From: a virus
Taxonomy: Duplodnaviria > Heunggongvirae > Uroviricota > Caudoviricetes
DNA length: 43,981 nucleotides
IMG/VR virus record: IMGVR_UViG_3300045988_012512
Location: 1-43,981 of that record
Direction: 5' to 3' (one strand)
Shown: piece by piece, positions 1-43,981 of the stretch
How positions within the stretch are numbered: the first letter of the stretch is position 1
How the letters are laid out: the number at the start of each line of letters is the position of its first letter
The notes under the pieces: model-generated
Told to the model about the DNA's origin: nothing
The model's database searches: none
The model's input: the letters and a program-made list of their open reading frames with translations, nothing else
Made by a program: the position numbers and the translations under genes

Positions 1-55
1 GAATAATGTTGTTGATGCGCGCACCATCTAGCGCTACCCGCGGCGGCTTGACTAC
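1..55. repeat. 55-bp terminal direct repeat, identical to 43927..43981 (genome junction / assembly overlap)
   Basis: Same 55-nt string at both ends of the window; minus-strand tailspike frame is continuous across the junction. Confidence 0.85.
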
Positions 56-1033
56 CATTGTGCCGACAAACGGCTTATATGACACAGTGGGTGTGGAGCT
101 ATAAGTGTAGTAGTTACGGTATCTCAGAGTGCCGTCGGGGTCGATTTCGTGAACCTCTGTTTTTGTTTTACTTTCGCCAGTGTCGCGTAGCATGACGACA
201 TCTGTAGAATCAAGAATAAGAGACCCCTGTAACCCAGTAACAGGGAAGCTCGTCTGCCCTTTCAGGTAACTTACTGCGGAAAACATCGAAGTTACGTCAG
301 TAGTAGATTGAGGTATATGAAAAAGAGTAGTGTCAAGGGACCACACATCGCCGGATTGATAAGTAGAACATGTGACAGTTGCCCCGCTCATATCCGCAGG
401 CACTTCTATAGATAACGGGTCGCTACTGCTTGCCGTCAAAACATAATCACCATTTGCCAAAAAAGATGAGCCGCGTGATTTAGCTTCCGCCAACGCAGCT
501 TTCCACGCAGCGGTGTGGTCTGTCTCCAGCCCTGTCATAAACATCTCTGGTGTCACGGGGGTAGCGGTCTTAATATGGTCAAGTTCTTCTGCAATTGTAA
601 GACCGGAAGAGTGTCCAACAAGAGCGCTGCCAGAGGTTGATGCTAATTCTTCACGTAAATCAGGGTCAGTCTGAGACTTCCAGTTAGCGTTACCAACGGG
701 GTTAAATGCCGCCGGAACCGTAACAGGCAGTGTGCCGGCATACGAGTACCATGTCTTACTTACAGGGTCGTAAACGACTTTGTCGCGGTCATTAACTGTT
801 AACGTACCGCCGGTGGAAAAGTCCCATGACACTGGAGAAAAACCAGCGTCACGCAACACGGCAGGAAGCGTCTTCTGAGTCTGCCCAGTAACTGCGTTGG
901 TCGCGTAATCAATATCCGCACCCGTAGCCACACCGCCCGCTTTACCCGTGATAACCTCGGCTTCGAAGATCTGGTGTTTCTTGGCGGTTTGTAAATCCGC
1001 CAGGCTTAAAACGTCACCGCATCCGCTTGACAT
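1..1033 (-). CDS. tailspike / depolymerase-like protein, N-terminal part (continues in frame at 43926..42506; about 817 aa in total)
   Basis: ATG at 1033..1031 with AAAGAGGA 8 nt upstream; translation MSSGCGDVLSLADLQTAKKHQIFEAEV...; no stop before position 1; absent from the ORF track only because it runs off the window edge. Confidence 0.6.
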   Translation of the reverse strand, partial: MSSGCGDVLSLADLQTAKKHQIFEAEVITGKAGGVATGADIDYATNAVTGQTQKTLPAVLRDAGFSPVSWDFSTGGTLTVNDRDKVVYDPVSKTWYSYAGTLPVTVPAAFNPVGNANWKSQTDPDLREELASTSGSALVGHSSGLTIAEELDHIKTATPVTPEMFMTGLETDHTAAWKAALAEAKSRGSSFLANGDYVLTASSSDPLSIEVPADMSGATVTCSTYQSGDVWSLDTTLFHIPQSTTDVTSMFSAVSYLKGQTSFPVTGLQGSLILDSTDVVMLRDTGESKTKTEVHEIDPDGTLRYRNYYTYSSTPTVSYKPFVGTMVVKPPRVALDGARINNII

Positions 1034-1045
1034 ATAGAGTCCTCT

Positions 1046-3601
1046 TTAATTAAAACCATTGCTGAATCCGTCGGAGAAACCGCTGCCGTATGGCGCGACG
1101 CCGTCGTATTTATAGAATCCGTCGTCATAGTTGTAGCCCGTAATCTTGACCGTGCGGTCGTCGCCGGGGTCGATTGAAGAAACAACTATCTTCTGAGCAT
1201 TATGCCTTGCTTCGTTGCCGAATGAAAACTCAGTTTTTAGTGCACTATTCCCCGTGTAGATTGCTTCCTCCGGCGCGGAGAGCATAATCACTTCGCGGTC
1301 ATGGCTTCCTTCGATAACGGATATACTCTGCACGGAGCCGTCTCGCTTCTTGAGGATGATGGAGTGGTCATCGCCGGGGGTAAACGTAACAGGTTGCGAT
1401 AGCGTCAGCGTAAGCCCATTAACGGCAACAATGTAGCCATCCTGCGGTGCAATACGGGAGCCTTTAACCACGCTGATTATGCCGCCGGGTGTGGCGAGAG
1501 CACCTTCTTCGGTAGCTTCGAACTCTACGACAACTTTACTTAACGCGTTGCGCTGGTAGCGACGCCACGCCAGCCAATATGCCTGCTGATAGTTACGTAC
1601 GCCCTTCGATTCATATTCCTCGGTGTTTGCTCCGAGTTCTTCCGGGATATAAATCGTTTCCTGTACGTTAGTATCCGGGTCGATGTATGAGAACGACAGG
1701 CTATCGTAGGTTGTAGAATCGTTGAACGTGCGGGTCCATTTCTCCGTACCGGTAGTTTTGCTGCGGTGGGTGAACACCATTTCAGGCCCCGCAACCGGAC
1801 GATCGAATCGCAGCATAATATCCGCACCTTTACGGTACGCAGTACAGAACACGGCTTCCGCTATGGTCTGAACAATGTCCTGCATGGTTGTGTCGTAATC
1901 GTCGAACGTGTAGCAGAACTGACCTGCTAATTCGCTACCGAAATATGACTCAATCTCTTCCTGCACGGCGAGTAACTTGTCCATGTTTGCGGTTGTCAGT
2001 TCCAGATTGCCAACCACCGGGTCGCGCGCCAGTCGGATTAGCGACTGCACAGCCTGGGTATTTGGCGTCATTACTGTATCGAATACGCCGTTGCCTAAGT
2101 ATTTGTAGCACATCTCGGTTGCAATCATGCGCAGTTCCGGGTTGTCGATACTGGCGGCCCGCGGCGTCTGTTTACGGGCGCAATGTACTGTTGTCCTGTT
2201 GCCGTAGTGCGGGGTTGTGTCCAGAGACTGCCCGTACAGGTTGATGAACGTTATCTCGTCGCTTACCGTTCCGTCGTAGTCCTTATCGAAATTCGTTATA
2301 CGGCGCATACGGGCGCGGAAACGCGATGCAGTAGGCAACTGCCCATAAATGGATGTACCGACGTAATCCGTGCTATTACCGGTAATTGTGGCCTGTACCG
2401 TGTAAATACCGCTCAACGGGTTACGCTGAGAGTCAATCATCTGGTACTGGAGTTCTACGGTTACGCTGGTGCGGTTATAGCCGCCATCGTATTTGTAGAG
2501 GCCGTTCTGCCCGGCAACGTTAGCAAGCACACGGTCAACTTCCCCGCGCACCATGTAATACCAGTCGGTCAGGGATACGTCATAGGTGTTGCTCGGGCCA
2601 ATAAACGTATCTGAACGCTCTGTTAGGGTGTACGTCTGCCCGCTGGTCAACGCCGCCCAGTTAGACGCTCCGTTTACCGCTAATCTAACTTCGAAGTCGT
2701 CGACATATAAAACTTCAAACGAGCCGTTCAGGTTAGTGACGTCCGCAACGTCAAAGTTGCTCAGCACCGCTACGTCGCCAACGCTAAGAAACTCAGAAAA
2801 AGCAGAGTCGCCTGACGGGTCATAAATGTAGCCGGTGTTTGAGATACGTTTGGCTGTGCCGTCGGCGCTTGGGTTAGCTCCGATGTCGTTTGGTGCTTTC
2901 AGTACGATACCGTCAACGTCGTCGTTGGAGTATGTCACATAGAGTTTCTGGTCAATGACGTCGCCGATTTGTAGCTGCGGCGATGCGGTGTTGTTCGGGG
3001 AAGTATACGGCGCATACACGGCTACAGAGGAGCCTGTGATGTCGCTTATCAGGGTGTCGCCTTCCGTTACGCCATCAGCCTCAATATGCAGATGCCCGCG
3101 CCCCGCGTCATAATACGAATACTCCAGCAAAGCACCCGTGGAGTTGAACGCTTTATACGTCTGCATCAGGTCGTTAGGGATTGTCTGCACAGTCCCGCAG
3201 ATGTCATAGGAGCGCTCGTAAGGACGAGGCTTGTTGGAGCGATCTGTTAGGCTGTTATTCGGTGACGTTGTCTGATTGTTAGTCGCCGTGTAGTTGGCGT
3301 TTGCGGACATGTTCAGACCAAACAACTTGGCAATTGGCTTAAGGATAAAACCAAACACCTTACTAACCGCACCGAGCGCCCCGCTACCCGCACCCTCAAT
3401 AATGTGGTACACGGCGTCTTCGTCTTTGAGCGCGTCGAAGTCGTCTGTCACATCAGTATCATCGCCAATCTCACCGAGGTAGACGCGCACAGGCACGCCG
3501 TCCGGGATACGGTTAACGACAAACTCCATCGGCATCCCGACGTGTTTTGTACGGTCGAAAGCGCCGTCGGCGTTTCGCGTGTAGTGCAGGATTATCGCCA
3601 A
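1046..3601 (-). CDS. tail tip / host specificity protein (lambda J-like)
   Basis: 851-aa ORF immediately downstream of the lambda-like tip genes; FRARMRRIT motif resembles lambda gpJ. Confidence 0.6.
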   Translation of the reverse strand: MAIILHYTRNADGAFDRTKHVGMPMEFVVNRIPDGVPVRVYLGEIGDDTDVTDDFDALKDEDAVYHIIEGAGSGALGAVSKVFGFILKPIAKLFGLNMSANANYTATNNQTTSPNNSLTDRSNKPRPYERSYDICGTVQTIPNDLMQTYKAFNSTGALLEYSYYDAGRGHLHIEADGVTEGDTLISDITGSSVAVYAPYTSPNNTASPQLQIGDVIDQKLYVTYSNDDVDGIVLKAPNDIGANPSADGTAKRISNTGYIYDPSGDSAFSEFLSVGDVAVLSNFDVADVTNLNGSFEVLYVDDFEVRLAVNGASNWAALTSGQTYTLTERSDTFIGPSNTYDVSLTDWYYMVRGEVDRVLANVAGQNGLYKYDGGYNRTSVTVELQYQMIDSQRNPLSGIYTVQATITGNSTDYVGTSIYGQLPTASRFRARMRRITNFDKDYDGTVSDEITFINLYGQSLDTTPHYGNRTTVHCARKQTPRAASIDNPELRMIATEMCYKYLGNGVFDTVMTPNTQAVQSLIRLARDPVVGNLELTTANMDKLLAVQEEIESYFGSELAGQFCYTFDDYDTTMQDIVQTIAEAVFCTAYRKGADIMLRFDRPVAGPEMVFTHRSKTTGTEKWTRTFNDSTTYDSLSFSYIDPDTNVQETIYIPEELGANTEEYESKGVRNYQQAYWLAWRRYQRNALSKVVVEFEATEEGALATPGGIISVVKGSRIAPQDGYIVAVNGLTLTLSQPVTFTPGDDHSIILKKRDGSVQSISVIEGSHDREVIMLSAPEEAIYTGNSALKTEFSFGNEARHNAQKIVVSSIDPGDDRTVKITGYNYDDGFYKYDGVAPYGSGFSDGFSNGFN

Positions 3602-3957
3602 AATTCAATCTCCGTGTACGTGTCTCTGAGGTCCGCCAGCCTGTCAAGCCGTACCTGACGTGACGCAAGCTCACAATGACTCACCATCCCGTCGAAGTAA
3701 ACTCCCGCATGCCACACGATACGACCACCACGGCGATACCCCATAAGAACCGCGCAGAAGTTTTCAGGCGTATCAATTTTCGTAAGCCCCTTCGTGTCGC
3801 GGTGGCCTTCGTCAAACGCTTCGTTAATTGCCGTAGGGCTTGTAACGTCAAACGCCGGGGTCTCTAACCCGGCATCGGCCCGTACAATGCGTACGTGATG
3901 CCAGCAATTGCGTTTGCGAAAGTCGTAAGGTATGCCCGTGTAGTCGTTAATATTCAT
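3592..3957 (-). CDS. tail tip assembly protein (lambda K-like, Cys/His fold)
   Basis: 121-aa ORF between L-like and J-like genes; CWHH and H-C residues suggest an NlpC/P60-type fold. Confidence 0.4.
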   Translation of the reverse strand: MNINDYTGIPYDFRKRNCWHHVRIVRADAGLETPAFDVTSPTAINEAFDEGHRDTKGLTKIDTPENFCAVLMGYRRGGRIVWHAGVYFDGMVSHCELASRQVRLDRLADLRDTYTEIEFWR

Positions 3958-4469
3958 GTGGTCAACAGGCCGCGTAATAACGGTATCTCTTTAGGTGTCA
4001 TCAGTATACCAGTGCTTCGTTGATTCAGCATAGGTGTACCGACATCTGCGGAGAACTCGCCCTTCTCCTGGTTGATGGCCTGCAACTCGTACACGACCGG
4101 GCCGTCAGCCGGGTAAGACAGGTCGGTGCTGACGTAACGGCGGAAGACGAATTTCGGCAACTCGGTATTGCTCATCGGAATTTTATCCATCTCATCATCC
4201 AGTTGATTGAGAATATCCGGTAAAGTAAACGTCGTCGTCTGGTCCATATCGCTATTATTAGCGGCCCCAGACGCTTCCATAGGGGTGGGTTCGAACGTGA
4301 TTATTTCGCCAGTCTCCAGTGTTGCCGTAAGTTCCTGTAACCCGCGCACAAGATAGTACGTCTTCGACAGCAACGGGTGGCTGATTTGCAACGTGATGTA
4401 ATCCATCTCGCCGTCTGGATTTGAGGCCAGCTTACGGCGATAGGCTGCTTCTACTGATTCCTGGCTCAT
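3954..4469 (-). CDS. minor tail protein (L-like)
   Basis: 171-aa ORF in conserved position between distal tail protein and K-like gene. Confidence 0.45.
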   Translation of the reverse strand: MSQESVEAAYRRKLASNPDGEMDYITLQISHPLLSKTYYLVRGLQELTATLETGEIITFEPTPMEASGAANNSDMDQTTTFTLPDILNQLDDEMDKIPMSNTELPKFVFRRYVSTDLSYPADGPVVYELQAINQEKGEFSADVGTPMLNQRSTGILMTPKEIPLLRGLLTT

Positions 4470-4472
4470 AAG

Positions 4473-5873
4473 TTAACCGTCCACATTAAAATCAATACGG
4501 GTGATATATTTACTACCCCACGCAGAATCGGCCTGAGGGATAGTCGCGTAATCATCTACAGCCTGAACGTTTACCACAGAGCCATCGGAATAGGTTATGT
4601 TGATGCTTGTCGCGCCATTCATGGTTACTTTCGCGGACGCTGTCGAGCGGGTGACAACAACGGCATCGGTTATTACCGGGGATGTTGTATTTTGGTTTAC
4701 CTCTACAGTAGCCGCGGATAATTTAACCCCTGAAACGCCATCCCCCGTAAATGACCCGGTAACTCCGTCTGAATATATCCATGCGTCCATCCGTATGCTC
4801 ATTGTTTTATCTTCTGTTGCGGTAATCGTCTCCGATATTCGGAACCACCCTCCGCCTACGTCGGTTACATCTGTACCGCCTGGGCCGGAATAAATGCTAC
4901 CATCCCGCAAATCAACAACTGCTGAGCCTAATACTGTAGGAAGTTCTCGCACGTACATCCGTATGAAATTGTATCCGTTTGCTTTTGCGAAGAAACTAAA
5001 AGTAACCATGTCGCCAACACCAACGCTAACATCTACAGTCTGGTTTATTAGGTGGTTACCGCTTGTGGCGGTAGCAGTTACGTCGTACGTGCCTGCGGCT
5101 GTTAAAACACCTGTTTCAGATACTGATACACTCACCAAACCTTTGTTCCAGTTTGACGAAGAGAAATTGCTTGAATATAGGAATCTGTTAGTTACTGATG
5201 CCTCCGGTGGCACACGCCCAACTGCCGAGCCATCGATAAACGTAAGTGGCCATTCACCGGCGGCGGACTGCACAAGATTGCCGTTTCGGTTGATGTAATA
5301 AACCTGCGGCCCGTCATACACAATGCGGCTATCAAGAGTCGACGCCAGAAGGTTAATCGGCGGGTATCCTGCAGGCCCTTCATTGCTCCAGATGCGCGGG
5401 AACGTCGTCTCGTAGTTCGCATATATTTTCAGGAAACTACCCAGACAGTCCCCGTAACAACCGTACAAATCCGGAAGATTGTTAATCAGGCACTGGTTCT
5501 CAAGGTCCTGGAACGGCGATTTCTCGGCGGTTGCCGTGAAAGTAATCGTCCAGTTAATGCCATCTTCGGTGGACTCAGCGATGGTGGACGTGATTGTTAC
5601 CTGGTAATCCTCAATACCCATGCCGAAGTCGTGCGCCATCCAGAAACTTGACGCACCGCCGTCTACTTTTTCTAGGAACGACAGAAATGCCTGCCGCCCC
5701 AGCGCCGATGTAATCAAGGTTACGCTCACCGGGAACACGTCGTAATATGTGTCGCGTCCCTGACGCACCCCGCCACCGGCTAAATCTACACTCCAGACGT
5801 TGTTGCGTCTGGTCATTGAGTAGCCTTTCGACACAATAGGCTTAAGGCTACGTGGGAAATATAAGTCGGTCAT
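4473..5873 (-). CDS. minor / distal tail protein with C-terminal Ig- or carbohydrate-binding-like extension
   Basis: 466-aa ORF directly downstream of tape measure; stop/start overlap at 5873. Confidence 0.45.
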   Translation of the reverse strand: MTDLYFPRSLKPIVSKGYSMTRRNNVWSVDLAGGGVRQGRDTYYDVFPVSVTLITSALGRQAFLSFLEKVDGGASSFWMAHDFGMGIEDYQVTITSTIAESTEDGINWTITFTATAEKSPFQDLENQCLINNLPDLYGCYGDCLGSFLKIYANYETTFPRIWSNEGPAGYPPINLLASTLDSRIVYDGPQVYYINRNGNLVQSAAGEWPLTFIDGSAVGRVPPEASVTNRFLYSSNFSSSNWNKGLVSVSVSETGVLTAAGTYDVTATATSGNHLINQTVDVSVGVGDMVTFSFFAKANGYNFIRMYVRELPTVLGSAVVDLRDGSIYSGPGGTDVTDVGGGWFRISETITATEDKTMSIRMDAWIYSDGVTGSFTGDGVSGVKLSAATVEVNQNTTSPVITDAVVVTRSTASAKVTMNGATSINITYSDGSVVNVQAVDDYATIPQADSAWGSKYITRIDFNVDG

Positions 5874-8161
5874 TATTTAAACCCCGGCGCGTTTCTTGTG
5901 GCCTTGCGGGCCTTGCTAATCTTACTGTTGCTGTTCTGCAAAGACGCGGCGACTTGCTCCTCTATGATGATACGCAGACGGCCTTCATCATCTTGTTCTG
6001 TGGATACGTTGCCGATTTGAGAACTTGTGTTGTTTACGATAGTAACATTAGACGGGCCGGAAGAAGACCCGTTTTGCCCCATAATTTCTTTCATCTGCTG
6101 CGCGGTGCGCACGCGTGATGCACCAGCTGGCATGATAACTTCTGGTTTACCACGTTCTGCGATGGTGGAAGCCTGCCCCGCAGATAACTGACCGCCCTGT
6201 TCACGCGCGGACCGGATAGCGGAAACCTGCGCCATACCTGCACCAACGGCAGCGGCAGCGGCTACAGGGGCCAGGAACGGGCCAACTACAGGTATAGCTG
6301 CCGTTGACTTGTACGCCTCAATAGCTGCGGTGTACGTGGCGATAGTGGCCTGTACGATAGCGAATGCCTTGTACGCGCCAGAAGCCTCACCCAACGCAGA
6401 CCCGATGTTTGAGGCCATGTTACCAAAGGCCGTTGCCGTTGCATCGGCACGTTTGGTTGCGTATTGCTCGTTGATGGCGTTAAGAGCGGCCTGATACTGC
6501 TTCTCGCTAATCAAACCCTGCTCGCGGTACTTATCCGCTACCGCCAGTTTCTGCTGTTCCTGGATGTCGAGAAGCTCAAGCTCAGTAGCGTTCTGACCCA
6601 TAATCTGAGCCATGAAGTCGTCACCTTTCTGCTGCTTTTCCTGGGCTTCTTTCTGGCGTTTATCCAGTTCATCTTGTCGTTTTTGCCCGGCTTCGAGGAC
6701 GATAGCTGTTTTAGCTTGTTCATATTCTTTCAGGGACAACGCGCCCTGGCTGTAGAACTCTTTTGCCTTAGCCAGTTTCTGCTGTTCCTGCGCGTCGATA
6801 GCCTTTAACTCGTCGTTGTTCTGACGGGCCAAAGTGTCGAGGTAATCTTGCGCCTGATTCCGCAATTGCTCTGCTTTCTTGGCGGCGGCTTTTGCTGCTT
6901 TATCGTCGGTTGTCCCCACCCCACCAGTTCCGCCCTTTTTATTAACAAGGCTGGCTAAGTCAATTTCTTGCTTCTTACGCTCGTCGTACTGCTTGCGCTG
7001 TTCCTCAATTTCTTTCTTACGCTGTTTCGAGCGGTCAGTTATTGCCTGTGATTCTGCCTCCGCGCGTTTTATGCTAGCGGCGTACGCGGCGTCGGCCTCT
7101 GCGGTCAGGTTTTTAAATGTTAGCGCCGCCGTTTTGCTCGGGTCAAACACGTCGGCAAGGGTCTGCCCTAACGCTACAGCGTAATCGTCGATGCGCTGGA
7201 ACCACGCAATAACCTCGTGAAATGTCTGCTGGATGTCCGGCAACCACTCACGGATAGCATCCGGTATAGTCCCCAGCGAGTCAGACATATCAACGGATTT
7301 GTCCTCGGTATCGAATGCCAGGTCATTCAAGGCGTCGGAAATAAACTTGAATGACTCATTGAACAGCGCCACCCAATCCTGGAGCGTGGCGGCTATCTCA
7401 TTAGACGCGATGGCGTCGGTAAGCGCCGTGATAGCGTCTTCCGCTGTGGCCGCTTGCTCACCTACGGCGTCGCCAAAACCAGACTGCGCCACCGCAAGAA
7501 CAAGACCGTCGAAGGAGTCGGCGAGGCTCGATAACTGGCCGTCTAGCGTCTTAGAGCGCGTCTCCATCGCCCCGGCAAAATCGGTGTTGCCGATATTCAG
7601 GAGGTATTTCTGAATCTCTTCGGAGTTCTTCTTAACCGTGGTCGTTACGCCGCGGAACGTGAACGAAACTGTATCTGCCTGTTGCGACGACTTGATGCCG
7701 AACTCTTTTAAGCGCTCAAATTCAAATGTACTGGCGTCGGCAACTGCCTCAATCATCTGATTAAGGTCTTTACCCATAGCCGCCGCGGTGTTGCCGTAGG
7801 AGATTAACGCCTCTTTGCTGGGGTTCAGACCGAGCGCAACGAGCTTGGTAAACCCCTCTACCGCCTGATTGAGACCATACGGGGTCTCTTTTGCGAACTG
7901 TTGCAGGACGCTGAAAGCCTTAGCCGCGTTCTCGGCGCTCCCGGTCATCGTGATGAGGCCGGAGTTCAGCTTATCGAAGTTTCGCTGGGAATCCACCAGC
8001 GCGCTGAACACCTGCTTAGCGGTTTCCAGACTGACAACGGCGGCGGCGGCGGCCCCCGCCGCCTTGGTAAGCCCGTTCAGTTGTGATGTGGTTTTATCGA
8101 CGCCGGTCGATGATACTCGTACTATCAAGCTAGCGGTATCAGCCATGATTTCTACCTTCAA
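5873..8161 (-). CDS. tail tape measure protein
   Basis: 762 aa, Ala/Gln-rich with long coiled-coil segments; located between chaperones and tip genes. Confidence 0.8.
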   Translation of the reverse strand: MKVEIMADTASLIVRVSSTGVDKTTSQLNGLTKAAGAAAAAVVSLETAKQVFSALVDSQRNFDKLNSGLITMTGSAENAAKAFSVLQQFAKETPYGLNQAVEGFTKLVALGLNPSKEALISYGNTAAAMGKDLNQMIEAVADASTFEFERLKEFGIKSSQQADTVSFTFRGVTTTVKKNSEEIQKYLLNIGNTDFAGAMETRSKTLDGQLSSLADSFDGLVLAVAQSGFGDAVGEQAATAEDAITALTDAIASNEIAATLQDWVALFNESFKFISDALNDLAFDTEDKSVDMSDSLGTIPDAIREWLPDIQQTFHEVIAWFQRIDDYAVALGQTLADVFDPSKTAALTFKNLTAEADAAYAASIKRAEAESQAITDRSKQRKKEIEEQRKQYDERKKQEIDLASLVNKKGGTGGVGTTDDKAAKAAAKKAEQLRNQAQDYLDTLARQNNDELKAIDAQEQQKLAKAKEFYSQGALSLKEYEQAKTAIVLEAGQKRQDELDKRQKEAQEKQQKGDDFMAQIMGQNATELELLDIQEQQKLAVADKYREQGLISEKQYQAALNAINEQYATKRADATATAFGNMASNIGSALGEASGAYKAFAIVQATIATYTAAIEAYKSTAAIPVVGPFLAPVAAAAAVGAGMAQVSAIRSAREQGGQLSAGQASTIAERGKPEVIMPAGASRVRTAQQMKEIMGQNGSSSGPSNVTIVNNTSSQIGNVSTEQDDEGRLRIIIEEQVAASLQNSNSKISKARKATRNAPGFK

Positions 8162-8471
8162 ATATTGCTTCTAAGCCCATGATAATGTCTATCTCGAACA
8201 GGCTAAGCTGTTTTTGCGTAACATCGAGATAGGCTTTCAGGTCTTGCCACGTAACAGATTCTCTTGCAAACAATACTACAGCGTCCTCGCGCACGTGTCG
8301 CGTAAACTTAATGTCGCAATACGTCTCAAAGGTGGATATAAAAAGGGGCGGGCATTCTGGCCCACCCCGTCGCGCTGCACGTTTTTTCTTATCGATTACA
8401 CCCATCGCGATAAGCGCCTGTTCGTGTCCGTCGGCGATAGAATCAAACTCTCTGATTTTATGCTTATCCAC
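8139..8471 (-). CDS. tail assembly chaperone extension (GT-like, possibly made by -1 frameshift from 8504..8920)
   Basis: ORF in the -1 frame relative to the upstream chaperone; frame is open back to about 8522 and overlaps the chaperone stop. Confidence 0.4.
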   Translation of the reverse strand: MDKHKIREFDSIADGHEQALIAMGVIDKKKRAARRGGPECPPLFISTFETYCDIKFTRHVREDAVVLFARESVTWQDLKAYLDVTQKQLSLFEIDIIMGLEAIFEGRNHG

Positions 8472-8503
8472 AAACTCGTAGGTGGCGAACCTGTACAGCG
8501 CGT

Positions 8504-8920
8504 CTACTTTTCCTGTAATGCTTTACGCTCGGCGTTATGGAACGCCGCCACCTGTGTACCTAATGCCTTGAATTGGTCGAGCAATTTGCTAAACGCTTCC
8601 TTAGAGAAAGGCTCGTCAAAGCTCCAGCCGTTTACTACTTCTGCCGCAAGTTGCCGGTTGAGGTCTTCTGCCAGTTCGTTAACCGCCATGTTATATTCAG
8701 TATAATCACCAGAGTCTTTGGCAGCTTTTTCCAGTTCTTCAAAACGTGCCAGCCCGCGGCGGTACGCAATAATGAAAGCACGCCCCGCTTTAACGGCGAC
8801 ATCCGCATCGGGACTTACAACGTTAAGCCATTCACCGGAGTCTTCGCCGTTTGGCAGCAGAATGGGCATCTTCTTGCCTACCAGTGCTTTCTCTTCGAAA
8901 TAAAAATCAGAAAGTTTCAT
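8504..8920 (-). CDS. tail assembly chaperone (G-like)
   Basis: 138-aa acidic ORF just upstream of tape measure; AAGGA RBS. Confidence 0.5.
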   Translation of the reverse strand: MKLSDFYFEEKALVGKKMPILLPNGEDSGEWLNVVSPDADVAVKAGRAFIIAYRRGLARFEELEKAAKDSGDYTEYNMAVNELAEDLNRQLAAEVVNGWSFDEPFSKEAFSKLLDQFKALGTQVAAFHNAERKALQEK

Positions 8921-9028
8921 TCTTTAATCCTTTGGTTAAGAGGTTACAGGTTAACGATAAATGCGCCAGACGGGAACCACCCGCTTTTCGTGTGCGACAC
9001 TAGGCGCAAACTTATTCTATCACATTAC

Positions 9029-9057
9029 TTGCACACCCCAATATAATAGGGTACTAT
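9029..9057 (+). promoter_or_regulatory. sigma70-type promoter (TTGCAC-17-TACTAT) for the plus-strand island
   Basis: Canonical spacing; same promoter architecture recurs at 18527, 29673 and 30772. Confidence 0.55.
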
Positions 9058-9087
9058 TCACTTACACCAACAATGAAGGGGTTTAAA

Positions 9088-9279
9088 ATGTCCAGTTTAC
9101 CAGTTTCCTTAATTCTGTTTGCACTGCTCGCTTATTTCGCGCCTTTCCTGGTTGCGTACTTCCGTAACCATAAAGCGAAGTTAGCGATATTCATGGCTAA
9201 TCTGTTTCTTGGTTGGGTTCTGCTGCCGTGGGTATTTATCTTAATCTGGGCGTGCAACTCGAATGTCAAAGAGAAGTGA
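9088..9279 (+). CDS. superinfection-immunity-like small membrane protein
   Basis: Two hydrophobic helices with AYFRNH...ANLFLGWVLLPWVFILIWA, resembling the Imm superinfection-immunity family; AAGGGG RBS before the ATG at 9088 (ORF track starts at 9073). Confidence 0.55.
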   Translation: MSSLPVSLILFALLAYFAPFLVAYFRNHKAKLAIFMANLFLGWVLLPWVFILIWACNSNVKEK

Positions 9280-9317
9280 GCTAGTATAGGACAAATCCTA
9301 AACACGAGGAAGTAAGC

Positions 9318-10448
9318 ATGGCCCAGAAGAAAATAACCGACGAACAGTTACAGGAAGAATTGAACGCCGGGATGAAGAATGTAGACATCGCCCGTAAATA
9401 CGGCATCTCAGACCGCGTTATTCGTATCCGTAAAGCGAAGCTGGCTAAGAAAGGCGTAGGTCACGGGCGAGACGTTAGTCACCTTGTGCCCGATGGCTAC
9501 AAGATTAAGGGTACATCGTCTCTGGTGGACGAGTTCGGCAACACTAAGTTGCAATGGGTTAAGACCGACACCGATGCCGAACGTCAGGTAGAGTTGATGA
9601 AAGCCGTAATCGAAGGAATGAAATCAGAGATTACGCCAGTCGCCCCTGTTAAAGCGGCACGCGCCAAACGTGACGATAAACTACTCAATCTTTACACTGT
9701 GTCTGATTTTCATCTCGGTATGCTGGCATGGGCCGATGAGAGCGGCGACGACTGGGATATGAAGATTGCAGAAGACCTGTTCTCTCGATGGTTCGACGCG
9801 GCGTTTCAGAAAGCACCGGACGCGGGAACAGGAGTTATTAACCTTCTGGGCGACCTCGCTCACTTCGATAGTCTGGATGCAGTTACACCTGCAAGCGGGC
9901 ATGTTCTTGATGCGGACACGCGCTATCAGAAACTTGTACGCTATATGATTCGGATGGTCCGCCGTGTCATTGATATGGCGCTGGTTAAGCATAAAAATGT
10001 TCGCTTGCTTATCGTGCAAGGGAACCACGACGAAAGCGGAATGATTTGGTTGGCTGAGATGTTCAGTACGCTGTATGACAACGAGCCGCGGGTGTTCGTC
10101 GATACGTCGCCGGATGTTTACAAGATGGTGCAACACGGCAAAACGACGCTGTTCTTTCATCACGGTCACAAAGCACGCTTCGACGCTATCGAACCAGTTA
10201 TGATTGCCAAGTTCCGCAAAGCGTTCGGCGAGAGTATTTACAGCTACGCCCACGTAGGCCATCTGCACCACCAGAAGATTGTAGAAAGCCGTAACATGAT
10301 TGTTGAGCAACACCGCACCTTAGCGGCTAAAGACGCCTACGCCTCTCGCGGCGGATGGATGTCGGGCCGCAGTGCAAATGTAATTACTTATAGCGCCGAA
10401 TATGGCGAGGTCGCACGTTTAACTATTTCACCGGAGATGCTGGGATGA
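9318..10448 (+). CDS. HTH domain fused to calcineurin-like (SbcD/Mre11-type) metallophosphoesterase
   Basis: N-terminal HTH (VDIARKYGISDRVIRIRKAKL); five phosphoesterase motifs SDFHLG, GDLAHFD, GNHDE, HHGH, GHLHH. Confidence 0.75.
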   Translation: MAQKKITDEQLQEELNAGMKNVDIARKYGISDRVIRIRKAKLAKKGVGHGRDVSHLVPDGYKIKGTSSLVDEFGNTKLQWVKTDTDAERQVELMKAVIEGMKSEITPVAPVKAARAKRDDKLLNLYTVSDFHLGMLAWADESGDDWDMKIAEDLFSRWFDAAFQKAPDAGTGVINLLGDLAHFDSLDAVTPASGHVLDADTRYQKLVRYMIRMVRRVIDMALVKHKNVRLLIVQGNHDESGMIWLAEMFSTLYDNEPRVFVDTSPDVYKMVQHGKTTLFFHHGHKARFDAIEPVMIAKFRKAFGESIYSYAHVGHLHHQKIVESRNMIVEQHRTLAAKDAYASRGGWMSGRSANVITYSAEYGEVARLTISPEMLG

Positions 10449-10933
10449 AAGATATTGTAATTTTCGATTTAGACGGGACATTGGCCGACGGTACCCATCG
10501 CTTACACCTGTTACCAAAAGATAACTACGGAGAAACGTGGGCGTGGAAGCCATTTAACATGGCCTGCAAAGATGACGCTCCGATATACGACAATATCCAT
10601 TTGTGTAGCGTACTGTGGCATTCCGGACTTACTATAATTATCCTTACCGGGCGAAGTGATGACGCTGAGGAGGAGACTCGCGAATGGTTACGAGAGAATA
10701 ACGTTAGGTTTGACACGCTAATCATGCGCAGCAAACACGACAACAGAAAAGACATCGTAATTAAAGAAGAGGTGTTGCGTGCTTTCGGACTGGAAAGAAT
10801 CTTGTGTGCGTTCGACGACTCTCCAGCGGTAATAAAGCATTTCCGTGACCTCGGCATAACCGCACACGCAGTTACCGAATACGACTGTAACGGGAACTCT
10901 ACACACTTAAAACCACACGGGAGCGATAAATAA
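10445..10933 (+). CDS. HAD-superfamily phosphatase (T4 polynucleotide kinase 3'-phosphatase-domain-like)
   Basis: FDLDGTLA, IIILTGRSDD, RKDIVIKEEVL and DDSPAV motifs; ATGA overlap with the upstream gene. Confidence 0.7.
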   Translation: MKDIVIFDLDGTLADGTHRLHLLPKDNYGETWAWKPFNMACKDDAPIYDNIHLCSVLWHSGLTIIILTGRSDDAEEETREWLRENNVRFDTLIMRSKHDNRKDIVIKEEVLRAFGLERILCAFDDSPAVIKHFRDLGITAHAVTEYDCNGNSTHLKPHGSDK

Positions 10934-11487
10934 TGGCTAAGGTAATTATTCTTAATGGCCCTGCGGGTTGCGGGAAAGACACGCTTGCTATGGCGCTGGT
11001 AGAAATGGGCTTTGCGAAAGGAACTACCAGTTTCAAGAATCCAATGTTCAATATTGCTTTGGCAGCGTTAGGCCAGGATGCTTACCACGAATTTCTCGAC
11101 GGCTACGACGACCGGGCGCGGAAAGAAAAACCCGAGGGTTTTCTTAATGGGTTGTCCCGCCGCCAGTTAATGATTGCCATTTCTGAGCAATTCATTAAAC
11201 CGGTATTCGGCGATGATTATTTCGGTAAGTATCTTGCTGAAAACTTGCCTGACGGCGACGAAGTTTTTGTAGTGTCCGACGGTGGATTCGCCAGTGAAGT
11301 TGCCCCTATCGTCGCCGCGGGGCATGACGTGCGAATCGTCCGCCTCCATCGTGACGGCTATACGTTCATCGGCGATAGCCGTGGCTATCTGTACGATGTT
11401 AGTGGTGTAAAAGATTACGACACCTACATCATACCGGGTGACGTTAAATCGAACGTTATAGACATTGCTTTAAAATTAGGTTTGTAA
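10933..11487 (+). CDS. deoxynucleoside monophosphate kinase (T4 gene 1-like P-loop kinase)
   Basis: Walker A GPAGCGKDT; further blocks resemble T4 dNMP kinase; TAATG overlap with the HAD gene. Confidence 0.65.
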   Translation: MAKVIILNGPAGCGKDTLAMALVEMGFAKGTTSFKNPMFNIALAALGQDAYHEFLDGYDDRARKEKPEGFLNGLSRRQLMIAISEQFIKPVFGDDYFGKYLAENLPDGDEVFVVSDGGFASEVAPIVAAGHDVRIVRLHRDGYTFIGDSRGYLYDVSGVKDYDTYIIPGDVKSNVIDIALKLGL

Positions 11488-11491
11488 GAAA

Positions 11492-11518
11492 AAGGCCCCG
11501 AAAGGGGCCTTAGTTTTA
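11492..11518. terminator. bidirectional intrinsic terminator (AAGGCCCC-GAAA-GGGGCCTT)
   Basis: 8-bp GC stem flanked by A-run and T-run; lies between convergent genes. Confidence 0.7.
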
Positions 11519-12688
11519 TGCGTAGGTGATACGCTGGATAACAATAGACGACTGGTACTGGTTGCCAGTAGCCTGGCCTTCAATGGACTGAGTGATTGAC
11601 TCGGGTCCGCCAATCTCTGGTGTTACTGCTGTAAGCTCTGCGCGTTTCAAACTGAAAGACATCGCCCCGTTTACCCCAGCCAGAATAGAGTTAATCTCTA
11701 CCTGCTGTTCGTTGATAAACTTCTGGATCATCGCCATGTCGTACAGCTTGCCAGAGATAGAGAATGTGTTAGCTGCGCGTCCACGTTCGACGAACGCCAC
11801 GCTACTGTTACCGAGTTCGAACTGCGCGGAAGCTCCGTTGTCGTTGGTGATGGTGAGAGTATCGCAACGCAACGGCGTGGAGCCATCGAACACCGACACA
11901 TCTACCGACGAGAACGGCTCATCGGTGAACGTAACCTGAGAGAAATCAGAGCCAGACGGCGGCGCGGTAAGAATCTCCTGACTCAGGCCGATGAACGGGA
12001 AGCTGCCGGTGACCATGGCGTTAACCGCCTGCTCTACGGTAAAGCCAGAGATTTCCACACCTTTGGTCAGCATGTACGCGTCCGGGTTACCACACTGGCC
12101 CTTGAACCACGTCAGGATGGAGAACGTCTTACACGCGTTACCGGTTTCCAGCTTGTCGCCAGTTTTTGCGTCAGTGGTTACTGTCTCTGCTGTCAGCGTG
12201 TGCTGAATACCTGCGCCCGTAACTACCAGAGCGGAAACCGCGGTCACGATAAACGGTTTTGCGTTGTCGCCGGTTAAGTCGGTGAACGCAATCAGGTCGC
12301 CAACTTCTACACCGTCAGTAATGAAGCTACCGGCAGCGCGGGTGAATGTTTTACCTGCTGGGGCGACCGTAATTTCGGCGCCAGTAATCTCTACCCCAGC
12401 TTGCCACGTAGAAGTCATCGCTCCCGCAAGGAAATCATCCTGGCTACGAGAGCTAAGTTCGATGGCGTACTCCCCGCTAACCTGTTTGTTACCGGTTCGG
12501 ATGGATGTAGTTTCACGGCTGCCGTCTAGTTCGTTGGAAGTCAGCGCATCGCGGGTTACGGCAGGAACACCGCCAGTGTTACGCAACGGCGACCAGACAG
12601 GGTTAGCCGGTGTTACGCCCGGGGTAGTTTCCGCCACATAGAATTGCGCGGTATTCGCGCCCTTAAAAGGAGTTGTAGCCATATTCAC
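11516..12688 (-). CDS. major tail (tube) protein
   Basis: 390-aa ORF between neck genes and chaperones, followed by a terminator. Confidence 0.6.
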   Translation of the reverse strand: MNMATTPFKGANTAQFYVAETTPGVTPANPVWSPLRNTGGVPAVTRDALTSNELDGSRETTSIRTGNKQVSGEYAIELSSRSQDDFLAGAMTSTWQAGVEITGAEITVAPAGKTFTRAAGSFITDGVEVGDLIAFTDLTGDNAKPFIVTAVSALVVTGAGIQHTLTAETVTTDAKTGDKLETGNACKTFSILTWFKGQCGNPDAYMLTKGVEISGFTVEQAVNAMVTGSFPFIGLSQEILTAPPSGSDFSQVTFTDEPFSSVDVSVFDGSTPLRCDTLTITNDNGASAQFELGNSSVAFVERGRAANTFSISGKLYDMAMIQKFINEQQVEINSILAGVNGAMSFSLKRAELTAVTPEIGGPESITQSIEGQATGNQYQSSIVIQRITYA

Positions 12689-13101
12689 AGCCTCTTGGTG
12701 AATGCAATAAAGTTAATTGACAATGGTCTTTTGGCCCATCCGTTTTCTACAATCAGCGGCCCCAGGCTAACCGATTGAACCTCGGCGCAGATGTCGTTAC
12801 GTGAAAATGACTTACCTGCTTTAAACGCCGTGTTAAGTAAGTCTGCCATTTTATTGATTGGCGCGCTACCTTTCACCGATGCGCAGTTAATGTCTACCTG
12901 ATAAACACCTGAGCGTTGTTCAGTGAAGAACAAGTCTGCCTGTTCCGTATCTGCCAGCAACATGTAACTTGCCAGATACGGCGTATCGGTTGACGTCGGC
13001 GCGTCGATGTTTTCAAGCGCGACCTTGATGCCGTTGGTTGTCCCGAAGGCTACCAGCGGCACGTCGAACGCTTTGGTTAAGTCCTCAAAGTAGCCCATCA
13101 T
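12685..13101 (-). CDS. tail terminator / neck protein
   Basis: 138-aa ORF immediately upstream of the major tail gene, overlapping its neighbours. Confidence 0.4.
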   Translation of the reverse strand: MMGYFEDLTKAFDVPLVAFGTTNGIKVALENIDAPTSTDTPYLASYMLLADTEQADLFFTEQRSGVYQVDINCASVKGSAPINKMADLLNTAFKAGKSFSRNDICAEVQSVSLGPLIVENGWAKRPLSINFIAFTKRL

Positions 13102-13493
13102 TTCACCTTATTGGCTTCTTCATTAATTAGTTGCTGGAAGCGTGACACGTTAGTCCTGACCATGCCTTGCGGGGCCTGTTGCGACCAACCGTACTCAAGA
13201 GGTTGGGCGTACGGCAGGTTATTAGTCAGCGTGAACTCGTGCCAGTCTGCGGCTTTCAGCACAAAACTAGTGGCGTTTCCTATTGCGATGTTACCAGACT
13301 TGTCGGTAGCGTCTGTAGTTCCTGAAGCGGGGGTTCCTCCCGACGCCATCCAGTTCATACGAAAACGCCCTTTGTCTACCGGACTCGCCTTTATAATAGC
13401 GGAAAACAGCTTGATAGACACCTGACGCATCACCGTTTCAGGATTCTTCTTCGCCTTCTCGACGAACTTAGAGACATCAAGCGCGAAACTCAT
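13098..13493 (-). CDS. tail completion / head-tail adaptor protein
   Basis: 131-aa ORF in the neck cluster. Confidence 0.4.
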   Translation of the reverse strand: MSFALDVSKFVEKAKKNPETVMRQVSIKLFSAIIKASPVDKGRFRMNWMASGGTPASGTTDATDKSGNIAIGNATSFVLKAADWHEFTLTNNLPYAQPLEYGWSQQAPQGMVRTNVSRFQQLINEEANKVK

Positions 13494-13849
13494 TTTCTCA
13501 CCTGAATGAAGTAGGCCACAACATCATCGTTAACCATCTTCTTCTCGATGGCTACTACTGACCATTGCTCGCCGCCGAATTGCACCTTGTCTTCCATTTT
13601 CGGAACGACGCTGTAATCGGCTTTAACAATCATGTCTCCGGCCTGAATGGTTGTACCGTTAACTAAACCTGCGTTAACCGGAACAGGCGCGGCTTTCAAC
13701 GGCAGCACTTCATCCGCAGACCAGACGTATTCACCGAGAACCTCATCCCACACTTTCGAGCCAGCGCGAACCAGAGATACCGCGCTGCCGAATTTGGTTA
13801 GCAGGCGTGTACCCACGCCCTGCATACGTTTACTAAAGGCGGTGCTCAT
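13490..13849 (-). CDS. head-tail joining protein
   Basis: Likely start at internal ATG 13849 (overlaps upstream stop); ORF track extends to 13903. Confidence 0.4.
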   Translation of the reverse strand: MSTAFSKRMQGVGTRLLTKFGSAVSLVRAGSKVWDEVLGEYVWSADEVLPLKAAPVPVNAGLVNGTTIQAGDMIVKADYSVVPKMEDKVQFGGEQWSVVAIEKKMVNDDVVAYFIQVRK

Positions 13850-14463
13850 TACGCAGCCTCCAGTCTCGAGATAACCAGTAACGCAGAAGGTGCTGTACCC
13901 CACGCGGTTACGGTCGCGGCCTGTGGGTATACACCGCCGAAGTTCGTCCCGGCACTGTCACGCATAATCTGAACGGCAAATGTTTGCCCGGCGGTTGGAT
14001 TAATCACCACACGGGATTCAATAGGGATGGTGGTTTCCGCGCTAACCAGTTTCGTAGCTGCCGGTGAGCCGTATTGCGTGCCGTTAACCAGAATGCGTGA
14101 CAACAAGATAGACGTACCACTGGCTCCGGTGCGCCCGGCCTGTAACTTGATGCGAACGGCATAGTTACCGGCTGTGTTGAAAGTTACCAGACCTGCGGCG
14201 TTAATCATAACCGGGTCGGAGGCGCTACCTTGCGCGGCACCGAAGGTTAGCTGCAACGCGGTATCGACCGCGGACGGAGCCTGGACGACAGTAGACGCAG
14301 CGCGAAGCACCTCAACCTCTTTCACGCCAGGAGTGGCATAAATAGGCGAGTCAGCCATTTGAGTGAGAACACCGCGTAACTTCTCCGGGGGGATTAACCC
14401 GGTTGTGTTATCTGGCAATTCAGACCCGATTAGCGCAAATATCTCTGTTTTAGTCTTCGCCAT
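13849..14463 (-). CDS. putative virion structural protein
   Basis: 204-aa Ala/Thr-rich ORF in the neck cluster. Confidence 0.35.
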   Translation of the reverse strand: MAKTKTEIFALIGSELPDNTTGLIPPEKLRGVLTQMADSPIYATPGVKEVEVLRAASTVVQAPSAVDTALQLTFGAAQGSASDPVMINAAGLVTFNTAGNYAVRIKLQAGRTGASGTSILLSRILVNGTQYGSPAATKLVSAETTIPIESRVVINPTAGQTFAVQIMRDSAGTNFGGVYPQAATVTAWGTAPSALLVISRLEAA

Positions 14464-14465
14464 TT

Positions 14466-14978
14466 TTAACCCCGGTACACGTTAAACGAGAAGCCATTGT
14501 TAAGGCCGCCGCAAAGAAGCGGGCGCAAGGCATCATCCGCTGCGGTGATTGATGTAGTAGCGCCAGAGCTGCCGTTGTTGAAGTAGGTGACTGTTACCGC
14601 GCCCTCTACGCGCTCGGTCTGTACTGAACGCCCGTCTGAGTTGGCACGTACCTCTGTGCCAGAACCGTATGTTACAGAGGCGATTACCTGAGCAAGAATT
14701 ACCTGCTTAGGAATTACATTATTAGCCACAGGGAAGCCGTTCAGCGTTACCCCGGTTCGCGGGTACGCCAGTGACTGCTCGGCGGACACACGGCGACCAC
14801 ACATCTGCGGTTCAGACAGGCCAACATAAGTAGCGCCGTTGCGCAGGGCCACCTCTGCGGCAGTATCGTCCGCAGGCAACTCCAGACCGTAATTAGCCGC
14901 TAACGCGCGGGCGTCAGCCAGACTAACGTAACTGTCAGCGTCAGGTACTATCGACCCGTCTTCCACGATTAGCGGCAT
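14466..14978 (-). CDS. head-tail connector / head completion protein
   Basis: 170-aa ORF downstream of capsid genes. Confidence 0.4.
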   Translation of the reverse strand: MPLIVEDGSIVPDADSYVSLADARALAANYGLELPADDTAAEVALRNGATYVGLSEPQMCGRRVSAEQSLAYPRTGVTLNGFPVANNVIPKQVILAQVIASVTYGSGTEVRANSDGRSVQTERVEGAVTVTYFNNGSSGATTSITAADDALRPLLCGGLNNGFSFNVYRG

Positions 14979-14981
14979 AAA

Positions 14982-15161
14982 TTATTCCTCTGACTTACGG
15001 CGACGACGCTTGGCACCACCGCCGTTGTTGTGCGCTTCTTCGTTGTCCGGTTGAGCTGCGACCAGTTCATCAGCTTCTACCACACCGCGAACAGGCATCA
15101 CCTGACCGTCAACAACATCAACGTGGGTGTACTTTTCGCGGATTACATAATTATCTGCCAT
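14982..15161 (-). CDS. small protein with basic C-terminal tail (59 aa)
   Basis: ATG at 15161..15159; MADNYVIREKYTHVDV...KRRRRKSEE; below the ORF-track size cutoff. Confidence 0.3.
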   Translation of the reverse strand: MADNYVIREKYTHVDVVDGQVMPVRGVVEADELVAAQPDNEEAHNNGGGAKRRRRKSEE

Positions 15162-15197
15162 GGCCTTTCCTTATTACGGCCCCGAAGGGCCGTTGCA

Positions 15198-15551
15198 TTA
15201 AGATACAGTTACTACGGAGCTACTGGAGATAATATTACCATATACATCCTGAACAACCACTTTATACGTACCGGAATCGGTAGACGCGACGGTGGTTGAT
15301 TTGGTGTACGTAGCTGCTGTAGCGCCTGCGATGGCGTTATTATCCTTGAACCACTGATAGGAATAAGGAGCCAGCCCACCGGTCGCCACAACGGTAAGGG
15401 TTAACGCGTTAGGTGCGGTAACCGCGGTAGTAGCCGCAAGCGGGGTAGAAAAAGATGCTGGTGAGATATTTGCCATGTCGATTTCAACCTGACCGTCGGC
15501 AGGAGAATCATCAGAAACACCGGTAATACGACGCTTGATTACATCAACCAT
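15198..15551 (-). CDS. Ig-like domain protein (capsid decoration candidate)
   Basis: C-terminal Ig-like signature PYSYQWFKDN...GTYKVVVQDVYGN. Confidence 0.5.
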   Translation of the reverse strand: MVDVIKRRITGVSDDSPADGQVEIDMANISPASFSTPLAATTAVTAPNALTLTVVATGGLAPYSYQWFKDNNAIAGATAATYTKSTTVASTDSGTYKVVVQDVYGNIISSSSVVTVS

Positions 15552-15562
15552 TTTTAATCTCC

Positions 15563-15817
15563 TTATGATTCGATTACACCGGCGGCGCGTAGTTGCGCCA
15601 GAAGTGCATTTAGTTTAGTGCCTACGGCGTTAACCGCGGTCTGTGCGGACGTAGCAACCGCGGCGACATCCCCACCAGTAACGGTTTGCGTACCGATGTT
15701 CGCTACCGCAGCACCCTTCTTAACCAGTCCGGCGGTTTCTGCCGTTGCTTCTGGCACAACATTACTGAAATCGGTGTTCTCAAGGCTGCGAGGCAAGCCT
15801 TTTCCGGTCTTAGCCAT
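15563..15817 (-). CDS. small Ala-rich structural protein
   Basis: 84-aa ORF with AAGAGGT RBS, directly downstream of the capsid gene terminator. Confidence 0.35.
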   Translation of the reverse strand: MAKTGKGLPRSLENTDFSNVVPEATAETAGLVKKGAAVANIGTQTVTGGDVAAVATSAQTAVNAVGTKLNALLAQLRAAGVIES

Positions 15818-15837
15818 AATTTACCTCTTAGTAAAAG

Positions 15838-15860
15838 AAAAGGGGACCGAAGTCCCCTTA
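15838..15860 (-). terminator. intrinsic terminator after the major capsid gene
   Basis: Minus strand reads AAGGGGACTTCGGTCCCCTT followed by a T-run. Confidence 0.6.
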
Positions 15861-15875
15861 GATTATACATACAAA

Positions 15876-16925
15876 TTAAGCACCAACACCAGTTACCAGG
15901 AAGGCAATAGGTACATGCTTACGGTCAACAACACGGTTCCAGTTGGAGGCGTTCGCCAGGTCCTGCCAGGAAGCAGAGCGGGCGATAGTCTCGGTCCCGT
16001 TGCCAGTGATTACCGCGCTGGTGAAGCTGTAACCAAACGGATGCAGCAACCAGGTCTTACGGGTCCACAGGGTTTCAACGCCACCACCGTTACCACGAGA
16101 CGCTTCGCGTTCGTATTCCAGCGGGTTAGACGGGTTGCCCTCGCCGTAACCGATAGCACCGTTACCGAAGATGATGGAGATGAACTTACGGCTCGGGCCG
16201 GTGCCGACTACGGTCATGCTGTCGTCAACAATCACGCGGTAGCCCTGGTAAGTAGCAAACATGGTGTTGTTATCGGCGTCGCGGATGAAGTCGATAAGCT
16301 GCTGTTTACGTGCCTGCGCATATACGAAGCTGTGCATCGCGATAGCGCCCAACACTTCACCGCCGTTGCCCATCAGCGCATCACCCATAGTCTGGGTAGC
16401 GTCGATGAACGCGCCCGAGTCGAAGCCCAGGGTGGCGGACACGTCCACTACCATGTCGTTCTGCTCGTGGTATGCGTCGGTAGCGGCTACGTTGTCGTTG
16501 TACAGACCGAGCGCGGTAGCAATCAGACGGCGTTGTGCCTGACGCTGCCAGAAGTTATCCAGACGGGACGCTACGGATTGCAGCGGGTTCTGGCTGGTCA
16601 GTTCAACAGTCAAATCCGCCTGGCCGAAACCTTCGTTCAGATAAGCCACGCGAACATCCATCTCACCGGTTTGCACGTTACGTGGGGTGGCGACATCCTG
16701 ATACACATCGTTCGAGTAGTTCGGTTCGATAGAGGTATCAATCGCTTTCCAGTACGGCAGAACAGCTTTGTTGGACGGGCCGTTTGCGATAGCGGCGGCG
16801 TACGGAGTCGAGGTAAGGATACCGGACTGGAAGAACGCGGTTTTCTCTACCGGGTCCTCTGTCATGTAGGACAGGATTACCGATTCTTTACCAGTTACGA
16901 TATCGCCGATAGTAGTAATTGCCAT
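15876..16925 (-). CDS. major capsid protein
   Basis: 349-aa ORF downstream of scaffold and followed by a terminator. Confidence 0.75.
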   Translation of the reverse strand: MAITTIGDIVTGKESVILSYMTEDPVEKTAFFQSGILTSTPYAAAIANGPSNKAVLPYWKAIDTSIEPNYSNDVYQDVATPRNVQTGEMDVRVAYLNEGFGQADLTVELTSQNPLQSVASRLDNFWQRQAQRRLIATALGLYNDNVAATDAYHEQNDMVVDVSATLGFDSGAFIDATQTMGDALMGNGGEVLGAIAMHSFVYAQARKQQLIDFIRDADNNTMFATYQGYRVIVDDSMTVVGTGPSRKFISIIFGNGAIGYGEGNPSNPLEYEREASRGNGGGVETLWTRKTWLLHPFGYSFTSAVITGNGTETIARSASWQDLANASNWNRVVDRKHVPIAFLVTGVGA

Positions 16926-17683
16926 TATTTTTTCCTCAGGGCTTTAAGTTGCCGTTCAAATTCGGCAGGGTTCGATTCGTACAGAGCGATACGCTCCGCT
17001 TCACTCATGTCTTTAAACGCTGGTGCGGCCCCGCCGCCTTTGCTACCGGAAGCCCCGCCGCCGGAAGCTGCATTTGCTTTAATCAAATGCGAAAACGCTT
17101 TGTGTTCGCGCAGGTATTTGCGGAACTGTTCCGGGTCAGTCGTGATTACGTTGCCATCTGCACCGACAAACTTAGTAACCACGTCATCACCCTCGAACTC
17201 AGTCTTAACGAACGGAGCAAGAATGTCTACTGCTTCCGGGGTAATAAAATCACCTGCGAAAGAGCCTAACACCGCTTTACGTTCGCTGCCGAGGATGCGC
17301 TCTGCCATTTTGGAGATGCGACCATCTTTCTCGGCTAACACCGGGTCATACTGGCTACGAATCGTCTTTTCGAACTCGTCCATCTTACCGGCGGCTTTTA
17401 GCGCCTCCTGGTGCGCGCGCTGACGTTCCTCTTCGGCCTCTTTTGCTTTACGGGCGGCTTCTTTCTTCTCCGCCAGCAATGCTTCCTGATTGGCCTTAAG
17501 TCCGGCAACTTCTTTCTCAATCATCGCCTGAACTTCTTCAGCGGTGAACATTTTTGGAGCGTCGCCACCGCCAGATTTATCTTCTGCCCCAGCTTCTTCC
17601 TGGAACGGATAGTGTAAAAAACGATTCATAGTCAGTATGTCCCCTGGACGTTGGAATCCGGGCCTCCCGGATTTACATGTCAA
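16925..17683 (-). CDS. scaffolding protein
   Basis: Charged, helical, coiled-coil-rich ORF directly upstream of the capsid gene; real start may be the ATG at 17629. Confidence 0.55.
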   Translation of the reverse strand: MTCKSGRPGFQRPGDILTMNRFLHYPFQEEAGAEDKSGGGDAPKMFTAEEVQAMIEKEVAGLKANQEALLAEKKEAARKAKEAEEERQRAHQEALKAAGKMDEFEKTIRSQYDPVLAEKDGRISKMAERILGSERKAVLGSFAGDFITPEAVDILAPFVKTEFEGDDVVTKFVGADGNVITTDPEQFRKYLREHKAFSHLIKANAASGGGASGSKGGGAAPAFKDMSEAERIALYESNPAEFERQLKALRKK

Positions 17684-17711
17684 GAATAAATTATTCCAAC
17701 ATACAAGGCAA

Positions 17712-17975
17712 CTATTCCAGAATATTCCTCACGTAATCCTGCAACATGAACACTTTCAGTCTCAGTTGCCGTGTGCATTCGGCGTTCTGAACGTCGATGG
17801 CTAAATCCTCGTCAGCGTCGCTACTTGGCGGTGCCAGTTTGCACGGTGGTTGCATCATCGTCGTATCCGGGGATGGAATTGGCGTTTGCAACGGCGCGGG
17901 ACTTGAGCAGGACGCGAGCATCATCGAAAGTGCACACGCTGCGACCAGGCGTTTTAATGTACTTAACGACTTCAC
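17712..17975 (-). CDS. o-spanin (Rz1-like outer-membrane lipoprotein)
   Basis: Signal peptide with lipobox LAS-C, Pro-rich mature part; start embedded in the i-spanin gene. Confidence 0.7.
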   Translation of the reverse strand: MKSLSTLKRLVAACALSMMLASCSSPAPLQTPIPSPDTTMMQPPCKLAPPSSDADEDLAIDVQNAECTRQLRLKVFMLQDYVRNILE

Positions 17976-18207
17976 GTGTAATTACCTCTGATTTCGTCTT
18001 ACCTTCGTTGTCAGCGGCTGCGGCCTTTGATTCATCCTGCTGCTGCCGTTGTGTTTTCTTCGCTAGCTCAGCCTGTGCTTTCTGCTGTTGCTGCGAAACG
18101 AGATTAGCACGGCCTTCACCCCAGCCGCTGCGGTATTGATAGATGCCGTGTGCGTAGGCCAGGACGACGAAACATGCTCCGGCTACGACAGTTGCTTTAA
18201 GATTCAT
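17821..18207 (-). CDS. i-spanin (Rz-like)
   Basis: N-terminal transmembrane helix then Gln/Ala-rich coiled coil; overlapped architecture with the o-spanin. Confidence 0.65.
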   Translation of the reverse strand: MNLKATVVAGACFVVLAYAHGIYQYRSGWGEGRANLVSQQQQKAQAELAKKTQRQQQDESKAAAADNEGKTKSEVITREVVKYIKTPGRSVCTFDDARVLLKSRAVANANSIPGYDDDATTVQTGTAK

Positions 18208-18231
18208 GTTTCCCCTTTCTCGATAAGTAAA

Positions 18232-18258
18232 GCCCCGCCTTAAAGCGGGGCGCTAGTC
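18232..18258 (-). repeat. 27-nt conserved hairpin element (AGCGCCCCGCTTTAAGGCGGGGCTTTA), copy 1
   Basis: Near-identical to the plus-strand element at 31042..31068 (one mismatch, in the loop). Confidence 0.6.
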
Positions 18259-18526
18259 CTTATCATTTAAACATAGAAACGGCGTAATCTCAGTAAACCA
18301 GTTACTTTTTACACAAGCAATAGAGTATGGCCCTTCCGAACGCGTCAGCGTAACTACACTCAGGACTTACGTCCCGCTCCGTTACCTGCCCGCGCCGCGG
18401 TCGCTTGTTCATACTTCACAAGCTCAGGTGGAGCTTATCATATTTTCAGTGAAAAGTCAACTATTCGAATAGTTTATTCCAACGTTTACAATTGAGTGGA
18501 ATAACTGGAATACGTAAATAAATAGT

Positions 18527-18555
18527 TTGCGCACACCAACATAATAGGGTACTAT
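18527..18555 (+). promoter_or_regulatory. sigma70-type promoter (TTGCGC-17-TACTAT) for the DnaN-like gene
   Basis: Spacer and -10 region nearly identical to the promoter at 9029. Confidence 0.55.
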
Positions 18556-18582
18556 TCAGTTAACTTAAACAGGAGATGAGAA

Positions 18583-19104
18583 ATGGTTACTACAGTAATT
18601 ACTTTCCCTGCGTATGTAGGGGCAAAAATCTGCAGGGCTAAAAATGATGTGCGCTACTATTTGAACGCTTTTTACATAGACCCTGAAGGATTGATAGTGT
18701 CTACGGACGGTCATAGATTGTTCTGCGACAATGTGAAGACCAATGTTGAGAAAGGGACTCTCATAGACATCAAAGGGAGAGAGCCTTCTAAATTTAACTA
18801 CGCAGAGGTAAACCACGACAACGGCAGTGTAACTTTCTATGACGATAATCGTGCGCTTATATGCACGCTTCCGGTAGATGTTGTAGAAGGAAACTTTCCT
18901 GACTGGAGACGCGTGGCGAACATCACACCGGGTGTTGTCGATAGTATAGGGTTCACTCTGCGCTATTTGGCAGACGCGTACAAGATTTCTAAGGCATACA
19001 AAAATGAAATTGCTCGTTTCGATTTCCAGGACCAAACCAGAGGATGTAAAATACTATTTTCAAACACGGCCTTTATGGTGTTAATGCCTGCGCGATTTAA
19101 ATAA
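18583..19104 (+). CDS. truncated DNA polymerase III beta sliding-clamp (DnaN) homologue
   Basis: DVRYYLN, STDGHRL, FPDWRRV and C-terminal VLMPARFK match E. coli DnaN motifs DVRYYLNG, TDGHRL, FPDYRRV, VMPMRL; AGGAG RBS, own promoter and terminator. Confidence 0.7.
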   Translation: MVTTVITFPAYVGAKICRAKNDVRYYLNAFYIDPEGLIVSTDGHRLFCDNVKTNVEKGTLIDIKGREPSKFNYAEVNHDNGSVTFYDDNRALICTLPVDVVEGNFPDWRRVANITPGVVDSIGFTLRYLADAYKISKAYKNEIARFDFQDQTRGCKILFSNTAFMVLMPARFK

Positions 19105-19108
19105 AACT

Positions 19109-19131
19109 AAGGCCCCATAATGGGGCCTTTT
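19109..19131. terminator. bidirectional intrinsic terminator (AAGGCCCC-ATAAT-GGGGCCTT)
   Basis: GC stem with T-run; lies between convergent genes. Confidence 0.7.
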
Positions 19132-19132
19132 A

Positions 19133-19591
19133 TCATTCTGTCTTAGAGACCTTCGCCGCTTTGCTTACGGCCTCTGCACCATCGGCATCAGTAACTTTAA
19201 CGAAGTATTCACCAGCCGCATTAACAGTCAGAGACAGAGCCTCTTCCGGGGCGTTCACCACTTCCTTCCCGTCTTTGTACCAGGTCAGTACATACGGCGC
19301 TTTACCCGCCTTAACTTCGACGGTGATGGTGGCGCTACCGTCGACCAGCTCGGTGTCTTTCGGTTGCACAGAGAAATACACATCACCAGCATCTGCCAGA
19401 TACGGAATCTCATAAAGCATACCAGCAGCAGAGAGTGCGATACCGGTCTTGTCCGCATACGGCATCTCGTCTACAGGTGTACCTAGTACACTTTCATCTT
19501 CAACGTAGGTTACGTTCTCACCAGAACCGGATACACGGGCGTACTGGACTACGCGACGCGACGGCACATCAGTTACTTTAAAAAAGCCCAT
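19133..19591 (-). CDS. Ig-like domain protein
   Basis: C-terminal Ig-like signature PYVLTWYKDGKEV...GEYFVKVTDADG. Confidence 0.5.
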   Translation of the reverse strand: MGFFKVTDVPSRRVVQYARVSGSGENVTYVEDESVLGTPVDEMPYADKTGIALSAAGMLYEIPYLADAGDVYFSVQPKDTELVDGSATITVEVKAGKAPYVLTWYKDGKEVVNAPEEALSLTVNAAGEYFVKVTDADGAEAVSKAAKVSKTE

Positions 19592-19594
19592 AAA

Positions 19595-20218
19595 CTAAAC
19601 CTCTTTCATTGAGTTAATCTTACGTAAGACGCCTTCGAAAAGGCGTGGGTCTATGCTATCGCAAAGACCTTTGTATTCATATGCTAATTCAATTTTTCTA
19701 TGAAACCATGCTACGTGTGCCTCTTGAGCGGTTTCGTAAGCGCCTATTTGTTCAGATACGCCATCCACGGATACTTGAGCGATGAATCTTTTCTTTTGTT
19801 TATGGAAATGTACGCCGAGTGGGTGTTCGCCTCGAAGAGCGTCGTGGGCTGTTAGGAAAGTATTGAGGGATTTAGGGATGAAAACACAGTTAGAAGCATC
19901 GTAAACCTTATTTCCCGGGTTAAGTAAATCCTTATCTATCTGCCACCCAGGTACATAAAAATCATCAAACCAGACCTTGAAATTACTGAACACCAACCAA
20001 TCGTCCGACACGCGGCAACCTATATAAGTTCTGTTTCTTTGCTGCCATTTCTTGTCGTAGCACCTCTTTAACATGTTCTTCCATACGGCGTAGGACGCTA
20101 TATGCACCCCTCCGCAACTTATTGGTGAAACATCGTTAATACCCACACCAAAAACAATTCCCATATTAAACCCTATAAGAAAACCCCATGAAGATTGGTC
20201 GATGCCAGAGATAGGCAT
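19595..20218 (-). CDS. free-standing homing-endonuclease-like protein (HNH-type N-terminal region plus AP2-like DNA-binding domain)
   Basis: WKNMLKRC...YIGCRVSDDW...IDKDLLNPGNKVYDASNC then AP2-like GAYETAQEAHVAW; AT-rich with rare codons. Confidence 0.5.
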   Translation of the reverse strand: MPISGIDQSSWGFLIGFNMGIVFGVGINDVSPISCGGVHIASYAVWKNMLKRCYDKKWQQRNRTYIGCRVSDDWLVFSNFKVWFDDFYVPGWQIDKDLLNPGNKVYDASNCVFIPKSLNTFLTAHDALRGEHPLGVHFHKQKKRFIAQVSVDGVSEQIGAYETAQEAHVAWFHRKIELAYEYKGLCDSIDPRLFEGVLRKINSMKEV

Positions 20219-20288
20219 ACCTTCATGGGGTTATATTCTTTCTCTATTTTTAGTAGTTCACCGACCAAAGCTAGCTACTAGATATACT

Positions 20289-21365
20289 TTATACCGACCT
20301 AAGATATTCAGCAACCCTGTTATCTAACGCCGCCATCTCCTTCAAGGTTAAAGGTCTACCAAAAGCGTCGACGGATATTACCCGGAATTCCTCTGGGGAT
20401 ATCCCACTATTCCTGAATATAGCACCGCGGGTAGGTCCGAGTGCTTCATCCACGAACCATGCCGGTTGCTGTTTCAGGAACTCGTAATAGGTGGTGTCTG
20501 CGCTTACCTGCATACCGCCGTCCGCACCCTTAGCCGCGCGTTTTGCACCTTTATCTAGGAAGTCGAACTCCGAACTGATTACCGGTGCAGTGGTACTTCG
20601 ACATCCAAAATGGGCGGGGGGCATCGGACCTTTACCGATTTCCCACGTCATCCCGTCTCTGGCCCTGCAAATCGTACTGGTACGACTGTCCAGCGTTGAC
20701 ACCCATTCGTATTTCTCGATGATGTCGTCGTTCTGGCGGTATGTCTCGTTGCGGGCTTCGTTGGATACGTGAGACAGCGCGGTGCGGATTACCGTAGCCG
20801 CGTTGCGTTCAGAGATGTCCGCCAGCCCACCAGCGCCTACGACATTTTTAACAATCTGCCGTGTGGTTTGGCCCTGAACAAACCCCATCTTAACGCCGGT
20901 TACGAGGCGCGCGGCCTCCGTTTCACCCCAGCCTGCCATCAGCTTAGTGAAATCGACGGGCTTGTCGCTTAATGATAAGGGTTGAAACTCGGCAGCGGAC
21001 CACACCTGTTCGGCGGTAGGCGTAACAAATTCCGCGTCAACGTTGGCGGTCAGTGTTTTTACGTTCCACTCAGCCTCATATGCGGCCAGTTCCTTAAGGT
21101 CTTCTGCCAGTTTTGTTTGCCAGTCACCTGTAAGCCCGGTTAATGCTTCTTCGAGGTCGCGTAACAGTTTATTCAGTCGCGCAGTGCTTCGCCCGTCATC
21201 GCCGAAAAGCAGCACCTGCCGTTTGATTTCGTCCCGCATCTCCTGAATAAACGGTGCGAGGTCTTTCACTTCGCCGGATGCGGCGCGTTGCAGCCATATC
21301 TGGTGGCTGATTAGAGATGTAAGTAAGCTCATAGATAAACCCTGTGGCGCTAAAGTTAATAGCAT
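20289..21365 (-). CDS. minor head morphogenesis protein (Mu F-like)
   Basis: WVSTLDSRTSTICRARDGM...HFGCRST motif; directly downstream of portal. Confidence 0.6.
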   Translation of the reverse strand: MLLTLAPQGLSMSLLTSLISHQIWLQRAASGEVKDLAPFIQEMRDEIKRQVLLFGDDGRSTARLNKLLRDLEEALTGLTGDWQTKLAEDLKELAAYEAEWNVKTLTANVDAEFVTPTAEQVWSAAEFQPLSLSDKPVDFTKLMAGWGETEAARLVTGVKMGFVQGQTTRQIVKNVVGAGGLADISERNAATVIRTALSHVSNEARNETYRQNDDIIEKYEWVSTLDSRTSTICRARDGMTWEIGKGPMPPAHFGCRSTTAPVISSEFDFLDKGAKRAAKGADGGMQVSADTTYYEFLKQQPAWFVDEALGPTRGAIFRNSGISPEEFRVISVDAFGRPLTLKEMAALDNRVAEYLRSV

Positions 21366-21401
21366 ACTATAAGAAAGCCCCTTTCGGGGCTATATGTGAA
21401 C

Positions 21402-22883
21402 TTACTGCTGAGTGACATCTTGTTGCTGCGCCGACTGCGGAATCTCTCCTGCCACCTGAGTAACAGCACCTAACGGCAGAGGTGCGTCCTCAATAGCGTT
21501 CTGAATATCCTCGTCGGTCCAGTCAGTCACCCCTGCTTTACGCAACGCGGCGTAGTATGCGGTCGCTGGCAGCAGACCGGCATTAATGTCCGCCATCCAC
21601 TGAGCGCGGTCCTGAGCGGTCATCGGTTGCAGGAAGAACTCCATATTCAGCTTGAACTCAATCTCAGTACCGTCACTAAGCCCGAGCATCGTGGCTACCC
21701 AGCGCAACGCATCGGTATACGCCATGCTTACGTTACGTGCGATTGTCGCCATAACGGACGTGTCAGCACCACGTTGCAGGCGGGCCGATTCAGCGGTGAT
21801 TTGCTGCGTCGGGGTAATAAGCTGTGCGCCAATCTGGATGGCCTGATTCTCTTTATCCAGCATATTCTGTTTAGCCAGGTTATTCTCTCCTGCCTGAACA
21901 AGAAACGCGTTGCCGCCGTAACCGATGTTATGGCCCGAACGTGAACCCATTCGCACGCCGTGGGGGTTGACCTCTTTCCACTGCTCCATGCTCATGTTCT
22001 CGCCCGGGGCGATGAACAAAGTTGGCTGGCCTACTACGAAGCTGGATTCCTCATTGTCCGCGCTGTTGCGGAAATGCCCGATATTAAGTTCAGCCAACGG
22101 CAGCAAAGGTGCGTCATCAACCGTCGCGTCGTTATTACTCGCACCAATAAACGTGAATGGGATTTTTCCGCGCAACTGTTCGCCCAGTTCCGGGAAGATT
22201 TCTTTTACATCACCCTGCGCACCACCTTCGGCATCGAAACGGTATATGCGCTGGCGATAGCGGCTGTCAATCAGGTCAAGGACACGGTATTGCTCACCGA
22301 ACTTGGTTTCAAACTCTGCGCCAGGTTCTGAGTATTCCCACACCTCACGCAGCACGACCATTGTCACACGGTTAACCGAACCGATGCGGGTCAGTCGCCA
22401 GTTGATGATGTTCTCTGCGGTATAGAAAGCGATGACCGGGTTTAATAATCCAGCGTTCTGCTCTGCTGCCGTTGCGGCGGCGGTCTCCGGGGCGTCCACC
22501 AGCAACCCGCCACGACCCACCGAGTCAATCTCCATTAGCGTATCCTGGGCGTGCTGCCACAGCCCTACACCTGAGCCATCCGCGTTGCGTAGCAGGTACT
22601 CTAGTTCAGGAGGGATAATCTGCTCCGGGTCTTTGCGCATGACACTGCCAACCATCCCCGCCAGAGTGCGCTTGGTGAAGTTGTAGCAGATAGCGCCGTT
22701 CTCATATTCTTCCTGGCGCTGTGCTGCGTAGGCCGGATCCGGTTCGTTCTTCCCTACGTTGCGCAGATAGCGAATAAGGTCACCTTCCAGAGCGTGGCGC
22801 ACCTTCTGCCATTTATCGAAGTGATGCAGCCATTCCCGGTGTTTTGTCTTAACACCCTGATTCTGACCGTTCATAGTTAACAT
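21402..22883 (-). CDS. portal protein
   Basis: 493-aa ORF immediately downstream of terminase large subunit. Confidence 0.6.
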   Translation of the reverse strand: MLTMNGQNQGVKTKHREWLHHFDKWQKVRHALEGDLIRYLRNVGKNEPDPAYAAQRQEEYENGAICYNFTKRTLAGMVGSVMRKDPEQIIPPELEYLLRNADGSGVGLWQHAQDTLMEIDSVGRGGLLVDAPETAAATAAEQNAGLLNPVIAFYTAENIINWRLTRIGSVNRVTMVVLREVWEYSEPGAEFETKFGEQYRVLDLIDSRYRQRIYRFDAEGGAQGDVKEIFPELGEQLRGKIPFTFIGASNNDATVDDAPLLPLAELNIGHFRNSADNEESSFVVGQPTLFIAPGENMSMEQWKEVNPHGVRMGSRSGHNIGYGGNAFLVQAGENNLAKQNMLDKENQAIQIGAQLITPTQQITAESARLQRGADTSVMATIARNVSMAYTDALRWVATMLGLSDGTEIEFKLNMEFFLQPMTAQDRAQWMADINAGLLPATAYYAALRKAGVTDWTDEDIQNAIEDAPLPLGAVTQVAGEIPQSAQQQDVTQQ

Positions 22884-22895
22884 TGAATAATCCTC

Positions 22896-24146
22896 TTAAA
22901 GTGCGAAAGTCACCGGGATGTTGATTACTGGTTTAACCACCGGCATCTCGTAAACTACAGGATAGCCGAGAGCATCCGCCATATGGTCAATGATGCCGTC
23001 TTTAGCTGGCTCTCCGTTATCGTCGTATGCCTGCTGCTCCAGCGTCTTTGCTATCTCAGGGCATAAGTGGTCGTTAACCCACAGCTTACCTTTTTCCAGC
23101 GCGGTATTCACGGCTAAAACACGGTCTTTAACCGGTGGGTTGGCGGATTTAGCGCGGACATCAAAACCGGCCTGCTGTAGTAAGGCAATATCGGAGATTG
23201 ATGCCGAGTTGGTTTTGCGGTTCTTGCCGCTGGCGTCGGGGTAAACGACGATGCGGTGGCCTTGTGACTTCCACTTCTCAGTAATTACGCGCACGGTGTC
23301 TGGTGTATCGAACAAGCCTTTCAGTTCTGCTACCGCGTGCCAGCCGTCTTTACGTTGCACATACACGGCGCTGGCGTTTTTCGTAACGTTGAAGTCCTGC
23401 CCGATGTACAGTGTGTCGCCTGGCTGAATCGTCTCTTTGCTGCGGTGCTTGCGACGGTCATACGCGTAATACACGCTGCCGGATGTCAGGTTGACGAACT
23501 CACCGTTCAGATACGCGTTAATCAACTGTGCTGGGTAAGTCTCTGTCAGCGAGCTGATGTAATCCGGTGGCAGGAAACGCGCGTTCTCGTGTGTTGAAGC
23601 CTGCACCATCGAGTAACTCGGTGTCGGATTCTCTTTGAACTTGGCGTAGACGAACTTGAACCCTTCCGGCGTCGTGGTTACGGAGATGTGGTTAATTACA
23701 CCCGGGATAACCAGACGCATACGGGCTACAATTTTGTTCCACGCCAGTTCCGCCTTCTCGCGGCTCAATACGTCCAGTTCATCCACGACCGCAGCAGCGA
23801 TTTTGAAACCTACGATAGAGCCAGGGTTATCCATCGAACGGCAGATAACCGTCCCGAGAACCGTCTTACCGCGAGTAACCACGACTTCTTTGTCACCGGA
23901 TTTAACCAGCACATCAAGGCCGAGCAGGTTAGCCGCTTCCTCGAATGTCGGGTAGAAGATGTCGCGGATAGCTGGATATGTGGGGCCGAAGTAACCCAGG
24001 CGCGTACCTGGATGCTTGAGCATAAACGTAAGCAGGTCAAGGCAGCCAACAAATGTCTTTCCGCTGCCGAAGCCTCCGACGTAGGCCTTGTACTTGTTAT
24101 CGCAATTCAGGAACAGCGCCTGAGGGGCGGATAGCTGAATACTCAT
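22896..24146 (-). CDS. terminase large subunit
   Basis: Walker A GGFGSGKTFVG near the N-terminus; ATGA overlap with the upstream small subunit. Confidence 0.8.
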   Translation of the reverse strand: MSIQLSAPQALFLNCDNKYKAYVGGFGSGKTFVGCLDLLTFMLKHPGTRLGYFGPTYPAIRDIFYPTFEEAANLLGLDVLVKSGDKEVVVTRGKTVLGTVICRSMDNPGSIVGFKIAAAVVDELDVLSREKAELAWNKIVARMRLVIPGVINHISVTTTPEGFKFVYAKFKENPTPSYSMVQASTHENARFLPPDYISSLTETYPAQLINAYLNGEFVNLTSGSVYYAYDRRKHRSKETIQPGDTLYIGQDFNVTKNASAVYVQRKDGWHAVAELKGLFDTPDTVRVITEKWKSQGHRIVVYPDASGKNRKTNSASISDIALLQQAGFDVRAKSANPPVKDRVLAVNTALEKGKLWVNDHLCPEIAKTLEQQAYDDNGEPAKDGIIDHMADALGYPVVYEMPVVKPVINIPVTFAL

Positions 24147-24688
24147 TCCTCTACCTCGCCCATGTTTGTGGTAACTATTTTGCCTACGGGCTCCGCAACA
24201 CTGAAAATAATCTCAGTCGGTGCCGTTTCTTCGGTGGATTCGACCGGTTTCTCTTTGCTAAGGCCTAGCTTCGCGGCAGCAAATGTAGCCGAGATGCCCG
24301 CGGCCCCGGTCTCGGTGAAGTATGCCTCTTCCAGTGCCTGTGCAGTTTCATAGGCTTCTGCAAATGCGGGAATCTCGCGCAGCCATAGCTTAATAATCGG
24401 GATAGTGACGCCGATGTGTAAGGCGAAGCGGGCCAGTGACGGTGGTTTATCCTGAATCAGCGGGCGTTCGTCACCCTTGGACGTAGGTACAAGTTCCCAC
24501 GACGTGCGGTCGAAGAACTCGATTAACGCGTCGCAATAGTCCGGGTCCCACAACGCGGCGGAATTACGGGACGATTGATAAAGGCTCTGTTTCCCACGCG
24601 GTCGCCTACGGCGGCGGTTTGCACTAACAGCTTCTTCATGTGCAGCTTGCACCACCTCTGGCGATGGCTGCTTGAGTTTCAGCTTCAT
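24143..24688 (-). CDS. terminase small subunit
   Basis: Arg-rich basic N-terminus; AAGGGG RBS before the ATG at 24688 (ORF track extends to 24727). Confidence 0.5.
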   Translation of the reverse strand: MKLKLKQPSPEVVQAAHEEAVSANRRRRRPRGKQSLYQSSRNSAALWDPDYCDALIEFFDRTSWELVPTSKGDERPLIQDKPPSLARFALHIGVTIPIIKLWLREIPAFAEAYETAQALEEAYFTETGAAGISATFAAAKLGLSKEKPVESTEETAPTEIIFSVAEPVGKIVTTNMGEVEE

Positions 24689-24780
24689 AGAATCCCCTTG
24701 CATATGCGTCTGACCATCAGAGCGCACCAGACGCGCCCTACGCGTCTAAAGGGATTATATAAGGGGATTGGGCGGGATGT

Positions 24781-24806
24781 ACAGAAAAGCCCTCCGTAGA
24801 GGGCTT
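24781..24806 (-). terminator. intrinsic terminator between early operon and terminase genes
   Basis: Minus strand reads AAGCCCTCTACGGAGGGCTT followed by a T-run. Confidence 0.55.
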
Positions 24807-24898
24807 GTATCAGTTATATAGGCCGTGTCGTGGTGCTCTCTTACCGTCGCCGTCGTAATGGTCATTAGCTACGGCGATAGCCCAGGCGTTAGGGATGA

Positions 24899-25141
24899 TT
24901 AGTAACCGCATTCGTTCTCCTCTTTAGCAATACGTTGTTCAGTTTTAGTGATGCCACGGCGCGTGAATAACACCGGGCTTGTCTTAACGTGCGTCATCAG
25001 ACGGTTGTTATAGATTACGTGGCGCTCACATTTCACGTCTTTGCTGTACTTCGCGATCGTCATTTCGTTGAGGCCAGTTTGTCGGCATGTCTCCGCCATC
25101 GTGCCGAATTCTTTAATCAGGTTAGGAATGCTGGTAATCAT
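24899..25141 (-). CDS. small putative DNA-binding protein
   Basis: HTH-like ETCRQTGLNEMTIAKYSKD; ATGA overlap with the upstream ORF. Confidence 0.35.
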   Translation of the reverse strand: MITSIPNLIKEFGTMAETCRQTGLNEMTIAKYSKDVKCERHVIYNNRLMTHVKTSPVLFTRRGITKTEQRIAKEENECGY

Positions 25142-25332
25142 CCTAAGAAATTCCTCGTTGTCCACATCGCATTCGGATATTTGTTATCGCGGTCCTGCAC
25201 TACGGCAATCACGTTACCACGTTGCACCAGGCAGAAGTGCCGTTGTTGCTCACCGTTGTAGCGACGCCAGATTGCTTCTTCGATTGCCGCATTAATGTCA
25301 CTGAACACTGTCTCTACCCCACATAAACCCAA
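25138..25332 (-). CDS. hypothetical early protein
   Basis: ORF-track ORF without an ATG start (TTG or GTG only). Confidence 0.25.
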   Translation of the reverse strand: MGLCGVETVFSDINAAIEEAIWRRYNGEQQRHFCLVQRGNVIAVVQDRDNKYPNAMWTTRNFLG

Positions 25333-25501
25333 TCAATACGCCGATAAAATAACCTGCTGCGACAAGGCCAATAACCACCTCAAGACTCATACTCAACCCT
25401 CCATACTTAATAGCACGTATCCAGGCAGTTCCGCCAGCTTGATTCCTGCCATAACAGGCTCAAAATGCTCAGGTAATATCTTTAGTTCGTGAAACATACT
25501 C

Positions 25502-25684
25502 TCACCCAACTATCTCATCACCAAGCCACGCCGTTTCTCGTATATCATCGACCACACAGGCGGCGTGCTCACGGCTAATTGCAAAAATGTAGAAACTAAA
25601 CTTCTTCCCGTCGGCGTCGATATGGTTAACCGAGTAGGGTTTCCACAGGACACCATCAATTACTACTGGTTTAGGCGACTTCAT
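25502..25684 (-). CDS. hypothetical early protein
   Basis: 60-aa ORF in the coupled early operon. Confidence 0.3.
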   Translation of the reverse strand: MKSPKPVVIDGVLWKPYSVNHIDADGKKFSFYIFAISREHAACVVDDIRETAWLGDEIVG

Positions 25685-25919
25685 ACGCTTTACCGCATTT
25701 TAAGCATGTGACTCGATGCACCCCATCAACTAAATGCAGGCGGTAATCATGCTCGCAGGCGTTCATCTTTTCCCCTTCTCCTCTCAACAACATGAGAAGA
25801 ACCTTAAATGCGGCTAACTGGTACTCACCGTTAATCGACAGTTGCCCGCCTAGCGTCTGTTTCTCCGACTCAAGCACCAGAATACGGCGCTCGAGCGATG
25901 CGATTGTGATTTTAGGCAT
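25671..25919 (-). CDS. coiled-coil plus zinc-ribbon small protein
   Basis: C-terminal CEHDYRLH...CLKCGKAY; same Cys motif occurs twice in the 28964..29512 protein. Confidence 0.4.
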   Translation of the reverse strand: MPKITIASLERRILVLESEKQTLGGQLSINGEYQLAAFKVLLMLLRGEGEKMNACEHDYRLHLVDGVHRVTCLKCGKAYEVA

Positions 25920-26143
25920 TATTCTGCTCCCTCATAAAAATAACCATCGAAACTGTCGTTAGTAGGGGAAGGTTTGTTCAGGTTAAAGCGGTTAATCAGT
26001 TCGCGGCGTTGCTCCATCAGACGGTCTACCTTATTTGCGTAGTACTGAATCATAGTATCCAGGCAAGCAATCTCTGATTCGCCGTTGTCGGCAGGGCGGA
26101 GCGCAGCTTCTACACACGCTTTCTCATATTCACGGTCAGTCAT
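25919..26143 (-). CDS. hypothetical early protein
   Basis: 74-aa ORF; start overlaps upstream stop. Confidence 0.35.
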   Translation of the reverse strand: MTDREYEKACVEAALRPADNGESEIACLDTMIQYYANKVDRLMEQRRELINRFNLNKPSPTNDSFDGYFYEGAE

Positions 26144-26297
26144 TTTTACGCTCTCCCCACATGCGATTGAGATACTTGTTCTTGTCCGGCCCAGGGAAAC
26201 TGTTACGTTTCATCAGTTCCTCACGTGTCGGGAACGGTGTGTGACTGACTTTACGGCCTACTCGTAATGGTTGGCTTACTTGACCTTGTTCGCTCAT
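26136..26297 (-). CDS. hypothetical small protein (53 aa)
   Basis: ATG at 26297; TGATG coupling to the upstream gene. Confidence 0.3.
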   Translation of the reverse strand: MSEQGQVSQPLRVGRKVSHTPFPTREELMKRNSFPGPDKNKYLNRMWGERKND

Positions 26298-26461
26298 CAC
26301 TTAACCTCAACATAATCGGTAGTAAGGAATACAATTTCGCCGTTAACAATCAAAAGCGGTGTATCTTCGATGACGCTTTTAACCTCTACAAAATACCCAC
26401 CGTAACTGTCGTCTATAAACAGAACGTCTCCAGGTACTAAATCTGCGGCTAACTTGCTCAT
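26297..26461 (-). CDS. hypothetical small protein (54 aa)
   Basis: ATG at 26461 in an ATGA overlap with the upstream ORF. Confidence 0.3.
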   Translation of the reverse strand: MSKLAADLVPGDVLFIDDSYGGYFVEVKSVIEDTPLLIVNGEIVFLTTDYVEVK

Positions 26462-26607
26462 TTCTTCTCTCCTGCATAAGCTGCTTTCAGTGTCTGCATC
26501 GCGGCGAACCAGAACGCGTCCGCGGGAATGCTGTTGCTCAGGTTACTAACGGCGATTCGTGCCATCAGTTGTGCGTCTTTGAATGCTTCGATGTCTGTGA
26601 TTTTCAT
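26458..26607 (-). CDS. hypothetical small protein (49 aa)
   Basis: First gene after the promoter at 26642..26670; ATG at 26607. Confidence 0.3.
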   Translation of the reverse strand: MKITDIEAFKDAQLMARIAVSNLSNSIPADAFWFAAMQTLKAAYAGEKK

Positions 26608-26641
26608 TTCTCTCTACTCCGTTCTCGTTGTCGATGGAGTA

Positions 26642-26670
26642 AATATAATAGGGTCGAGGGTAATAGTCAA
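26642..26670 (-). promoter_or_regulatory. sigma70-type promoter (TTGACT-17-TATATT)
   Basis: Read on the minus strand, immediately after a strong terminator. Confidence 0.5.
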
Positions 26671-26692
26671 CTAGTCATTGCAGAAAATAGAT

Positions 26693-26723
26693 AAAAAAAA
26701 TCCCGGCTAGGTCAGGGCCGGGA
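26693..26723 (-). terminator. strong intrinsic terminator (7-bp GC stem followed by eight T)
   Basis: Minus strand reads TCCCGGCCCTGACCTAGCCGGGA then TTTTTTTT. Confidence 0.75.
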
Positions 26724-26760
26724 GAAACAGAGAGCAGAGGGATGATACAGGAGGTTGGTG
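26693..26760 (-). ncRNA. candidate small RNA (about 65 nt, CU-rich) between tandem terminators
   Basis: Promoter-like TTGACA-17-CATACT at 26794..26766 on the minus strand, then a pyrimidine-rich segment, then the terminator at 26723..26693. Confidence 0.25.
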
Positions 26761-26906
26761 AAACCAGTATGAAGCTGCCGTTGTTGGGTGTCAACAGAGA
26801 TTTCCGGCTCGCGTTACCGCACATCGGCCTGACCTTGTCACAGGTCCGCGCGGGGGATGATACCCGGAATGCCCGCAATGTTGTTTATCTTCTGTTGACG
26901 AAATAA

Positions 26907-26929
26907 AACCCGGATTCGCGGTCCGGGTT
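26907..26929 (-). terminator. intrinsic terminator downstream of the endolysin gene
   Basis: 8-bp stem AACCCGGA / TCCGGGTT followed on the minus strand by TTTATTTC. Confidence 0.5.
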
Positions 26930-26968
26930 TCGGGGTGGGGCAAGCACAAACAGCGCAGGGTGATTATA

Positions 26969-27457
26969 TCAGCCTTTCACCGCACGTCCAATAGCAACCG
27001 CCTCTTGCCACGGTTTACCGTCGAACAGTGCCAGACGTCCAGCGGTACGGCGGCGCAAGCCAAGTAATGGTTTGCCGTTCTGGTTGATGAACAGCGCCAG
27101 CTTGGCCCGCAGTGTCGCAACGTCGCCTGAGCGCAGTGCCTTACCGGTACCGGTAGTAGCTGCGATAACGCCAGCACCCGCGTTAAATACCAGGTCGCAC
27201 ACTGCATCGAACTGCGCCTGTGTCAGCGAATGGTGTGCGGCGGCGTCAACCGCAGCTACGGCCTTAGCCATGTCGCGATTCAGTAACAGGAGGCCTTGGC
27301 CTGGTGTGATGGTCTGCCCGGCCTTAACATGTGGGCCATAGCTTCCGTACCCAATAGTAAGGTACTTCTCATTTGGCGTAGCACGATACGCAGTCCCGCG
27401 GAACCCCTCGAACGCGGCGGTGAAATGCAGTCCATTATCTGAAATATTTCGAGACAC
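26969..27457 (-). CDS. endolysin (GH24 lysozyme / T4 lysozyme-like)
   Basis: LHFTAAFEGFRGTAYRATPNEKYLTIGYG catalytic motif; GGAGG RBS before GTG at 27457 (ORF track extends to 27508). Confidence 0.75.
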   Translation of the reverse strand: MSRNISDNGLHFTAAFEGFRGTAYRATPNEKYLTIGYGSYGPHVKAGQTITPGQGLLLLNRDMAKAVAAVDAAAHHSLTQAQFDAVCDLVFNAGAGVIAATTGTGKALRSGDVATLRAKLALFINQNGKPLLGLRRRTAGRLALFDGKPWQEAVAIGRAVKG

Positions 27458-27707
27458 GCTTATGTCCTCCGTATGACAGCCACGCCTGACGAATCTGGCG
27501 CAGCGCAACTAATGTGATTAATGTCTCAGGCAGCGTTGGTGACACGCTGCCCTGTAACAGGTGGATACATCCGGCGGCGCAGACGATAGCAGTCAGGATA
27601 TAGAGCACCCGGCCGAACAGCCCGTCATCAACGCTGGGATGGTACACATTAAACAGCGATGTACCCCCGATTGCCAGCATACCGCCGAACCAGAATAACT
27701 CATTCAT
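27435..27707 (-). CDS. holin-like membrane protein
   Basis: About 90 aa from ATG 27707 (MNELFWFGGMLAIGG...) with 2-3 hydrophobic helices, immediately upstream of the endolysin. Confidence 0.55.
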   Translation of the reverse strand: MNELFWFGGMLAIGGTSLFNVYHPSVDDGLFGRVLYILTAIVCAAGCIHLLQGSVSPTLPETLITLVALRQIRQAWLSYGGHKRVSKYFR

Positions 27708-28008
27708 CCGGGCCTCCTCGACGTGAGATGTATTCCCCGGCGACGATACCGGAGAGGCGGGAATAGATAGGCATCCAGAGAATAGCGATGATGAAACCCA
27801 GACCAGCGATTTCACGCTCCCCGGTAATGCCGAACCATTGGGCAGCGAGAGGCGCACCGAATACGGCGCAAGCGAAGCCGGTTACAATAAAGAATAAGCC
27901 GTCGATGGGTCCAGAAATAACGGACTTATGTTGTCGTAGTCCGATGACCCCTCCGGCGAGTGCGGCAGCGAGAAGCCAGCCTGTCACTGTTTCAGTAAAT
28001 TTATCCAA
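27700..28008 (-). CDS. holin / antiholin-like membrane protein (three predicted transmembrane helices)
   Basis: 102 aa with three hydrophobic segments; adjacent to the second holin-like gene. Confidence 0.55.
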   Translation of the reverse strand: MDKFTETVTGWLLAAALAGGVIGLRQHKSVISGPIDGLFFIVTGFACAVFGAPLAAQWFGITGEREIAGLGFIIAILWMPIYSRLSGIVAGEYISRRGGPDE

Positions 28009-28083
28009 GATGAATCCTCCAGGTGCGTATTAAGTATGCAGTAACTGGAGGATAGCACGGTTAGGAATTATCTTAATAACGGT

Positions 28084-28377
28084 TTATTTATGACGCCAGA
28101 TGTATTGTCGTCTCTGCGGTTTCGTCGGAATATCATCGTATCCGAGCGATTTCCAGTAATTAAATAACCGATTAGCGATTGCAGCGCGTTCCTGCGTTTT
28201 AAACTCACCGAGATTCACGGCCTTCCAGTTCTGGAATCCACAGGCGCGGACAGCTTTGCGTCGGGCCTGAATCTCAGGGTACAGCGCGTTACCCCGACGC
28301 TTGCATATCTGTGTTTTAGCTCTCGGTGACAGCGGCGAGAGGCCGCTTCGTTTCAGGATGTCAGTTGCAAGGCTCAT
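28084..28377 (-). CDS. hypothetical basic protein
   Basis: Likely start at ATG 28377 (ATGA overlap); ORF track extends to 28422. Confidence 0.35.
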   Translation of the reverse strand: MSLATDILKRSGLSPLSPRAKTQICKRRGNALYPEIQARRKAVRACGFQNWKAVNLGEFKTQERAAIANRLFNYWKSLGYDDIPTKPQRRQYIWRHK

Positions 28378-28565
28378 ATACCGAGAATCCCGCTGGCCAT
28401 TTCTTCGGTAGCTTTCGAACACGGCTCATACATTACCTGTTCAGCGAAGTTACGCAGCTTATGCTCAAGCGCCGCGTAATCATCGTATGTCACATAGTCG
28501 CCGTAGTCCCATTTAGCCATCTCAGGCTCTTCCCATCTGGTAGATAATTCGTATCTCTGTACCAT
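28374..28565 (-). CDS. small protein, paralogue B (MVQRYEL...)
   Basis: Begins with the same ATGGT-CAGAGATA nucleotide string as the adjacent paralogue. Confidence 0.35.
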   Translation of the reverse strand: MVQRYELSTRWEEPEMAKWDYGDYVTYDDYAALEHKLRNFAEQVMYEPCSKATEEMASGILGI

Positions 28566-28763
28566 CACTCCACCCCTTCCACATGTGTAACTGACCCACA
28601 GTTCGCGCACTCGACGTAATCCGGGAACTGGTCTTTGTATTTCTGCAACTCGGCTTTTAGTTTCGCATAGTCCCTGTAGCCAACCCATTCACCGTCTGCG
28701 TCTTTCTCTAAATCGATATGCCCGGTAACCCAGTCTTCTTTTAAATCATATCTCTGCACCATG
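28565..28763 (-). CDS. small protein, paralogue A (MVQRYDL..., C-terminal CANCG)
   Basis: AGGAG RBS before ATG 28763; tandem paralogue of 28374..28565. Confidence 0.4.
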
Positions 28764-28967
28764 TTATCTCTCCTGTTTACCAAGTCGCTTAGGTGAGCAG
28801 ATAGCGCGTACCTCTGAATCGTTTGGCTTGTCACCCTGAAACAGGAAGTGCGCGTTCTCTGCGGCGCGTGCCGCTGACTGGCACGCCTCCATCGAATAAA
28901 ACGTTTCTGATGCAGCGAGTTGCATCTGGCCTGCGGACAATACCCAGATAAATAAGATGCTGGTCAT
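28764..28967 (-). CDS. small protein with N-terminal hydrophobic signal or anchor
   Basis: MTSILFIWVLSAGQMQLAAS hydrophobic N-terminus, two Cys; ATGA coupling. Confidence 0.4.
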   Translation of the reverse strand: MTSILFIWVLSAGQMQLAASETFYSMEACQSAARAAENAHFLFQGDKPNDSEVRAICSPKRLGKQER

Positions 28968-29512
28968 GTCGTCTCTCCACATCTGCGGCACACAAAATAA
29001 TCCTCGTCGGCATCAAGAACCCAATCATGATCACATTCCTGAGTATCGTTTTTCGGTTTATATTCCTTGTCGTCCCACTCACGTTCACCACATTTAGAGC
29101 AAAGCTCGCTACCAGGAACGTTGTTCGGATTGCCTTCGCTGAGAAACAACCCAGGCATAATAATCCAAGAGTGCTCGCATTCCTGGGTATCTTCTTTACG
29201 GCAACCAGATTGCTCCGGCGGTACAGGCGTCTGGGTGCACCGACAATTTACCGTTGGCCCGGGCGCATGTTCGCCAACCACGTAGCTCTGGCCCCTAGAA
29301 ATGTACCCACCCTTACGCACAAGTTTGTAAGCCTCTACATCCCCGGTGGCGGTAGCCAGCGCCATATGTAACTCCTTAATCTGCACCGAAGCATCACGTA
29401 ACTGATTCTTAAGTGACTGCACCTCATGAGCCAGGTCTTCGCTCCGGCTGTTATTTACCTGCTGCCGTAGCTGGTCGATCAGGTACTCGAATATTTCGTT
29501 TTTGTTACTCAT
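28964..29512 (-). CDS. coiled-coil protein with two zinc-ribbon-like repeats
   Basis: QECEHSWII...CSKCGERE and QECDHDWVL...CRRCGET; start at ATG 29512 (ORF track 29533). Confidence 0.45.
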   Translation of the reverse strand: MSNKNEIFEYLIDQLRQQVNNSRSEDLAHEVQSLKNQLRDASVQIKELHMALATATGDVEAYKLVRKGGYISRGQSYVVGEHAPGPTVNCRCTQTPVPPEQSGCRKEDTQECEHSWIIMPGLFLSEGNPNNVPGSELCSKCGEREWDDKEYKPKNDTQECDHDWVLDADEDYFVCRRCGETT

Positions 29513-29642
29513 CAGCTTCACCCCTTTTCTCATCCACCCCGACTAGCAGCGATTTAGTGTCGCCGTCACACACCGAAGTGCTACTAATTATTTCGTAAGC
29601 GTCTACCAGTTCGCCTAAAGTCCAGCTACCGTACCAGCCCAT
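29505..29642 (-). CDS. hypothetical small protein (45 aa)
   Basis: GAGAGGAG RBS before ATG 29642; first gene after the promoter at 29673. Confidence 0.3.
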   Translation of the reverse strand: MGWYGSWTLGELVDAYEIISSTSVCDGDTKSLLVGVDEKRGEADE

Positions 29643-29672
29643 CTCTGTCTCTCCTCTCGCTTGTGTAAATGA

Positions 29673-29701
29673 ATAGTAGCCTATTCTATCTTAGCGTGCA
29701 A
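29673..29701 (-). promoter_or_regulatory. sigma70-type promoter (TTGCAC-17-TACTAT)
   Basis: Same architecture as the promoters at 9029 and 30772. Confidence 0.5.
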
Positions 29702-29858
29702 GTAAATTTTATTGGTGTTTGTATTGTTGTATCTCCCGCAATAGTCGCTTCGATTGTGGCGTTTGGTGAAAGTGTCGCTTTTTGACGACACTAAGTTAAA
29801 GTTGTACGCTGCTGTGTAGCAGCGTAAGTCACTCAGTAAAATCCCAAACTATTGAACA

Positions 29859-30062
29859 TCACACTTCTGGCGGCTCAGGTAACGGCATCCAGTGAGAAAA
29901 CACTTCCTGCGCATGTTCCCCGTAGTCCGCCCGGAAATCACACCAAGTTACCCCATCCCACTCGTACACATTGTTCTGGACAACACCGCCCATACTACTG
30001 ACGACCAAAACTGGTTGACCTAGCCCCGGCATCCGCGCACTACACTTAACCCACTCGCCCAT
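29859..30062 (-). CDS. DUF551-family phage protein
   Basis: C-terminal HWMPLPEPP signature. Confidence 0.6.
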   Translation of the reverse strand: MGEWVKCSARMPGLGQPVLVVSSMGGVVQNNVYEWDGVTWCDFRADYGEHAQEVFSHWMPLPEPPEV

Positions 30063-30065
30063 AAA

Positions 30066-30209
30066 TCACCCCTTATTCATCGCAGTTTGCACACCAGCTT
30101 TCCACGCCCGCCACGCGAGACGCGTCTTAACGTTCAGGTACTCTTTCTTTGAACCCTTGTTAACCGGCAGACCCTCGACCACAGCCCACCGTTCAAATGC
30201 TTCTCTCAT
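30066..30209 (-). CDS. hypothetical small protein (47 aa)
   Basis: ATGA-coupled to the upstream ORF. Confidence 0.3.
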   Translation of the reverse strand: MREAFERWAVVEGLPVNKGSKKEYLNVKTRLAWRAWKAGVQTAMNKG

Positions 30210-30361
30210 ACCAGAACCTCACATTCATCCCGATACACGAACAATAACGACCCTTTGTACTCAATCATAAAACCATAATGGTTGCTGCTGAACGCCAGAA
30301 AAACATCACCTACCGAGATACCGAAATCTATAAGCCTGCGGTCAGTTATACGGATTCGCAT
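30206..30361 (-). CDS. hypothetical small protein (51 aa)
   Basis: TAATG coupling to the upstream ORF. Confidence 0.3.
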   Translation of the reverse strand: MRIRITDRRLIDFGISVGDVFLAFSSNHYGFMIEYKGSLLFVYRDECEVLV

Positions 30362-30549
30362 TAACGGCAACCTCCCTCAGAGTCTTCGGCACGAGCATCA
30401 TGATTCGATGCCGTTCTCTCCCGCACTTCTACCATCCTTCCTACCACTGCGGCGTAATGCACATACAGCTTTATTGCGTAATCTTTATTACTTGTCGTCT
30501 CTGTTATGACTCCGTCGACGTATACGTCGTAAATTAATTCTTCCATCAC
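30361..30549 (-). CDS. hypothetical early protein
   Basis: 62-aa ORF, ATGA-coupled. Confidence 0.35.
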   Translation of the reverse strand: MMEELIYDVYVDGVITETTSNKDYAIKLYVHYAAVVGRMVEVRERTASNHDARAEDSEGGCR

Positions 30550-30737
30550 TTCGCCCCTTTGAATTTAAAATTGTTGCCGATTAGCTTTAAATTCTCTTCC
30601 GCTACGTATACCACCGAATTTACTCCTCTCACCTTTTGCACAGTAACTCCGTACTCTCCCGGAAATAAAGCGGATTTTAATTCAATCACACCGTATTTAC
30701 CGTCGGCGCATTTAACCAACTGACCCTTCTTAAACAT
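30546..30737 (-). CDS. hypothetical early protein
   Basis: GAGGAG RBS before ATG 30737; first gene after the promoter at 30772. Confidence 0.4.
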   Translation of the reverse strand: MFKKGQLVKCADGKYGVIELKSALFPGEYGVTVQKVRGVNSVVYVAEENLKLIGNNFKFKGAK

Positions 30738-30771
30738 AACCACCACTCCTCTGTCTCGTTTCGATAAGTGA

Positions 30772-30800
30772 ATAGTATCCTATTATATTGGGGTGTGCAA
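30772..30800 (-). promoter_or_regulatory. sigma70-type early promoter (TTGCAC-17-TACTAT)
   Basis: -35, spacer and -10 nearly identical to the promoter at 9029..9057. Confidence 0.55.
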
Positions 30801-31152
30801 GAGAATAGTTACGTTGCCGTTGTGATTCTTTCGTTTCTTTAAAGAGTACGCAACGCAGTGGGTGGGCGATAGCCCACCCCAGCGGAGTGAAGTACTCTCT
30901 ACCTTGCTTACGGCAACTAAAGAAACTTTTAATTATCAAGTACTTATGAATGGAGGTAAAATTTAAATAGACGGGGTCTTTCTTGTCACTTGCTGTTACT
31001 TTTAGGAAACTTAGATACTAACGTTACCAAGAGTACTGTTTAGCGCCCCGCTTTAGGGCGGGGCTTTAAGTACCCGAGACTTAAGAATAATGTTTCTAAG
31101 TAATTCTGAACTAAGGCCCTTCGATACGTTGATTTTACAGCTACATTTTATT
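30801..31152. promoter_or_regulatory. divergent control region with nested palindromes, AGTAC repeats and a conserved hairpin
   Basis: About 350 bp without credible ORFs between divergent operons; inverted repeat AGAGTAC/GTACTCT around an 8-bp GC hairpin; hairpin element at 31042..31068. Confidence 0.5.
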
Positions 31153-31192
31153 TTGTCAATAGGTTGTGTTTAGTTATTATAGGTGTTATAGT
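31153..31192 (+). promoter_or_regulatory. tandem sigma70-type promoters (TTGTCA-16-TATTAT and TTGTGT-17-TATAGT) for the plus-strand operon
   Basis: Hexamers with canonical spacing upstream of the gene at 31222. Confidence 0.45.
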
Positions 31193-31221
31193 TGTTTAAC
31201 TTGATAAAGAGGGCGTGTAAA

Positions 31222-31401
31222 ATGACACAGAAAGAAGTAGCAGACTTAATCGGAGTTTCCACTATGACTCTTAATCGCTGGCTTCGGTCCGGTAAGTTCC
31301 CGGAGTGTTGCCGTGTTATTAACGGCTACCGGCAGCCAGGTACGTTTGACCGCGCTACCGTGGAGGCGTGGATTAAGGAGAACGTGAAAGATGCTAACTA
31401 A
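31222..31401 (+). CDS. small HTH DNA-binding protein (AlpA/excisionase-like)
   Basis: MTQKEVADLIGVSTMTLNRWLRSGKFP; AGAGGG RBS (ORF track starts at 31192 with a non-ATG codon). Confidence 0.5.
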   Translation: MTQKEVADLIGVSTMTLNRWLRSGKFPECCRVINGYRQPGTFDRATVEAWIKENVKDAN

Positions 31402-31666
31402 ATTCCAGAAACACATATTAATGTGTGCGCGCAGACTTACCGAGGCGAACGGTGCTTTTACGGTAGATGGGCTTCGTAGATACCGGTTAGATAATTACGG
31501 TGTAAATCCGATTAAACATGCTTTAAATGTTCTTGAGCAACACGGAGAGGTTCTTAATAAAGGAAAGTTTTATCGGGCAACAAGAGCAACGCCGATTACA
31601 GAGAAAGCGAGAAGTATTGGAAAAGTGTTGGTCCCCGAGGGTAATATCTCCCGCGACCTGGAATAA
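31391..31666 (+). CDS. hypothetical protein
   Basis: 91-aa ORF overlapping the upstream stop. Confidence 0.4.
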   Translation: MLTKFQKHILMCARRLTEANGAFTVDGLRRYRLDNYGVNPIKHALNVLEQHGEVLNKGKFYRATRATPITEKARSIGKVLVPEGNISRDLE

Positions 31667-31724
31667 AAGAAAGCCCCGACGCGGTGAACGCCGAGGCCAA
31701 ATTACTTACTGAAGGAAATACAAC

Positions 31725-33992
31725 ATGTCCGATGTAATTTTATCCTACTCGTGGTCTCGTCGCAACGCGCGGGCAGAGAAAAAGGATATAAACGTCAGAA
31801 CCACACACACGGCAACACTGGACGACCTGAAAGAGTTAATCCAGCCGCTTGATGCTGTCCGTGACGGAATTAACCCGAAGACAGCGCCCGGTTATATCAC
31901 CGCCGCGTGCGACTCAACGCACAGCACCGTAAAAGACCCGGAAACCGGTGACTTTAAGCGAGCGCGTAAAGGCTTCTTCTATCGCTGTGACGCGTCTGTA
32001 AGCAAATCATCGCTGGCGTATCTGGACTTTGACAGCGCAACGCCGGAAGAGTATCAGGAAGCGGTGCGCCTGGTTAAGCGTAGCCGCCAGGCTATGTGTC
32101 TCTACACCACGGCATCCCATACCGATGAGTCACCGCGCTTTCGCGTCGTCATGCCGCTGGGCCGCCCGGTCGAAGGGGGCGACATCATCCGCATACGTCA
32201 TGGATTGCTGGAGCACTTCTTCAAAGGCATGGGCGCTGACCGTAGCGGGTTCACTTTGTCTCAGCCCATGTACCTTCCTCCGGTAGGCTCTCAGGTTATC
32301 TGGTCGCGCCGTAACGACCTTATTGACCCGGAAGAGTTACTGGAAGGCATCCCCGCCGTTGACGTTAGCAGCGCATCTGACTACCAGATACCGGAAGAAC
32401 TGCGCACTGCATTTACTGATGCGTTCGAGGCACTGGCGTTCGAATACGGCGGCATCATGACGCCGCGTGGCCTTAAGATGCCCGCCACACCGGAACACGC
32501 AGAAAACTACAGCGACCCGACCCCGCGCCCGGACGACTTCCTGCTGTGCTTCCCGCGCGAGGGATATGAAGCGCCGAACGTAACGATGATTCACGACACC
32601 GACATCACGGCAACCGAAGGCATGTCGCCGAAAGAGGTGTGGAAGTATGCGTGTGATGCGACCGGACTGCCGTTCAGTGAAGTCGCAGAGGCCATCGGAT
32701 GGGGCGCGCGTGAAGCCGTCTCATGCAGCCTGGATGACCTTGAAGACGACGAGGACTCAGAGGAGGACGAGTTACCGGAACCGGTAAAGGCTGATTTCGT
32801 CGTTGAGGGGTACATGCCGTCGGATTGTATCTGGGATATTGTTGGGGAGTCTGGCACGTATAAATCATTCTATACGCTGGGGATGATGTACCTGAGCGCC
32901 GCCGGATACCGGTTTGCCGGGGCAGATACCCAGCGTTGCCACCATTTCTATATCGACGGTGAGGGCGGTGCCACTACACGCACCCGTATTGATGCACTCG
33001 CGGCTAAATATGGCGAGGAAGGTAAAGATTATGTACATGTTATCGATATGGGTGAAGTCGGAAAACTGAAAAGCCTGATTAAGTTAATGCGCGAAACTGC
33101 GGGTGATGAACCCATCGGCATGGTCGCGTTCGACACCCTTAACCAGACGCTGGCCCTGACGATTGATAAGTTCGACGAGAACAGTTCATCAACGGCAATC
33201 GGCATGGGTAAAGTTATCGCCATCCTGAAAGAAGTACGCGACGCAACTAAAGCCGCGGCAGGCGTTGTACACCATACGCCGAAGGGTGGAAAGAAAGCCC
33301 GTGGCAGTGGAGCATTGTATGCTGGTGTCGACGTGGAACTGACAATCGAACGTGCTACCGACCGTCAGATAAACGTATACCACTCTAAATTTAAGCACGG
33401 GCCTCAACAGAAGACGGTTGGCATGGTACTGGAGTCGGTACAGTTTCGTGAAGCACCGCCGCCGAAAGAGTACCGCGCGGTTGAGTTCCTCGGTAGCACA
33501 GAGGAATACGGCACAATAGTAAACCTCGACCTGCCTGAGCCGCACAAGGCGCTTGTGCTGATGCCGTGGGGCTTCGAGCCGTTCAAGACTGATGAGGAGA
33601 AAGAGCGGGAAGAAGGGTTAACTAACGAAGGTAAACAAAATGTACGTAAAACCGTAGAGAACGCCGTCAACAGTTCCGAGTCCACTATACTCGCGGCGTT
33701 TGAACTGGCGGAGGGGACCTACAACGGCAACGAAGGTATCACGGTATCCGCGGCGAATAAGCTCGCACAGTCTGACCCCAACGCAAAGGCGTTTAACTCC
33801 AAAGAAGCCATAGAACGCGGGAAGATTAAGAAAATGGTTGAGGCTGGGTATCTTGTTCCGGGTACTGACGAAAACAATCAGATAATCCCAGGCCGTTACA
33901 GACTTAACACCCGGATAACGGATAACAAGATTCCGAAGACAATATACGAACCCAATGAGATGCTGACAGTGACAGAGGAGGATTTGGAATGA
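31725..33992 (+). CDS. replication protein: primase-like N-terminal domain plus RecA-like ATPase/helicase domain
   Basis: N-terminal LAYLDFD and SHTDESPRFRV (primase-polymerase-like); central GESGTYKS P-loop and MVAFDTL Walker-B-like segment. Confidence 0.55.
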   Translation: MSDVILSYSWSRRNARAEKKDINVRTTHTATLDDLKELIQPLDAVRDGINPKTAPGYITAACDSTHSTVKDPETGDFKRARKGFFYRCDASVSKSSLAYLDFDSATPEEYQEAVRLVKRSRQAMCLYTTASHTDESPRFRVVMPLGRPVEGGDIIRIRHGLLEHFFKGMGADRSGFTLSQPMYLPPVGSQVIWSRRNDLIDPEELLEGIPAVDVSSASDYQIPEELRTAFTDAFEALAFEYGGIMTPRGLKMPATPEHAENYSDPTPRPDDFLLCFPREGYEAPNVTMIHDTDITATEGMSPKEVWKYACDATGLPFSEVAEAIGWGAREAVSCSLDDLEDDEDSEEDELPEPVKADFVVEGYMPSDCIWDIVGESGTYKSFYTLGMMYLSAAGYRFAGADTQRCHHFYIDGEGGATTRTRIDALAAKYGEEGKDYVHVIDMGEVGKLKSLIKLMRETAGDEPIGMVAFDTLNQTLALTIDKFDENSSSTAIGMGKVIAILKEVRDATKAAAGVVHHTPKGGKKARGSGALYAGVDVELTIERATDRQINVYHSKFKHGPQQKTVGMVLESVQFREAPPPKEYRAVEFLGSTEEYGTIVNLDLPEPHKALVLMPWGFEPFKTDEEKEREEGLTNEGKQNVRKTVENAVNSSESTILAAFELAEGTYNGNEGITVSAANKLAQSDPNAKAFNSKEAIERGKIKKMVEAGYLVPGTDENNQIIPGRYRLNTRITDNKIPKTIYEPNEMLTVTEEDLE

Positions 33993-34186
33993 GCGGTAAA
34001 TTTAAAGAAGTAAGCGACGAACTGAAAGGCAATAAATACACCAACCACAGAGGCGAAGTAGTTGAAGTTCTTAACGTAGTTCCTTATGGGCGCGGGTATC
34101 ATGTTGTGTACAGTTACACAGAGGCTTACAGCGTGTACTGCGGGTTAGGTAAGTTTCGCAAAAGATACCCGATAAAGGTGCAATAA
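33989..34186 (+). CDS. hypothetical protein
   Basis: 65-aa ORF, ATGA-coupled to the primase/helicase gene. Confidence 0.35.
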   Translation: MSGKFKEVSDELKGNKYTNHRGEVVEVLNVVPYGRGYHVVYSYTEAYSVYCGLGKFRKRYPIKVQ

Positions 34187-34191
34187 AAAGA

Positions 34192-34210
34192 AAGGGGCAT
34201 TAAGCCCCTT
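34192..34210. terminator. bidirectional intrinsic terminator (AAGGGGC-ATTAA-GCCCCTT)
   Basis: Hairpin between convergent genes, T-runs on both sides. Confidence 0.6.
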
Positions 34211-34415
34211 CACCTAACGCCAGCCACTTGGCGTCTACTTCCAGCACTTCCGCCAGTTTAAACAGCGTTGCCGGGCGGACGTCCTGAGTTACACCGAGAG
34301 CCAGCTGGTTAATCGCACCCTGGGAAACGCCAGTCAGGACAGCCAGCCGGCGCTGGGAGATGCCGAGTTCTTTACGGCGTTGCTCTACACGGATTCCTAG
34401 TTCAGATGGTTGCAT
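34200..34415 (-). CDS. XRE-family (Cro/CI-type) HTH transcriptional regulator
   Basis: LGISQRRLAVLTGVSQGAINQL HTH; AAGGAG RBS; divergent from the promoter at 34480. Confidence 0.65.
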   Translation of the reverse strand: MQPSELGIRVEQRRKELGISQRRLAVLTGVSQGAINQLALGVTQDVRPATLFKLAEVLEVDAKWLALGEGA

Positions 34416-34479
34416 GTCAATTACTCCTTAGTCAGTTGATATGTGAATAGTACCATATTAATTATTTTAGAAAAGCCCA

Positions 34480-34508
34480 TTGACATGTGAATAGTTCGCT
34501 ATTATAGT
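34480..34508 (+). promoter_or_regulatory. consensus sigma70 promoter (TTGACA-17-TATAGT)
   Basis: Perfect -35; overlaps the second copy of the ATGTGAATAGT direct repeat. Confidence 0.6.
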
Positions 34509-34538
34509 TAGCCCATACCAAACGAGAGGAGAGACAAA

Positions 34539-34700
34539 ATGAAGTTCAGAGTAGACATGCAACCAACAGAAGAAATGTTAAAAGCCGGCATAGACCAACT
34601 GATATACTACATCCCTGGCATCGAGGATGAAGTCGATGAAGAGCAACTATCAGACGCCGTTTATTTTATCTGGCAAGCAATGATTCAAGCGTCAAAATAA
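34539..34700 (+). CDS. hypothetical small protein (53 aa)
   Basis: GAGAGGAGAG RBS before ATG 34539. Confidence 0.35.
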   Translation: MKFRVDMQPTEEMLKAGIDQLIYYIPGIEDEVDEEQLSDAVYFIWQAMIQASK

Positions 34701-34715
34701 ACAGGAGAACAAATA

Positions 34716-35237
34716 ATGTTAGAGAAATTCTTAGTATTACTGGAACGTTTCGTAGTTGCACATGAACTGATTGCTGCGAACAGTGTGAAACAACCGACTA
34801 ATAAATCTGTAGGTGAATTGACTGTTGACGTCGCGGTAACTGGGGTGGAGACAGTTAAAAAAGAACTGGCTAAAGCACTTGAAGAAGTCGAGAAGGCGAA
34901 AGAACTCCCAGTCGAAGGTGAAGACCTCGTTGACACTAAACCGGCGGAAGAAGAGAAGCCGAAACGCAAGCCGCGTAAAGCTAAAGTAGAGGAGCAGACG
35001 CCAGAACCGGAAGAAGAGAAGGAAGAAGTCAATTATCAGTCTCTGCGCGACCAGATTCAGGCTATCGACGATGCGATTAACGAAGGTCCGAGTGACACCG
35101 CGTGTGATGATTCCGATGAACTGCTGGAAGAGTTCACTGGTAAGAAGATGAAGATTGCTGCTATTAAAGACGAAGACCTCGCCGAGTACCTGGAACGCCT
35201 GACAGCAATCAAGAACAAGTATTTCGAAGAAGAATAA
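34716..35237 (+). CDS. highly acidic Glu/Asp-rich protein
   Basis: AGGAG RBS; long Glu/Asp/Lys-rich segments. Confidence 0.45.
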   Translation: MLEKFLVLLERFVVAHELIAANSVKQPTNKSVGELTVDVAVTGVETVKKELAKALEEVEKAKELPVEGEDLVDTKPAEEEKPKRKPRKAKVEEQTPEPEEEKEEVNYQSLRDQIQAIDDAINEGPSDTACDDSDELLEEFTGKKMKIAAIKDEDLAEYLERLTAIKNKYFEEE

Positions 35238-35243
35238 TCATCT

Positions 35244-35264
35244 GGCGGCCTTCGGGCCGCTTTA
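35244..35264 (+). terminator. intrinsic terminator
   Basis: GCGGCC-TTCG-GGCCGC followed by TTTAACT. Confidence 0.45.
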
Positions 35265-35280
35265 ACTGAGGGTCGGAATT

Positions 35281-35559
35281 ATGATTTACCAACTCTACCG
35301 CGCCTTTGACAGGCGGGATAACACGGAGGCGTTGTGGTTATTGCGTGCGCCGTCCGGTGCACACCAGATGGAAGAGATGGCGTACTTAGGAAAAGTGCCA
35401 CGGCCTAAAGATATAGGCCGCCACGTGTCGCAGATTAAGCGCACGACTTTCGCCAAACCTGACTTTTACGTCTTCGAGTCGATGTATGGCTGGGCCATGC
35501 ATTGCGACCATAAGACAAGACATTTAATTGACCAGTGGGAGAACAGGGTATGTTTGTAA
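35281..35559 (+). CDS. hypothetical protein
   Basis: 92-aa ORF. Confidence 0.4.
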   Translation: MIYQLYRAFDRRDNTEALWLLRAPSGAHQMEEMAYLGKVPRPKDIGRHVSQIKRTTFAKPDFYVFESMYGWAMHCDHKTRHLIDQWENRVCL

Positions 35560-35690
35560 TTATGTATTCAATCGGTGAGGAAGAGTACGAACACAGTAGA
35601 TACCTTACATCCGCAGAGGCTGAGAATATAATACACGAACTTGACGCTGACAGTTTTGACTACGCATGGATTGAGGAGATTACGGAATGA
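35550..35690 (+). CDS. hypothetical small acidic protein (46 aa)
   Basis: ATG 35550 with GGAGAACAGGG upstream; ATGA-coupled to the exonuclease gene. Confidence 0.3.
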   Translation: MFVIMYSIGEEEYEHSRYLTSAEAENIIHELDADSFDYAWIEEITE

Positions 35691-36928
35691 TTCTTAAAGA
35701 ACGTGGTGGCAATAACGATGTGCACGCAATACTGTCGCCGTCTGGCGCTAAAAAGTGGTTAAGTTGCGCGGCATCACTGGCATGTGAAAAAGATATTCCT
35801 AACACGTCCGGTAAAGACGCCGTATTAGGCACGGCTATGCACACGATAGCGGAGATGCACCTTAACCAGTACATCAAAGGCACTGCGCTGCCGTTAGAGC
35901 GTGAAGTCGGCGCTTACGTGATGGATGAGGGTAAAGGTCAGATTAAGGCGCTAATCAGTCCGATGAAAGGCGCGGTGCTTATTACGGCGGACATGATTGA
36001 GCAGGTGCGCAAGTACACCGACTACTGCAAAGCGATTATCGATGTAGCTACTTACGCCAAACTCGAGATGCGCGTCAATCTTACTGAGGTATTGCACCCC
36101 GGTTACGAAGGCGTTGAGACATTCGGAACCGCTGACCTTGTTGCCGTCCAGGAACTGGCGAACATCGACGAGCACATGCTTATCATCGGCGACCTGAAAA
36201 CTGGACGGCATCGTGTCGAAGCGAAAGAAAACAAGCAGCTTATGCTATACGCTCTCGGTGTTTATCGCCGACTAAAGAGACGTTATAACATCACAGTTGT
36301 TCGTCTGGTCATCTTCCAGCCGTACGCGGGTGGCGCGTCGGAGTGGGACATCTCGGTCGAAGGTCTGGAACTGTTCGCCAAGTTCGCACAGAAACGCGCA
36401 CTGTTGGCTCTTGATGCATATTTCCGCGGTAAGAAGAACCTGAAAGCGTCTGACTTCAAGCCGTCGGTCGATGGTTGTCAGTGGTGTCGGTTCTCTGAAC
36501 AATGCGCCGCGCGTACAAAGACGGTCAATTCTGTACTGGCGGAAGAACTGGAAGACGACTTTGCACTGGAACTGACGCCAGAGCAACTCGTAGCTGAGTA
36601 TGAGAAGCTGCCGTTGTTGCGCCAGCACATCGACAAGGTTGAGAAAGCTATGGTCGCCGCGTTGCATTCTGGTAAGAAAGTGCCGGGGTACAAATTGGTT
36701 GAGGGTCGTCCAGGTAATCGTGCGTGGAAAGATGCCGATGCGGTATTCGAGAAGTACGGTACTATGCTGCAAAAGGTAGTTCTGATGACACCAACCGAAG
36801 CGGTTAAAGTAATACCAGAAGAAGAACTGAAAGACTTCATTACCCGTAAGCCAGGAGCGCCATGCGTCGCAACGGCGGATGACAAGCGTCCTGAGTGGAA
36901 TCAGGTAACAGAGGAGGATTTGGAATGA
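35687..36928 (+). CDS. Cas4/RecB-like PD-(D/E)xK exonuclease with Cys cluster
   Basis: N-terminal LSPSGAKKWLSC, IGDLKTGRH core, C-terminal CQWCRFSEQC. Confidence 0.65.
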   Translation: MILKERGGNNDVHAILSPSGAKKWLSCAASLACEKDIPNTSGKDAVLGTAMHTIAEMHLNQYIKGTALPLEREVGAYVMDEGKGQIKALISPMKGAVLITADMIEQVRKYTDYCKAIIDVATYAKLEMRVNLTEVLHPGYEGVETFGTADLVAVQELANIDEHMLIIGDLKTGRHRVEAKENKQLMLYALGVYRRLKRRYNITVVRLVIFQPYAGGASEWDISVEGLELFAKFAQKRALLALDAYFRGKKNLKASDFKPSVDGCQWCRFSEQCAARTKTVNSVLAEELEDDFALELTPEQLVAEYEKLPLLRQHIDKVEKAMVAALHSGKKVPGYKLVEGRPGNRAWKDADAVFEKYGTMLQKVVLMTPTEAVKVIPEEELKDFITRKPGAPCVATADDKRPEWNQVTEEDLE

Positions 36929-37098
36929 TGGTTTATATTCTCACGCGGTATCACCGCCGATACTCTATTCAAGAACTTGATATTGTTTCTGTCCACGCTA
37001 AACGCGCCGACGCCGACAAAATTGCAGAAGAGAAGAACTCGAAGCATGAGGCGGTGCAGCCATATATTTATAAGGTGGTTCCGAAGAAACTTAAATAA
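36925..37098 (+). CDS. hypothetical small protein
   Basis: GGAGGA RBS before ATG 36925 (ORF track starts at 36895). Confidence 0.35.
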   Translation: MMVYILTRYHRRYSIQELDIVSVHAKRADADKIAEEKNSKHEAVQPYIYKVVPKKLK

Positions 37099-37102
37099 AG
37101 TG

Positions 37103-37131
37103 TTGACACCTGAATAGCAAGCTATTATAGT
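37103..37131 (+). promoter_or_regulatory. consensus sigma70 promoter (TTGACA-17-TATAGT) for SSB and polymerase genes
   Basis: Perfect -35 with canonical spacing. Confidence 0.6.
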
Positions 37132-37190
37132 TCTAATCACTGGCCGGGCAGCTTCCCGGAGTAAACGAAACTGAAAAGCGAGAAATCACG

Positions 37191-37823
37191 ATGGGTATTA
37201 AACTGAATCTGCGTAAAGTAAACACTGCTTGGGTTAACGTATTCGAACGCGAAAAAGACCGTGAAAACGATGATGGCTCAATCACTAAAGGCCAGTACAG
37301 CGCGACTATCATCCTTCCGTCTGACCATGCTCAAATCGACGCGCTCTACGACACCGTTTACGCTGTAGTTGAAGAAGCGTTAGGTGCAGCCGCCGCCGAG
37401 AAGTGGATGAAGTCCAACTACGGCGAAGGTAAGCACATGGATAAATGTGCGATTAAAGATATCGCTGAGCGCGACAATCCGTTTGAAGACTTCCCGGAAG
37501 GCTTCTACTTCAAAGCGAAGGCACAAAAACAGCCGCTGATTGTAACCTCTAAAAAAGGTGAGACTCAGGTAGAGCAGGACTTCAACGTAGACGGCGAACA
37601 GATTGAAGGTGAACAGGTTTACAGCGGCTGCGTAGCTAACGTAAGCGTTGAAATCTGGTTCAGCCAGAAATACAAAGTTCTCGGTGTTAACCTGCTGGCG
37701 ATTAAATACGTCGGCGAAGGTAAGGCGTTCGGTGGTTCTAAAGTCGCCGCAAGCGTCGACGACCTGGAAGACGACCTTGAGGATGATGGGCCAGCACCAC
37801 GCCGCGAACGTCGTCGCCGCTAA
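37191..37823 (+). CDS. single-stranded DNA-binding protein (T7 gp2.5-like)
   Basis: Block similarity to T7 gp2.5; acidic C-terminal DDLEDDLEDD. Confidence 0.55.
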   Translation: MGIKLNLRKVNTAWVNVFEREKDRENDDGSITKGQYSATIILPSDHAQIDALYDTVYAVVEEALGAAAAEKWMKSNYGEGKHMDKCAIKDIAERDNPFEDFPEGFYFKAKAQKQPLIVTSKKGETQVEQDFNVDGEQIEGEQVYSGCVANVSVEIWFSQKYKVLGVNLLAIKYVGEGKAFGGSKVAASVDDLEDDLEDDGPAPRRERRRR

Positions 37824-37842
37824 TATCTGAATAAATTTAACT

Positions 37843-37866
37843 AAGGCCCTTCATTGGGCCTTTTTA
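37843..37866 (+). terminator. intrinsic terminator (AGGCCC-TTCATT-GGGCCT then five T)
   Basis: Between SSB and DNA polymerase genes. Confidence 0.55.
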
Positions 37867-37882
37867 CTAAGGGTCGAAAATA

Positions 37883-40132
37883 ATGAGTTACCTGTTCTTA
37901 GACTTTGAAACATTCTCCGAAGCCGATTTGAAGAAAGTCGGCTCCTATGCTTACGCTGAGCACCCAACTACCGAAGTGCTTATCTGCACATACGCTTTTG
38001 ACAACGAGCCAGTGCAGATATGGGATTGCACCGACGGCAGCGACATGCCTGGCGATTTGCACCGCGCACTACGCCGCCTGGTTAAACCAAACAGTCGCAT
38101 TAAGATGGTGTGGCATAACGGTGGACTTTTCGACAGGCTCATCATGAAAAACTGCTGGGACTTTGATATTCCGGTAAGCAACACCATTGATACTATGATT
38201 TGGGCGTTTCGCCACGCGCTGCCGGGTTCGCTAGATGCGCTGTGCGAAGTGCTTGGCGTGTCCGCCGACAACGCGAAAGACAAACGCGGCAAGGCGCTTA
38301 TTCAGCGTTTCTCTAAACCGACACCGAAGAACTACAAAATCCGCCGATACACCGCCGAAACGCACCCGGATGAGTGGGCGCTGTTCATCAAGTACGCCGT
38401 GAGCGACATCACTGCGATGCGTGAAGTCTTCCATAAGCTGCCGCGTTGGGGTAACTCAGAGTTCGAAGACCGTGTACTGGAACTGGACCAGTTAATCAAT
38501 GACCGCGGGTTTAAGGTCGACGTTGCACTGGCGGAAGCCGCGATTGAAGCCGTGGAGAAGCACAAGGCGCAGTTACAGGAAGAAGCCCAACGTAAATACG
38601 GCGGGTCGCTTACCGGTAAAGACTTTCTGCCTATTCTGCGTGAACTCGCTCCTGCGCACAGAATCCACAACGCGCAGAAGTCGACGCTGAATGACCTGCT
38701 GGCTGATGATGATTTACCGGACGACGCTCGCGCGATTATCGAAATGCGCCTCGGGGCGGCGTCCACTGCGTCAACGAAATATAACCCGCTGCTGCTAGGA
38801 CGCTCGTCGGACGACCGCCGTCGTGGTTGTATCCAGTACGGAGGCGCTAAGCGTACATTACGGTTTGCGGGTAAAGGCTTCCAGCCACAGAACCTCGCAC
38901 GCGGGTACTATCACGACGACCCGAAGAATAAAAAGAAGAAAGTACGTTATGACTGGATGTCAGAGAAGGACTGGTGGAGAGTAACGCACCCATTGTCCTA
39001 CGGAATTGACCTGCTGTTTAAAGGCCGTGCGCATCGCCGTTTTGATGTGGCAAAACTGACAGCATCTACGGTGCGTAGCTGCATCATACCGGAAGCCGGG
39101 CATAAGTTTGTCGTAGCTGATTACTCTAACGTTGAAGGTCGCGGGTTGGCATGGCTGGCAGGAGAAGAAACCGCTCTCGATACCTTCCGTGCGGGATTGG
39201 ATATTTACTGTGTAACCGCGGGTAAGATGTTCGGCATGGACCCTGATTACATTCTCGAAAGCCGTAGTGACCTACGCCAGATAGGTAAAGCATGTGAATT
39301 GGGCCTTGGCTATGCTGGTGGTGTCGGTGCTTTCGTTCAGTTTGCTAAGAACCTCGGCTTAAACCTGGTCGATATGGCTAAAACAATGGACGGGACTTTC
39401 CCCGACCATATATGGGCCGCTACTGCACGCGGATACGAGTGGGCGCGTATTCAGGAAGCCAAGCGACCGCCACGCCCCGGTGAAAAAGATGACCGGCCAT
39501 CATATATTCTCGATAAGAAAGTGTGGCGCACATGTGATGCAATCAAGCGTATGTGGCGCGAGTCTCACCCTGAAACAGTAGCATTCTGGCGTGATATTGA
39601 AGACGCAGCTATGGCGGCTATCCGCAACCCAGGTAAAGAGTTCACTGCAGGTCCGCGGGGAGTTAAGTTTTCGCGTAACGTAGAAACAGATAACAACGGC
39701 AACAAAGTCGCTGGTTGGTGGTTGCGGATGACGTTGCCGTCGGGTCGCGTTATGTCATACCCCGGCGTCGGGTTAAGTGTATCGAAAGAGACAGACGAAG
39801 ACGGAAAGGTGTCTACTAACGTGCGCATCAAGTACCAGGGGGAAAACCAGTTAACCCGTCAGTGGGGCTTCCAGTACACCTACTCCGGTAAACTGGTGGA
39901 AAACTGCACTCAGGCGCTGTGCCGTGATTTGCTGGCTAACGCCCTGCTGAATGTAGAAGCAAACGGATATCCAATTGTGCTTCATGTTCACGATGAGATT
40001 ATCTGCGAGACCCCAGATTTACCAGAATACAATGTCGCAGAGCTTGGGCGGTTGATGTGCGAATTACCGGAATGGGCCGAAGGGTTCCCTCTTGTAGCGG
40101 AAGGTGCGGAGATGATGCGTTATGCCAAGTAA
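37883..40132 (+). CDS. family A DNA polymerase with 3'-5' exonuclease domain
   Basis: 749 aa; N-terminal exonuclease motif FLDFETFS; C-terminal VLHVHDEI polymerase motif. Confidence 0.85.
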   Translation: MSYLFLDFETFSEADLKKVGSYAYAEHPTTEVLICTYAFDNEPVQIWDCTDGSDMPGDLHRALRRLVKPNSRIKMVWHNGGLFDRLIMKNCWDFDIPVSNTIDTMIWAFRHALPGSLDALCEVLGVSADNAKDKRGKALIQRFSKPTPKNYKIRRYTAETHPDEWALFIKYAVSDITAMREVFHKLPRWGNSEFEDRVLELDQLINDRGFKVDVALAEAAIEAVEKHKAQLQEEAQRKYGGSLTGKDFLPILRELAPAHRIHNAQKSTLNDLLADDDLPDDARAIIEMRLGAASTASTKYNPLLLGRSSDDRRRGCIQYGGAKRTLRFAGKGFQPQNLARGYYHDDPKNKKKKVRYDWMSEKDWWRVTHPLSYGIDLLFKGRAHRRFDVAKLTASTVRSCIIPEAGHKFVVADYSNVEGRGLAWLAGEETALDTFRAGLDIYCVTAGKMFGMDPDYILESRSDLRQIGKACELGLGYAGGVGAFVQFAKNLGLNLVDMAKTMDGTFPDHIWAATARGYEWARIQEAKRPPRPGEKDDRPSYILDKKVWRTCDAIKRMWRESHPETVAFWRDIEDAAMAAIRNPGKEFTAGPRGVKFSRNVETDNNGNKVAGWWLRMTLPSGRVMSYPGVGLSVSKETDEDGKVSTNVRIKYQGENQLTRQWGFQYTYSGKLVENCTQALCRDLLANALLNVEANGYPIVLHVHDEIICETPDLPEYNVAELGRLMCELPEWAEGFPLVAEGAEMMRYAK

Positions 40133-40253
40133 ACTTATTATCGCGGTACTGGCGGGATTCGCCGCCGGTGTCTACTGTCACGAGGGCCAATACGGCATGA
40201 TGGTTGCCGTGTTGGGCATGTTCATCGCAATTTATCTGTGGGTGCTGGAATGA
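40122..40253 (+). CDS. micro-ORF encoding a two-helix membrane peptide (43 aa)
   Basis: MPSKLIIAVLAGFAAGVY...VAVLGMFIAIYLWVLE; overlaps the polymerase stop. Confidence 0.3.
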   Translation: MPSKLIIAVLAGFAAGVYCHEGQYGMMVAVLGMFIAIYLWVLE

Positions 40254-40339
40254 AAATTTACTGGTTCTACGAAGAAGACTGTCGAATCTGTCCGCGCTGC
40301 GGGATTGAACATACGAAACGTGAGGGGTGTGTATTATGA
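40250..40339 (+). CDS. micro-ORF encoding a Cys-rich peptide (29 aa)
   Basis: MKIYWFYEEDCRICPRCGIEH...; ATGA-coupled. Confidence 0.25.
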   Translation: MKIYWFYEEDCRICPRCGIEHTKREGCVL

Positions 40340-40413
40340 CAATGCTTACCACTATTATGATAATCGTAGCCGTGTTTTTAGGTGTTGCCGTTTTGAGTAA
40401 GGTAACGGACTGA
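40336..40413 (+). CDS. micro-ORF encoding a single-helix membrane peptide (25 aa)
   Basis: MTMLTTIMIIVAVFLGVAVLSKVTD; coupled on both sides. Confidence 0.25.
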   Translation: MTMLTTIMIIVAVFLGVAVLSKVTD

Positions 40414-40697
40414 TGACCCCGGAAGGCAAAATACAGAAATACGCGAAAGAGCGATTCGAGGCCCTCGGCGGCCTCGTTCGTAAACTTTCCTATGAGGGGC
40501 GCTCCGGCGCTCCCGACCTGCTGGTGATTCTCCCCGGCGGCATCGTCTGGTTCGTCGAGGTTAAGAAAGACGAAAACACGGAACCAGACCCACACCAGTT
40601 ACGAGAGCATGAGCGGATGCGTAAACGTGGCGCGAATGTTTTTGTCGTCGGATCGTTTAAACAGGTTGACGACCTAATAGCGAACTATTATAGTTAG
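40413..40697 (+). CDS. VRR-NUC domain nuclease
   Basis: GAPDLLVILPGG...VWFVEVKK PD-(D/E)xK core. Confidence 0.65.
   Translation: MTPEGKIQKYAKERFEALGGLVRKLSYEGRSGAPDLLVILPGGIVWFVEVKKDENTEPDPHQLREHERMRKRGANVFVVGSFKQVDDLIANYYS
40666..40694 (+). promoter_or_regulatory. sigma70-type promoter (TTGACG-17-TATAGT) inside the 3' end of the VRR-NUC gene
   Basis: Canonical spacing; -10 identical to the promoters at 34480 and 37103. Confidence 0.45.
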
Positions 40698-40727
40698 CCC
40701 TACACCAACAATATAAGGAATTGAGAA

Positions 40728-40919
40728 ATGAAACACGAATATGACCGCAAACCAGCACGTGACATCGTACCTGGTGACATGATTTTCAACGTTAAGACCC
40801 GTCGCCCTGTTGCCGTTGATACGGTGTTCGTCGAGTCGAATGGTAAACTGGTTATTGAAGACGTAACCGGTAACGTTACGGCGTTCGGGCGTAAAGAGTT
40901 AGTTCTGGTGGCAAAATGA
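40728..40919 (+). CDS. hypothetical protein
   Basis: 63-aa ORF; stop overlaps the helicase start. Confidence 0.4.
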   Translation: MKHEYDRKPARDIVPGDMIFNVKTRRPVAVDTVFVESNGKLVIEDVTGNVTAFGRKELVLVAK

Positions 40920-42340
40920 GTAAGTTTCAAAGGCGCGAATACCAGAAGCTCATGACTTCGTTCATGCTGCAACACCCGCGCTGTAATATCTGGTGCGGCA
41001 TGGGAGGAGGTAAAACCTCCTCCACTATGTGGGTGCTAAACCGCCTGTTCCGCAACGGGCAGCTTACCGAAGAGGACCGCGTGTTAATCCTCGCCCCGTT
41101 GCGCGTTGCGTCCGGTACGTGGCCTGCAGAACAAGAGAAATGGAACTTTCCTTGTCTGCGTGTCGTAGATGCGACCGGTTCAGAGAAGCGCCGCATCGCG
41201 GCGCTGGAGTCTGATGCTAACGTGGTGTGCACGAACTACGAAGTTATCGAATGGCTGATTGACTACTACGGCAAAGACGACTGGCCTTTTACGGTTATCG
41301 TTGCCGATGAAAGCACGAAGCTTAAATCATTCCGCAGCCGTTCGGGTGGTAGCAAGCGGGCAAAGGCGCTTAGTAAAGTGGCGTTCGGTAAGGTTAGGCG
41401 TTTCATCAACCTGACTGGTACGCCGTCACCAAACGGCCTTAAAGACTTGTGGGGTCAGAACTGGTTTATCGACGCGGGCGAGCGCCTTGGCTCATCATAC
41501 ACGGCATTCACCGACCGCTGGTTTAACTCGGTACAGAAAGGAAAATCTGCGATGGCTCGTGAATATCACGCACGACCGGGTGCGGATAATGAGATTCACC
41601 AGAAGATGAAAGACATCAGCTTGACCATCGACCCCGCCGAGTGGTTTGGTTGCGAAGCTCCTGTTATCGTACCGGTCGAAATAGACCTGCCGAAGAAAGC
41701 GCGTCAGGCGTACATAGACATGGAGGAGAAGCTATTCGCGGAACTGGAGAGCGGGGAGGTTGAAGCGGCTAACGCCGCGGCGAAGACGTCGAAGTGTTTG
41801 CAGATTGCATCCGGTGCCGTATATGTGTCGGGGTCAGACGGCGAAGCAACCAAAGAATGGGAGAAAGTGCACGACACGAAACTGGATGCGCTGGAGTCAA
41901 TTGTTGAGGAGTTACAGGGTGCACCGTTACTGGTGGCCTATCAGTTTAAGCACGAACTGGAGCGCATCCTTAAGCGATTCCCGCAGGCGCAGGCGTTTGC
42001 CAAAGGTGCGAAGGGTAATAAGCAGATGGAAGCGTGGAACCGAGGTGAAATCGAAATCATGTGCGTGCATCCTGCGTCAGCCGGGCATGGTTTGAATTTA
42101 CAGGACGGCGGGCATCATCTTGCGTTCATCTCACAAGGATGGAACCTTGAGCACTATTTGCAGGTCGTTGAGCGCATAGGCCCGGTACGCCAGAAGCAGG
42201 CAGGCCACGAGCGCCCGGTGTTCCTTTATCACATAGTCGCTAAAGACACGCTGGATGAGGTTGTTGCCGCGCGTACAGACGATAAGAAATCGGTACAGGA
42301 AGAATTGCTCAATTACATGAAGAGACGAGGTACGAAATGA
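40916..42340 (+). CDS. SNF2-family (DEAD-like) helicase/ATPase
   Basis: GMGGGKTS (motif I), LILAPLRV, VADEST (motif II), NLTGTPSPNG (motif III). Confidence 0.7.
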   Translation: MSKFQRREYQKLMTSFMLQHPRCNIWCGMGGGKTSSTMWVLNRLFRNGQLTEEDRVLILAPLRVASGTWPAEQEKWNFPCLRVVDATGSEKRRIAALESDANVVCTNYEVIEWLIDYYGKDDWPFTVIVADESTKLKSFRSRSGGSKRAKALSKVAFGKVRRFINLTGTPSPNGLKDLWGQNWFIDAGERLGSSYTAFTDRWFNSVQKGKSAMAREYHARPGADNEIHQKMKDISLTIDPAEWFGCEAPVIVPVEIDLPKKARQAYIDMEEKLFAELESGEVEAANAAAKTSKCLQIASGAVYVSGSDGEATKEWEKVHDTKLDALESIVEELQGAPLLVAYQFKHELERILKRFPQAQAFAKGAKGNKQMEAWNRGEIEIMCVHPASAGHGLNLQDGGHHLAFISQGWNLEHYLQVVERIGPVRQKQAGHERPVFLYHIVAKDTLDEVVAARTDDKKSVQEELLNYMKRRGTK

Positions 42341-42474
42341 ACATCATAGCCCCGATTCCGGCGTTGCAAAAACGTATCAAGGAACTCGAAGAAGAGGTTC
42401 TACGACTACGGCAGCAAAGGGACGCCGCTAATGCGCAACTGGCGTTTGTACTGGAGAAGTTGTCAGAAGAGTAG
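42337..42474 (+). CDS. small coiled-coil protein (45 aa)
   Basis: ATGA-coupled to the helicase gene. Confidence 0.3.
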   Translation: MNIIAPIPALQKRIKELEEEVLRLRQQRDAANAQLAFVLEKLSEE

Positions 42475-42478
42475 AGAA

Positions 42479-42498
42479 AAGGCCCCGTTTGGGGCCTT
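42479..42498. terminator. intrinsic terminator ending the late minus-strand operon (AAGGCCCC-GTTT-GGGGCCTT)
   Basis: GC stem; T-run on the minus-strand side, right after the tailspike stop. Confidence 0.7.
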
Positions 42499-42505
42499 AA
42501 GGCTA

Positions 42506-43926
42506 TTACACCTGATATACACCACTGTTTACATAGTTAGCCTGAATTCGTGTACGGAACGTAGAATCAGCAAGCTGATATGAATTTAACTGGACCAGAA
42601 TCGCGCATCCGGAATATTTACCTGTGGCACTATTCGCGGACTCGTTAGCCCCAAAAAGCAGGCCTATTGTTGAGTTAGATGTTTCAGTTACTCCAGTTAT
42701 GGCTGAAATCCATCCAAACACGCAACTGGTAAAATCAAATATCCCGGTCCTGTACCCCCCGCTACTGGACCAACCTAACCCATAGATTCGACAGTTGTTA
42801 AAGAAAATTCTGTTGTATGAAGCGGAAGTGCGAGCGACCGCGCCGTCGATGTAACCCATTGCCATATCCTGGTCAGACACTCTTATTAACATATCATTCC
42901 AGGCCCCTACATAAGGCACACAGTTAAAGCTATCAGATATAGAAATATCTTGCGGCACACCGTATGTGGTGAATTTAAAAGTTTGCACGTTATATCGCGG
43001 GTTGCTTGATGATACGGTGTTACCTAATCTTGCCAAATCGACGTTCTTAACGGTTAGTTTGTATTTACCGCGACCAACAATCGTTGATAGTTGGGATGCT
43101 GTCAGGCTTGAGTAATTCCGCCGGTTAGAAACCACGTTAGCCGAAAGTGAAGCGCCGTATGACCGTGTCCCTACAACCTTCACATTTTCAATATAATGAC
43201 TGTTAGGGAGAATCATATATTGTTCGTAGTTGCTTCCTGGGGACACCCCGAGGTCAAGAATACGCAAGTCGACAAGGCCAGATGCGTTAGTAAGGTCAAG
43301 AGATACATCCTTTATGACTACATCCGGGCTTGTAGCTATAAAATTACCGTTATATTTAGGTTCCAGGCTGCTGACGACAAAGTATCCTGTACATGTGGAC
43401 GGCAGCACCACGCGCAAACCCTCTACGCGCACCTCACCGTCCCACGACGACATATAATCTCGTTTAACAGAAAAGAACTCCATTACATCTTTGCCGTACA
43501 GGCCGAGGTGCTTGCAGTTAGTGGCAACCCACTCCCCCCATCCTTGCGCCGTGCAATGGTAGCGTACAGTTGTCTCATTCACGTAAATGTCGGAGTTACT
43601 GAAATGCCCACCTACCCCCGCCAGGTCGCAACGGTTTATGTGCACATTACGCGTCATATTCCCGTCATACCCACCCCACCCATTGATGTTTGCGCAATCC
43701 TCTACCACTACATCAGAACATTTCTCAGCAAGAATAAAATACGCGGCCTCATCCCTTCCCGCTGGTAACGATGGCGCTGTTCCACTAAGGTAGCCAACCG
43801 GTGACATATAGATTTTTGACGCCTTAACGCGCGAACACCCCTGTAAATTAATAGCCTGTCGTGCGCTCCCATTGTTACTGATAATTACGGTCATACCTTC
43901 AATTACGGTATTATTTCTCTCGCATA
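42506..43926 (-). CDS. tailspike / depolymerase-like protein, C-terminal part (in frame with 1033..1)
   Basis: Frame open from 43926 to stop at 42506; Ser/Thr/Asn/Gly-rich repetitive sequence; AT-richer than the N-terminal part. Confidence 0.65.
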
Positions 43927-43981
43927 GAATAATGTTGTTGATGCGCGCACCATCTAGCGCTACCCGCGGCGGCTTGACTAC
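43927..43981. repeat. second copy of the 55-bp terminal direct repeat
   Basis: Identical to positions 1..55. Confidence 0.85.

What the first reader, a model, noticed from the sequence alone, without database searches (positions are those of the whole stretch)
33972..33992. Identical 21-nt gene-junction cassette duplicated at two replication-gene boundaries
ACAGAGGAGGATTTGGAATGA occurs at 33972..33992 (end of the primase/helicase gene) and again at 36908..36928 (end of the Cas4-like nuclease gene). In both places it encodes the upstream protein's C-terminus TEEDLE plus stop, a strong RBS (GAGGAGGA) and the ATG of the next gene in an ATGA overlap. Either a coupling cassette was copied by recombination, or the shared acidic tail is a conserved interaction motif.
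Basis: seen in the sequence. Interest (0 to 1): 0.45.

Follow-up and report, generated by a model that had tools for sequence, protein, structure and literature searches.

The report
Shared acidic tail doubling as ribosome site
The repeated 21 bases are the ends of two phage replication genes that both encode the same conserved C-terminal peptide (…TEEDLE); its codons also serve as ribosome-binding site and start codon for a small inserted gene, so this is convergence under shared constraints, not a copied cassette.

Summary
ACAGAGGAGGATTTGGAATGA occurs exactly twice (33972-33992, 36908-36928). It ends the helicase-primase gene and the DUF2800 PD-(D/E)XK nuclease gene of a Kagunavirus-like siphophage, and each copy overlaps the ATG of a small real gene.

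Relatives decide the interpretation. The conserved element is the peptide [TS]-[ED]-[EDG]-D-L-x(0-3)-COOH:
- D-L is kept in 71/71 distinct helicase-primases and 78/81 distinct nucleases across Kagunavirus, Jerseyvirus, Dhillonvirus and Klebsiella phages.
- Leu is written with up to six codons.
- The peptide persists where no downstream gene exists and where the helicase gene lies on the other strand.

The two junctions show no concerted evolution (p=0.65), and no downstream gene family is found at both. The exact 21-mer occurs once per contig in 11 IMG/VR contigs. Nucleotide identity follows from peptide + Shine-Dalgarno (GAGGAGG) + ATGA overlap.

The same tail ends a third window protein (31391-31666), and DDLEDDLEDD lies in the gp2.5-like SSB tail. 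In unrelated DUF2800-SSB-PolA phages the nuclease tail, the primase-helicase tail or both echo that genome's own SSB tail.

Best reading, inferred rather than shown: a lineage-specific SSB-tail-like docking motif, as with T7 gp4 and gp2.5 on gp5. Both junctions are operon-end landing sites for small accessory genes. Interest is moderate.

The parts
31391..31666 (+). Small protein (91 aa, phrog_5169, function unknown) just upstream of the helicase-primase gene. It ends ...NISRDLE and is the third window protein with the D-L-E-COOH end.
   Evidence: All 11 distinct family members in relatives end in [x]DLE (TATLEDLE, PASPEDLE, ISRDLE), written with other Leu codons (CTG/CTT) and followed by TAA plus a terminator.
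31725..33992 (+). Replicative helicase-primase (755 aa) ending ...MLTVTEEDLE.
   Evidence: Pfam AAA_25; phrog_3228 E=4e-288. In the AF2 model residues 736-755 have pLDDT<50, with a helical turn at 751-754. D753 is invariant and L754 at least 90% conserved in 46 diverse homologues.
33972..33992 (+). 21-mer copy 1: codons T-E-E-D-L-E plus TGA. SD GAGGAGGA at 33975-33982; ATG of the next gene at 33989-33991 (ATGA overlap).
33989..34186 (+). 65-aa accessory gene (phrog_36357), inserted between the helicase-primase stop and the operon terminator.
   Evidence: 12/15 variable sites at codon position 3. Relatives without it go from the stop straight into AAAAAGAAAGGGGC.TTAAGCCCC.
34190..34221 (.). GC-rich hairpin (terminator-like) closing the helicase-primase operon. 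It is the right-hand boundary of the insertion site.
35687..36928 (+). DUF2800 PD-(D/E)XK nuclease with a 4-Cys cluster (413 aa), ending ...EWNQVTEEDLE.
   Evidence: Pfam DUF2800 and PDDEXK_1. D150, D169, K171, C27, C264, C267 and C273 are invariant. AF2 pLDDT 92.5; the tail has pLDDT 86-92 with a helix at 409-412. Fold matches AdnA, Dna2, MGME1, AddB and Cas4.
36908..36928 (+). 21-mer copy 2: codons T-E-E-D-L-E plus TGA. SD at 36911-36918; ATG of the next gene at 36925-36927.
36925..37098 (+). 57-aa accessory gene, inserted between the nuclease stop and the next promoter.
   Evidence: 12/14 variable sites at codon position 3. Relatives without it read ...GAAGAAGATTTRGAATAA-AGTG-TTGACA.
37103..37131 (+). 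Sigma-70-type promoter (TTGACA-17-TATAGT) of the SSB/PolA operon. It is the right-hand boundary of the insertion site.
   Evidence: (D1).
37191..37823 (+). gp2.5-like ssDNA-binding/annealing protein. Its C-terminal tail contains DDLEDDLEDD (nt 37758-37787) followed by GPAPRRERRRR.
   Evidence: Pfam PF10991; phrog_112; motif; tail conservation.
37883..40132 (+). Family A DNA polymerase, a candidate receptor of the tails (inferred only).
   Evidence: Pfam DNA_pol_A; PDB sequence matches to Pol I. No binding evidence.

Best explanation
The two identical 21-mers are the 3' ends of two unrelated replication/recombination genes. Both encode the same short acidic C-terminal peptide, ...V-T-E-E-D-L-E-COOH.

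Shown:
- The peptide, consensus [TS]-[ED]-[EDG]-D-L-x(0-3)-COOH, is under amino-acid-level purifying selection on both proteins across several phage genera.
- It is also present on a third small protein of the module, and the SSB tail contains DDLEDDLEDD.
- In this genome each gene is followed by a small accessory gene inserted exactly at the operon end (before a terminator, before a promoter). That gene is translated from an ATG overlapping the upstream stop (ATGA).
- The codon choices GAG-GAG-GAT for E-E-D form the Shine-Dalgarno sequence 7 nt upstream. GAA-TGA for E-stop forms the ATG.
- Peptide + SD + overlap leave only the Thr, Asp and Leu third positions free. Two independent junctions therefore converge on 19-21 of 21 identical bases.

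Inferred:
- The tail is a lineage-specific, SSB-tail-like docking motif. Through it the helicase-primase, the nuclease and the small protein bind the same site as the tail of the gp2.5-like SSB.
- That site is most likely a basic surface on the family A DNA polymerase and/or the ssDNA-binding groove of the SSB. The model is T7, where the acidic tails of gp4 and gp2.5 dock on gp5.
- An SD-like sequence lies latent in the tail codons, so the two operon ends are ready-made landing sites for promoter-less small genes.
For: Peptide conservation:
- D-L lies within the last 5 residues in 71/71 distinct helicase-primases and 78/81 distinct nucleases. Leu uses TTG, TTA, CTG, CTC, CTA and CTT; Asp uses GAT and GAC.
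- It is also kept in 115/119 Dhillonvirus/Cornellvirus-type helicase-primases.
- It persists where the helicase-primase is only 25-31% identical and encoded on the opposite strand (taxa).
- It persists where the nuclease stop is TAA followed directly by the -35 box and the codons are non-SD GAAGAA.

Only 3 of 514 frames of at least 40 aa in the window end in DLE, and all three lie in the replication module. Two further families carry the tail in relatives.

Codon choice follows the presence of a downstream gene in two genera:
- Kagunavirus: GAAGAA...TAA without a downstream gene, GAGGAG...TGA with one.
- Jerseyvirus: GAAGAC without, GAGGAG or GAGGAT with.

The two junctions behave independently:
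- Of the 8 genomes with overlaps at both junctions (7 relatives plus this window), the 21-mers are 19-21/21 identical. They are exact only in this window and one relative.

Within-genome tail mimicry in unrelated DUF2800-SSB-PolA phages:
- Staphylococcus phage: nuclease EDDFDKL, SSB EDDFDEL.
- Chivirus: primase DDEDEV, nuclease WDDEDDDEV, SSB WDEDEDWEDEV.
- Bordetella BIP-1: nuclease DDFADV..EDLV, SSB DEFDDI..ADLV.
- Streptococcus phage: primase-helicase DDDYDFLD, SSB DDDDDFLN.
- Bacteroides phage: primase-helicase YEDDLM, SSB FYDDLA (domains confirmed).
- Same-genome tails are more alike than cross-genome tails for nuclease-SSB (p=0.003) and helicase/primase-nuclease (p=0.004).

Other support:
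- AF2 predicts the helicase-primase tail to be a flexible, low-confidence extension.
- T7 precedent: PMC12593628 and PMC5686142.
Against: - No binding was tested, and the receptor is unknown.
- The tail lacks the C-terminal aromatic residue of the T7 tails.
- AF2 predicts the nuclease tail to be ordered (pLDDT 86-92). That fits a cis-docked or structural role at least as well as a free docking peptide.
- The helicase/primase-SSB tail similarity test was not significant (p=0.18).
- The permutation tests use 9-11 hand-picked, partly related genomes, and acidic composition inflates all scores.
- The SSB of this clade ends in an Arg-rich stretch after the acidic run, unlike other PF10991 SSBs, so the analogy is imperfect.
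- Helicase-primase genes keep GAGGAG even without a downstream gene, so the codon/overlap correlation is not strict.
Confidence: 0.72

Rival explanations
1. A 21-24 nt 'coupling cassette' was copied from one junction to the other. The route would be ectopic recombination or gene conversion, or small genes that carry the cassette as their 5' leader.
For: - The two copies are identical in 21/21 (23/24) bases.
- Both junctions flank variable small genes: at least 8 families after the nuclease and at least 6 after the helicase-primase.
- In L006 an inserted gene ends with a duplicate of the nuclease 3' end (...GAAGATTTAGAATAAAGTGTTGAC). Recombination inside the tail-coding stretch therefore does happen.
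- In Kagunavirus the SD-type nuclease junction is the same in front of five different inserted gene families.
Against: - There is no concerted evolution: same-genome identity equals cross-genome identity (p=0.65).
- No downstream family is shared between the two junctions.
- The exact 21-mer occurs once per contig in all 11 IMG/VR contigs that have it.
- The peptide predates the junctions. It is present with other codons, other stops, no downstream gene and the opposite gene orientation in distant genera.
- Thr at that position is ancestral in the nuclease (Jerseyvirus, Dhillonvirus), so no import from the helicase junction is needed.
Confidence: 0.08
2. The tail is a cis-acting element of each protein with no common partner. 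It would be a structural latch or an autoinhibitory DNA mimic that folds back on its own DNA-binding surface.
For: - AF2 places the nuclease tail with high confidence (pLDDT 86-92, helix 409-412).
- DUF2800 nucleases at large carry an acidic/hydrophobic tail after the conserved DKRP motif.
- The acidic tails of T7 gp2.5 and Enc34 ORF6 occupy DNA-binding grooves (PMC5686142).
Against: - The same motif ends four unrelated folds: helicase-primase, nuclease, the 91-aa protein family, and a 62-67 aa protein in front of polA.
- The helicase-primase tail is predicted disordered.
- Tails co-vary within genomes, including on non-homologous primase-helicases. That is hard to explain by separate cis roles.
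- Cis docking and trans docking are not mutually exclusive; T7 gp2.5 does both.
Confidence: 0.12
3. The tail is a docking motif, but the receptor is a host protein (for example a replication or proteostasis hub of Enterobacteriaceae) and not a phage protein.
For: All phages with the D-L-COOH version that could be named infect Enterobacteriaceae: Escherichia, Salmonella, Klebsiella. The motif differs in phages of other hosts.
Against: - The tail matches each phage's own SSB tail.
- It matches no host hub motif that I know of, neither the beta-clamp QL[SD]LF motif nor the SSB-Ct DDDIPF motif (from memory, not tested).
- The module encodes its own polymerase, helicase-primase and SSB.
Confidence: 0.1
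4. The apparent peptide conservation is a by-product of conserved regulatory nucleotides, an SD for whatever lies downstream.
For: E-E and E-D codons (GAGGAG, GAGGAT) are SD-like, and many junctions do have an overlapping downstream start.
Against: - The invariant residues are D-L, which are not part of the SD. Leu is written with six codons.
- Insert-less nucleases use GAAGAAGAT...TAA and run into a promoter.
- The 91-aa family ends GAAGACCTTGAATAA followed by a terminator.
- Helicase-primases on the other strand keep the tail.
Confidence: 0.02

Closest known systems
Acidic C-terminal tails of phage T7 gp4 (helicase-primase) and gp2.5 (SSB), which dock on basic patches of gp5 DNA polymerase
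   Same: - It is a short acidic peptide at the extreme C-terminus of a helicase-primase, and it resembles the tail of a gp2.5-family SSB in the same genome.
- A family A polymerase is encoded next door.
- The helicase-primase tail is predicted to be flexible.
- T7 facts come from PMC12593628 and PMC5686142.
   Different: - The motif is T-E-E-D-L-E with Leu at position -2 and no terminal aromatic residue.
- It is also carried by a recombination nuclease and by small proteins.
- The helicase is an AAA_25/RepA-like protein, not a gp4 homologue.
- The SSB of this clade adds an Arg-rich end after the acidic run.
- No binding data exist.
C-terminal tail of bacterial SSB (SSB-Ct, ...DDDIPF) as a hub that recruits many genome-maintenance proteins
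   Same: One short acidic/hydrophobic C-terminal motif ties several replication and recombination proteins together.
   Different: The topology is reversed here. Several different proteins carry the SSB-like tail, instead of many proteins binding one SSB tail. The sequence also differs. This comparison is from memory and was not tested.
Translational coupling by overlapping stop/start codons (ATGA, TAATG) with the SD inside the upstream gene
   Same: The arrangement matches exactly: an ATGA overlap, GGAGG 7 nt upstream of the ATG and inside the upstream ORF, at both junctions.
   Different: Nothing unusual, except that the SD and ATG are written in the codons of a conserved functional peptide. 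This fixes nearly all 21 bases.
Morons and mosaic gene boundaries of tailed phages (small accessory genes inserted between conserved genes)
   Same: Both junctions hold a changing set of small genes placed precisely between a conserved gene end and a terminator or promoter.
   Different: The inserted genes have no promoter or terminator of their own. They depend on the upstream gene's end for their ribosome-binding site.
duf2800-gp2.5-polA module of phages (PMC8093625); Bas14 DUF2800 nuclease as retron type IX trigger (bioRxiv 10.64898/2026.07.14.737667)
   Same: The gene order is the same: nuclease, SSB, PolA. The Dhillonvirus nucleases found here are about 46% identical to the window's nuclease; I take Bas14 to be a Dhillonvirus from memory of the BASEL collection, which neither nor states.
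   Different: In the passages I read, neither paper mentions a C-terminal motif shared with the helicase-primase or the SSB.

Membership tests
Translationally coupled overlapping gene pair | The stop codon of the upstream gene overlaps the start codon of the downstream gene. | tested here: met
   ATGA at 33989-33992 and 36925-36928.
Translationally coupled overlapping gene pair | A Shine-Dalgarno sequence lies 5-10 nt upstream of the downstream start, inside the upstream ORF. | tested here: met
   GAGGAGGA at 33975-33982 and 36911-36918. GGAGG ends 7 nt before the ATG.
Translationally coupled overlapping gene pair | The downstream ORF is a real gene. | tested here: met
   12/15 and 12/14 variable sites at codon position 3; phrog_36357 for the 65-aa ORF.
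Translationally coupled overlapping gene pair | Downstream translation depends on upstream translation. | not testable with these tools
   This needs reporter fusions. The only hint is a weak predicted hairpin that sequesters the SD at the nuclease junction (z=-1.75).
T7-type acidic C-terminal docking tail (gp4, gp2.5) | Located at the extreme C-terminus and net acidic. | tested here: met
   TEEDLE-COOH, with 4 of the last 6 residues acidic.
T7-type acidic C-terminal docking tail (gp4, gp2.5) | The helicase-primase tail resembles the tail of the phage's own gp2.5-family SSB. | tested here: met
   The SSB tail contains DDLEDDLEDD. Comparable within-genome resemblance occurs in other phages. It was significant for nuclease-SSB and helicase/primase-nuclease pairs, but not for helicase/primase-SSB pairs.
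T7-type acidic C-terminal docking tail (gp4, gp2.5) | A C-terminal aromatic residue (Phe) is needed for function. This feature is recalled from memory of the T7 literature. | tested here: not met
   The last residues are D-L-E. Leu at -2 is the only hydrophobic residue.
T7-type acidic C-terminal docking tail (gp4, gp2.5) | The tail is flexible or disordered. | tested here: inconclusive
   The helicase-primase tail has pLDDT<50. The nuclease tail has pLDDT 86-92.
T7-type acidic C-terminal docking tail (gp4, gp2.5) | The tail binds basic patches of the DNA polymerase. | not testable with these tools
There are no experimental data.
Recombination-copied junction cassette (linker sequence) | The two copies evolve in concert within genomes. 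| tested here: not met
   14.86 vs 14.89 identical of 18 nt, p=0.65.
Recombination-copied junction cassette (linker sequence) | Downstream genes are exchanged between the copies. | tested here: not met
   0 of 13 downstream families occur at both junctions.
Recombination-copied junction cassette (linker sequence) | Nucleotide conservation exceeds what the coding sequence requires. | tested here: not met
   VTEEDLE is written by at least 12 different 21-mers at the helicase junction. The exact 21-mer is never found twice in an IMG/VR contig.
DUF2800 / Cas4-like PD-(D/E)XK nuclease | Pfam DUF2800 above the curated cut-off, PD-(D/E)XK catalytic residues and four conserved Cys. | tested here: met
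   228 bits against a cut-off of 21. D150, D169, K171, C27, C264, C267 and C273 are invariant.
DUF2800 / Cas4-like PD-(D/E)XK nuclease | Part of a CRISPR adaptation module (Cas4 in the strict sense). | tested here: not met
   The gene sits in a phage replication module between small ORFs and SSB/PolA. No cas genes were found among the ORFs I examined.

The most novel reading that the evidence does not exclude
E-D-L-E-COOH is one dialect of a general 'SSB-tail code'. In phages with the DUF2800-nuclease / gp2.5-like-SSB / PolA module, the nuclease, the primase-helicase (even non-homologous ones: RepA-like, VapE/D5-like, Prim-Pol) and some small proteins each end in a copy of that genome's own SSB tail motif. 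All of them would then compete for one receptor site on the polymerase or the SSB. In Guernseyvirinae and Dhillonvirus the tail codons also act as a built-in ribosome-binding site, which turns the ends of the replication operons into capture sites for promoter-less accessory genes.
Probability: 0.4. Interest if true: 0.6.

Novelty: new variant of a known kind. Interest (0 to 1): 0.4.

Why it matters
- For annotation: an exact repeat at two gene junctions need not mean a mobile or copied cassette. A shared peptide motif plus SD plus start/stop overlap can fix 21 bases.
- For phage biology: the conserved tail gives a testable handle on how the unstudied replisome of a very common group of coliphages and Salmonella phages (Kagunavirus, Jerseyvirus, Dhillonvirus) is held together. 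These phages are widely used in therapy and biocontrol work.
- The tail links the DUF2800 nuclease to the replisome. A recent preprint reports this nuclease family as a retron trigger.
- If the within-genome tail mimicry holds broadly, replisome partners could be predicted from C-terminal motifs alone.

Tried and rejected
- I looked for distant nuclease relatives with genomic context. P0135 gave no viral contig. Four look-ups gave contigs under 3 kb. Only L120 was usable.
- I looked for a common RNA structure at the two junctions and found none. The helicase junction is unstructured (z=+1.28). The nuclease junction has a weak SD-sequestering hairpin (z=-1.75).
- The helicase/primase-versus-SSB tail similarity test was not significant (p=0.18).
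- A sequence search of PolA against the PDB aligned only the palm/finger motifs. It could not say whether a T7-like basic insertion exists.
- Literature searches for DUF2800 and for shared tail motifs found no description of this motif.
- The search for homologous proteins with the nuclease returned only relatives at least 94% identical. The representative search was needed for diversity.
- I considered that Thr-ACA in the nuclease junction was imported from the helicase junction. I rejected this because Thr is ancestral in Jerseyvirus and Dhillonvirus nucleases.
Full report
**Observation**

The 21-mer ACAGAGGAGGATTTGGAATGA occurs exactly twice in the window, at 33972-33992 and 36908-36928 on the + strand. 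No further match appears with up to three mismatches, and none in any of 100 shuffles. The repeat extends to 23 of 24 bases.

Copy 1 ends a 755-aa ORF (31725-33992). Copy 2 ends a 413-aa ORF (35687-36928). Both proteins end ...VTEEDLE. In each copy GAGGAGGA sits 7 nt before an ATG that overlaps the TGA stop (ATGA) and opens a small ORF: 33989-34186 (65 aa) and 36925-37098 (57 aa).

**What the genome and the genes are**

The window is a complete siphophage genome of about 43.9 kb with a 55-nt assembly overlap at its ends. It is about 91% identical over this region to Escherichia phage K1G and other Kagunavirus phages. Hundreds of Jerseyvirus relatives also match.

- The 755-aa protein is the replicative helicase-primase (Pfam AAA_25; phrog_3228, E=4e-288).
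- The 413-aa protein is a DUF2800 / PD-(D/E)XK nuclease. It has invariant catalytic D150, D169 and K171 and four invariant cysteines.
- Its AF2 model (pLDDT 92.5) matches AdnA, Dna2, MGME1, Exo5, AddB and Cas4.
- Next come a gp2.5-like SSB (PF10991) and a family A polymerase. This is the duf2800-gp2.5-polA module described in PMC8093625.
- Both small downstream ORFs are real genes. Among relatives, 12/15 and 12/14 variable sites lie at codon position 3.

**Peptide or nucleotide cassette?**

I collected 108 related loci from IMG/VR and protein sets.

The peptide is what is conserved:
- D-L lies within the last five residues in 71/71 distinct helicase-primases and 78/81 distinct nucleases. The three exceptions are one L-to-S change, one read-through and one truncated gene.
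- Leu is written as TTG, TTA, CTG, CTC, CTA or CTT, and Asp as GAT or GAC.
- VTEEDLE alone is written by at least 12 different 21-mers at the helicase junction.
- In many Kagunavirus genomes the nuclease ends AGTGAAGAAGATTTRGAATAA and runs, after four bases, into the -35 box of the next promoter. These genomes have no SD, no ATG and no downstream gene, yet the protein still ends VSEEDLE.
- In Dhillonvirus, Klebsiella 37P2-like phages and other clades the helicase-primase is only 25-31% identical and lies on the opposite strand. It still ends ...ATDDDLKD...ASDEDLNS or ...ADEDLE, next to nucleases ending ...TDEDLSNE...SDEDLS or ...SDEDLA.
- 115 of 119 Dhillonvirus/Cornellvirus-type helicase-primases keep the motif.

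**No sign of copying between the two junctions**

- In 35 genomes with both tails, same-genome junction pairs share 14.86 of 18 coding bases. Different-genome pairs share 14.89 (permutation p=0.65).
- Eight genomes (seven relatives plus this window) have an ATGA overlap at both junctions. Their two 21-mers are 19-21/21 identical, and exact only in this window and one relative.
- The exact 21-mer occurs in 11 IMG/VR contigs, once in each.
- Thirteen downstream gene families were found, and none occurs at both junctions.

Once TEEDLE, the SD (GAG GAG GAT) and the overlap (GAA TGA) are imposed, only the third positions of Thr, Asp and Leu are free. Identity is therefore a small coincidence, not an event that needs explaining.

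Codon choice tracks the presence of a downstream gene in two genera:
- Kagunavirus uses GAAGAA...TAA without a downstream gene and GAGGAG...TGA with one.
- Jerseyvirus uses GAAGAC without one and GAGGAG or GAGGAT with one.
- Helicase-primase genes mostly keep GAGGAG even without a follower.

**The junctions as insertion sites**

Relatives without the 65-aa gene pass from the helicase-primase stop, two bases later, into the terminator hairpin AAAAAGAAAGGGGC.TTAAGCCCC. In the window this hairpin follows the 65-aa gene.

Relatives without the 57-aa gene pass from the nuclease stop into the promoter that lies at 37103 in the window.

At least eight gene families alternate behind the nuclease, and at least six behind the helicase-primase. 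Some end with their stop codon inside the -35 hexamer.

In L006 the inserted gene ends with a duplicate of the nuclease's own last codons (...KKEDLE, then the promoter). That insertion therefore happened inside the tail-coding stretch. This is the only trace of recombination at the cassette itself. It fits ordinary mosaic exchange at operon ends.

**The tail is a module-wide motif**

- Only three of 514 frames of at least 40 aa in the window end in DLE. They are the two proteins above and a 91-aa protein (31391-31666, phrog_5169) just upstream of the helicase-primase.
- All 11 distinct members of that family end in xDLE, with CTG or CTT for Leu and a terminator behind.
- In the Klebsiella-phage clade a 62-67-aa protein ending ...TATDEDLE overlaps the polA start.
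- The SSB carries DDLEDDLEDD in its C-terminal tail. An Arg-rich end follows it and is conserved in all these clades.
- DUF2800 nucleases at large have an acidic/hydrophobic tail after a conserved DKRP motif.

**Mechanism (inferred)**

In unrelated phages with the same module, the tails of different replication proteins echo that genome's own SSB tail:
- Staphylococcus phage phiSa2wa_st30: nuclease ...EDDFDKL, SSB ...EDDFDEL...
- Chivirus ER24: primase ...DDEDEV, nuclease ...WDDEDDDEV, SSB ...WDEDEDWEDEV, SNF2 helicase ...WDDEE.
- Bordetella phage BIP-1: nuclease ...DDFADV...EDLV, SSB ...DEFDDI...ADLV.
- Streptococcus phage Javan25: primase-helicase ...DDDYDFLD, SSB ...DDDDDFLN.
- Bacteroides phage BF494P1: primase-helicase ...YEDDLM, SSB ...FYDDLA.

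The SSBs are all PF10991. The primase-helicases belong to other families (VapE/D5-like, Prim-Pol) than the window's.

In a small permutation test, same-genome tails are more alike than cross-genome tails:
- nuclease-SSB: p=0.003;
- helicase/primase-nuclease: p=0.004;
- helicase/primase-SSB: not significant (p=0.18).

The set is hand-picked, small and partly related, so I treat this result as suggestive.

The pattern is the one known from T7. There the acidic tails of gp4 and gp2.5 bind basic patches of gp5 polymerase, and loss of the gp4 tail lowers processivity (PMC12593628; PMC5686142).

AF2 predicts the helicase-primase tail as a low-confidence extension (pLDDT<50 for residues 736-755). It predicts the nuclease tail as ordered (pLDDT 86-92). 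A cis-docked state of the nuclease tail is therefore possible, as is known for gp2.5.

I could not test binding.

**Verdict**

The 'copied cassette' reading is rejected, and the 'conserved tail motif' reading is supported. The exact nucleotide identity is explained by three overlapping constraints.

The motif looks like a new sequence variant of the T7-type SSB-like acidic docking tail. It has Leu instead of a terminal aromatic residue, and it extends to a recombination nuclease and small proteins. Its receptor is unknown.

The finding is ordinary as a 'repeat'. It is moderately interesting as a lead on replisome organisation in a very common phage group.

Noticed in passing
window 1-55 and 43927-43981: An exact 55-nt direct repeat at the two ends of the window. 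It is most likely the assembly overlap of a circular or circularly permuted genome of about 43.9 kb.
   Followed up: no
window 34480-34508, 37103-37131 (exact); 30761-30789, 40666-40694 (3 mismatches); related copies on the - strand at 9029-9064 and 18527-18562: A promoter family TTGACA-N2-TGAATAG-N4-CTATTATAGT. Its spacer is conserved and contains the inverted repeat AATAG...CTATT, which could be a phage-specific operator or extended promoter element. None is expected by shuffles.
   Followed up: partly
window 37758-37823 (SSB residues 190-210): The gp2.5-like SSB ends with an acidic run followed by an Arg-rich end (DDLEDDLEDDGPAPRRERRRR). The Arg-rich end is kept in Kagunavirus, Jerseyvirus, Dhillonvirus and Klebsiella-phage clades. 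Other PF10991 SSBs end acidic/hydrophobic. Its function is unknown. It could pair with the acidic tails.
   Followed up: partly
L006 7240-7425: A 60-aa gene inserted behind the nuclease ends ...KKEDLE. Its last ~27 nt (GAAGATTTAGAATAAAGTGTTGAC) duplicate the ancestral nuclease 3' end plus the promoter. This is a footprint of insertion inside the tail-coding stretch.
   Followed up: partly
L001, L018, L028, L036 (about 150 nt after the nuclease stop); L035, L040, L054 (nuclease stop): Stop codons sit inside the -35 hexamer of the next promoter (..CGT TGA CAC C). In some Jerseyvirus genomes the nuclease itself ends ...DDLEA with its TGA inside TTGACA.
   Followed up: no
window about 32725-32780 (helicase-primase residues ~335-352): An internal acidic linker, SLDDLEDDEDSEEDELPE, lies between the primase and helicase parts. 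AF2 gives pLDDT<50 for residues 327-348. It contains a second DDLE.
   Followed up: no
window 36868-36968: The predicted mRNA structure pairs the SD (GAGGAU) of the 57-aa gene with AUUCUC downstream (-30 kcal/mol, z=-1.75; 8 of 200 shuffles fold as well). No such structure exists at the other junction. It is weak, but fits coupling by ribosome unwinding.
   Followed up: partly
L049 8392-8581 and 13 related loci: A 62-67-aa ORF between the SSB and polA ends ...TATDEDLE and overlaps the polA start by ATGA. One variant has a different middle part but the same N-terminus and tail.
   Followed up: partly
L044 8367-11465; GenBank annotations: Some Jerseyvirus relatives have an intein-containing DNA polymerase (1032 aa against 733-749 aa), and one record is annotated with an intein-containing helicase.
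   Followed up: no
window 35687-36928 (nuclease); literature: The DUF2800 nuclease of phage Bas14 is reported as the trigger of retron type IX. Escape mutants include truncations, so that gene is dispensable there (bioRxiv 10.64898/2026.07.14.737667). That Bas14 is a Dhillonvirus, and so in the clade of the ~46% identical nucleases, is from my memory of the BASEL collection and is not stated in the passages read. This matters for any tail-deletion experiment.
   Followed up: partly
window 31672-31698: A strong GC-rich hairpin (11 pairs) lies between the 91-aa gene and the helicase-primase gene, inside what otherwise looks like one operon. It could be an attenuator or a bidirectional terminator.
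   Followed up: no

What the first reader, a model, noticed from the sequence alone, without database searches (positions are those of the whole stretch)
34200..34538. XRE-type repressor gene on the opposite strand inside the replication module, with paired direct repeats in its divergent promoter region
A 71-aa Cro/CI-like HTH protein is encoded on the minus strand amid plus-strand replication genes. The 123-bp divergent region holds a consensus promoter TTGACA-17-TATAGT and two copies of ATGTGAATAGT (34441..34451 and 34485..34495), the second overlapping the promoter spacer. This looks like an autoregulated switch controlling the downstream module; with no integrase present it is not a lysogeny switch.
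Basis: partly seen in the sequence, partly recalled or inferred. Interest (0 to 1): 0.5.

Follow-up and report, generated by a model that had tools for sequence, protein, structure and literature searches.

The report
Cro-like repressor and its promoter operators
A small Cro-type DNA-binding gene of a lytic E. coli phage sits beside two copies of a 14-bp palindrome that also lies inside nearly every other strong promoter of the phage. It is therefore most likely a genome-wide brake on phage transcription rather than a local switch; the parts are ordinary and only the breadth is mildly unusual.

Summary
The window is a Kagunavirus genome (Guernseyvirinae, about 91% identical to phage K1G). The ORF at 34200..34415 (-) is a 71-aa HTH_3 protein whose closest solved relative is phage 434 Cro. 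The 123-bp divergent region holds TTGACA-17-TATAGT and two exact copies of ATGTGAATAGT.

The repeat is not private to this locus. Its core is the palindrome AATAG-N4-CTATT, found at 11 sites in the window against about 1 expected, almost all inside sigma-70-type promoters. In 37 Kagunaviruses both half-sites are invariant, while the 4-bp centre and the linker to the -35 vary. Jerseyviruses share the motif. Cornellviruses carry a related one (ATTAG-N4-GTAWT) at orthologous promoters.

One copy (O1) overlaps the regulator's own extended -10 promoter. The other (O2) fills the spacer of the rightward promoter.

Best reading (confidence about 0.55): a Cro-only, autoregulated repressor that turns down most early and middle phage promoters. 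Binding is inferred, not shown, and recognition-helix differences between genera do not track the motif change.

The motif was already published as PHIRE "phage RNA polymerase promoters", but the window encodes no such polymerase. I found no integrase and no integrated copy in 5,426 complete E. coli genomes.

Verdict: a new member of a known kind, of moderate to low interest.

The parts
34200..34415 (-). 71-aa Cro/XRE-type HTH gene (monocistronic)
   Evidence: ORF. Pfam HTH_3 E 2.3e-12. 434 Cro E 8e-6. AF2 five-helix model with pLDDT 85, Foldseek TM 0.77-0.83 to 434 Cro. Shine-Dalgarno AAGGAG at 34428..34423, read.
34190..34211 (.). Hairpin terminator shared by the XRE gene (-) and probably the upstream + strand helicase-primase operon
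   Evidence: The scan called it on the - strand: GAAGGGGCTTAATGCCCCTTT followed by a T-run. The A-run on the other side suggests it also works for the + strand; that part is inferred.
34446..34459 (.). O1: AATAG-TACC-ATATT (one mismatch), overlapping the XRE promoter
   Evidence: Nearly invariant in 37 Kagunaviruses.
34447..34455 (-). Probable XRE promoter: extended -10 TGgTACTAT with no good -35; TSS predicted near 34440
   Evidence: Read. Jerseyvirus has TTGCGT-17-TACTAT at the homologous place. Same TACTATTCAC... layout as the class-2 promoters. Inferred, not mapped.
34464..34491 (-). Alternative XRE promoter TTCACA-16-TAAAAT
   Evidence: Scan hit, 10 of 12. Its -35 lies in the variable linker of relatives, so it is the less likely promoter.
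34480..34508 (+). P_right: TTGACA-17-TATAGT, driving 34539..37098
   Evidence: Both hexamers are invariant in 37 Kagunaviruses apart from one G-to-T change in the -10.
34490..34503 (.). O2: AATAG-TTCG-CTATT (perfect), inside the P_right spacer and touching the -10
   Evidence: Half-sites invariant while the centre and the linker to the -35 vary.
34436..34460 (+). 25-nt direct repeat, copy 1 (TTGATATGTGAATAGTACCATATTA); copy 2 is 34480-34504
34539..34700 (+). First gene after P_right (53 aa), in a hypervariable accessory slot
   Evidence: At least five unrelated first genes sit at this position in relatives.
37103..37131 (+). Class-1 promoter TTGACA-17-TATAGT with palindrome 37113-37126; drives the SSB-like and DNA polymerase genes
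40666..40694 (+). Class-1 promoter TTGACG-17-TATAGT with palindrome 40676-40689; drives the SNF2 helicase gene
30772..30800 (-). Class-2 promoter TTGCAC-17-TACTAT with palindrome 30771-30784; drives the leftward early genes
29673..29701 (-). Class-2 promoter TTGCAC-17-TACTAT with palindrome 29672-29685
9029..9057 (+). Class-2 promoter TTGCAC-17-TACTAT with palindrome 9045-9058; drives 9318..11487
18527..18555 (+). Class-2 promoter TTGCGC-17-TACTAT with palindrome 18543-18556; drives the RusA-like gene
26662..26675 (.). One-mismatch palindrome overlapping a -35 (TTGACT) upstream of small genes and terminase; 18452 and 21358 are two further one-mismatch sites of uncertain status
   Evidence: About one such site is expected by chance.

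Best explanation
The 71-aa protein is a 434-Cro-like repressor. It most likely binds as a dimer to the 14-bp dyad AATAG-N4-CTATT. It is made early from its own weak, extended -10 promoter. O1 overlaps that -10, so the protein would limit its own synthesis. O2 fills the spacer of the strong rightward promoter, so rising protein would shut down the recombination/replication operon. The same dyad sits across the -10 or spacer of at least six other strong sigma-70 promoters: the leftward early genes, the SSB/polymerase operon, the SNF2 helicase gene and two + strand islands. The protein would therefore act as a genome-wide turn-down of early and middle transcription during lytic growth, which is the 'Cro half' of a lambdoid switch without CI or integrase. 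The operator-free divergent promoters at 31132-31192 would be the unregulated immediate-early start. Shown here: the gene, the fold family, the promoters as consensus matches, the dyad, its enrichment, its selective conservation and its lineage specificity. Inferred: that this protein is the binder, that binding represses, and the timing.
For: Protein identity:
- HTH_3 at E 2e-12.
- Best PDB sequence matches are 434 Cro (also 71 aa) and the 434 repressor DNA-binding domain.
- AF2 model with five helices, TM about 0.8 to 434 Cro, P22 c2, SinR and C proteins.

The dyad is real:
- 7 perfect sites (about 0.03-0.1 expected) and 11 sites with at most one mismatch (about 1.1 expected).
- It is the top non-terminator dyad in the genome.
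- The seven perfect sites and O1 lie inside promoter-like sequences; three further one-mismatch sites are of uncertain status.

Selective constraint typical of a dimer site:
- In an alignment chosen by position, not by motif, of 37 Kagunaviruses, TGAATAG and CTATTATAGT are invariant (one G-to-T change in the latter).
- The 4-bp centre and the 2-3-nt linker to the -35 are highly variable, even in length.
- The same pattern holds at the other promoters.

The dyad occupies several registers relative to the -35, which argues against an RNA polymerase contact: N4-5, N7 and N10 after the -35, or over the -35 itself.

Lineage specificity:
- Kaguna- and Jerseyviruses carry AATAG-N4-CTATT at 7-14 sites per genome.
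- Cornellviruses have none. They carry ATTA[GCT]-N4-[GC]TA[AT]TA at orthologous promoters, 9 against 0.5 expected.
- Jersey- and Cornellviruses share the host Salmonella, so the reader of the motif is phage-encoded.

Candidate binder:
- This XRE protein is the only recognisable sequence-specific HTH conserved in all three genera. The HTH_17 protein has no Cornellvirus ortholog.
- The residues invariant across genera include those aligned with 434 Gln17 and Gln28.
- From my own knowledge, not tested here: the 14-bp A...-N6-...T geometry equals that of 434 operators (ACAA-N6-TTGT).

Expression timing: RNA-seq of a Kagunavirus placed an HTH-domain gene among only four early-peaking genes (PMC12645636). 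Whether that gene is this one could not be confirmed.
Against: - There is no binding or expression data for this protein.
- Nearly every strong promoter carries the dyad, so finding two copies next to the XRE gene is expected from its two promoters. That is not specific evidence that XRE is the binder.
- The predicted base-contacting positions differ between Kaguna (Q32, G33, Q37) and Jersey (Q, S, H), although both genera use the same dyad.
- Those positions are the same in Jersey and Cornell (Q, S, H), although their dyads differ. Protein-operator covariation is therefore not seen at those positions.
- The Cornellvirus motif is less symmetric.
- In class-2 promoters one half-site is itself the -10 (TACTAT), so part of the conservation there is explained by RNA polymerase.
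Confidence: 0.55

Rival explanations
1. The palindrome is an operator, but for a different, unrecognised phage protein. Candidates are the small early proteins or the conserved 92-aa and 173-aa proteins just downstream. The XRE protein would then have another, unidentified target or role.
For: The pattern of dyad conservation (Kaguna = Jersey, different in Cornell) matches the replication-module proteins: 86-97% identity between Kaguna and Jersey, 34-66% to Cornell. It does not match XRE, whose three lineages are equidistant at 41-48%. The XRE recognition-helix differences do not follow the motif change. Two dyads near XRE are explained by two promoters.
Against: No other conserved protein has a recognisable sequence-specific DNA-binding domain. 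A divergent XRE allele must keep its specificity if it is to serve about 10 dispersed operators, so low identity with an unchanged motif is not contradictory. The dyad geometry fits a Cro-type dimer.
Confidence: 0.2
2. The motif is not an operator. It is an intrinsic part of a family of phage promoters spread by duplication, read by host RNA polymerase (perhaps phage-modified) or, as published, by a 'phage RNA polymerase'.
For: PHIRE analyses of Kagunaviruses list the same 20-mers as seven 'phage RNAP promoters', with consensus tgAATAGTa-ccTATTat-T (PMC9825357; PMC7203180). One half-site always overlaps a -10-like hexamer. The promoters also share a downstream ACACCAAC-like element.
Against: There is no RNA polymerase gene in the window: all scanned ORFs of 300 aa or more are structural, packaging or replication proteins. 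The promoters have good sigma-70 -35 and -10 hexamers. The distal half-site lies in the spacer, where RNA polymerase reads little sequence, yet it is invariant while its neighbours vary. The motif has dyad symmetry, and its register to the -35 differs between promoters.
Confidence: 0.15
3. The protein is an immunity-type repressor. It would silence the whole genome to allow an integrase-free carrier state (episomal pseudolysogeny) with superinfection immunity.
For: Operators sit on almost all strong promoters. The Jerseyvirus SGP-C was reported to give turbid plaques and immune, possibly episomal 'lysogens' (PMC8790156). One blood isolate of E. coli carries a complete circular 44,086-bp Kagunavirus genome deposited as plasmid pC16EC0033-2.
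Against: There is one such record among 72,556 plasmids and none among 5,426 complete E. coli genomes. The family is consistently described as virulent (PMC9825357, PMC7203180, bioRxiv 10.1101/2024.09.12.612763). No partition or plasmid-maintenance genes were found. The protein has no C-terminal oligomerisation or cleavage domain. The immediate-early promoters at 31132-31192 carry no dyad. The SGP-C evidence is weak.
Confidence: 0.08

Closest known systems
Phage 434 Cro (and lambda/P22 Cro as a functional class)
   Same: Same length (71 aa). It is among the best PDB matches, with E 8e-6 by sequence and the highest structural similarity. It is a single-domain five-helix HTH. The candidate operators are 14-bp dyads overlapping -10 and spacer regions of early promoters, including its own divergent control region. 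The expected role is to turn down early transcription in lytic growth.
   Different: There is no CI partner, no tripartite OR/OL, no integrase and no lysogeny. The half-site is AATA(G) rather than ACAA. Operators are dispersed over about 9-11 promoters across the genome instead of two control regions. The gene stands alone between a terminator and its promoter.
P1 C1 repressor with dispersed operators (recalled from memory, not tested)
   Same: One repressor with many operators scattered over the phage genome, each overlapping a promoter.
   Different: P1 is temperate. C1 is a large, unrelated protein with asymmetric 17-bp operators and antirepressor control.
Restriction-modification controller (C) proteins such as C.AhdI and C.BclI
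   Same: Similar size and fold. They autoregulate through dyad boxes at their own promoter and act as timing devices.
   Different: There are no adjacent restriction or methylase genes. The two sites are 44-45 bp apart rather than forming an adjacent C-box pair. Most sites lie at other genes.
XRE-type antitoxins (HipB, HigA)
   Same: Fold and size.
   Different: There is no co-transcribed toxin: the gene is monocistronic and followed directly by a terminator.
PHIRE 'phage-specific promoters' of Kagunaviruses (fBC-Eco01, Golestan)
   Same: The same sequences. PP5 of fBC-Eco01 is the O1 copy next to its 71-aa 'transcriptional repressor'.
   Different: They were published as phage RNA polymerase promoters. 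Here they are read as sigma-70 promoters with an embedded dyad operator, because no phage RNA polymerase gene exists.

Membership tests
Cro/C1-type (XRE) HTH, Pfam HTH_3 PF01381 | Sequence match above the curated threshold | tested here: met
   47.2 bits against a cut-off of 23, E 2.3e-12, residues 11-65.
Cro/C1-type (XRE) HTH, Pfam HTH_3 PF01381 | Five-helix globular fold with the HTH formed by helices 2-3 | tested here: met
   AF2 model with helices at 5-17, 21-28, 32-39, 48-57 and 62-66, pLDDT 85. Foldseek TM 0.77-0.83 to 434 Cro 2cro/3cro.
Cro/C1-type (XRE) HTH, Pfam HTH_3 PF01381 | Sequence-specific binding to a dyad-symmetric operator | not testable with these tools
   A candidate 14-bp dyad was identified. 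No binding assay or protein-DNA modelling is available.
Lambdoid Cro (the lytic arm of a CI/Cro switch) | Small single-domain repressor without a peptidase or oligomerisation domain | tested here: met
   The protein is 71 aa and the only Pfam hits are HTH families that overlap on the same single domain.
Lambdoid Cro (the lytic arm of a CI/Cro switch) | Divergently transcribed CI-type repressor sharing the operator region | tested here: not met
   The divergent gene is an unrelated, variable 53-aa ORF. No second XRE or S24-peptidase protein was found in the window.
Lambdoid Cro (the lytic arm of a CI/Cro switch) | Operators overlap its own and the early promoters | tested here: met
   In silico only. 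O1 lies over the TACTAT -10 of the XRE gene, O2 lies in the P_right spacer, and dyads lie over six other promoters.
Lambdoid Cro (the lytic arm of a CI/Cro switch) | Part of a temperate phage with an integrase or lysogeny module | tested here: not met
   No integrase was found. No integrated copy exists in 5,426 complete E. coli genomes.
R-M controller (C) protein | Encoded next to, and controlling, a restriction endonuclease or methyltransferase | tested here: not met
   The neighbours are the helicase-primase and replication/recombination genes.
Type II toxin-antitoxin antitoxin (HipB/HigA type) | Co-operonic toxin gene | tested here: not met
   The gene is monocistronic: the terminator at 34190-34211 follows the stop codon.
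Phage RNA polymerase-specific promoters (published reading of the motif) | The phage encodes its own RNA polymerase | tested here: not met
   All scanned ORFs of 300 aa or more are assigned to tail, head, packaging or replication functions, and none resembles an RNA polymerase.

The most novel reading that the evidence does not exclude
A family of nominally virulent siphoviruses has placed one 14-bp operator on nearly every strong promoter. A Cro-only repressor reading it could then silence the whole genome. This would provide an integrase-free, CI-free carrier state with superinfection immunity (episomal pseudolysogeny). It would explain the turbid-plaque 'lysogens' reported for SGP-C and the Kagunavirus genome deposited as a plasmid in a clinical E. 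coli isolate.
Probability: 0.08. Interest if true: 0.7.

Novelty: new member of a known kind. Interest (0 to 1): 0.35.

Why it matters
Kaguna- and Jerseyviruses are widely proposed for phage therapy, biocontrol and synthetic-biology chassis work. The 71-aa gene is variously annotated as 'repressor', 'Cro', 'DicA' or 'hypothetical', and has been used to argue that some isolates are temperate. The evidence here points to a Cro-only lytic-cycle regulator with a defined 14-bp operator on most promoters. That reading has four uses:
- It corrects the published 'phage RNA polymerase promoter' annotation.
- It gives a compact, testable model of temporal control in a small virulent phage.
- It supplies a ready-made repressor/operator pair and promoter set for engineering these phages.
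- It identifies a single protein whose expression in trans might block infection.

Tried and rejected
- **Protein-operator covariation across the three genera.** The motif changes between Jersey and Cornell, but the residues aligned with the 434 base contacts do not, and they do change between Kaguna and Jersey, which share the motif. The test was inconclusive.
- **Mosaic phages carrying a foreign XRE allele.** VSiP and TS6 turned out to be ordinary Cornellviruses. The 78%-identical allele in L126 has the same recognition helix as the window.
- **Scan of IMG/VR with the 15-base motif.** Single hits in unrelated contigs are at chance level. Only Guernseyvirinae contigs have multiple hits, so no independent lineage was found.
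- **The 9-bp inverted repeat CATGTCAAT/ATTGACATG (34413-21 and 34479-87).** It is not conserved in relatives, so I rejected it as an operator.
- **CRP-like reading of the TGTGA in the 11-mer.** The partner half-site is absent and the TG is variable in relatives, so I rejected it (read).
- **Identity of the early HTH gene in the K1B4 RNA-seq paper.** The supplements lack phage gene coordinates, and the GenBank record is permuted relative to the authors' numbering. It remains unresolved.
- **Rfam scan of the window.** No hits.
- **The Jerseyvirinae taxonomy paper.** It is not held in the library.

Full report
**What the window is.** A 6-kb stretch around the finding matches 446 phage records. 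The best is E. coli phage K1G at about 91% identity, followed by other Kagunaviruses and, at 80-90%, Salmonella Jerseyviruses. The window is therefore a Guernseyvirinae siphovirus genome of about 44 kb. The scanned ORFs resolve as follows:
- Minus strand: structural, packaging and lysis genes.
- Leftward: a set of small early genes.
- Plus strand: an HTH_17 gene, helicase-primase, DUF2800/PD-(D/E)XK nuclease, Enc34-type SSB, family A DNA polymerase, VRR-NUC and SNF2 helicase.

I found no integrase and no RNA polymerase.

**Check of the observation.** All stated features are present at the stated coordinates.
- ORF 34200..34415 (-) encodes 71 aa and matches HTH_3 at E 2.3e-12.
- 34416..34538 is 123 bp.
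- TTGACA (34480) -17- TATAGT (34508) matches the consensus at 11 of 12 positions.
- ATGTGAATAGT occurs exactly twice, at 34441 and 34485, and nowhere else in the window.
- Only 0.26% of shuffles of the 123 bp contain any exact direct repeat of 11 nt or more.
- The repeat extends to 25 nt: TTGAYATGTGAATAGTnnnnTATTA, with spacing 44.
- A G+C-rich hairpin with flanking A- and T-runs (34190-34211) directly follows the gene. It also closes the upstream + strand operon.

**What the repeat really is.** The core of both copies is the dyad AATAG-N4-CTATT. O2 (34490-34503) is perfect and O1 (34446-34459) has one mismatch.
- The dyad occurs at 7 perfect sites and 11 sites with at most one mismatch, against about 1.1 expected (mononucleotide shuffles).
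- It is the most over-represented non-terminator dyad in the genome.
- Sites with two mismatches are at background level.

Read in context, the sites lie in sigma-70-like promoters of two layouts.
- Class 1 is TTGACA-N4/5-AATAG-N4-CTATT-ATAGT. The -10 is TATAGT and the dyad fills the spacer. Examples are 34480, 37103 and 40666, all + strand replication operons.
- Class 2 is TTGCAC-N10-AATAG-N3-TACTATT. The promoter-proximal half-site is part of the -10 TACTAT. Examples are 9029+, 18527+, 29701- and 30800-.
- A Jerseyvirus promoter shows a third register (N7), and the site at 26662 overlaps a -35.

The XRE gene's own promoter is a class-2 relative. On the minus strand, O1 reads AATAT-GGTA-CTATT and contains TGgTACTAT, an extended -10. 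Jerseyviruses have TTGCGT-17-TACTAT at the homologous place. The divergent promoters between the two genome arms (31132-31192) carry no dyad.

**Evidence that the dyad is a protein-binding site.** I took the region upstream of the XRE gene by position, not by motif, from 37 Kagunaviruses (35 distinct sequences).
- The -35 TTGACA is invariant.
- The 2-3-nt linker is hypervariable in both sequence and length.
- TGAATAG is invariant.
- The centre varies: ttcg, ttca, ttag, ctag, tttg, ctcg.
- CTATTATAGT is invariant apart from one G-to-T change.
- The bases after the -10 vary again.

The promoters at 37113 and 40676 and the class-2 sites show the same picture. RNA polymerase reads little sequence in the spacer. 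Invariant symmetric half-sites around a free centre, in several registers relative to the -35, are the signature of a dimeric DNA-binding protein.

**Lineage specificity.**
- Jerseyviruses carry the same dyad at orthologous promoters, at 7-10 sites per genome.
- The Cornellvirus Shemara has none. It carries ATTA[GCT]-N4-[GC]TA[AT]TA instead, 9 against 0.5 expected, while the window has 0 of these.
- The Shemara sites are at orthologous positions, and other Cornellviruses repeat the pattern.
- Jersey- and Cornellviruses both infect Salmonella, so a host factor, or host polymerase alone, does not explain the difference. The reader of the motif should be phage-encoded.

- It is conserved in essentially all Guernseyvirinae: at least 94% identity within Kagunavirus, about 48% to Jersey and about 41% to Cornell.
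- It is the only recognisable sequence-specific HTH shared by all three genera. The HTH_17 protein has no Cornellvirus ortholog.
- Its best solved relatives are 434 Cro (71 aa) and the 434 repressor DNA-binding domain.
- The AF2 model is a five-helix domain with TM about 0.8 to 434 Cro.
- The invariant residues include those aligned with 434 Gln17 and Gln28.
- From my own knowledge, not tested here: 434 operators are 14-bp ACAA-N6-TTGT with Gln28 reading the outer A. The dyad here is AATA-N6-TATT, the same geometry, at 9 sites against 0.5 expected.

Arguments against:
- Every strong promoter has a dyad, so two dyads beside a gene with two promoters is not specific evidence.
- The positions aligned with the 434 base contacts are Q/G/Q in Kaguna and Q/S/H in both Jersey and Cornell. 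That is the opposite of what the motif distribution predicts.
- The three protein lineages are equidistant, while the dyad follows the replication-module phylogeny.

I put the probability that this protein binds the dyads at roughly 0.55-0.6.

**Mechanism proposed.**
1. Immediate-early transcription starts from the operator-free promoters at about 31150.
2. The XRE gene is transcribed from its own extended -10 promoter.
3. As the protein accumulates, it occupies the perfect dyads. O2 blocks P_right, and the dyads at 37113 and 40676 block the SSB/polymerase and helicase promoters. The class-2 dyads block the leftward early genes and the two + strand islands.
4. It finally occupies the imperfect O1 over its own -10, capping its own level.

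This is the 'turn-off' function of a lambdoid Cro without a CI partner. O1 and O2 are 44 or 45 bp apart in different relatives, so strict helical phasing and looping are unlikely. One RNA-seq study of a Kagunavirus lists an HTH-domain gene among only four early-peaking genes (PMC12645636). I could not confirm that it is this gene.

**What is already known.**
- The gene is annotated in relatives as transcriptional repressor, regulator, Cro, DicA or hypothetical protein.
- The motif has been reported. PHIRE found seven 'phage RNAP promoters' in fBC-Eco01 with consensus tgAATAGTa-ccTATTat-T. One of them (PP5) is the O1 copy next to the 71-aa repressor gene (PMC9825357). Seven PHIRE promoters are also listed for Golestan (PMC7203180).
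- Because the window encodes no RNA polymerase and the sites have good sigma-70 hexamers, that attribution is not supported here.
- I found no paper in the held library that reads the motif as an operator or links it to the XRE protein.

**Lysogeny.** There is no integrase and no CI-type partner. The 6-kb region has no integrated copy in 5,426 complete E. coli genomes. Two loose ends keep a carrier-state reading alive at low probability. The Jerseyvirus SGP-C was reported to give turbid plaques and immune, possibly episomal 'lysogens' (PMC8790156). One clinical E. coli assembly contains a complete circular Kagunavirus genome as 'plasmid' pC16EC0033-2.

**Verdict.** The locus is an ordinary autoregulated Cro/XRE-type control region in design. 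The added finding is that its operator is shared by most promoters of the phage, and that the published reading of that motif is probably wrong. It is a new member of a known kind, with interest about 0.35.

Noticed in passing
window 34218-34252 (inside the XRE gene): A type I-E CRISPR spacer of E. coli strain 2017.09.02CC (NZ_AP025214.2, 4038605-4038639) matches 35 of 35 bases. It is the only hit of the 6-kb region in 5,426 complete E. coli genomes.
   Followed up: partly
CP088689.1 (locus L204), relative of window 31000-37000: A circular 44,086-bp 'plasmid', pC16EC0033-2, from an E. coli blood isolate is a complete Kagunavirus genome that includes the XRE gene. It could reflect a carrier state, pseudolysogeny or culture contamination.
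   Followed up: partly
window 34539-34700: The first gene after P_right is a hypervariable slot. At least five unrelated small genes occupy it in different Kagunaviruses, while the promoter and the following 173-aa gene are conserved. It looks like an accessory or moron insertion point.
   Followed up: no
window 30790-31130: About 340 bp has no convincing ORF and lies between the class-2 promoter at 30800 and the immediate-early divergent promoters. It contains two strong hairpins (30858-30882 and 31044-31068). There is no Rfam hit. It could hold a small RNA, an origin or terminators.
   Followed up: partly
window 34509-34525, 40695-40712, 9058-9075 and other promoter-proximal transcribed regions: A conserved ACACCAAC or ATACCAAAC element lies 8-12 nt downstream of the -10 of many dyad-bearing promoters, and also in Jersey- and Cornellviruses. 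Its function is unknown; a leader or initial-transcribed-sequence role is possible.
   Followed up: no
window 9318-11487 (+) and 18583-19104 (+): Two + strand gene islands sit inside the minus-strand late region, each under a class-2 promoter. The first holds a metallophosphatase, a PNKP-type HAD phosphatase and a P-loop protein, which together look like an RNA-repair set. The second holds a RusA-like resolvase.
   Followed up: no
L002 35330-38169, L084, L085 (Cornellviruses): In Cornellviruses the XRE gene heads the helicase-primase operon and is divergent from the rest of the replication genes. In Kaguna- and Jerseyviruses it stands alone and is convergent with helicase-primase.
   Followed up: partly
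window 31192-34700 compared with SE2 (L001): The conservation is mosaic. XRE (48%), helicase-primase (59%) and the small neighbouring genes are far more diverged between Kaguna- and Jerseyviruses than the adjoining replication genes (86-97%). A recombination boundary lies at the P_right promoter.
   Followed up: partly
window 7941-8140, 16941-17140, 34901-35060: These are the other 123-bp windows that contain exact direct repeats of 11 nt or more. They lie in the tape-measure, scaffold and acidic 173-aa genes. I did not examine them.
   Followed up: no

What the first reader, a model, noticed from the sequence alone, without database searches (positions are those of the whole stretch)
35687..40697. 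Replication and recombination module combining a Cas4-like nuclease, gp2.5-like SSB, family A polymerase and VRR-NUC nuclease
The Cas4/RecB-type nuclease has the typical N-terminal Cys and C-terminal CxxCx5C cluster, the SSB resembles T7 gp2.5, and a VRR-NUC nuclease follows the polymerase. Together this suggests recombination-dependent replication. No dedicated processivity factor is evident other than the truncated DnaN-like protein encoded elsewhere.
Basis: partly seen in the sequence, partly recalled or inferred. Interest (0 to 1): 0.35.

Follow-up and report, generated by a model that had tools for sequence, protein, structure and literature searches.

The report
Known phage DNA replication-recombination gene block

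Summary
Window 35687-40697 encodes, on the + strand:
- a DUF2800 PD-(D/E)XK nuclease with an invariant Cys27...Cys264-x2-Cys267-x5-Cys273 cluster;
- a DUF2815/Enc34-type (T7 gp2.5-like) SSB;
- a proofreading family A DNA polymerase;
- a VRR-NUC nuclease 88% identical to the crystallised Holliday-junction resolvase saNUC of Salmonella phage SETP3 (PDB 4QBN).

The window is a complete Kagunavirus-like genome, about 90% identical in DNA to K1G, K1ind and Bas70, where the same genes carry the same annotations. The literature already names the "duf2800-gp2.5-polA module", so the finding is already known and of low interest.

The inference of recombination-dependent replication is plausible but unproven. 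The phage has its own primase-helicase, and truncation of the homologous nuclease is tolerated in phage Bas14. The DnaN-like ORF (18583-19104) is real but accessory, a 173-aa fragment, and no module protein has a clamp-binding motif.

One extra point may be new. The nuclease and primase-helicase both end in VTEEDLE, and the SSB carries SVDDLEDD. Such D-[F/L] acidic tails co-vary between nuclease and SSB or primase-helicase across 29 lineages (permutation p<=1e-5). This suggests a T7-like shared docking peptide.

The parts
31725..33992 (+). Primase-helicase, 755 aa (context, outside the finding). The last 7 residues, VTEEDLE (33969-33989), are identical to the nuclease tail.
   Evidence: PHROG 3228 'replicative helicase-primase' E=4.3e-288; Pfam AAA_25 E=4.8e-17; tail.
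34480..34509 (+). Promoter-like element with an embedded inverted repeat: TTGACA-N2-TGAATAG-N3-GCTATTATAGTT. It heads the transcription unit that ends with the nuclease.
   Evidence: 11/12 match to the sigma-70 consensus. The 30-nt pattern occurs exactly twice, against 0 expected. Weaker copies lie at 34436 and 40666.
34716..35237 (+). Conserved uncharacterised 173-aa protein encoded upstream of the nuclease. It may be a further member of the module.
   Evidence: PHROG 3127, unknown function, E=8.3e-68. A C-terminal ~45-aa domain is shared with the gene upstream of DUF2800 in eight lineages. No significant Pfam or PDB hit.
35687..36928 (+). DUF2800 RecB-family PD-(D/E)XK nuclease with a four-Cys (presumed Fe-S) cluster. 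The acidic tail VTEEDLE lies at 36905-36925.
   Evidence: The homologue B14T (Bas14_0045) of Dhillonvirus phage Bas14 was modelled as AdnA/RecB-like, and its catalytic D177/K179 are required for retron IX triggering. For scale, the Dhillonvirus JL1 homologue is 45% identical to the window protein.
36895..37098 (+). Variable small ORF (67 aa) between the nuclease and the SSB. Bas70 has an unrelated 67-aa ORF in this slot.
   Evidence: No PHROG hit. The C-terminal sequences in the window and in Bas70 are different.
37103..37132 (+). Second copy of the promoter/operator-like element, upstream of the SSB-polymerase unit.
37191..37823 (+). T7-type (DUF2815/Enc34 ORF6-like) SSB and putative annealing protein. 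The tail is SVDDLEDDLEDD (37752-37787) followed by the basic end GPAPRRERRRR.
   Evidence: PMC5686142.
37843..37869 (+). GC-rich hairpin (AAGGCCC-TTCATT-GGGCCTT) followed by a T-run, between the SSB and the polymerase. It is terminator- or attenuator-like.
   Evidence: A terminator is annotated at the same position in Chivirus Siskin.
37883..40132 (+). Family A DNA polymerase with a 3'-5' exonuclease domain and no 5' nuclease domain. A lineage-variable basic insertion lies at aa 347-373 (38921-39001).
40122..40413 (+). Three small ORFs of 43, 33 and 28 aa. Two are hydrophobic and one has CxxC..C.
   Evidence: PHROG 10404 and 38225, unknown function. Matching small ORFs are annotated in Bas70.
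40413..40697 (+). VRR-NUC nuclease (Holliday-junction resolvase type), with the motif E..PD34-35..E49-V-K51..Q62.
   Evidence: 88% identical to PDB 4QBN, the saNUC of Salmonella phage SETP3, which is dimeric and cleaves four-way junctions weakly (PMC4103454). PHROG 93 E=3e-33 and PHROG 5702 'Holliday junction resolvase' E=3.9e-19.
40916..42340 (+). SNF2-family helicase (context, downstream). It is syntenic with the module in Guernseyvirinae, Dhillonvirus and Chivirus.
   Evidence: Pfam SNF2-rel_dom E=7.8e-13; PHROG 62 E=6.7e-167; synteny.

Best explanation
The interval is the core of the early DNA-metabolism block of a complete Kagunavirus-like (Guernseyvirinae) E. coli siphophage. It is the previously described duf2800-gp2.5-polA module, extended by a VRR-NUC resolvase and flanked by a primase-helicase upstream and an SNF2 helicase downstream.

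Shown here: the identity of each protein, and the conservation of gene order across many phage lineages.

Inferred working model:
- The phage runs a clamp-less, T7-style replisome of primase-helicase, proofreading PolA and gp2.5-type SSB.
- The Fe-S RecB-family nuclease resects DNA ends, and the SSB anneals the exposed complementary single strands. This circularises or concatemerises the terminally redundant genome and repairs broken forks.
- The VRR-NUC dimer cuts four-way and branched junctions so that concatemers can be packaged.

They would dock on one common surface, either basic patches of the polymerase (as T7 gp4 and gp2.5 do) or the SSB groove. That would couple end-processing physically to the replisome.
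For: Identity:
- About 90% DNA identity to Kagunavirus records, with the same annotations: exonuclease / Gp2.5-like SSB / DNA polymerase / Holliday junction resolvase.
- The window is a complete genome. It has a 55-nt exact terminal overlap, and the identical nuclease protein is on record on a 43,981-nt contig.

Distribution and synteny:
- DUF2800 homologues occur in 1514 phage records.
- The order nuclease-SSB-pol(-VRR-NUC-SNF2) is kept in Dhillonvirus, Chivirus, a Klebsiella Guernseyvirinae phage and Yersinia and Corynebacterium phages. The core order nuclease-SSB-pol is kept in Staphylococcus Triavirus and Bacteroides phages.

Literature:
- The module is named in PMC8093625.
- Enc34 ORF6 is a T7-type SSB, and its C-terminal tail inserts into the groove of a neighbouring molecule in the crystal (PMC5686142).
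- saNUC is a dimeric junction-cleaving enzyme (PMC4103454).
- A DUF2800 homologue needs its PD-(D/E)XK residues for activity in vivo.

Tails:
- In the window, only the nuclease and the primase-helicase, out of 514 ORFs of at least 40 aa, end in a strongly acidic tail, and both end in VTEEDLE.
- D[FL] occurs in the last 20 aa of 25/29 nuclease lineages, 21/29 SSBs and 5/6 AAA_25-type primase-helicases, against 8% of 326 control ORFs.
- Same-genome tail similarity is 26.5 against 19.7 cross-genome; 0 of 100,000 permutations reach the observed value.
- T7 gp2.5 and gp4 both end in ...DF. Their tails bind basic patches of gp5/thioredoxin.
Against: - No biochemical data exist for any Kagunavirus protein of this module.
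- The nuclease is dispensable for plaque formation in Dhillonvirus Bas14, where truncation escapers were isolated.
- Gp2.5-family proteins gave the lowest recombineering activity among the Pseudomonas-derived recombinases tested in P. putida (PMC5743808).
- saNUC cleaved junctions only weakly in vitro.
- The exonuclease polarity, the Fe-S cluster and the annealing activity are all inferred.
- The tail-docking idea rests only on sequence covariation and analogy. The receptor surface is unknown. In this clade the SSB ends in a basic block rather than in the acidic motif. T7's own exonuclease gp6 has no such tail.
- My structure prediction of the nuclease failed (pLDDT 36.5), so fold-level confirmation comes only from a preprint on a homologue.
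Confidence: 0.8

Rival explanations
1. Strict recombination-dependent replication. Most genome replication would be primed from recombination intermediates made by the nuclease and annealase, as in late T4 infection, rather than from primase-made primers at an origin.
For: An exonuclease, an annealing-type SSB, a junction resolvase and an SNF2 helicase are clustered with the polymerase. The genome assembles as a circle, which is consistent with terminal redundancy or permutation that needs recombination to circularise.
Against: - A dedicated primase-helicase is encoded next to the module.
- No RecA/UvsX-type strand-invasion protein was seen among the module proteins scanned.
- Single-strand annealing alone does not create D-loops.
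- The DUF2800 nuclease can be truncated in Bas14 without loss of viability.
Confidence: 0.25
2. The DUF2800 nuclease serves mainly in host takeover or counter-defence, for example host DNA degradation for nucleotide supply or interference with host nucleases. On this reading it sits beside the replication genes only for co-expression and plays no part in phage recombination.
For: It is non-essential in Bas14 and is sensed by a retron defence system through its nuclease activity. T7 gp6 exonuclease is annotated as acting both in recombination and in degradation of host DNA.
Against: - It is tightly adjacent to the gp2.5-type SSB and PolA across phages of four bacterial phyla (PMC8093625).
- Its C-terminal tail co-varies with the SSB tail of the same genome, which argues for physical integration with the replication and recombination machinery.
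- No escapers were obtained in Queuovirinae, which suggests essentiality there.
Confidence: 0.12
3. The truncated DnaN-like protein (18583-19104) is the processivity factor of this polymerase.
For: It is homologous to beta-clamp domain II plus the C-terminal end of domain III (E=8.5e-5 against PDB clamps; PHROG 947 'processivity factor' E=4.7e-9). It keeps residues that line the clamp's protein-binding pocket: DGHRL, FPDWRRV and the C-terminal MPAR. Which residues line that pocket is taken from my own knowledge of E. coli DnaN.
Against: - It is 173 aa against 366 aa for DnaN, so it cannot form a three-domain ring.
- It is encoded on the opposite strand inside the structural gene block.
- It is absent from Bas70 and most relatives that have the same polymerase.
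- It also occurs in phages of other groups, for example Burkholderia phage Bcep781 and Edwardsiella and Vibrio phages.
- No clamp-binding motif is present in the polymerase or any other module protein.
- Family A phage replicases such as T7 gp5 work without sliding clamps.
Confidence: 0.04

Closest known systems
duf2800-gp2.5-polA module of phages (PMC8093625; DUF2800 classified as RecB-like in PMC3424549)
   Same: The same three families in the same order, with no separate classical ssb gene. It is reported both in Firmicutes phages and in the majority of Gram-negative phages.
   Different: Nothing essential. Here the block continues with VRR-NUC and an SNF2 helicase and is preceded by a primase-helicase, as in other Guernseyvirinae.
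Replication module of Enterobacter phage Enc34 and Chi-like phages (PMC5686142)
   Same: Primase, transcription factor, DUF2800, DUF2815 SSB (crystal structure 5ODJ/5ODK/5ODL), PolA, VRR-NUC and helicase in the same order.
   Different: Protein identity is only about 21-31%. The Chi-type tails read W/F-DDEDxEV and are also present on the SNF2 helicase. The Kagunavirus SSB instead ends in a basic RRERRRR block.
Bacteriophage T7 replisome and recombination set (gp5/thioredoxin, gp4, gp2.5, gp6, gp3)
   Same: A family A polymerase without a sliding clamp, a bifunctional primase-helicase, a gp2.5-class SSB with annealing activity, an exonuclease and a junction resolvase. The primase-helicase and the SSB share acidic ...DF tails.
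   Different: - The exonuclease here is a PD-(D/E)XK Fe-S-type enzyme, not related by name or Pfam family to T7 gp6.
- The resolvase is VRR-NUC, not endonuclease I.
- The primase-helicase matches a different helicase family (Pfam AAA_25).
- No thioredoxin-binding domain was identified.
- Here the nuclease also carries the tail, whereas T7 gp6 does not.
saNUC, the VRR-NUC of Salmonella phage SETP3 (PDB 4QBN; PMC4103454)
   Same: 88% identical over 92 residues, with the same E-PD-ExK-Q active-site residues and the same length.
   Different: 11 substitutions. No data exist for this particular protein.
Cas4 / AddB / AdnA nuclease domains
   Same: RecB-type PD-(D/E)XK motifs plus one N-terminal and three C-terminal cysteines (C...CxxCx5C). 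The only PDB profile matches in the catalytic region are to AdnA, and they are not significant. The Bas14 homologue was modelled as AdnA/RecB-like.
   Different: None of 18 family members hits the Cas4 Pfam model. The protein has an extra ~140-aa C-terminal domain and an acidic tail.

Membership tests
DUF2800 (PF10926) phage nucleases | Full-length match to the family profile above the curated cut-off | tested here: met
   228.1 bits against a cut-off of 21, residues 13-402 on profile positions 1-368. All 18 aligned lineage representatives match.
RecB-family PD-(D/E)XK nucleases | Catalytic D, (D/E)xK and QxxxY motifs | tested here: met
   D150, D169-L-K171 and Q184...Y188 are invariant in 18 lineages. 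PDDEXK_1 scores 38.5 bits against a cut-off of 22.
Cas4 family (Fe-S RecB-like nucleases of CRISPR systems) | Four-cysteine pattern C-x(n)-C-x2-C-x5-C | tested here: met
   C27, C264, C267 and C273 are invariant in 18 lineages. Metal binding itself was not tested.
Cas4 family (Fe-S RecB-like nucleases of CRISPR systems) | Match to the Cas4 family profile | tested here: not met
   Only DUF2800 and PDDEXK_1 are reported at E<=0.01 for the window protein and for 18 relatives. 'Cas4-like' therefore describes a resemblance, not membership.
Cas4 family (Fe-S RecB-like nucleases of CRISPR systems) | Fe-S cluster actually bound; 5'-3' exonuclease activity | not testable with these tools
   This needs purified protein (UV-vis or EPR, and nuclease assays).
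T7-type SSB / DUF2815 (PF10991) | Match to the family profile and to solved members | tested here: met
   57.4 bits against a cut-off of 26. A family profile hits 5ODJ at 1.7e-46, 4JG2 at 7.1e-44 and 4KLK at 3.3e-37.
T7-type SSB / DUF2815 (PF10991) | Unstructured acidic C-terminal tail | tested here: met
   SVDDLEDDLEDD at aa 188-199. It is followed, unusually, by the basic end GPAPRRERRRR, a feature shared with Guernseyvirinae and Dhillonvirus SSBs.
T7-type SSB / DUF2815 (PF10991) | ssDNA binding and strand annealing | not testable with these tools
   ssDNA binding has been shown for Enc34 ORF6. Annealing is inferred from T7 gp2.5 and from the weak recombineering of DUF2815 proteins.
Family A DNA polymerases | Motifs A (DYSxxE), B (RxxxKxxxxxxxYG) and C (HDE) | tested here: met
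   D413YSNVE, R465-K469-Y477 and H703DE. They are invariant in 6 lineages. DNA_pol_A scores 54.6 bits against a cut-off of 34.3.
Family A DNA polymerases | 3'-5' proofreading exonuclease motifs Exo I-III | tested here: met
   D7/E9, N79..F83-D84 and Y171..D175 are present and conserved. The Pfam exo1 hit is only 21.1 bits, below the 23.6 cut-off.
T7 gp5-type replicase | Thioredoxin-binding domain in the thumb as the processivity device | tested here: inconclusive
   PDB and Pfam alignments cover only the palm and fingers, residues 394-507. No usable structure model was obtained. A variable basic insertion (aa 347-373) is absent from Bas70, so it is not a conserved device.
VRR-NUC (PF08774) Holliday-junction-resolving nucleases | Sequence membership and active-site residues E-PD-ExK plus the conserved Q | tested here: met
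   88% identity to 4QBN and E=1.5e-8 to 4QBO. PD34-35, E49-V-K51 and Q62 are present. The Pfam score alone is below the cut-off (17.5 against 23.8).
VRR-NUC (PF08774) Holliday-junction-resolving nucleases | Dimeric enzyme that cleaves four-way junctions | not testable with these tools
   Shown for the 88%-identical saNUC, with weak activity (PMC4103454).
Bacterial beta sliding clamp (DnaN), for ORF 18583-19104 | Three-domain subunit (~366 aa) able to form a ring | tested here: not met
   The ORF is 173 aa. It aligns to clamp residues 144-252 and 312-365 only. TIGR00663 scores 18.5 bits against a cut-off of 137.65.

The most novel reading that the evidence does not exclude
The DUF2800 nuclease, and in Guernseyvirinae, Dhillonvirus and Chivirus also the primase-helicase, carries a copy of the SSB's short acidic D-[F/L] C-terminal peptide, and this peptide co-evolves with the SSB tail within each phage lineage. 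If it is a true docking motif, these widespread phages use one 'tail code' to bring the end-resection nuclease, the primase-helicase and the SSB to the same site on the polymerase or on SSB-coated DNA. That would extend the T7 gp4/gp2.5 principle to a recombination nuclease. I found no description of this in the papers I searched and read; I did not run a literature search aimed specifically at it.
Probability: 0.5. Interest if true: 0.4.

Novelty: already known. Interest (0 to 1): 0.17.

Why it matters
The gene block is annotated in dozens of close relatives, one of its proteins has a crystal structure from a sister genus, and the module has a name in the literature.

Its practical value is as a clean, complete example of a very widespread phage replication and recombination cassette, with DUF2800 homologues in 1514 phage records. 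The relatives Bas70-76 are now available as model phages.

The shared, co-varying C-terminal tails offer a cheap and testable hypothesis on how a clamp-less PolA replisome recruits its helicase and a recombination nuclease. They may also bear on why DUF2800 nucleases are sensed by retron type IX.

Tried and rejected
1. AlphaFold2 on the nuclease, using the only alignment allowed (14 sequences at least 94% identical), gave an unusable model (mean pLDDT 36.5). No fold search was run.

2. Sequence and profile searches of the nuclease against the PDB gave nothing significant. The best catalytic-region match was to AdnA at E=4.6.

3. The primase-helicase has no PDB sequence relative.

4. The conserved ORF upstream of the nuclease has no significant Pfam or PDB match.

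5. A third locus scan, with alignment A9, failed for lack of a conserved stretch.

6. A search for clamp-binding motifs in seven module proteins found none.

7. I considered a DpoZ (aminoadenine) polymerase and rejected it: 26 bits against a cut-off of 500.

8. Rfam and tRNA scans of the whole window found nothing.

9. I considered the variable basic insertion in the polymerase (aa 347-373) as the tail receptor. I rejected it as a conserved device because Bas70 lacks it.
Full report
**What the window is.**
The 5-kb interval matches 445 phage records at DNA level. The best are about 90-91% identical: Escherichia phages SCS44, phiWAO78-1, K1ind2/3, K1G, several records named Kagunavirus, and BASEL phages Bas70 and Bas75. 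The structural half of the window matches the same phages.

The first and last 55 nt of the window are identical. The exact nuclease protein is on record on a 43,981-nt contig labelled Caudoviricetes sp.. The window is therefore a complete, circularly assembled Kagunavirus-like (Guernseyvirinae) genome of about 43.9 kb.

**Checking the observation.**
The coordinates run exactly from the start codon of a 413-aa ORF to the stop codon of a 94-aa ORF, all on the + strand.

- *Nuclease.* The 413-aa protein is a full-length DUF2800 member (E=2.6e-67). It passes the PDDEXK_1 threshold and PHROG 69 'exonuclease'. Its residues are D150, D169-x-K171, Q184-x3-Y188 and the cysteines C27, C264-x2-C267-x5-C273. 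All are invariant in an alignment of 18 sequences from lineages as far apart as Staphylococcus, Bacteroides, Corynebacterium and Chi-like phages.
- *SSB.* The 210-aa protein belongs to Enc34_ssDNA-bd/DUF2815 and to the PHROG annotated as Gp2.5-like. A profile of 18 family members finds the Enc34 ORF6 crystal structure at E=1.7e-46. Cernooka et al. showed that this family has the T7 gp2.5 fold at ~15% identity and binds ssDNA (PMC5686142).
- *Polymerase.* The 749-aa protein has all three exonuclease motifs and polymerase motifs A, B and C. It passes the DNA_pol_A threshold.
- *VRR-NUC.* The 94-aa protein misses the Pfam VRR_NUC threshold. But it is 88% identical to PDB 4QBN, the saNUC of Salmonella phage SETP3. 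Pennell et al. showed saNUC to be a dimer with a Holliday-junction-resolvase fold that cleaves four-way junctions, though weakly (PMC4103454).

So every protein assignment in the finding is confirmed.

**Is it known?**
Yes. Bas70 annotates the same four genes as exonuclease, 'ssDNA binding and annealing protein (Gp2.5-like)', DNA polymerase and Holliday junction resolvase.

DUF2800 homologues occur in 1514 phage records. The gene order nuclease-SSB-polymerase, usually followed by VRR-NUC and an SNF2 helicase with a primase or primase-helicase nearby, is kept in Dhillonvirus JL1, Chivirus Siskin, a Klebsiella Guernseyvirinae phage and Yersinia and Corynebacterium phages. The core order nuclease-SSB-polymerase is kept in Staphylococcus Triavirus IPLA35 and Bacteroides phages.

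A 2021 survey names the 'duf2800-gp2.5-polA module' and notes that it lacks a separate ssb gene and also occurs in most Gram-negative phages (PMC8093625). DUF2800 was filed as RecB-like in the 2012 PD-(D/E)XK census (PMC3424549). The Enc34 paper lists the same replication module.

**How it most likely works.**
Identity and synteny are shown. Function is inferred from characterised relatives.

The phage encodes its own primase-helicase (31725-33992; PHROG 3228, AAA_25 domain), a proofreading PolA and a gp2.5-class SSB. That is the composition of a clamp-less T7-type replisome. The RecB-family nuclease together with an annealing-capable SSB resembles a two-component exonuclease/annealase pair. 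The VRR-NUC supplies junction resolution.

The simplest reading has three parts:
- primase-dependent fork replication;
- single-strand-annealing recombination that circularises or concatemerises the genome and repairs broken forks;
- debranching of concatemers before packaging.

Transcription signals fit this. A 30-nt promoter-like element with an embedded inverted repeat (TTGACA-N2-TGAATAG-N3-GCTATTATAGTT) occurs exactly twice. One copy lies upstream of the unit ending with the nuclease (34480) and one upstream of the SSB (37103). Weaker copies lie at 34436 and 40666. A hairpin followed by a T-run sits between the SSB and the polymerase, where Siskin has an annotated terminator.

**Recombination-dependent replication.**
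The evidence against it as the main mode is as follows.
- The phage has a dedicated primase-helicase.
- I saw no strand-invasion recombinase among the proteins I scanned.
- Bas14 (Dhillonvirus) escape mutants with missense or truncating mutations in its DUF2800 gene are viable. Escapers could not be obtained in Queuovirinae, however (bioRxiv 10.64898/2026.07.14.737667).

That preprint also shows that the catalytic D/K residues of a DUF2800 protein are needed for its in vivo effect, and that DUF2800 nuclease activity triggers retron type IX.

**The DnaN-like protein.**
It exists: ORF 18583-19104 (+), 173 aa, on the opposite strand inside the structural block. It aligns to E. coli beta-clamp residues 144-252 and 312-365.

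It is found in 224 phage records, but only 27 of them are at least 60% identical. It is absent from Bas70. It is far below the DnaN equivalog threshold. None of seven replication-module proteins has a clamp-binding motif.

It is therefore an accessory gene and an unlikely processivity factor for this polymerase.

**An extra observation.**
The nuclease and the primase-helicase, which are unrelated proteins, both end in VTEEDLE. The SSB carries SVDDLEDDLEDD just after its OB fold. Among the 83 annotated proteins of Bas70, these two have the most acidic tails. Among 514 window ORFs of at least 40 aa, they are the only ones with at least 4 acidic and at most 1 basic residue in the last 8.

The motif changes together in other lineages:

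| Phage | Nuclease tail | Partner tail(s) |
|---|---|---|
| Klebsiella VLCpiS11a | SDEDLS | primase-helicase SDEDLNS |
| Dhillonvirus JL1 | TDEDLSNE | primase-helicase TDDDLKD |
| Chivirus Siskin | WDDEDDDEV | primase-helicase FDDEDEV; SSB WEDEV; SNF2 helicase VWDDEE |
| Staphylococcus IPLA35 | AEDDFDKL | SSB AEDDFDEL |
| Yersinia YeP5 | ...AESLI | SSB ...AESLI |
| Bacteroides BU241P1 | IDDFEE | SSB IDDFDFE |

I then added loci from two IMG/VR scans and reduced the set to 29 nuclease clusters below 60% identity.
- D[FL] occurs in the last 20 residues of 25/29 nucleases, 21/29 SSBs and 5/6 AAA_25-type primase-helicases.
- It occurs in only 4/27 polymerases, 5/20 SNF2 helicases, 2/18 primases of the other type and 8% of 326 control ORFs.
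- Same-genome tail similarity exceeds cross-genome similarity; 0 of 100,000 permutations reach the observed value.

T7 gp2.5 and gp4 both end in ...DF, while T7 gp6 exonuclease does not. Their tails bind basic patches on gp5/thioredoxin and compete with each other. In Enc34 ORF6 crystals the tail lies in the groove of a neighbouring SSB molecule.

The inference is that these phages use one shared docking peptide to recruit the SSB, the primase-helicase and, unlike T7, the recombination nuclease to a common surface. It is an inference from covariation and analogy. The receptor is unknown and nothing was tested physically.

**Limits.**
The fold-level claim for the nuclease therefore rests on motifs, Pfam and the preprint.

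'Cas4-like' should be read as resemblance only. The four-Cys pattern and RecB motifs are there, but no member of the family matches the Cas4 profile.

**Verdict.**
The feature is an already known, widely distributed phage module, so interest is low. The co-varying tails are the only element that might be new.

Noticed in passing
window 33969-33989, 36905-36925, 37752-37787; also loci L003-L009, L053-L163: The nuclease and the primase-helicase end in the identical peptide VTEEDLE, and the SSB has SVDDLEDDLEDD. Acidic D-[F/L] tails co-vary between the DUF2800 nuclease and the SSB or primase-helicase across 29 lineages (permutation p<=1e-5). T7 gp2.5 and gp4 share ...DF, but T7 gp6 does not.
   Followed up: yes
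window 18583-19104 (+): A 173-aa DnaN-like fragment is encoded on the opposite strand within the structural genes. It retains clamp domain II and the C-terminal strand, including DGHRL, FPDWRRV and MPAR. From my own knowledge of E. coli DnaN, these residues line the clamp's partner-binding pocket. It could be a decoy for clamp-binding host proteins rather than a clamp. Pipelines annotate it inconsistently, as 'RusA-like resolvase' or 'Pol III beta'. It is present in 224 phage records.
   Followed up: partly
window 34480-34509, 37103-37132 (exact core); 34436-34465 and 40666-40695 (weaker): A family of 30-nt promoter-like elements with a conserved spacer that holds the inverted repeat AATAG-N5-CTATT overlapping the -10 box. 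This looks like promoter-plus-operator sites that split the replication block into transcription units. A divergent HTH regulator gene lies at 34200-34415 (-).
   Followed up: partly
window 34716-35237 (+); L003:6769-7491, L004:4108-4512, L005:5825-6187, L007:8252-8986, L008:8198-8710, L009:8389-8961: An uncharacterised protein (PHROG 3127) is encoded just upstream of DUF2800 in many lineages. The copies share a C-terminal ~45-aa domain (LLxxFGxKKLxxIxxExxxxxxxxL) after a charged low-complexity linker. There is no significant Pfam or PDB match. It may be a fifth conserved member of the module.
   Followed up: partly
window 1-55 and 43927-43981: An exact 55-nt terminal direct repeat. This is an assembly overlap and indicates a complete, circularly closed genome of about 43,926 bp.
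   Followed up: yes
window 38921-39001 (polymerase aa 347-373): A basic, Trp-rich 27-aa segment (PKNKKKKVRYDWMSEKDWWRVTHPLSY). Bas70 and the Klebsiella phage lack most of it, and Dhillonvirus JL1 has a partial counterpart. It is a lineage-variable surface insertion in the polymerase.
   Followed up: partly
window 39299-39301 (polymerase Leu473): In motif B, the position that corresponds to Klenow F762 and T7 Y526 is Leu. It is invariant in six divergent members of this polymerase subfamily. That position governs sugar selectivity in Pol I enzymes (my own knowledge).
   Followed up: no
window 36895-37098; L001:7239-7442: The small ORF between the nuclease and the SSB is replaced by an unrelated ORF of the same length in Bas70. 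This looks like a hot spot for gene replacement inside the module.
   Followed up: no
L039, L041 (polymerase); hits H42, H44-H48 (nuclease): In some Jerseyvirus relatives the polymerase ORF ends prematurely with unrelated sequence. PHROGs 7766 and 10285 are C-terminal polymerase fragments, and PHROG 93 'endonuclease' overlaps polymerase residues 467-561. In the same group the nuclease gene is 150-190 nt longer or matches in two pieces. These are probably insertions of homing endonucleases or inteins, or split genes.
   Followed up: no
window 9318-11487 (+): An island of three +-strand genes lies inside the minus-strand structural block: a metallophosphatase 'DNA repair exonuclease' (PHROG 704), a HAD-type PNKP phosphatase, and a dNMP kinase-like protein. 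This is a second set of nucleic-acid end-processing genes, outside the main module.
   Followed up: partly
window 37788-37823 (SSB C-terminus): The SSBs of Guernseyvirinae and Dhillonvirus end in a strongly basic block (GPAPRRERRRR here; repeated acidic/basic blocks in JL1 and VLCpiS11a) after the acidic motif. The T7, Chi, Staphylococcus and Bacteroides-phage SSBs examined end in an acidic motif with a hydrophobic residue at or near the terminus instead.
   Followed up: no

What the first reader, a model, noticed from the sequence alone, without database searches (positions are those of the whole stretch)
40122..40413. Three coupled micro-ORFs (membrane and Cys-rich peptides) between the DNA polymerase and VRR-NUC genes
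A 43-aa two-helix hydrophobic peptide, a 29-aa peptide with a CxxCxxC pattern and a 25-aa single-helix peptide are chained by ATGA and TGATG overlaps; the first overlaps the polymerase stop. None is in the ORF track. Membrane micro-proteins inside a replication operon are unexpected.
Basis: seen in the sequence. Interest (0 to 1): 0.35.

Follow-up and report, generated by a model that had tools for sequence, protein, structure and literature searches.

The report
Small conserved phage genes after polymerase
The three tiny overlapping reading frames are real: two are conserved small genes already listed as "hypothetical proteins" in this family of E. coli/Salmonella phages, and the third is a rare short version of a swappable gene, so the finding is correct but ordinary, with function still unknown.

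Summary
ORF1 is 40122-40253 (43 aa), ORF2 is 40250-40339 (29 aa) and ORF3 is 40336-40413 (25 aa). They tile the gap between the DNA polymerase stop and the VRR-NUC start through an 11-nt overlap, two ATGA overlaps and one TGATG overlap. Only 5 of 200,000 shuffles gave such tiling.

The window is a Kagunavirus-like (Guernseyvirinae) phage genome.

- **ORF1 and ORF2** match PHROG families 10404 and 38225. Several relatives annotate them as hypothetical proteins. Both show purifying selection only in the proposed frames (pN/pS 0.24 and 0.17, against 1.1-2.1 in the other frames).
- **ORF2** is found in 444 phage records and nowhere outside the subfamily.
- **ORF1** is found in 222 records. Many Salmonella phages have lost its interior through an in-frame deletion that keeps ORF2 coupled to the polymerase stop.
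- **ORF3** occupies a swappable slot. Relatives have nothing there, a 23/25-aa one-helix peptide, a 50-aa two-helix peptide, a 64-aa Cys-rich protein or an HNH endonuclease. The 25-aa form is rare, with too few sequences to test.

The first Cys of the "CxxCxxC" pattern is not conserved. AlphaFold2 models ORF1 as a helical hairpin (pLDDT 93).

Best reading: translationally coupled accessory micro-proteins at a plasticity hotspot, with function unknown. Interest is low.

The parts
37883..40132 (+). Family A DNA polymerase gene (749 aa). Its last codons (..Y A K stop) contain the ORF1 start codon.
   Evidence: ORF list. Annotated as DNA polymerase in K1G, Bas70, Shashou and HSE2. 54 of 57 related loci have ATGC[C/T]AAGTAA at this junction.
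40108..40111 (+). GGAG Shine-Dalgarno-like motif, 10 nt upstream of the ORF1 ATG and inside the polymerase coding sequence.
   Evidence: Sequence. GGAG is the commonest motif at this position in related loci. The function as a ribosome-binding site is inferred.
40122..40253 (+). ORF1: a 43-aa two-helix hydrophobic hairpin micro-protein (PHROG 10404).
   Evidence: phrog_10404 match, E 3.9e-32 over 43/43 positions. pN/pS is 0.24 in frame against 1.07 and 1.94 in the other frames, over 42 distinct sequences with no internal stops. tblastn finds it in 222 phage records. AlphaFold2 gives a helical hairpin, pLDDT 93. Annotated as a hypothetical protein in Bas70, Shashou, L AB-2017 and ORH_001.
40250..40339 (+). 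ORF2: a 29-aa soluble Cys-rich micro-protein with a CPRCG knuckle (PHROG 38225), near-universal in Guernseyvirinae.
   Evidence: phrog_38225 match, E 2.5e-22. pN/pS is 0.17 in frame against 2.1 and 1.4 in the other frames, over 48 distinct sequences. tblastn finds it in 444 phage records, all Guernseyvirinae-type hosts. A phmmer search of 1.84 billion representatives found only 2 genuine clusters. SETP13-like phages carry an in-frame 33-aa fusion variant.
40322..40327 (+). GAGGGG Shine-Dalgarno-like motif for the slot-3 gene, embedded in ORF2 codons R24-E25-G26, 8 nt upstream of the ORF3 ATG.
   Evidence: Sequence. GAGGG followed by ..ATGA recurs at the end of ORF2 in relatives whatever gene follows. 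The function as a ribosome-binding site is inferred.
40336..40413 (+). ORF3: a 25-aa single-helix hydrophobic peptide, the rare short allele of the variable 'slot 3' gene.
   Evidence: The same allele occurs in 4 of 50,697 phage records and in IMG/VR locus L060. Among the 5 sequences compared the frame and both overlaps are intact, with changes T6V/F, I9V and S21C. It aligns with the first helix of the 50-aa allele, which has pN/pS 0.205. No PHROG, Pfam or NCBIfam match.
40413..40697 (+). VRR-NUC nuclease gene (94 aa), the last member of the coupled chain.
   Evidence: phrog_93 endonuclease, E 3e-33, and phrog_5702. Annotated as VRR-NUC or Holliday junction resolvase in relatives.

Best explanation
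The 292-nt stretch is ordinary, densely packed phage coding sequence. It holds three small genes read in one transcript with the DNA polymerase and the VRR-NUC nuclease. They are translated by termination-reinitiation at overlapping stop/start codons (pol stop within ORF1, ATGA, ATGA, TGATG).

- **ORF1** encodes a 43-aa helical hairpin that most likely inserts into the inner membrane.
- **ORF2** encodes a 29-aa soluble peptide. Its conserved C14-P-R-C17-G knuckle, together with H21 and C27, most likely binds a metal ion (zinc). It is near-universal in the subfamily and always stays coupled to the polymerase stop.
- **ORF3** encodes a 25-aa single-pass hydrophobic peptide. It is the short allele of a gene that occupies an exchangeable slot directly upstream of VRR-NUC.

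Shown here: the frames, the overlaps, the conservation, frame-specific purifying selection for ORF1, ORF2 and the 50-aa slot-3 allele, and the cassette variability.

Inferred: translation by coupling, membrane insertion, metal binding, and the role. For ORF1 and ORF3 the likeliest role is accessory host-interaction or membrane micro-proteins, not core replication parts. ORF2 may be a small cofactor made in step with the polymerase.
For: - **Anatomy:**
- **Family matches and prior annotation:**
- **Purifying selection only in the proposed frames:** ORF1 0.24, ORF2 0.17, 50-aa slot-3 allele 0.205, comparable with the polymerase C-terminus at 0.19.
- **Junction conservation across 57 loci:**
- **In-frame deletion in SETP13-like Jerseyviruses:** it joins ORF1 codons 1-7 to ORF2 and keeps both overlaps. 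This is expected only if ORF2 is translated.
- **Distribution:** ORF2 in 444 records, ORF1 in 222, the 50-aa allele in 121, the 25-aa allele in 4.
- **Slot 3 and the wider junction hold unrelated cassettes, including HNH endonucleases:**
- **ORF1 structure:** helical hairpin, pLDDT 93. ORF1 and ORF3 have GRAVY 1.34 and 1.86.
- **ORF2 knuckle:** it resembles the CPRCG zinc knuckle of COX5B, but only weakly (E 0.4).
- **Chance tiling:** 5 in 200,000 shuffles.
Against: - There is no expression, localisation or metal-binding data for any of the three peptides.
- ORF3-25 has too few sequences for a selection test. Its few differences are mostly non-synonymous and no family matches it, so it could be a decaying remnant.
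- ORF2's first Cys is variable, H21 is occasionally Q or Y, and one sequence has C17Y.
- The AlphaFold2 model of ORF2 has low confidence (pLDDT 59).
- No significant match to any zinc-finger family.
- ORF2 is deleted in one assembled variant, P0084, and ORF1's ATG is ACG in two loci. Neither gene is therefore strictly indispensable.
- The ORF1 helices are short for membrane spans (15-17 hydrophobic residues).
Confidence: 0.7

Rival explanations
1. The small ORFs matter only as a ribosome relay. They pass ribosomes from the polymerase stop to the VRR-NUC start, and the peptides themselves have no function.
For: Every junction is an overlap, and the overlaps are kept in all architectures. ORF3-25 shows no measurable amino-acid constraint.
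Against: Amino-acid sequences of ORF1, ORF2 and the 50-aa allele are under purifying selection. Relatives couple ORF2 directly to VRR-NUC without any slot-3 gene. More distant phages put VRR-NUC 2-12 nt after the polymerase, so no relay is needed.
Confidence: 0.1
2. ORF2 is a core replication or repair cofactor: a zinc-knuckle micro-protein made in step with the polymerase that binds the polymerase, the VRR-NUC nuclease or DNA.
For: It is present in 444 of the roughly 445 matching Guernseyvirinae records. It is always directly coupled to the polymerase stop or to ORF1, even after ORF1 is deleted. It has the strongest constraint of the three (pN/pS 0.17). It carries a conserved CPRCG knuckle plus C27.
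Against: No homolog exists outside the subfamily, including in more distant phages that share the pol/VRR-NUC synteny. One assembled variant lacks it (P0084). The structure model has low confidence. No interaction data exist.
Confidence: 0.2
3. ORF3-25 is not a functional gene. It is a truncated remnant of the 50-aa two-helix gene that stays open only because it is short and young.
For: It is rare (4 of 50,697 records). It aligns only with the first helix of the 50-aa allele. Three of its variable codons change the amino acid and only two differences are synonymous. It is not annotated in the annotated carrier records inspected, HSE2 and ORH_001. Decayed cassettes occur at this slot, such as the HNH remnant in L054.
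Against: The start, stop, frame and both overlaps are intact in all 5 sequences compared. All substitutions keep hydrophobic character. An independent, diverged 23-aa one-helix allele exists in L024 with the same layout.
Confidence: 0.25
4. The region is non-coding regulatory sequence (promoter, RNA structure or homing-endonuclease target) and the ORFs are chance.
For: A sigma70-like match lies at 40336-40364. HNH endonucleases insert at these junctions.
Against: Promoter-like counts do not exceed shuffles. Synonymous sites vary freely (pS 0.22-0.40) while non-synonymous sites do not. Indels are in frame. Chance tiling is 5 in 200,000.
Confidence: 0.03
5. The real gene is the 198-aa antisense ORF at 39999-40595 on the minus strand.
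For: It is the longest ORF over the interval in the window.
Against: It is open across the stretch in only 4 of 57 related loci. It overlaps the conserved polymerase and VRR-NUC coding sequence on the opposite strand.
Confidence: 0.01
6. ORF1 and ORF3 are holin- or antiholin-like lysis-timing proteins.
For: They are small hydrophobic one- or two-helix peptides.
Against: A well-annotated relative has a separate lysis cassette (two holins, an endolysin and spanins) far from the replication module. At 25-43 aa the peptides are shorter than known holins (own knowledge). No holin family matches.
Confidence: 0.05

Closest known systems
PHROG families phrog_10404 and phrog_38225 (hypothetical proteins of Guernseyvirinae, e.g. 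Bas70_0041/0040 and CPT_Shashou_042/041)
   Same: Full-length, high-scoring matches (E 3.9e-32 and 2.5e-22). Same position, same lengths (43 and 29 aa) and same overlaps.
   Different: Nothing substantive. The window carries slightly different alleles (93-100% identity). The families have no assigned function.
50-aa two-helix slot-3 peptide of K1G, Bas70 and SETP13 (e.g. Bas70_0039)
   Same: Same slot, same ATGA coupling to ORF2 and to VRR-NUC, and a similar N-terminal helix: MTM(L/F)...A(L/V)(F/L)LG.
   Different: ORF3 here is half the length, has one helix instead of two and a different C-terminus (SKVTD). hhalign aligns only 8 columns.
Small accessory genes downstream of the T7 DNA polymerase gene (genes 5.3-5.9) - own knowledge, not tested here
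   Same: A run of short, tightly packed genes directly after a family A polymerase gene in a lytic phage. In T7 several of them act on host factors, not on replication itself.
   Different: No sequence relationship was tested or expected. The T7 proteins are soluble and larger.
Zinc-ribbon or rubredoxin-type CPxCG knuckle (e.g. the C-terminal knuckle of cytochrome c oxidase subunit 5B)
   Same: Local motif: ORF2 YWFYEEDCRICPRCGIEH against COX5B FWLHKGEAQRCPRCGAHY. A short beta-hairpin around the knuckle appears in the low-confidence model.
   Different: E 0.4, which is not significant. There is only one CxxC knuckle instead of two. The other ligands would be C27 plus H21 or the variable C11.
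Small phage membrane proteins used for superinfection exclusion or host takeover (e.g. T4 Imm/Sp, HK97 gp15) - own knowledge
   Same: Very small hydrophobic early or middle gene products that are dispensable and variable between close relatives.
   Different: No homology, and no functional data for ORF1 or ORF3.

Membership tests
phrog_10404 (ORF1) | Significant full-length match to the family profile | tested here: met
   E 3.9e-32, residues 1-43 on profile positions 1-43 of 43
phrog_38225 (ORF2) | Significant match to the family profile | tested here: met
   E 2.5e-22, residues 1-28 on profile positions 5-32 of 36
Any PHROG/Pfam/NCBIfam/PADLOC family (ORF3-25) | Significant profile match | tested here: not met
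   Best E-values are 0.075 (PHROG), 0.21 (Pfam) and 0.18 (NCBIfam), with none in PADLOC
Protein-coding gene under selection (ORF1, ORF2) | An excess of synonymous over non-synonymous change in the proposed frame only, with no internal stops in relatives | tested here: met
   pN/pS 0.24 and 0.17 against 1.07-2.12 in the other frames. No internal stops in 42 and 48 distinct sequences
Protein-coding gene under selection (ORF3-25) | The same test | tested here: inconclusive
   Only 5 sequences and 6 variable sites. In the pooled estimate made on 3 of these sequences, pN/pS was 1.4 in frame
Translationally coupled overlapping genes | Stop/start overlaps (ATGA, TGATG) conserved across relatives | tested here: met
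   Junction counts in 57 loci. Actual reinitiation is not testable with these tools
Classical zinc ribbon | Two CxxC knuckles giving four conserved Cys ligands | tested here: not met
   Only C14-x2-C17 is a conserved knuckle. C11 varies (R, Y, F) and C27 is a single residue. No significant Pfam or PDB match
Retroviral-type CCHC zinc knuckle | Spacing C-x2-C-x4-H-x4-C | tested here: not met
   The spacing here is C14-x2-C17-x3-H21-x5-C27. H21 is Q or Y in two variants
Ferredoxin-type [4Fe-4S] CxxCxxC...CP motif | Invariant CxxCxxC triad plus a distal Cys-Pro | tested here: not met
   The first Cys of the triad is not conserved and there is no distal CP
Metal-binding micro-protein (general) | Binds Zn or another metal | not testable with these tools
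   Needs peptide chemistry. The AlphaFold2 model has low confidence (pLDDT 59)
Integral membrane hairpin (ORF1) | Two hydrophobic helices joined by a short polar loop | tested here: met
   AlphaFold2 helices 2-20 and 23-42, pLDDT 93. Hydropathy profile. Actual membrane insertion was not tested
Holin | Encoded in the lysis cassette next to the endolysin, with a holin family match | tested here: not met
   In relative Bas70 the lysis cassette lies elsewhere. No holin family hit

The most novel reading that the evidence does not exclude
ORF2 is a 29-aa metal-binding micro-protein that acts as a lineage-specific core cofactor of the Guernseyvirinae replication/repair module. It would be produced in fixed proportion to the DNA polymerase by termination-reinitiation and would act on the polymerase, the VRR-NUC nuclease or DNA. 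ORF1 and ORF3 would tether or modulate it at the membrane. The natural assemblies that fuse ORF1 helix 1 to ORF2 would then be informative and not mere errors.
Probability: 0.12. Interest if true: 0.5.

Novelty: new member of a known kind. Interest (0 to 1): 0.2.

Why it matters
The practical value is for annotation. ORF2 is a near-universal 29-aa gene of a large, therapeutically used phage subfamily, yet many GenBank records leave it unannotated ('none' under the match). The 25-aa ORF3 allele was not annotated in either annotated carrier record I inspected.

The locus is also a clear example of a cassette hotspot at a gene junction. Genes are swapped exactly at overlapping start/stop codons, and HNH endonucleases come and go.

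Biologically it would matter only if ORF2 proved to be a polymerase- or nuclease-associated micro-protein, or if the membrane peptides had a host-directed role. Nothing here shows either.

Tried and rejected
- **Paralogy of ORF1 and the 50-aa slot-3 peptide.** They look alike by eye (VAVLG...WVL), but hhalign gives probability 0.6% over 8 columns. Not supported.
- **Wider homologs of ORF2.**
  - The search for homologous proteins refuses queries under 40 aa.
  - phmmer with the 33-aa GTG-extended form against 1.84 billion representatives found only its own family plus one low-complexity false hit, P0086.
  - tblastn on phages found nothing outside Guernseyvirinae. The Streptococcus and Klebsiella hits at E 2-3 are chance.
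- **Family searches.** Pfam, NCBIfam, PADLOC and PDB sequence searches gave nothing significant. The EMC6 hit for ORF1 (E 9e-4, below the curated cut-off) reflects generic hairpin hydrophobicity.
- **AlphaFold2 model of ORF2.** pLDDT 59, too low for a fold search, so none was run.
- **Antisense 198-aa ORF.** Not conserved.
- **Promoter and terminator scan.** No excess over shuffles and no terminator within the block.
- **Analogous small membrane or Cys-rich ORFs at the same junction in distant pol/VRR-NUC phages.** The content is heterogeneous and unrelated, so there is no consistent analogue.
- **Literature.** No paper in the library discusses these ORFs.
- **VRR-NUC pN/pS.** My slice was not aligned for indels, so that number is not used.
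Full report
**1. What is in the sequence**

The window reads as a complete Kagunavirus-like genome of about 44 kb (Guernseyvirinae, siphophages of E. coli and Salmonella). A 1.4-kb query around the finding matches 429 phage records at 80-94% identity, almost all Escherichia or Salmonella phages of Kagunavirus/Jerseyvirus type.

| Feature | Coordinates | Length | Junction |
|---|---|---|---|
| DNA polymerase | 37883-40132 | 749 aa | stop TAA at 40130-40132 |
| ORF1 | 40122-40253 | 43 aa | starts 8 nt before the polymerase stop (11-nt overlap) |
| ORF2 | 40250-40339 | 29 aa | ATGA overlap with ORF1 |
| ORF3 | 40336-40413 | 25 aa | ATGA overlap with ORF2, TGATG overlap with VRR-NUC |
| VRR-NUC | 40413-40697 | 94 aa | last gene of the chain |

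A fully tiled chain of this kind arose in 5 of 200,000 shuffles of the interval.

**2. ORF1 and ORF2 are genuine, already catalogued genes**

- ORF1 matches phrog_10404 (E 3.9e-32, full length). ORF2 matches phrog_38225 (E 2.5e-22). Both families have unknown function.
- Bas70, Shashou, L AB-2017 and ORH_001 annotate them as hypothetical proteins with the same coordinates and overlaps. K1G and HSE2 leave them out.
- I collected 79 IMG/VR loci through the VRR-NUC protein plus GenBank loci. Of these, 57 are Guernseyvirinae-type loci, counting the window itself.
- Pooled Nei-Gojobori estimates:

| Gene | Distinct sequences | pS | pN | pN/pS in frame | pN/pS in the other two frames |
|---|---|---|---|---|---|
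| ORF1 | 42 | 0.217 | 0.052 | 0.24 | 1.07, 1.94 |
| ORF2 | 48 | 0.398 | 0.068 | 0.17 | 2.12, 1.39 |

- No sequence has an internal stop. The last 96 codons of the polymerase give pN/pS 0.19 by the same method.
- Synonymous sites vary freely, so the conservation is at the protein level and not due to a nucleotide element.

**3. A natural experiment confirms translation of ORF2**

In SETP13- and Kenya-K6-like Jerseyviruses the interior of ORF1 is deleted in frame. The first seven ORF1 codons, still overlapping the polymerase stop, run straight into ORF2 and give the 33-aa peptide MLSKLIIYYFREEDCRICPRCGIEHTKREGCIL. Its stop still overlaps the next start.

Distribution by tblastn in the 50,697-record phage collection:

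| Gene | Records |
|---|---|
| ORF2 | 444 (essentially every record that matches the locus) |
| ORF1 | 222 |
| 50-aa slot-3 peptide | 121 |
| 25-aa ORF3 allele | 4 |

ORF2 has no relatives outside the subfamily. A phmmer search of 1.84 billion representative proteins found only two genuine clusters. ORF1 homologs are all 77-98% identical 43-mers on contigs of about 43 kb.

**4. ORF3 sits in an exchangeable slot**

Between the ORF2 stop and the VRR-NUC start, relatives carry one of the following:

- nothing, in which case ORF2 runs 14 nt into VRR-NUC and ends ...GCVDEYA
- a 23- or 25-aa one-helix peptide
- a 50-aa two-helix peptide
- a 64-aa Cys-rich soluble protein, alone or followed by the 50-aa peptide
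- an HNH endonuclease of about 165 aa, or a decayed HNH remnant

HNH genes also occur between the polymerase and ORF1 (L009, L036). All variants begin at the same ..ATTATGA junction, 8 nt after a conserved GAGGG that is also the R-E-G codons of ORF2.

The 50-aa allele is under purifying selection (pN/pS 0.205, against 0.85 and 1.6 in the other frames).

The 25-aa allele was found in the window, HSE2, BUCT823, ORH_001, Hrm2 and one IMG/VR contig. Five of these sequences were compared. Frame and overlaps are intact in all five. Three codons change the amino acid (T6V/F, I9V, S21C) and two differences are synonymous, which is too few for a test. It aligns with the first helix of the 50-aa allele at both protein and DNA level.

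I therefore treat ORF3 as a probable gene, with a real chance (about 0.25) that it is a remnant.

**5. Wider context**

In more distant phages that keep the pol/VRR-NUC order, the interval ranges from 2 nt to 1,322 nt and holds unrelated genes. The junction is a general plasticity hotspot. Neither membrane peptides nor Cys-rich peptides are a constant feature of the module.

A fully annotated relative (Bas70) has its lysis cassette elsewhere and lists many other genes of 30-50 aa. Micro-genes are normal for this group.

**6. What the peptides look like**

- **ORF1.** AlphaFold2 with 35 homologs gives a helical hairpin (helices 2-20 and 23-42, pLDDT 93). The polar loop is C19-H-E-G-Q-Y-G25. Within that loop and its flanks, Y18, G22 and Y24 are invariant and C19, H20, E21 and Q23 nearly so.
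- **ORF2.** It is hydrophilic (GRAVY -0.43). C14 and C27 are invariant in the sample. C17 is replaced in one sequence and H21 in two. C11 is replaced by R, Y or F in several. The 'CxxCxxC' unit is therefore not the conserved feature. The conserved core is C14-P-R-C17-G...H21...C27.
- **ORF2 motif comparisons.** The spacing does not fit the retroviral CCHC knuckle, a two-knuckle zinc ribbon or a ferredoxin motif. The best PDB sequence match is the CPRCG knuckle of COX5B at a non-significant E of 0.4. The ORF2 model has low confidence (pLDDT 59). Metal binding is a reasonable inference but is not shown.
- **ORF3.** It is a single hydrophobic helix with a short polar tail (GRAVY 1.86).

**7. Mechanism**

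Shown:
- conserved overlaps
- Shine-Dalgarno-like GGAG at 40108-40111, before ORF1
- Shine-Dalgarno-like GAGGGG at 40322-40327, before ORF3
- no terminator inside the block, and no promoter signal above chance

Inferred: the five genes are translated as a coupled chain, so the micro-proteins are made in step with the polymerase and nuclease.

Variability suggests that ORF1 and the slot-3 peptides are accessory, with host-membrane or host-defence interaction the likeliest role. ORF2, being near-universal, may be a small cofactor of the module. None of these functions was testable here.

**8. Rivals rejected or down-weighted**

- A relay-only role is contradicted by amino-acid constraint and by architectures that need no relay.
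- Non-coding regulatory sequence is contradicted by the substitution pattern and the in-frame indels.
- The antisense 198-aa ORF is open in only 4 of 57 loci.
- A holin role is contradicted by location and size.
- ORF1/slot-3 paralogy is not supported.

**9. Verdict**

The interpretation as coupled micro-genes is supported for two of the three ORFs and plausible for the third. The features belong to known hypothetical-protein families of a well-sampled phage subfamily. Their presence in a replication module is not surprising, given the cassette behaviour of this junction.

Interest is low (0.2). The most useful outcome is better annotation of ORF2 and of the slot-3 alleles.

Noticed in passing
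window 39999-40595 (- strand): A 198-aa antisense ORF spans the end of the polymerase gene, all three micro-ORFs and most of VRR-NUC. It is open across the stretch in only 4 of 57 related loci, so it is almost certainly spurious.
   Followed up: yes
window 40697-40930; L001 2889-3713; L003 2889-3674: K1G, Bas70 and many other relatives carry a DNA (cytosine) methyltransferase between the 63-aa ORF (window 40728-40919) and the SNF2-type helicase (window 40916-42340). The window lacks it, and the 63-aa ORF overlaps the helicase start directly.
   Followed up: partly
L004 1566-2063; L006 1737-2228; L009, L036, L054, L061: HNH homing-type endonucleases occupy slot 3 or the pol/ORF1 junction in some relatives. 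L054 keeps only a 43-aa decayed N-terminal remnant. Shashou also has an intein in its helicase. The module is a target for selfish elements.
   Followed up: partly
L014, L015, L025, L028, L032, L039, L052, L053 (slot 3): A 64-aa (63 aa in L025) soluble Cys-rich cassette protein (MSNKPFSKKLAALVDMPEWEF...CAGCTHKGVYY...) appears in slot 3, alone or followed by the 50-aa membrane peptide. It has a weak A2L zinc-ribbon hit (E 0.0047, below the cut-off).
   Followed up: no
window 40133-40339 (frame of pol and ORF2); proteins P0076, P0079, P0080, P0081, P0083, P0084, P0082: The ORF2 frame is the polymerase frame and has no stop from the polymerase TAA to the ORF2 stop. Single-base frameshifts inside ORF1 therefore give the 72-73-aa 'helix 1 + ORF2' fusions seen in several public assemblies. 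These may be real variants or assembly errors. P0084 fuses the ORF1 N-terminus to the 50-aa peptide's C-terminus and deletes ORF2. P0082 is an in-frame 29-aa ORF1 deletion.
   Followed up: partly
window 40336-40364 (+): A sigma70-like match (ATGACA, 17-nt spacer, GATAAT; 10 of 12) lies inside ORF3, upstream of VRR-NUC. The number of such matches in the region does not exceed the shuffles.
   Followed up: no
window 42337-42474 (+): Another micro-gene (45 aa) overlaps the helicase stop by ATGA. Relatives annotate it as a hypothetical protein, and one record mislabels it 'exonuclease subunit SbcD, provisional'.
   Followed up: no
L047 and one other locus (pol/ORF1 junction): The ORF1 start codon is ACG instead of ATG in 2 of 57 loci, which suggests occasional loss or non-canonical initiation of ORF1.
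   Followed up: no

What the first reader, a model, noticed from the sequence alone, without database searches (positions are those of the whole stretch)
42506..43981. Tailspike gene spans the genome junction and is compositionally mosaic
The minus-strand ORF starting at 1033 runs through position 1 and continues in frame at 43926 down to 42506, giving one protein of about 817 aa. The N-terminal third (encoded at 1..1033) is GC-rich like the rest of the genome, whereas the C-terminal catalytic part is visibly AT-richer, with the switch near the junction. That pattern suggests horizontal swapping of the receptor-binding or depolymerase domain onto a conserved anchor. The ORF track splits the gene and omits its start.
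Basis: seen in the sequence. Interest (0 to 1): 0.6.

Follow-up and report, generated by a model that had tools for sequence, protein, structure and literature searches.

The report
Kagunavirus tailspike with swapped receptor domain
The window is a circularly assembled E. coli phage genome cut inside its tailspike gene, and that gene is an ordinary modular tailspike: a genus-conserved attachment domain joined to a receptor-binding beta-helix also found on unrelated prophages, probably specific for O46/O134-type O-antigen.

Summary
The gene is real. The window ends with an exact 55-nt copy of its start. Removing that copy gives a 43,926-nt circle. On it, the minus-strand ORF from ATG 1033 runs through position 1 and on from 43926 to stop 42506-42508: 2,454 nt, 817 aa, no stop or frameshift. 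An independent contig aligns gaplessly across the junction at 99% identity.

The phage is a Kagunavirus (K1G-like siphovirus). The domain swap is supported, but by homology more than by composition. Backbone identity to other Kagunaviruses stops at window 630-945 and resumes at 42499. The remainder of the protein (aa ~126-817) occurs at 60-99% identity on six different N-terminal anchors, including P22-type prophage tailspikes.

The composition claim is only partly right. The module has 47.1% GC, the anchor 53.1% and the genome 51.0%. That shift is modest (6.6th percentile) and weaker than other islands in the genome. It lies about 450-660 nt from the junction, at aa ~125-195, not at aa 344.

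The model has a right-handed beta-helix depolymerase fold. E. coli lysogens carrying homologues are O46/O134 (7 of 9) or O160 (2 of 9), which suggests an O-antigen receptor. This is a new member of a well-described kind.

The parts
659..1033 (-). Tailspike codons 1-125: Kagunavirus-type N-terminal anchor (attachment to the tail tip). ATG at 1033-1031, with Shine-Dalgarno AAAGAGGA upstream.
   Evidence: PHROG tail-spike families match aa 1-114/1-147 at E 1e-35 to 5e-49. Identity to other Kagunavirus tailspikes over aa 1-142..174 is 76-91%. DNA backbone homology ends at window 630-945. GC is 53.1%. There is a weak PF18668 match at aa 77-112, below the Pfam cut-off.
464..658 (-). Codons ~126-190: neck or hinge (DPDLREELASTSGSALVGHS... 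helices) and the cap helices of the beta-helix. This is the zone where all anchor types join the shared module, and so the likely recombination zone.
   Evidence: Alignment A1 shows six anchor types converging at query aa ~123-135, with the first invariant columns at P162/E163. The identity profile to other anchor types rises from about 36% at aa 135 to 70-80% at aa 210. The AF2 model has helices at 126-134, 147-157 and 174-187. Pas et al. [quoted passage not shown]
1..463 (-). Codons ~191-344, plus the first base of codon 345: the N-terminal part of the receptor-binding beta-helix module.
   Evidence: DNA homology (85%) to the P22-like prophage tailspike of E. coli NCTC11121 begins at window 447, aa 196. 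The best GC change point is at window ~469. The AF2 model has beta strands from aa 191.
42509..43926 (-). Last two bases of codon 345 and codons 346-817: the main body and C-terminal end of the receptor-binding beta-helix module.
42503..42508 (-). Tandem stop codons TAA TAG.
   Evidence: Read directly from the sequence.
42479..42498 (-). Hairpin AAGGCCCC-AAAC-GGGGCCTT followed by TTCTCT. It is terminator-like and lies in the conserved backbone between the convergent tailspike and helicase-side genes.
   Evidence: Sequence. Folding energy is -16.6 kcal/mol with its flanks. The T run is too short for the consensus scan, which called no terminator. K1G homology resumes at 42499.
43927..43981 (.). 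Exact 55-nt duplicate of window 1-55. It is the terminal overlap of a circular assembly and is not additional genome.
   Evidence: Exact match. The independent contig L007 has a single copy in an uninterrupted alignment.
1046..3601 (-). Upstream neighbour: J-like central tail fibre or tail protein (851 aa). It shows the gene context is conserved.
   Evidence: PHROG 469 tail protein at E 2e-255, and PHROG 31 central tail fiber J. K1G has the same order, tail protein then tailspike then convergent helicase, and so does L007.
40916..42340 (+). Downstream convergent neighbour: SNF2-type DNA helicase (474 aa). It shows the gene context is conserved.
   Evidence: PHROG 62 DNA helicase at E 7e-167. 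It is 88% identical in DNA to the K1G helicase gene.

Best explanation
The window is a complete Kagunavirus genome (Guernseyvirinae, K1G-like lytic siphovirus of E. coli). It was assembled as a circle and cut arbitrarily inside its single tailspike gene.

The 817-aa tailspike has three parts:
- An N-terminal anchor of about 125 aa, conserved in the genus, which fixes the protein to the tail tip next to the J-like central fibre.
- A helical neck, aa ~126-190.
- A right-handed parallel beta-helix receptor-binding module, aa ~190-817.

The module belongs to a small family that circulates among enterobacterial phages. It was acquired by recombination within the conserved neck region and just after the stop codon.

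In temperate phages the same module sits beside O-antigen-modifying genes (gtrABC or an acyltransferase). From this I infer that the module binds, and probably cleaves, an E. coli O-antigen, most likely the O46/O134 type. That would bring the virion to the outer membrane and set the phage's host range.

Shown here: gene continuity, taxonomy, module boundaries, sharing of the module across anchors, and the fold. Inferred: enzymatic activity, receptor identity, and the direction of transfer.
For: Continuity:
- Exact 55-nt overlap and an open 2,454-nt frame.
- Gapless 10.5-kb alignment at 99% to an independent contig, running across the junction.
- The 817-aa product lies internal to that contig.
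- K1G has the same contiguous order, tail protein, tailspike, helicase.

Taxonomy:
- 91-93% DNA identity over the backbone to K1G, K1ind1-3 and other Kagunaviruses.

Module swap:
- Backbone homology ends at window 630-945 and resumes at 42499.
- No phage record matches beyond aa 202 at more than 26% identity.
- Homologues of aa 130-817, at 60-99% identity, carry Kagunavirus, P22 head-binding (PF09008), PF18668-type and three other N-termini.
- 85% DNA identity to the NCTC11121 P22-like prophage tailspike from aa 196 to the end.
- The module family is AT-richer wherever it occurs: 40-46% GC in prophages and 47% here.

Fold:
- AF2 model of the 99%-identical P0001 has pLDDT 72 and pTM 0.73.
- BFVD hits are tail spikes and tail fibres.

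O-antigen link:
- The receptor module and gtrC-gtrB-gtrA form one homologous block of 4.5-4.9 kb on three different prophage backbones.
- Of 9 complete E. coli genomes with a homologue, 7 carry the O46/O134 wzy, which is present in only 17 of 5,426 genomes. The other 2 are O160.

Literature:
- Kagunavirus tailspikes have genus-conserved anchors and horizontally exchanged, serogroup-specific receptor domains (PMC10408124).
- Guernseyvirinae phages generally depend on surface glycans (PMC11990801).
Against: - No enzymatic or host-range data exist.
- The catalytic type (hydrolase or lyase) cannot be read from fold matches at 8-17% identity.
- Catalytic residues were not located, because only a monomer of moderate confidence was modelled, and from a 99%-identical proxy.
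- The O46/O134 association rests on few independent lineages. The two NCTC strains are near-identical, and several others share the same tailspike-to-wzy spacing.
- Two lysogens are O160.
- Lysogens with the 74%-identity variant may not report the specificity of this 85-88%-identity lineage.
- The crossover point cannot be placed more precisely than aa ~125-195.
- GC content alone does not single out this gene.
Confidence: 0.85

Rival explanations
1. The 55-nt repeat is a genuine terminal repeat of a linear genome whose physical ends lie inside the tailspike gene. The gene would then be interrupted in virion DNA and restored only after circularisation.
For: Identical 55-nt ends exist. No read data are available to exclude fixed ends.
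Against: An independent assembly of a 99%-identical phage breaks elsewhere and reads straight through the junction. The K1G record is circular with a contiguous tailspike. A 55-nt exact overlap is the usual signature of a de Bruijn assembler closing a circle (background knowledge). Even if the repeat were real, the gene product would be the same.
Confidence: 0.03
2. The lower GC of the C-terminal part reflects the amino-acid and codon constraints of beta-helix proteins or ordinary within-genome variation, not foreign origin. The gene would then have diverged in place.
For: The GC shift is modest (6.6th percentile) and smaller than other shifts in the genome. GC2 is also lower (0.46 against 0.50), which points to an amino-acid composition effect. 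K1G's unrelated endosialidase part is also AT-richer than its anchor.
Against: Composition aside, the module has 85% DNA identity to a P22-like prophage tailspike, while the anchors are unrelated. It occurs on six anchor types. Other Kagunaviruses carry non-homologous sequence at the same position between conserved flanks.
Confidence: 0.03
3. The module targets a capsular polysaccharide or another surface glycan, as K1G's endosialidase targets the K1 capsule, rather than the O46/O134 O-antigen. A variant of this rival is that it binds its receptor without cleaving it.
For: The top fold matches include capsule depolymerases for Klebsiella K64 and K1 and for E. coli K5. The genus includes capsule-specific members. 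The serogroup association is not phylogenetically independent, and two lysogens are O160.
Against: The module is physically linked to the O-antigen glucosylation genes gtrABC, or to an acyltransferase, in four prophage contexts. Lysogens are strongly enriched for O46/O134. P22-like and Kagunavirus receptor-domain subtypes generally track O serogroup (PMC10408124).
Confidence: 0.2

Closest known systems
Kagunavirus tailspikes (K1G/K1ind endosialidase tailspikes; the O-serogroup-specific Kagunavirus receptor-binding proteins of Pas et al. 2023, PMC10408124)
   Same: Same genus backbone at 91-93% DNA identity. Same gene position, after the J-like tail protein and convergent with the helicase. Same N-terminal anchor at 76-91% aa identity over the first 142-174 aa. 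Same two-part design of conserved anchor plus exchangeable beta-helix receptor domain.
   Different: The receptor-binding module is unrelated to the K1 endosialidase and matches no phage record in the INPHARED collection at more than 26% identity. Pas et al. list receptor-domain subtypes for O2, O8, O16, O18, O22, O26, O45, O77, O78, O103, O104, O111, O145 and O157. They do not mention O46 or O134.
P22-like (Lederbergvirus-type) prophage tailspikes of E. coli at argW, e.g. WP_111724602.1 of NCTC11121 ('phage head-binding domain-containing protein')
   Same: The receptor-binding module is homologous: 85% DNA identity over aa 196-816, and 90-100% aa identity over aa 410-720 to the related protein P0004.
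   Different: The N-terminus is the P22 head-binding domain (PF09008) instead of the Kagunavirus anchor. The prophage gene is followed by gtrABC and an integrase, whereas this lytic phage took only the coding part up to the stop codon.
Solved beta-helix tailspike depolymerases: Klebsiella K64 tailspike ORF41 (8x8m), Pseudomonas phi297 gp61 (4ru5), LKA1 gp49 (4ru4), Klebsiella K1 lyase (7w1c), HK620 tailspike (2vji)
   Different: Sequence identity in the catalytic part is only 8-17%, and there is no sequence-level PDB match beyond aa ~170. Substrate and chemistry therefore cannot be transferred from these structures.

Membership tests
Genus Kagunavirus (Guernseyvirinae) | Genome-wide nucleotide similarity and gene order shared with K1G-type phages, with a genome of about 41-45 kb | tested here: met
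   43,926-nt circle. 91-93% identity over 75-93% of two 12-14 kb segments to K1G, K1ind1-3 and other Kagunaviruses. Same order of tail protein, tailspike and helicase as K1G. Whole-genome ANI against the 70% genus threshold was not computed formally.
Modular phage tailspike (anchor + receptor-binding domain) | N-terminal anchor conserved within the phage genus | tested here: met
   aa 1-142..174 are 76-91% identical to many Kagunavirus tailspikes. PHROG tail-spike N-terminal families match at E down to 5e-49.
Modular phage tailspike (anchor + receptor-binding domain) | C-terminal receptor-binding domain exchanged across phage taxa (anchor and receptor-domain histories disagree) | tested here: met
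   The same module, at 60-99% identity, occurs on six N-terminal types. Contexts are P22-like, lambdoid and other podovirus prophages.
Modular phage tailspike (anchor + receptor-binding domain) | Right-handed parallel beta-helix fold of the receptor-binding domain | tested here: met
Modular phage tailspike (anchor + receptor-binding domain) | Homotrimeric assembly | not testable with these tools
   Only monomer prediction was available.
Modular phage tailspike (anchor + receptor-binding domain) | Polysaccharide-degrading (depolymerase) activity | not testable with these tools
   Needs an enzyme assay. Invariant acidic residues exist in the helix (D432, D457, D501, D507, E533, E579), but their geometry was not examined.
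O46/O134-specific receptor-domain subtype (proposed here) | Hosts of phages or prophages carrying the subtype consistently belong to one O serogroup | tested here: inconclusive
   7 of 9 E. coli genomes with a homologue have the O46/O134 wzy, against 17 of 5,426 overall, and 2 have O160. The nominal hypergeometric P is 2.5e-17, but the lineages are not independent. The host of this phage is unknown.
Pfam Tail_spike_N (PF18668, TSP1/Gp66 N-terminal domain) | Score above the Pfam gathering threshold (25 bits) | tested here: not met
   20.8 bits, E 4e-4, aa 77-112 only. This is a resemblance, not membership.

The most novel reading that the evidence does not exclude
The module defines an undescribed tailspike depolymerase family, specific for the E. 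coli O46/O134 O-antigen, which contains D-glucuronoyl-D-allothreonine. Among temperate phages it travels as one 'serotype cassette' together with gtrABC. A lytic Kagunavirus captured only the receptor-binding half. The linked gtr or acyltransferase genes may be what separates the serologically distinct but genetically identical serogroups O46 and O134.
Probability: 0.35. Interest if true: 0.45.

Novelty: new member of a known kind. Interest (0 to 1): 0.3.

Why it matters
For annotation, the practical point is that the genome's only host-range determinant is split by the contig ends. Linear gene calling would mis-call it as a 462-aa fragment with a false start.

Biologically, it adds one more receptor-domain subtype to the exchangeable tailspike platform of Kagunaviruses. 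That subtype has no counterpart among isolated phages in the collection searched. It also gives a testable receptor prediction (O46/O134, possibly O160).

The physical linkage of this module with gtrABC across unrelated prophage backbones is a clear example of receptor recognition and receptor modification moving together. The principle itself, a conserved anchor with a horizontally exchanged receptor domain, is already well documented.

Tried and rejected
I used the 99%-identical P0001 instead.
- Composition as a boundary locator was rejected. Two-change-point likelihoods are nearly flat from aa 65 to 196, and the signal is weaker than in other parts of the genome.
- The consensus terminator scan found nothing after the gene. 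The hairpin is visible, but its T tract is short.
- Pfam gave no domain for the C-terminal 650 aa, and PDB sequence searches reach only the N-terminal ~170 aa. The enzyme class could therefore not be assigned.
- The primary paper on the O46/O134 structure is not held, so I could not check which linkage or side group a glycanase or gtr would act on.
- A literature search for the serotypes of NCTC11121 and NCTC9966 gave nothing useful. The serogroup was read from the RefSeq annotation of wzx and wzy instead.
- Megablast of the window against the P0003 phage fragment (L008) found no hit and was not pursued.

Full report
**1. The observation**

The last 55 nt of the window (43927-43981) are identical to the first 55 nt. 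The unique sequence is therefore a 43,926-nt circle.

On the minus strand an ATG at 1033 is preceded by AAAGAGGA, and an in-frame stop lies five codons upstream. From that ATG a frame runs to position 1 and continues without interruption at 43926. It ends at TAA 42508-42506, which is followed directly by TAG. The gene is 2,454 nt and encodes 817 aa. The junction falls in codon 345.

The mechanical ORF list reports only 42506..43894, a 462-aa product from an internal ATG. It cannot list the 5' part.

**2. Are the ends really adjacent?**

I could not map reads, but an independent assembly answers the question. Protein P0001 (817 aa, 7 substitutions) is encoded internally on a 43,791-nt contig from another sample. 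There it lies between an 851-aa tail protein and an SNF2 helicase.

That contig aligns with the circularised window in a single gapless block of 10,514 nt at 98.99% identity. The block runs from window 7000 through 1/43926 to 40413. Phage K1G, a circular record, has the same contiguous order of tail protein, tailspike and convergent helicase. The cut is therefore an arbitrary break of a circular assembly.

**3. What the genome is**

Two segments of 12-14 kb are 91-93% identical to Escherichia phages K1G, K1H, K1ind1-3 and many other Kagunaviruses of the Guernseyvirinae. The neighbouring genes are a J-like tail protein and a helicase. Portal and large terminase genes are also present.

**4. Where the mosaic boundaries are**

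Toward the tailspike, DNA homology to other Kagunaviruses stops at window 630-945, depending on the relative. That corresponds to codons 29-134. It resumes at 42499, 7 nt beyond the stop codon. The resumed homology includes a hairpin, AAGGCCCC-AAAC-GGGGCCTT, at 42479-42498.

At protein level, other Kagunavirus tailspikes match only aa 1-142..174 at 76-91% identity, with one match reaching aa 202. No record among 50,697 phage genomes matches the remainder at better than 26%.

A search with aa 130-817 found 17 proteins:
- Five carry the same Kagunavirus N-terminus.
- Five carry the P22 head-binding domain (PF09008).
- Four carry a PF18668-type N-terminus (MATQPTNLPVPSE...).
- Three carry other N-termini.

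All converge on the query at the motif DPDLRxxLAS..GAS.IG, aa ~123-135. Invariant columns start at P162/E163.

DNA identity of 85% to the P22-like prophage tailspike of E. coli NCTC11121 begins at window 447 (aa 196) and runs to the end of the gene. The exchange zone is therefore aa ~125-195, window ~450-660. This is the helical neck in the model.

The module is itself mosaic. Query aa 410-720 are 90-100% identical to prophage protein P0004, but aa 195-400 are only 53-83% identical.

**5. Composition**

| Region | GC |
|---|---|
| Whole genome | 51.0% |
| Codons 1-125 | 53.1% |
| Codons 126-344 (still in window 1-658) | 48.4% |
| Codons 345-817 | 46.5% |
| Module overall | 47.1% |

The module lies at the 6.6th percentile of equal-sized windows. 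A change-point scan puts the best left boundary at aa ~188. Its likelihood is nearly flat from aa 65 to 196 and lower at the junction.

Other parts of the genome shift more strongly. One is 18406-20325, which holds an HNH endonuclease, a Hoc-like decoration protein and an unknown ORF. Another is 27991-31800.

The AT-richness is real but modest. It is not localised at the junction, and it is not sufficient evidence on its own. It is consistent with the source pool, because the homologous modules in prophages have 40-46% GC. K1G's unrelated endosialidase part is also AT-richer than its anchor.

**6. What the module is**

Pfam finds no domain in the C-terminal 650 aa. PDB sequence searches reach only the N-terminal ~170 aa. 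The family is small: 45 clusters at E <= 1e-3 among 1.84 billion representatives.

- K5 lyase, HK620 tailspike and pectin-lyase-fold enzymes, at 8-17% identity.

Foldseek against viral models returns tail spikes and tail fibres. The fold is that of a tailspike depolymerase. Whether it is a hydrolase or a lyase remains open.

**7. Likely receptor**

In a P22-like prophage (L002, L005), a lambdoid prophage (L003) and a different podovirus-type prophage (L004), the homologous tailspike is followed by convergent gtrC (473 aa), gtrB and gtrA. The receptor module plus gtr forms one block of 4.5-4.9 kb. That block has 79-91% DNA identity on otherwise unrelated backbones. A more distant variant (L006) has an acyltransferase in the same place. 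These are O-antigen-modifying functions.

Nine of 5,426 complete E. coli genomes hold a homologue of the module. Seven of them carry the O46/O134 wzy, which only 17 genomes have. The other two are O160. The nominal hypergeometric P is 2.5e-17. The strains are few lineages, however, so I treat this as suggestive.

The literature states that receptor-domain subtypes of Kagunaviruses and P22-like phages track O serogroup (PMC10408124). It also states that Guernseyvirinae generally depend on surface glycans (PMC11990801). I infer an O-antigen receptor with confidence of about 0.8. O46/O134 is the best candidate, at about 0.4-0.5.

**8. Comparison with what is known, and novelty**

Pas et al. 2023 describe exactly this architecture for Kagunaviruses. 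[quoted passage not shown]

The present gene is a further member with a receptor-domain subtype not represented among isolated phages. It is not among the serogroups they assigned. It is a new member of a known kind, and specialist surprise is low.

The practical lesson is to rotate circular contigs before gene calling. The modestly interesting extras are the receptor-domain-plus-gtr cassette and the O46/O134 prediction.

Noticed in passing
L002 10001-14796; L003 10487-15404; L004 10778-15694; L005 7995-13148: The tailspike receptor module and the convergent gtrC-gtrB-gtrA O-antigen glucosylation genes form one homologous DNA block of 4.5-4.9 kb at 79-91% identity, with GtrC 92-100% identical. 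The block sits on P22-like, lambdoid and another podovirus-type prophage backbone, so recognition and modification of the receptor appear to travel together.
   Followed up: partly
NZ_LR134220.1 1839387-1845099 (L009 4388-10100) and eight other E. coli genomes: Lysogens carrying the module are O46/O134 (7) or O160 (2). O46 and O134 have near-identical gene clusters but do not cross-react serologically (PMC4732683). The prophage gtr cluster (NCTC11121, NCTC9966) or the acyltransferase (strain A28) next to the tailspike might account for that difference.
   Followed up: no
window 18406-20325: This is the strongest low-GC island of the genome, about 10 points below its flanks. It holds an HNH endonuclease (19595-20218), a Hoc-like head decoration protein (19133-19591) and an ORF with no PHROG match (18565-19035). 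It is a clearer compositional outlier than the tailspike.
   Followed up: partly
window 27991-31800: A second low-GC stretch, about 9 points below its flanks. It is packed with small ORFs on both strands around the switch from minus-strand to plus-strand genes and contains the lowest-GC windows of the genome, near 30200-30900.
   Followed up: no
window 1-463 and 42509-43926 (aa 195-817), compared with P0002, P0003 and P0004: The receptor module is itself mosaic. Query aa 410-720 are 90-100% identical to the P22-type prophage protein P0004, while aa 195-400 are 53-83% identical. The Kagunavirus protein P0002 is about 100% identical up to aa ~195 but only 63-76% over aa 285-400. This points to recombination within the beta-helix among family members.
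   Followed up: partly
L008 3022-3510: The related Kagunavirus that carries P0003 (77% identical receptor module) has an HNH endonuclease gene inserted between the tailspike and the helicase. The window has none at that position.
   Followed up: no
window 42342-42479 (+): A small ORF of about 45 aa with a coiled-coil-like sequence (MNIIAPIPALQKRIKELEEEVLRLRQQ...) overlaps the end of the helicase gene and ends just before the hairpin. A 45-aa gene is called at the same place in L007, and K1G has a small ORF28 there.
   Followed up: no
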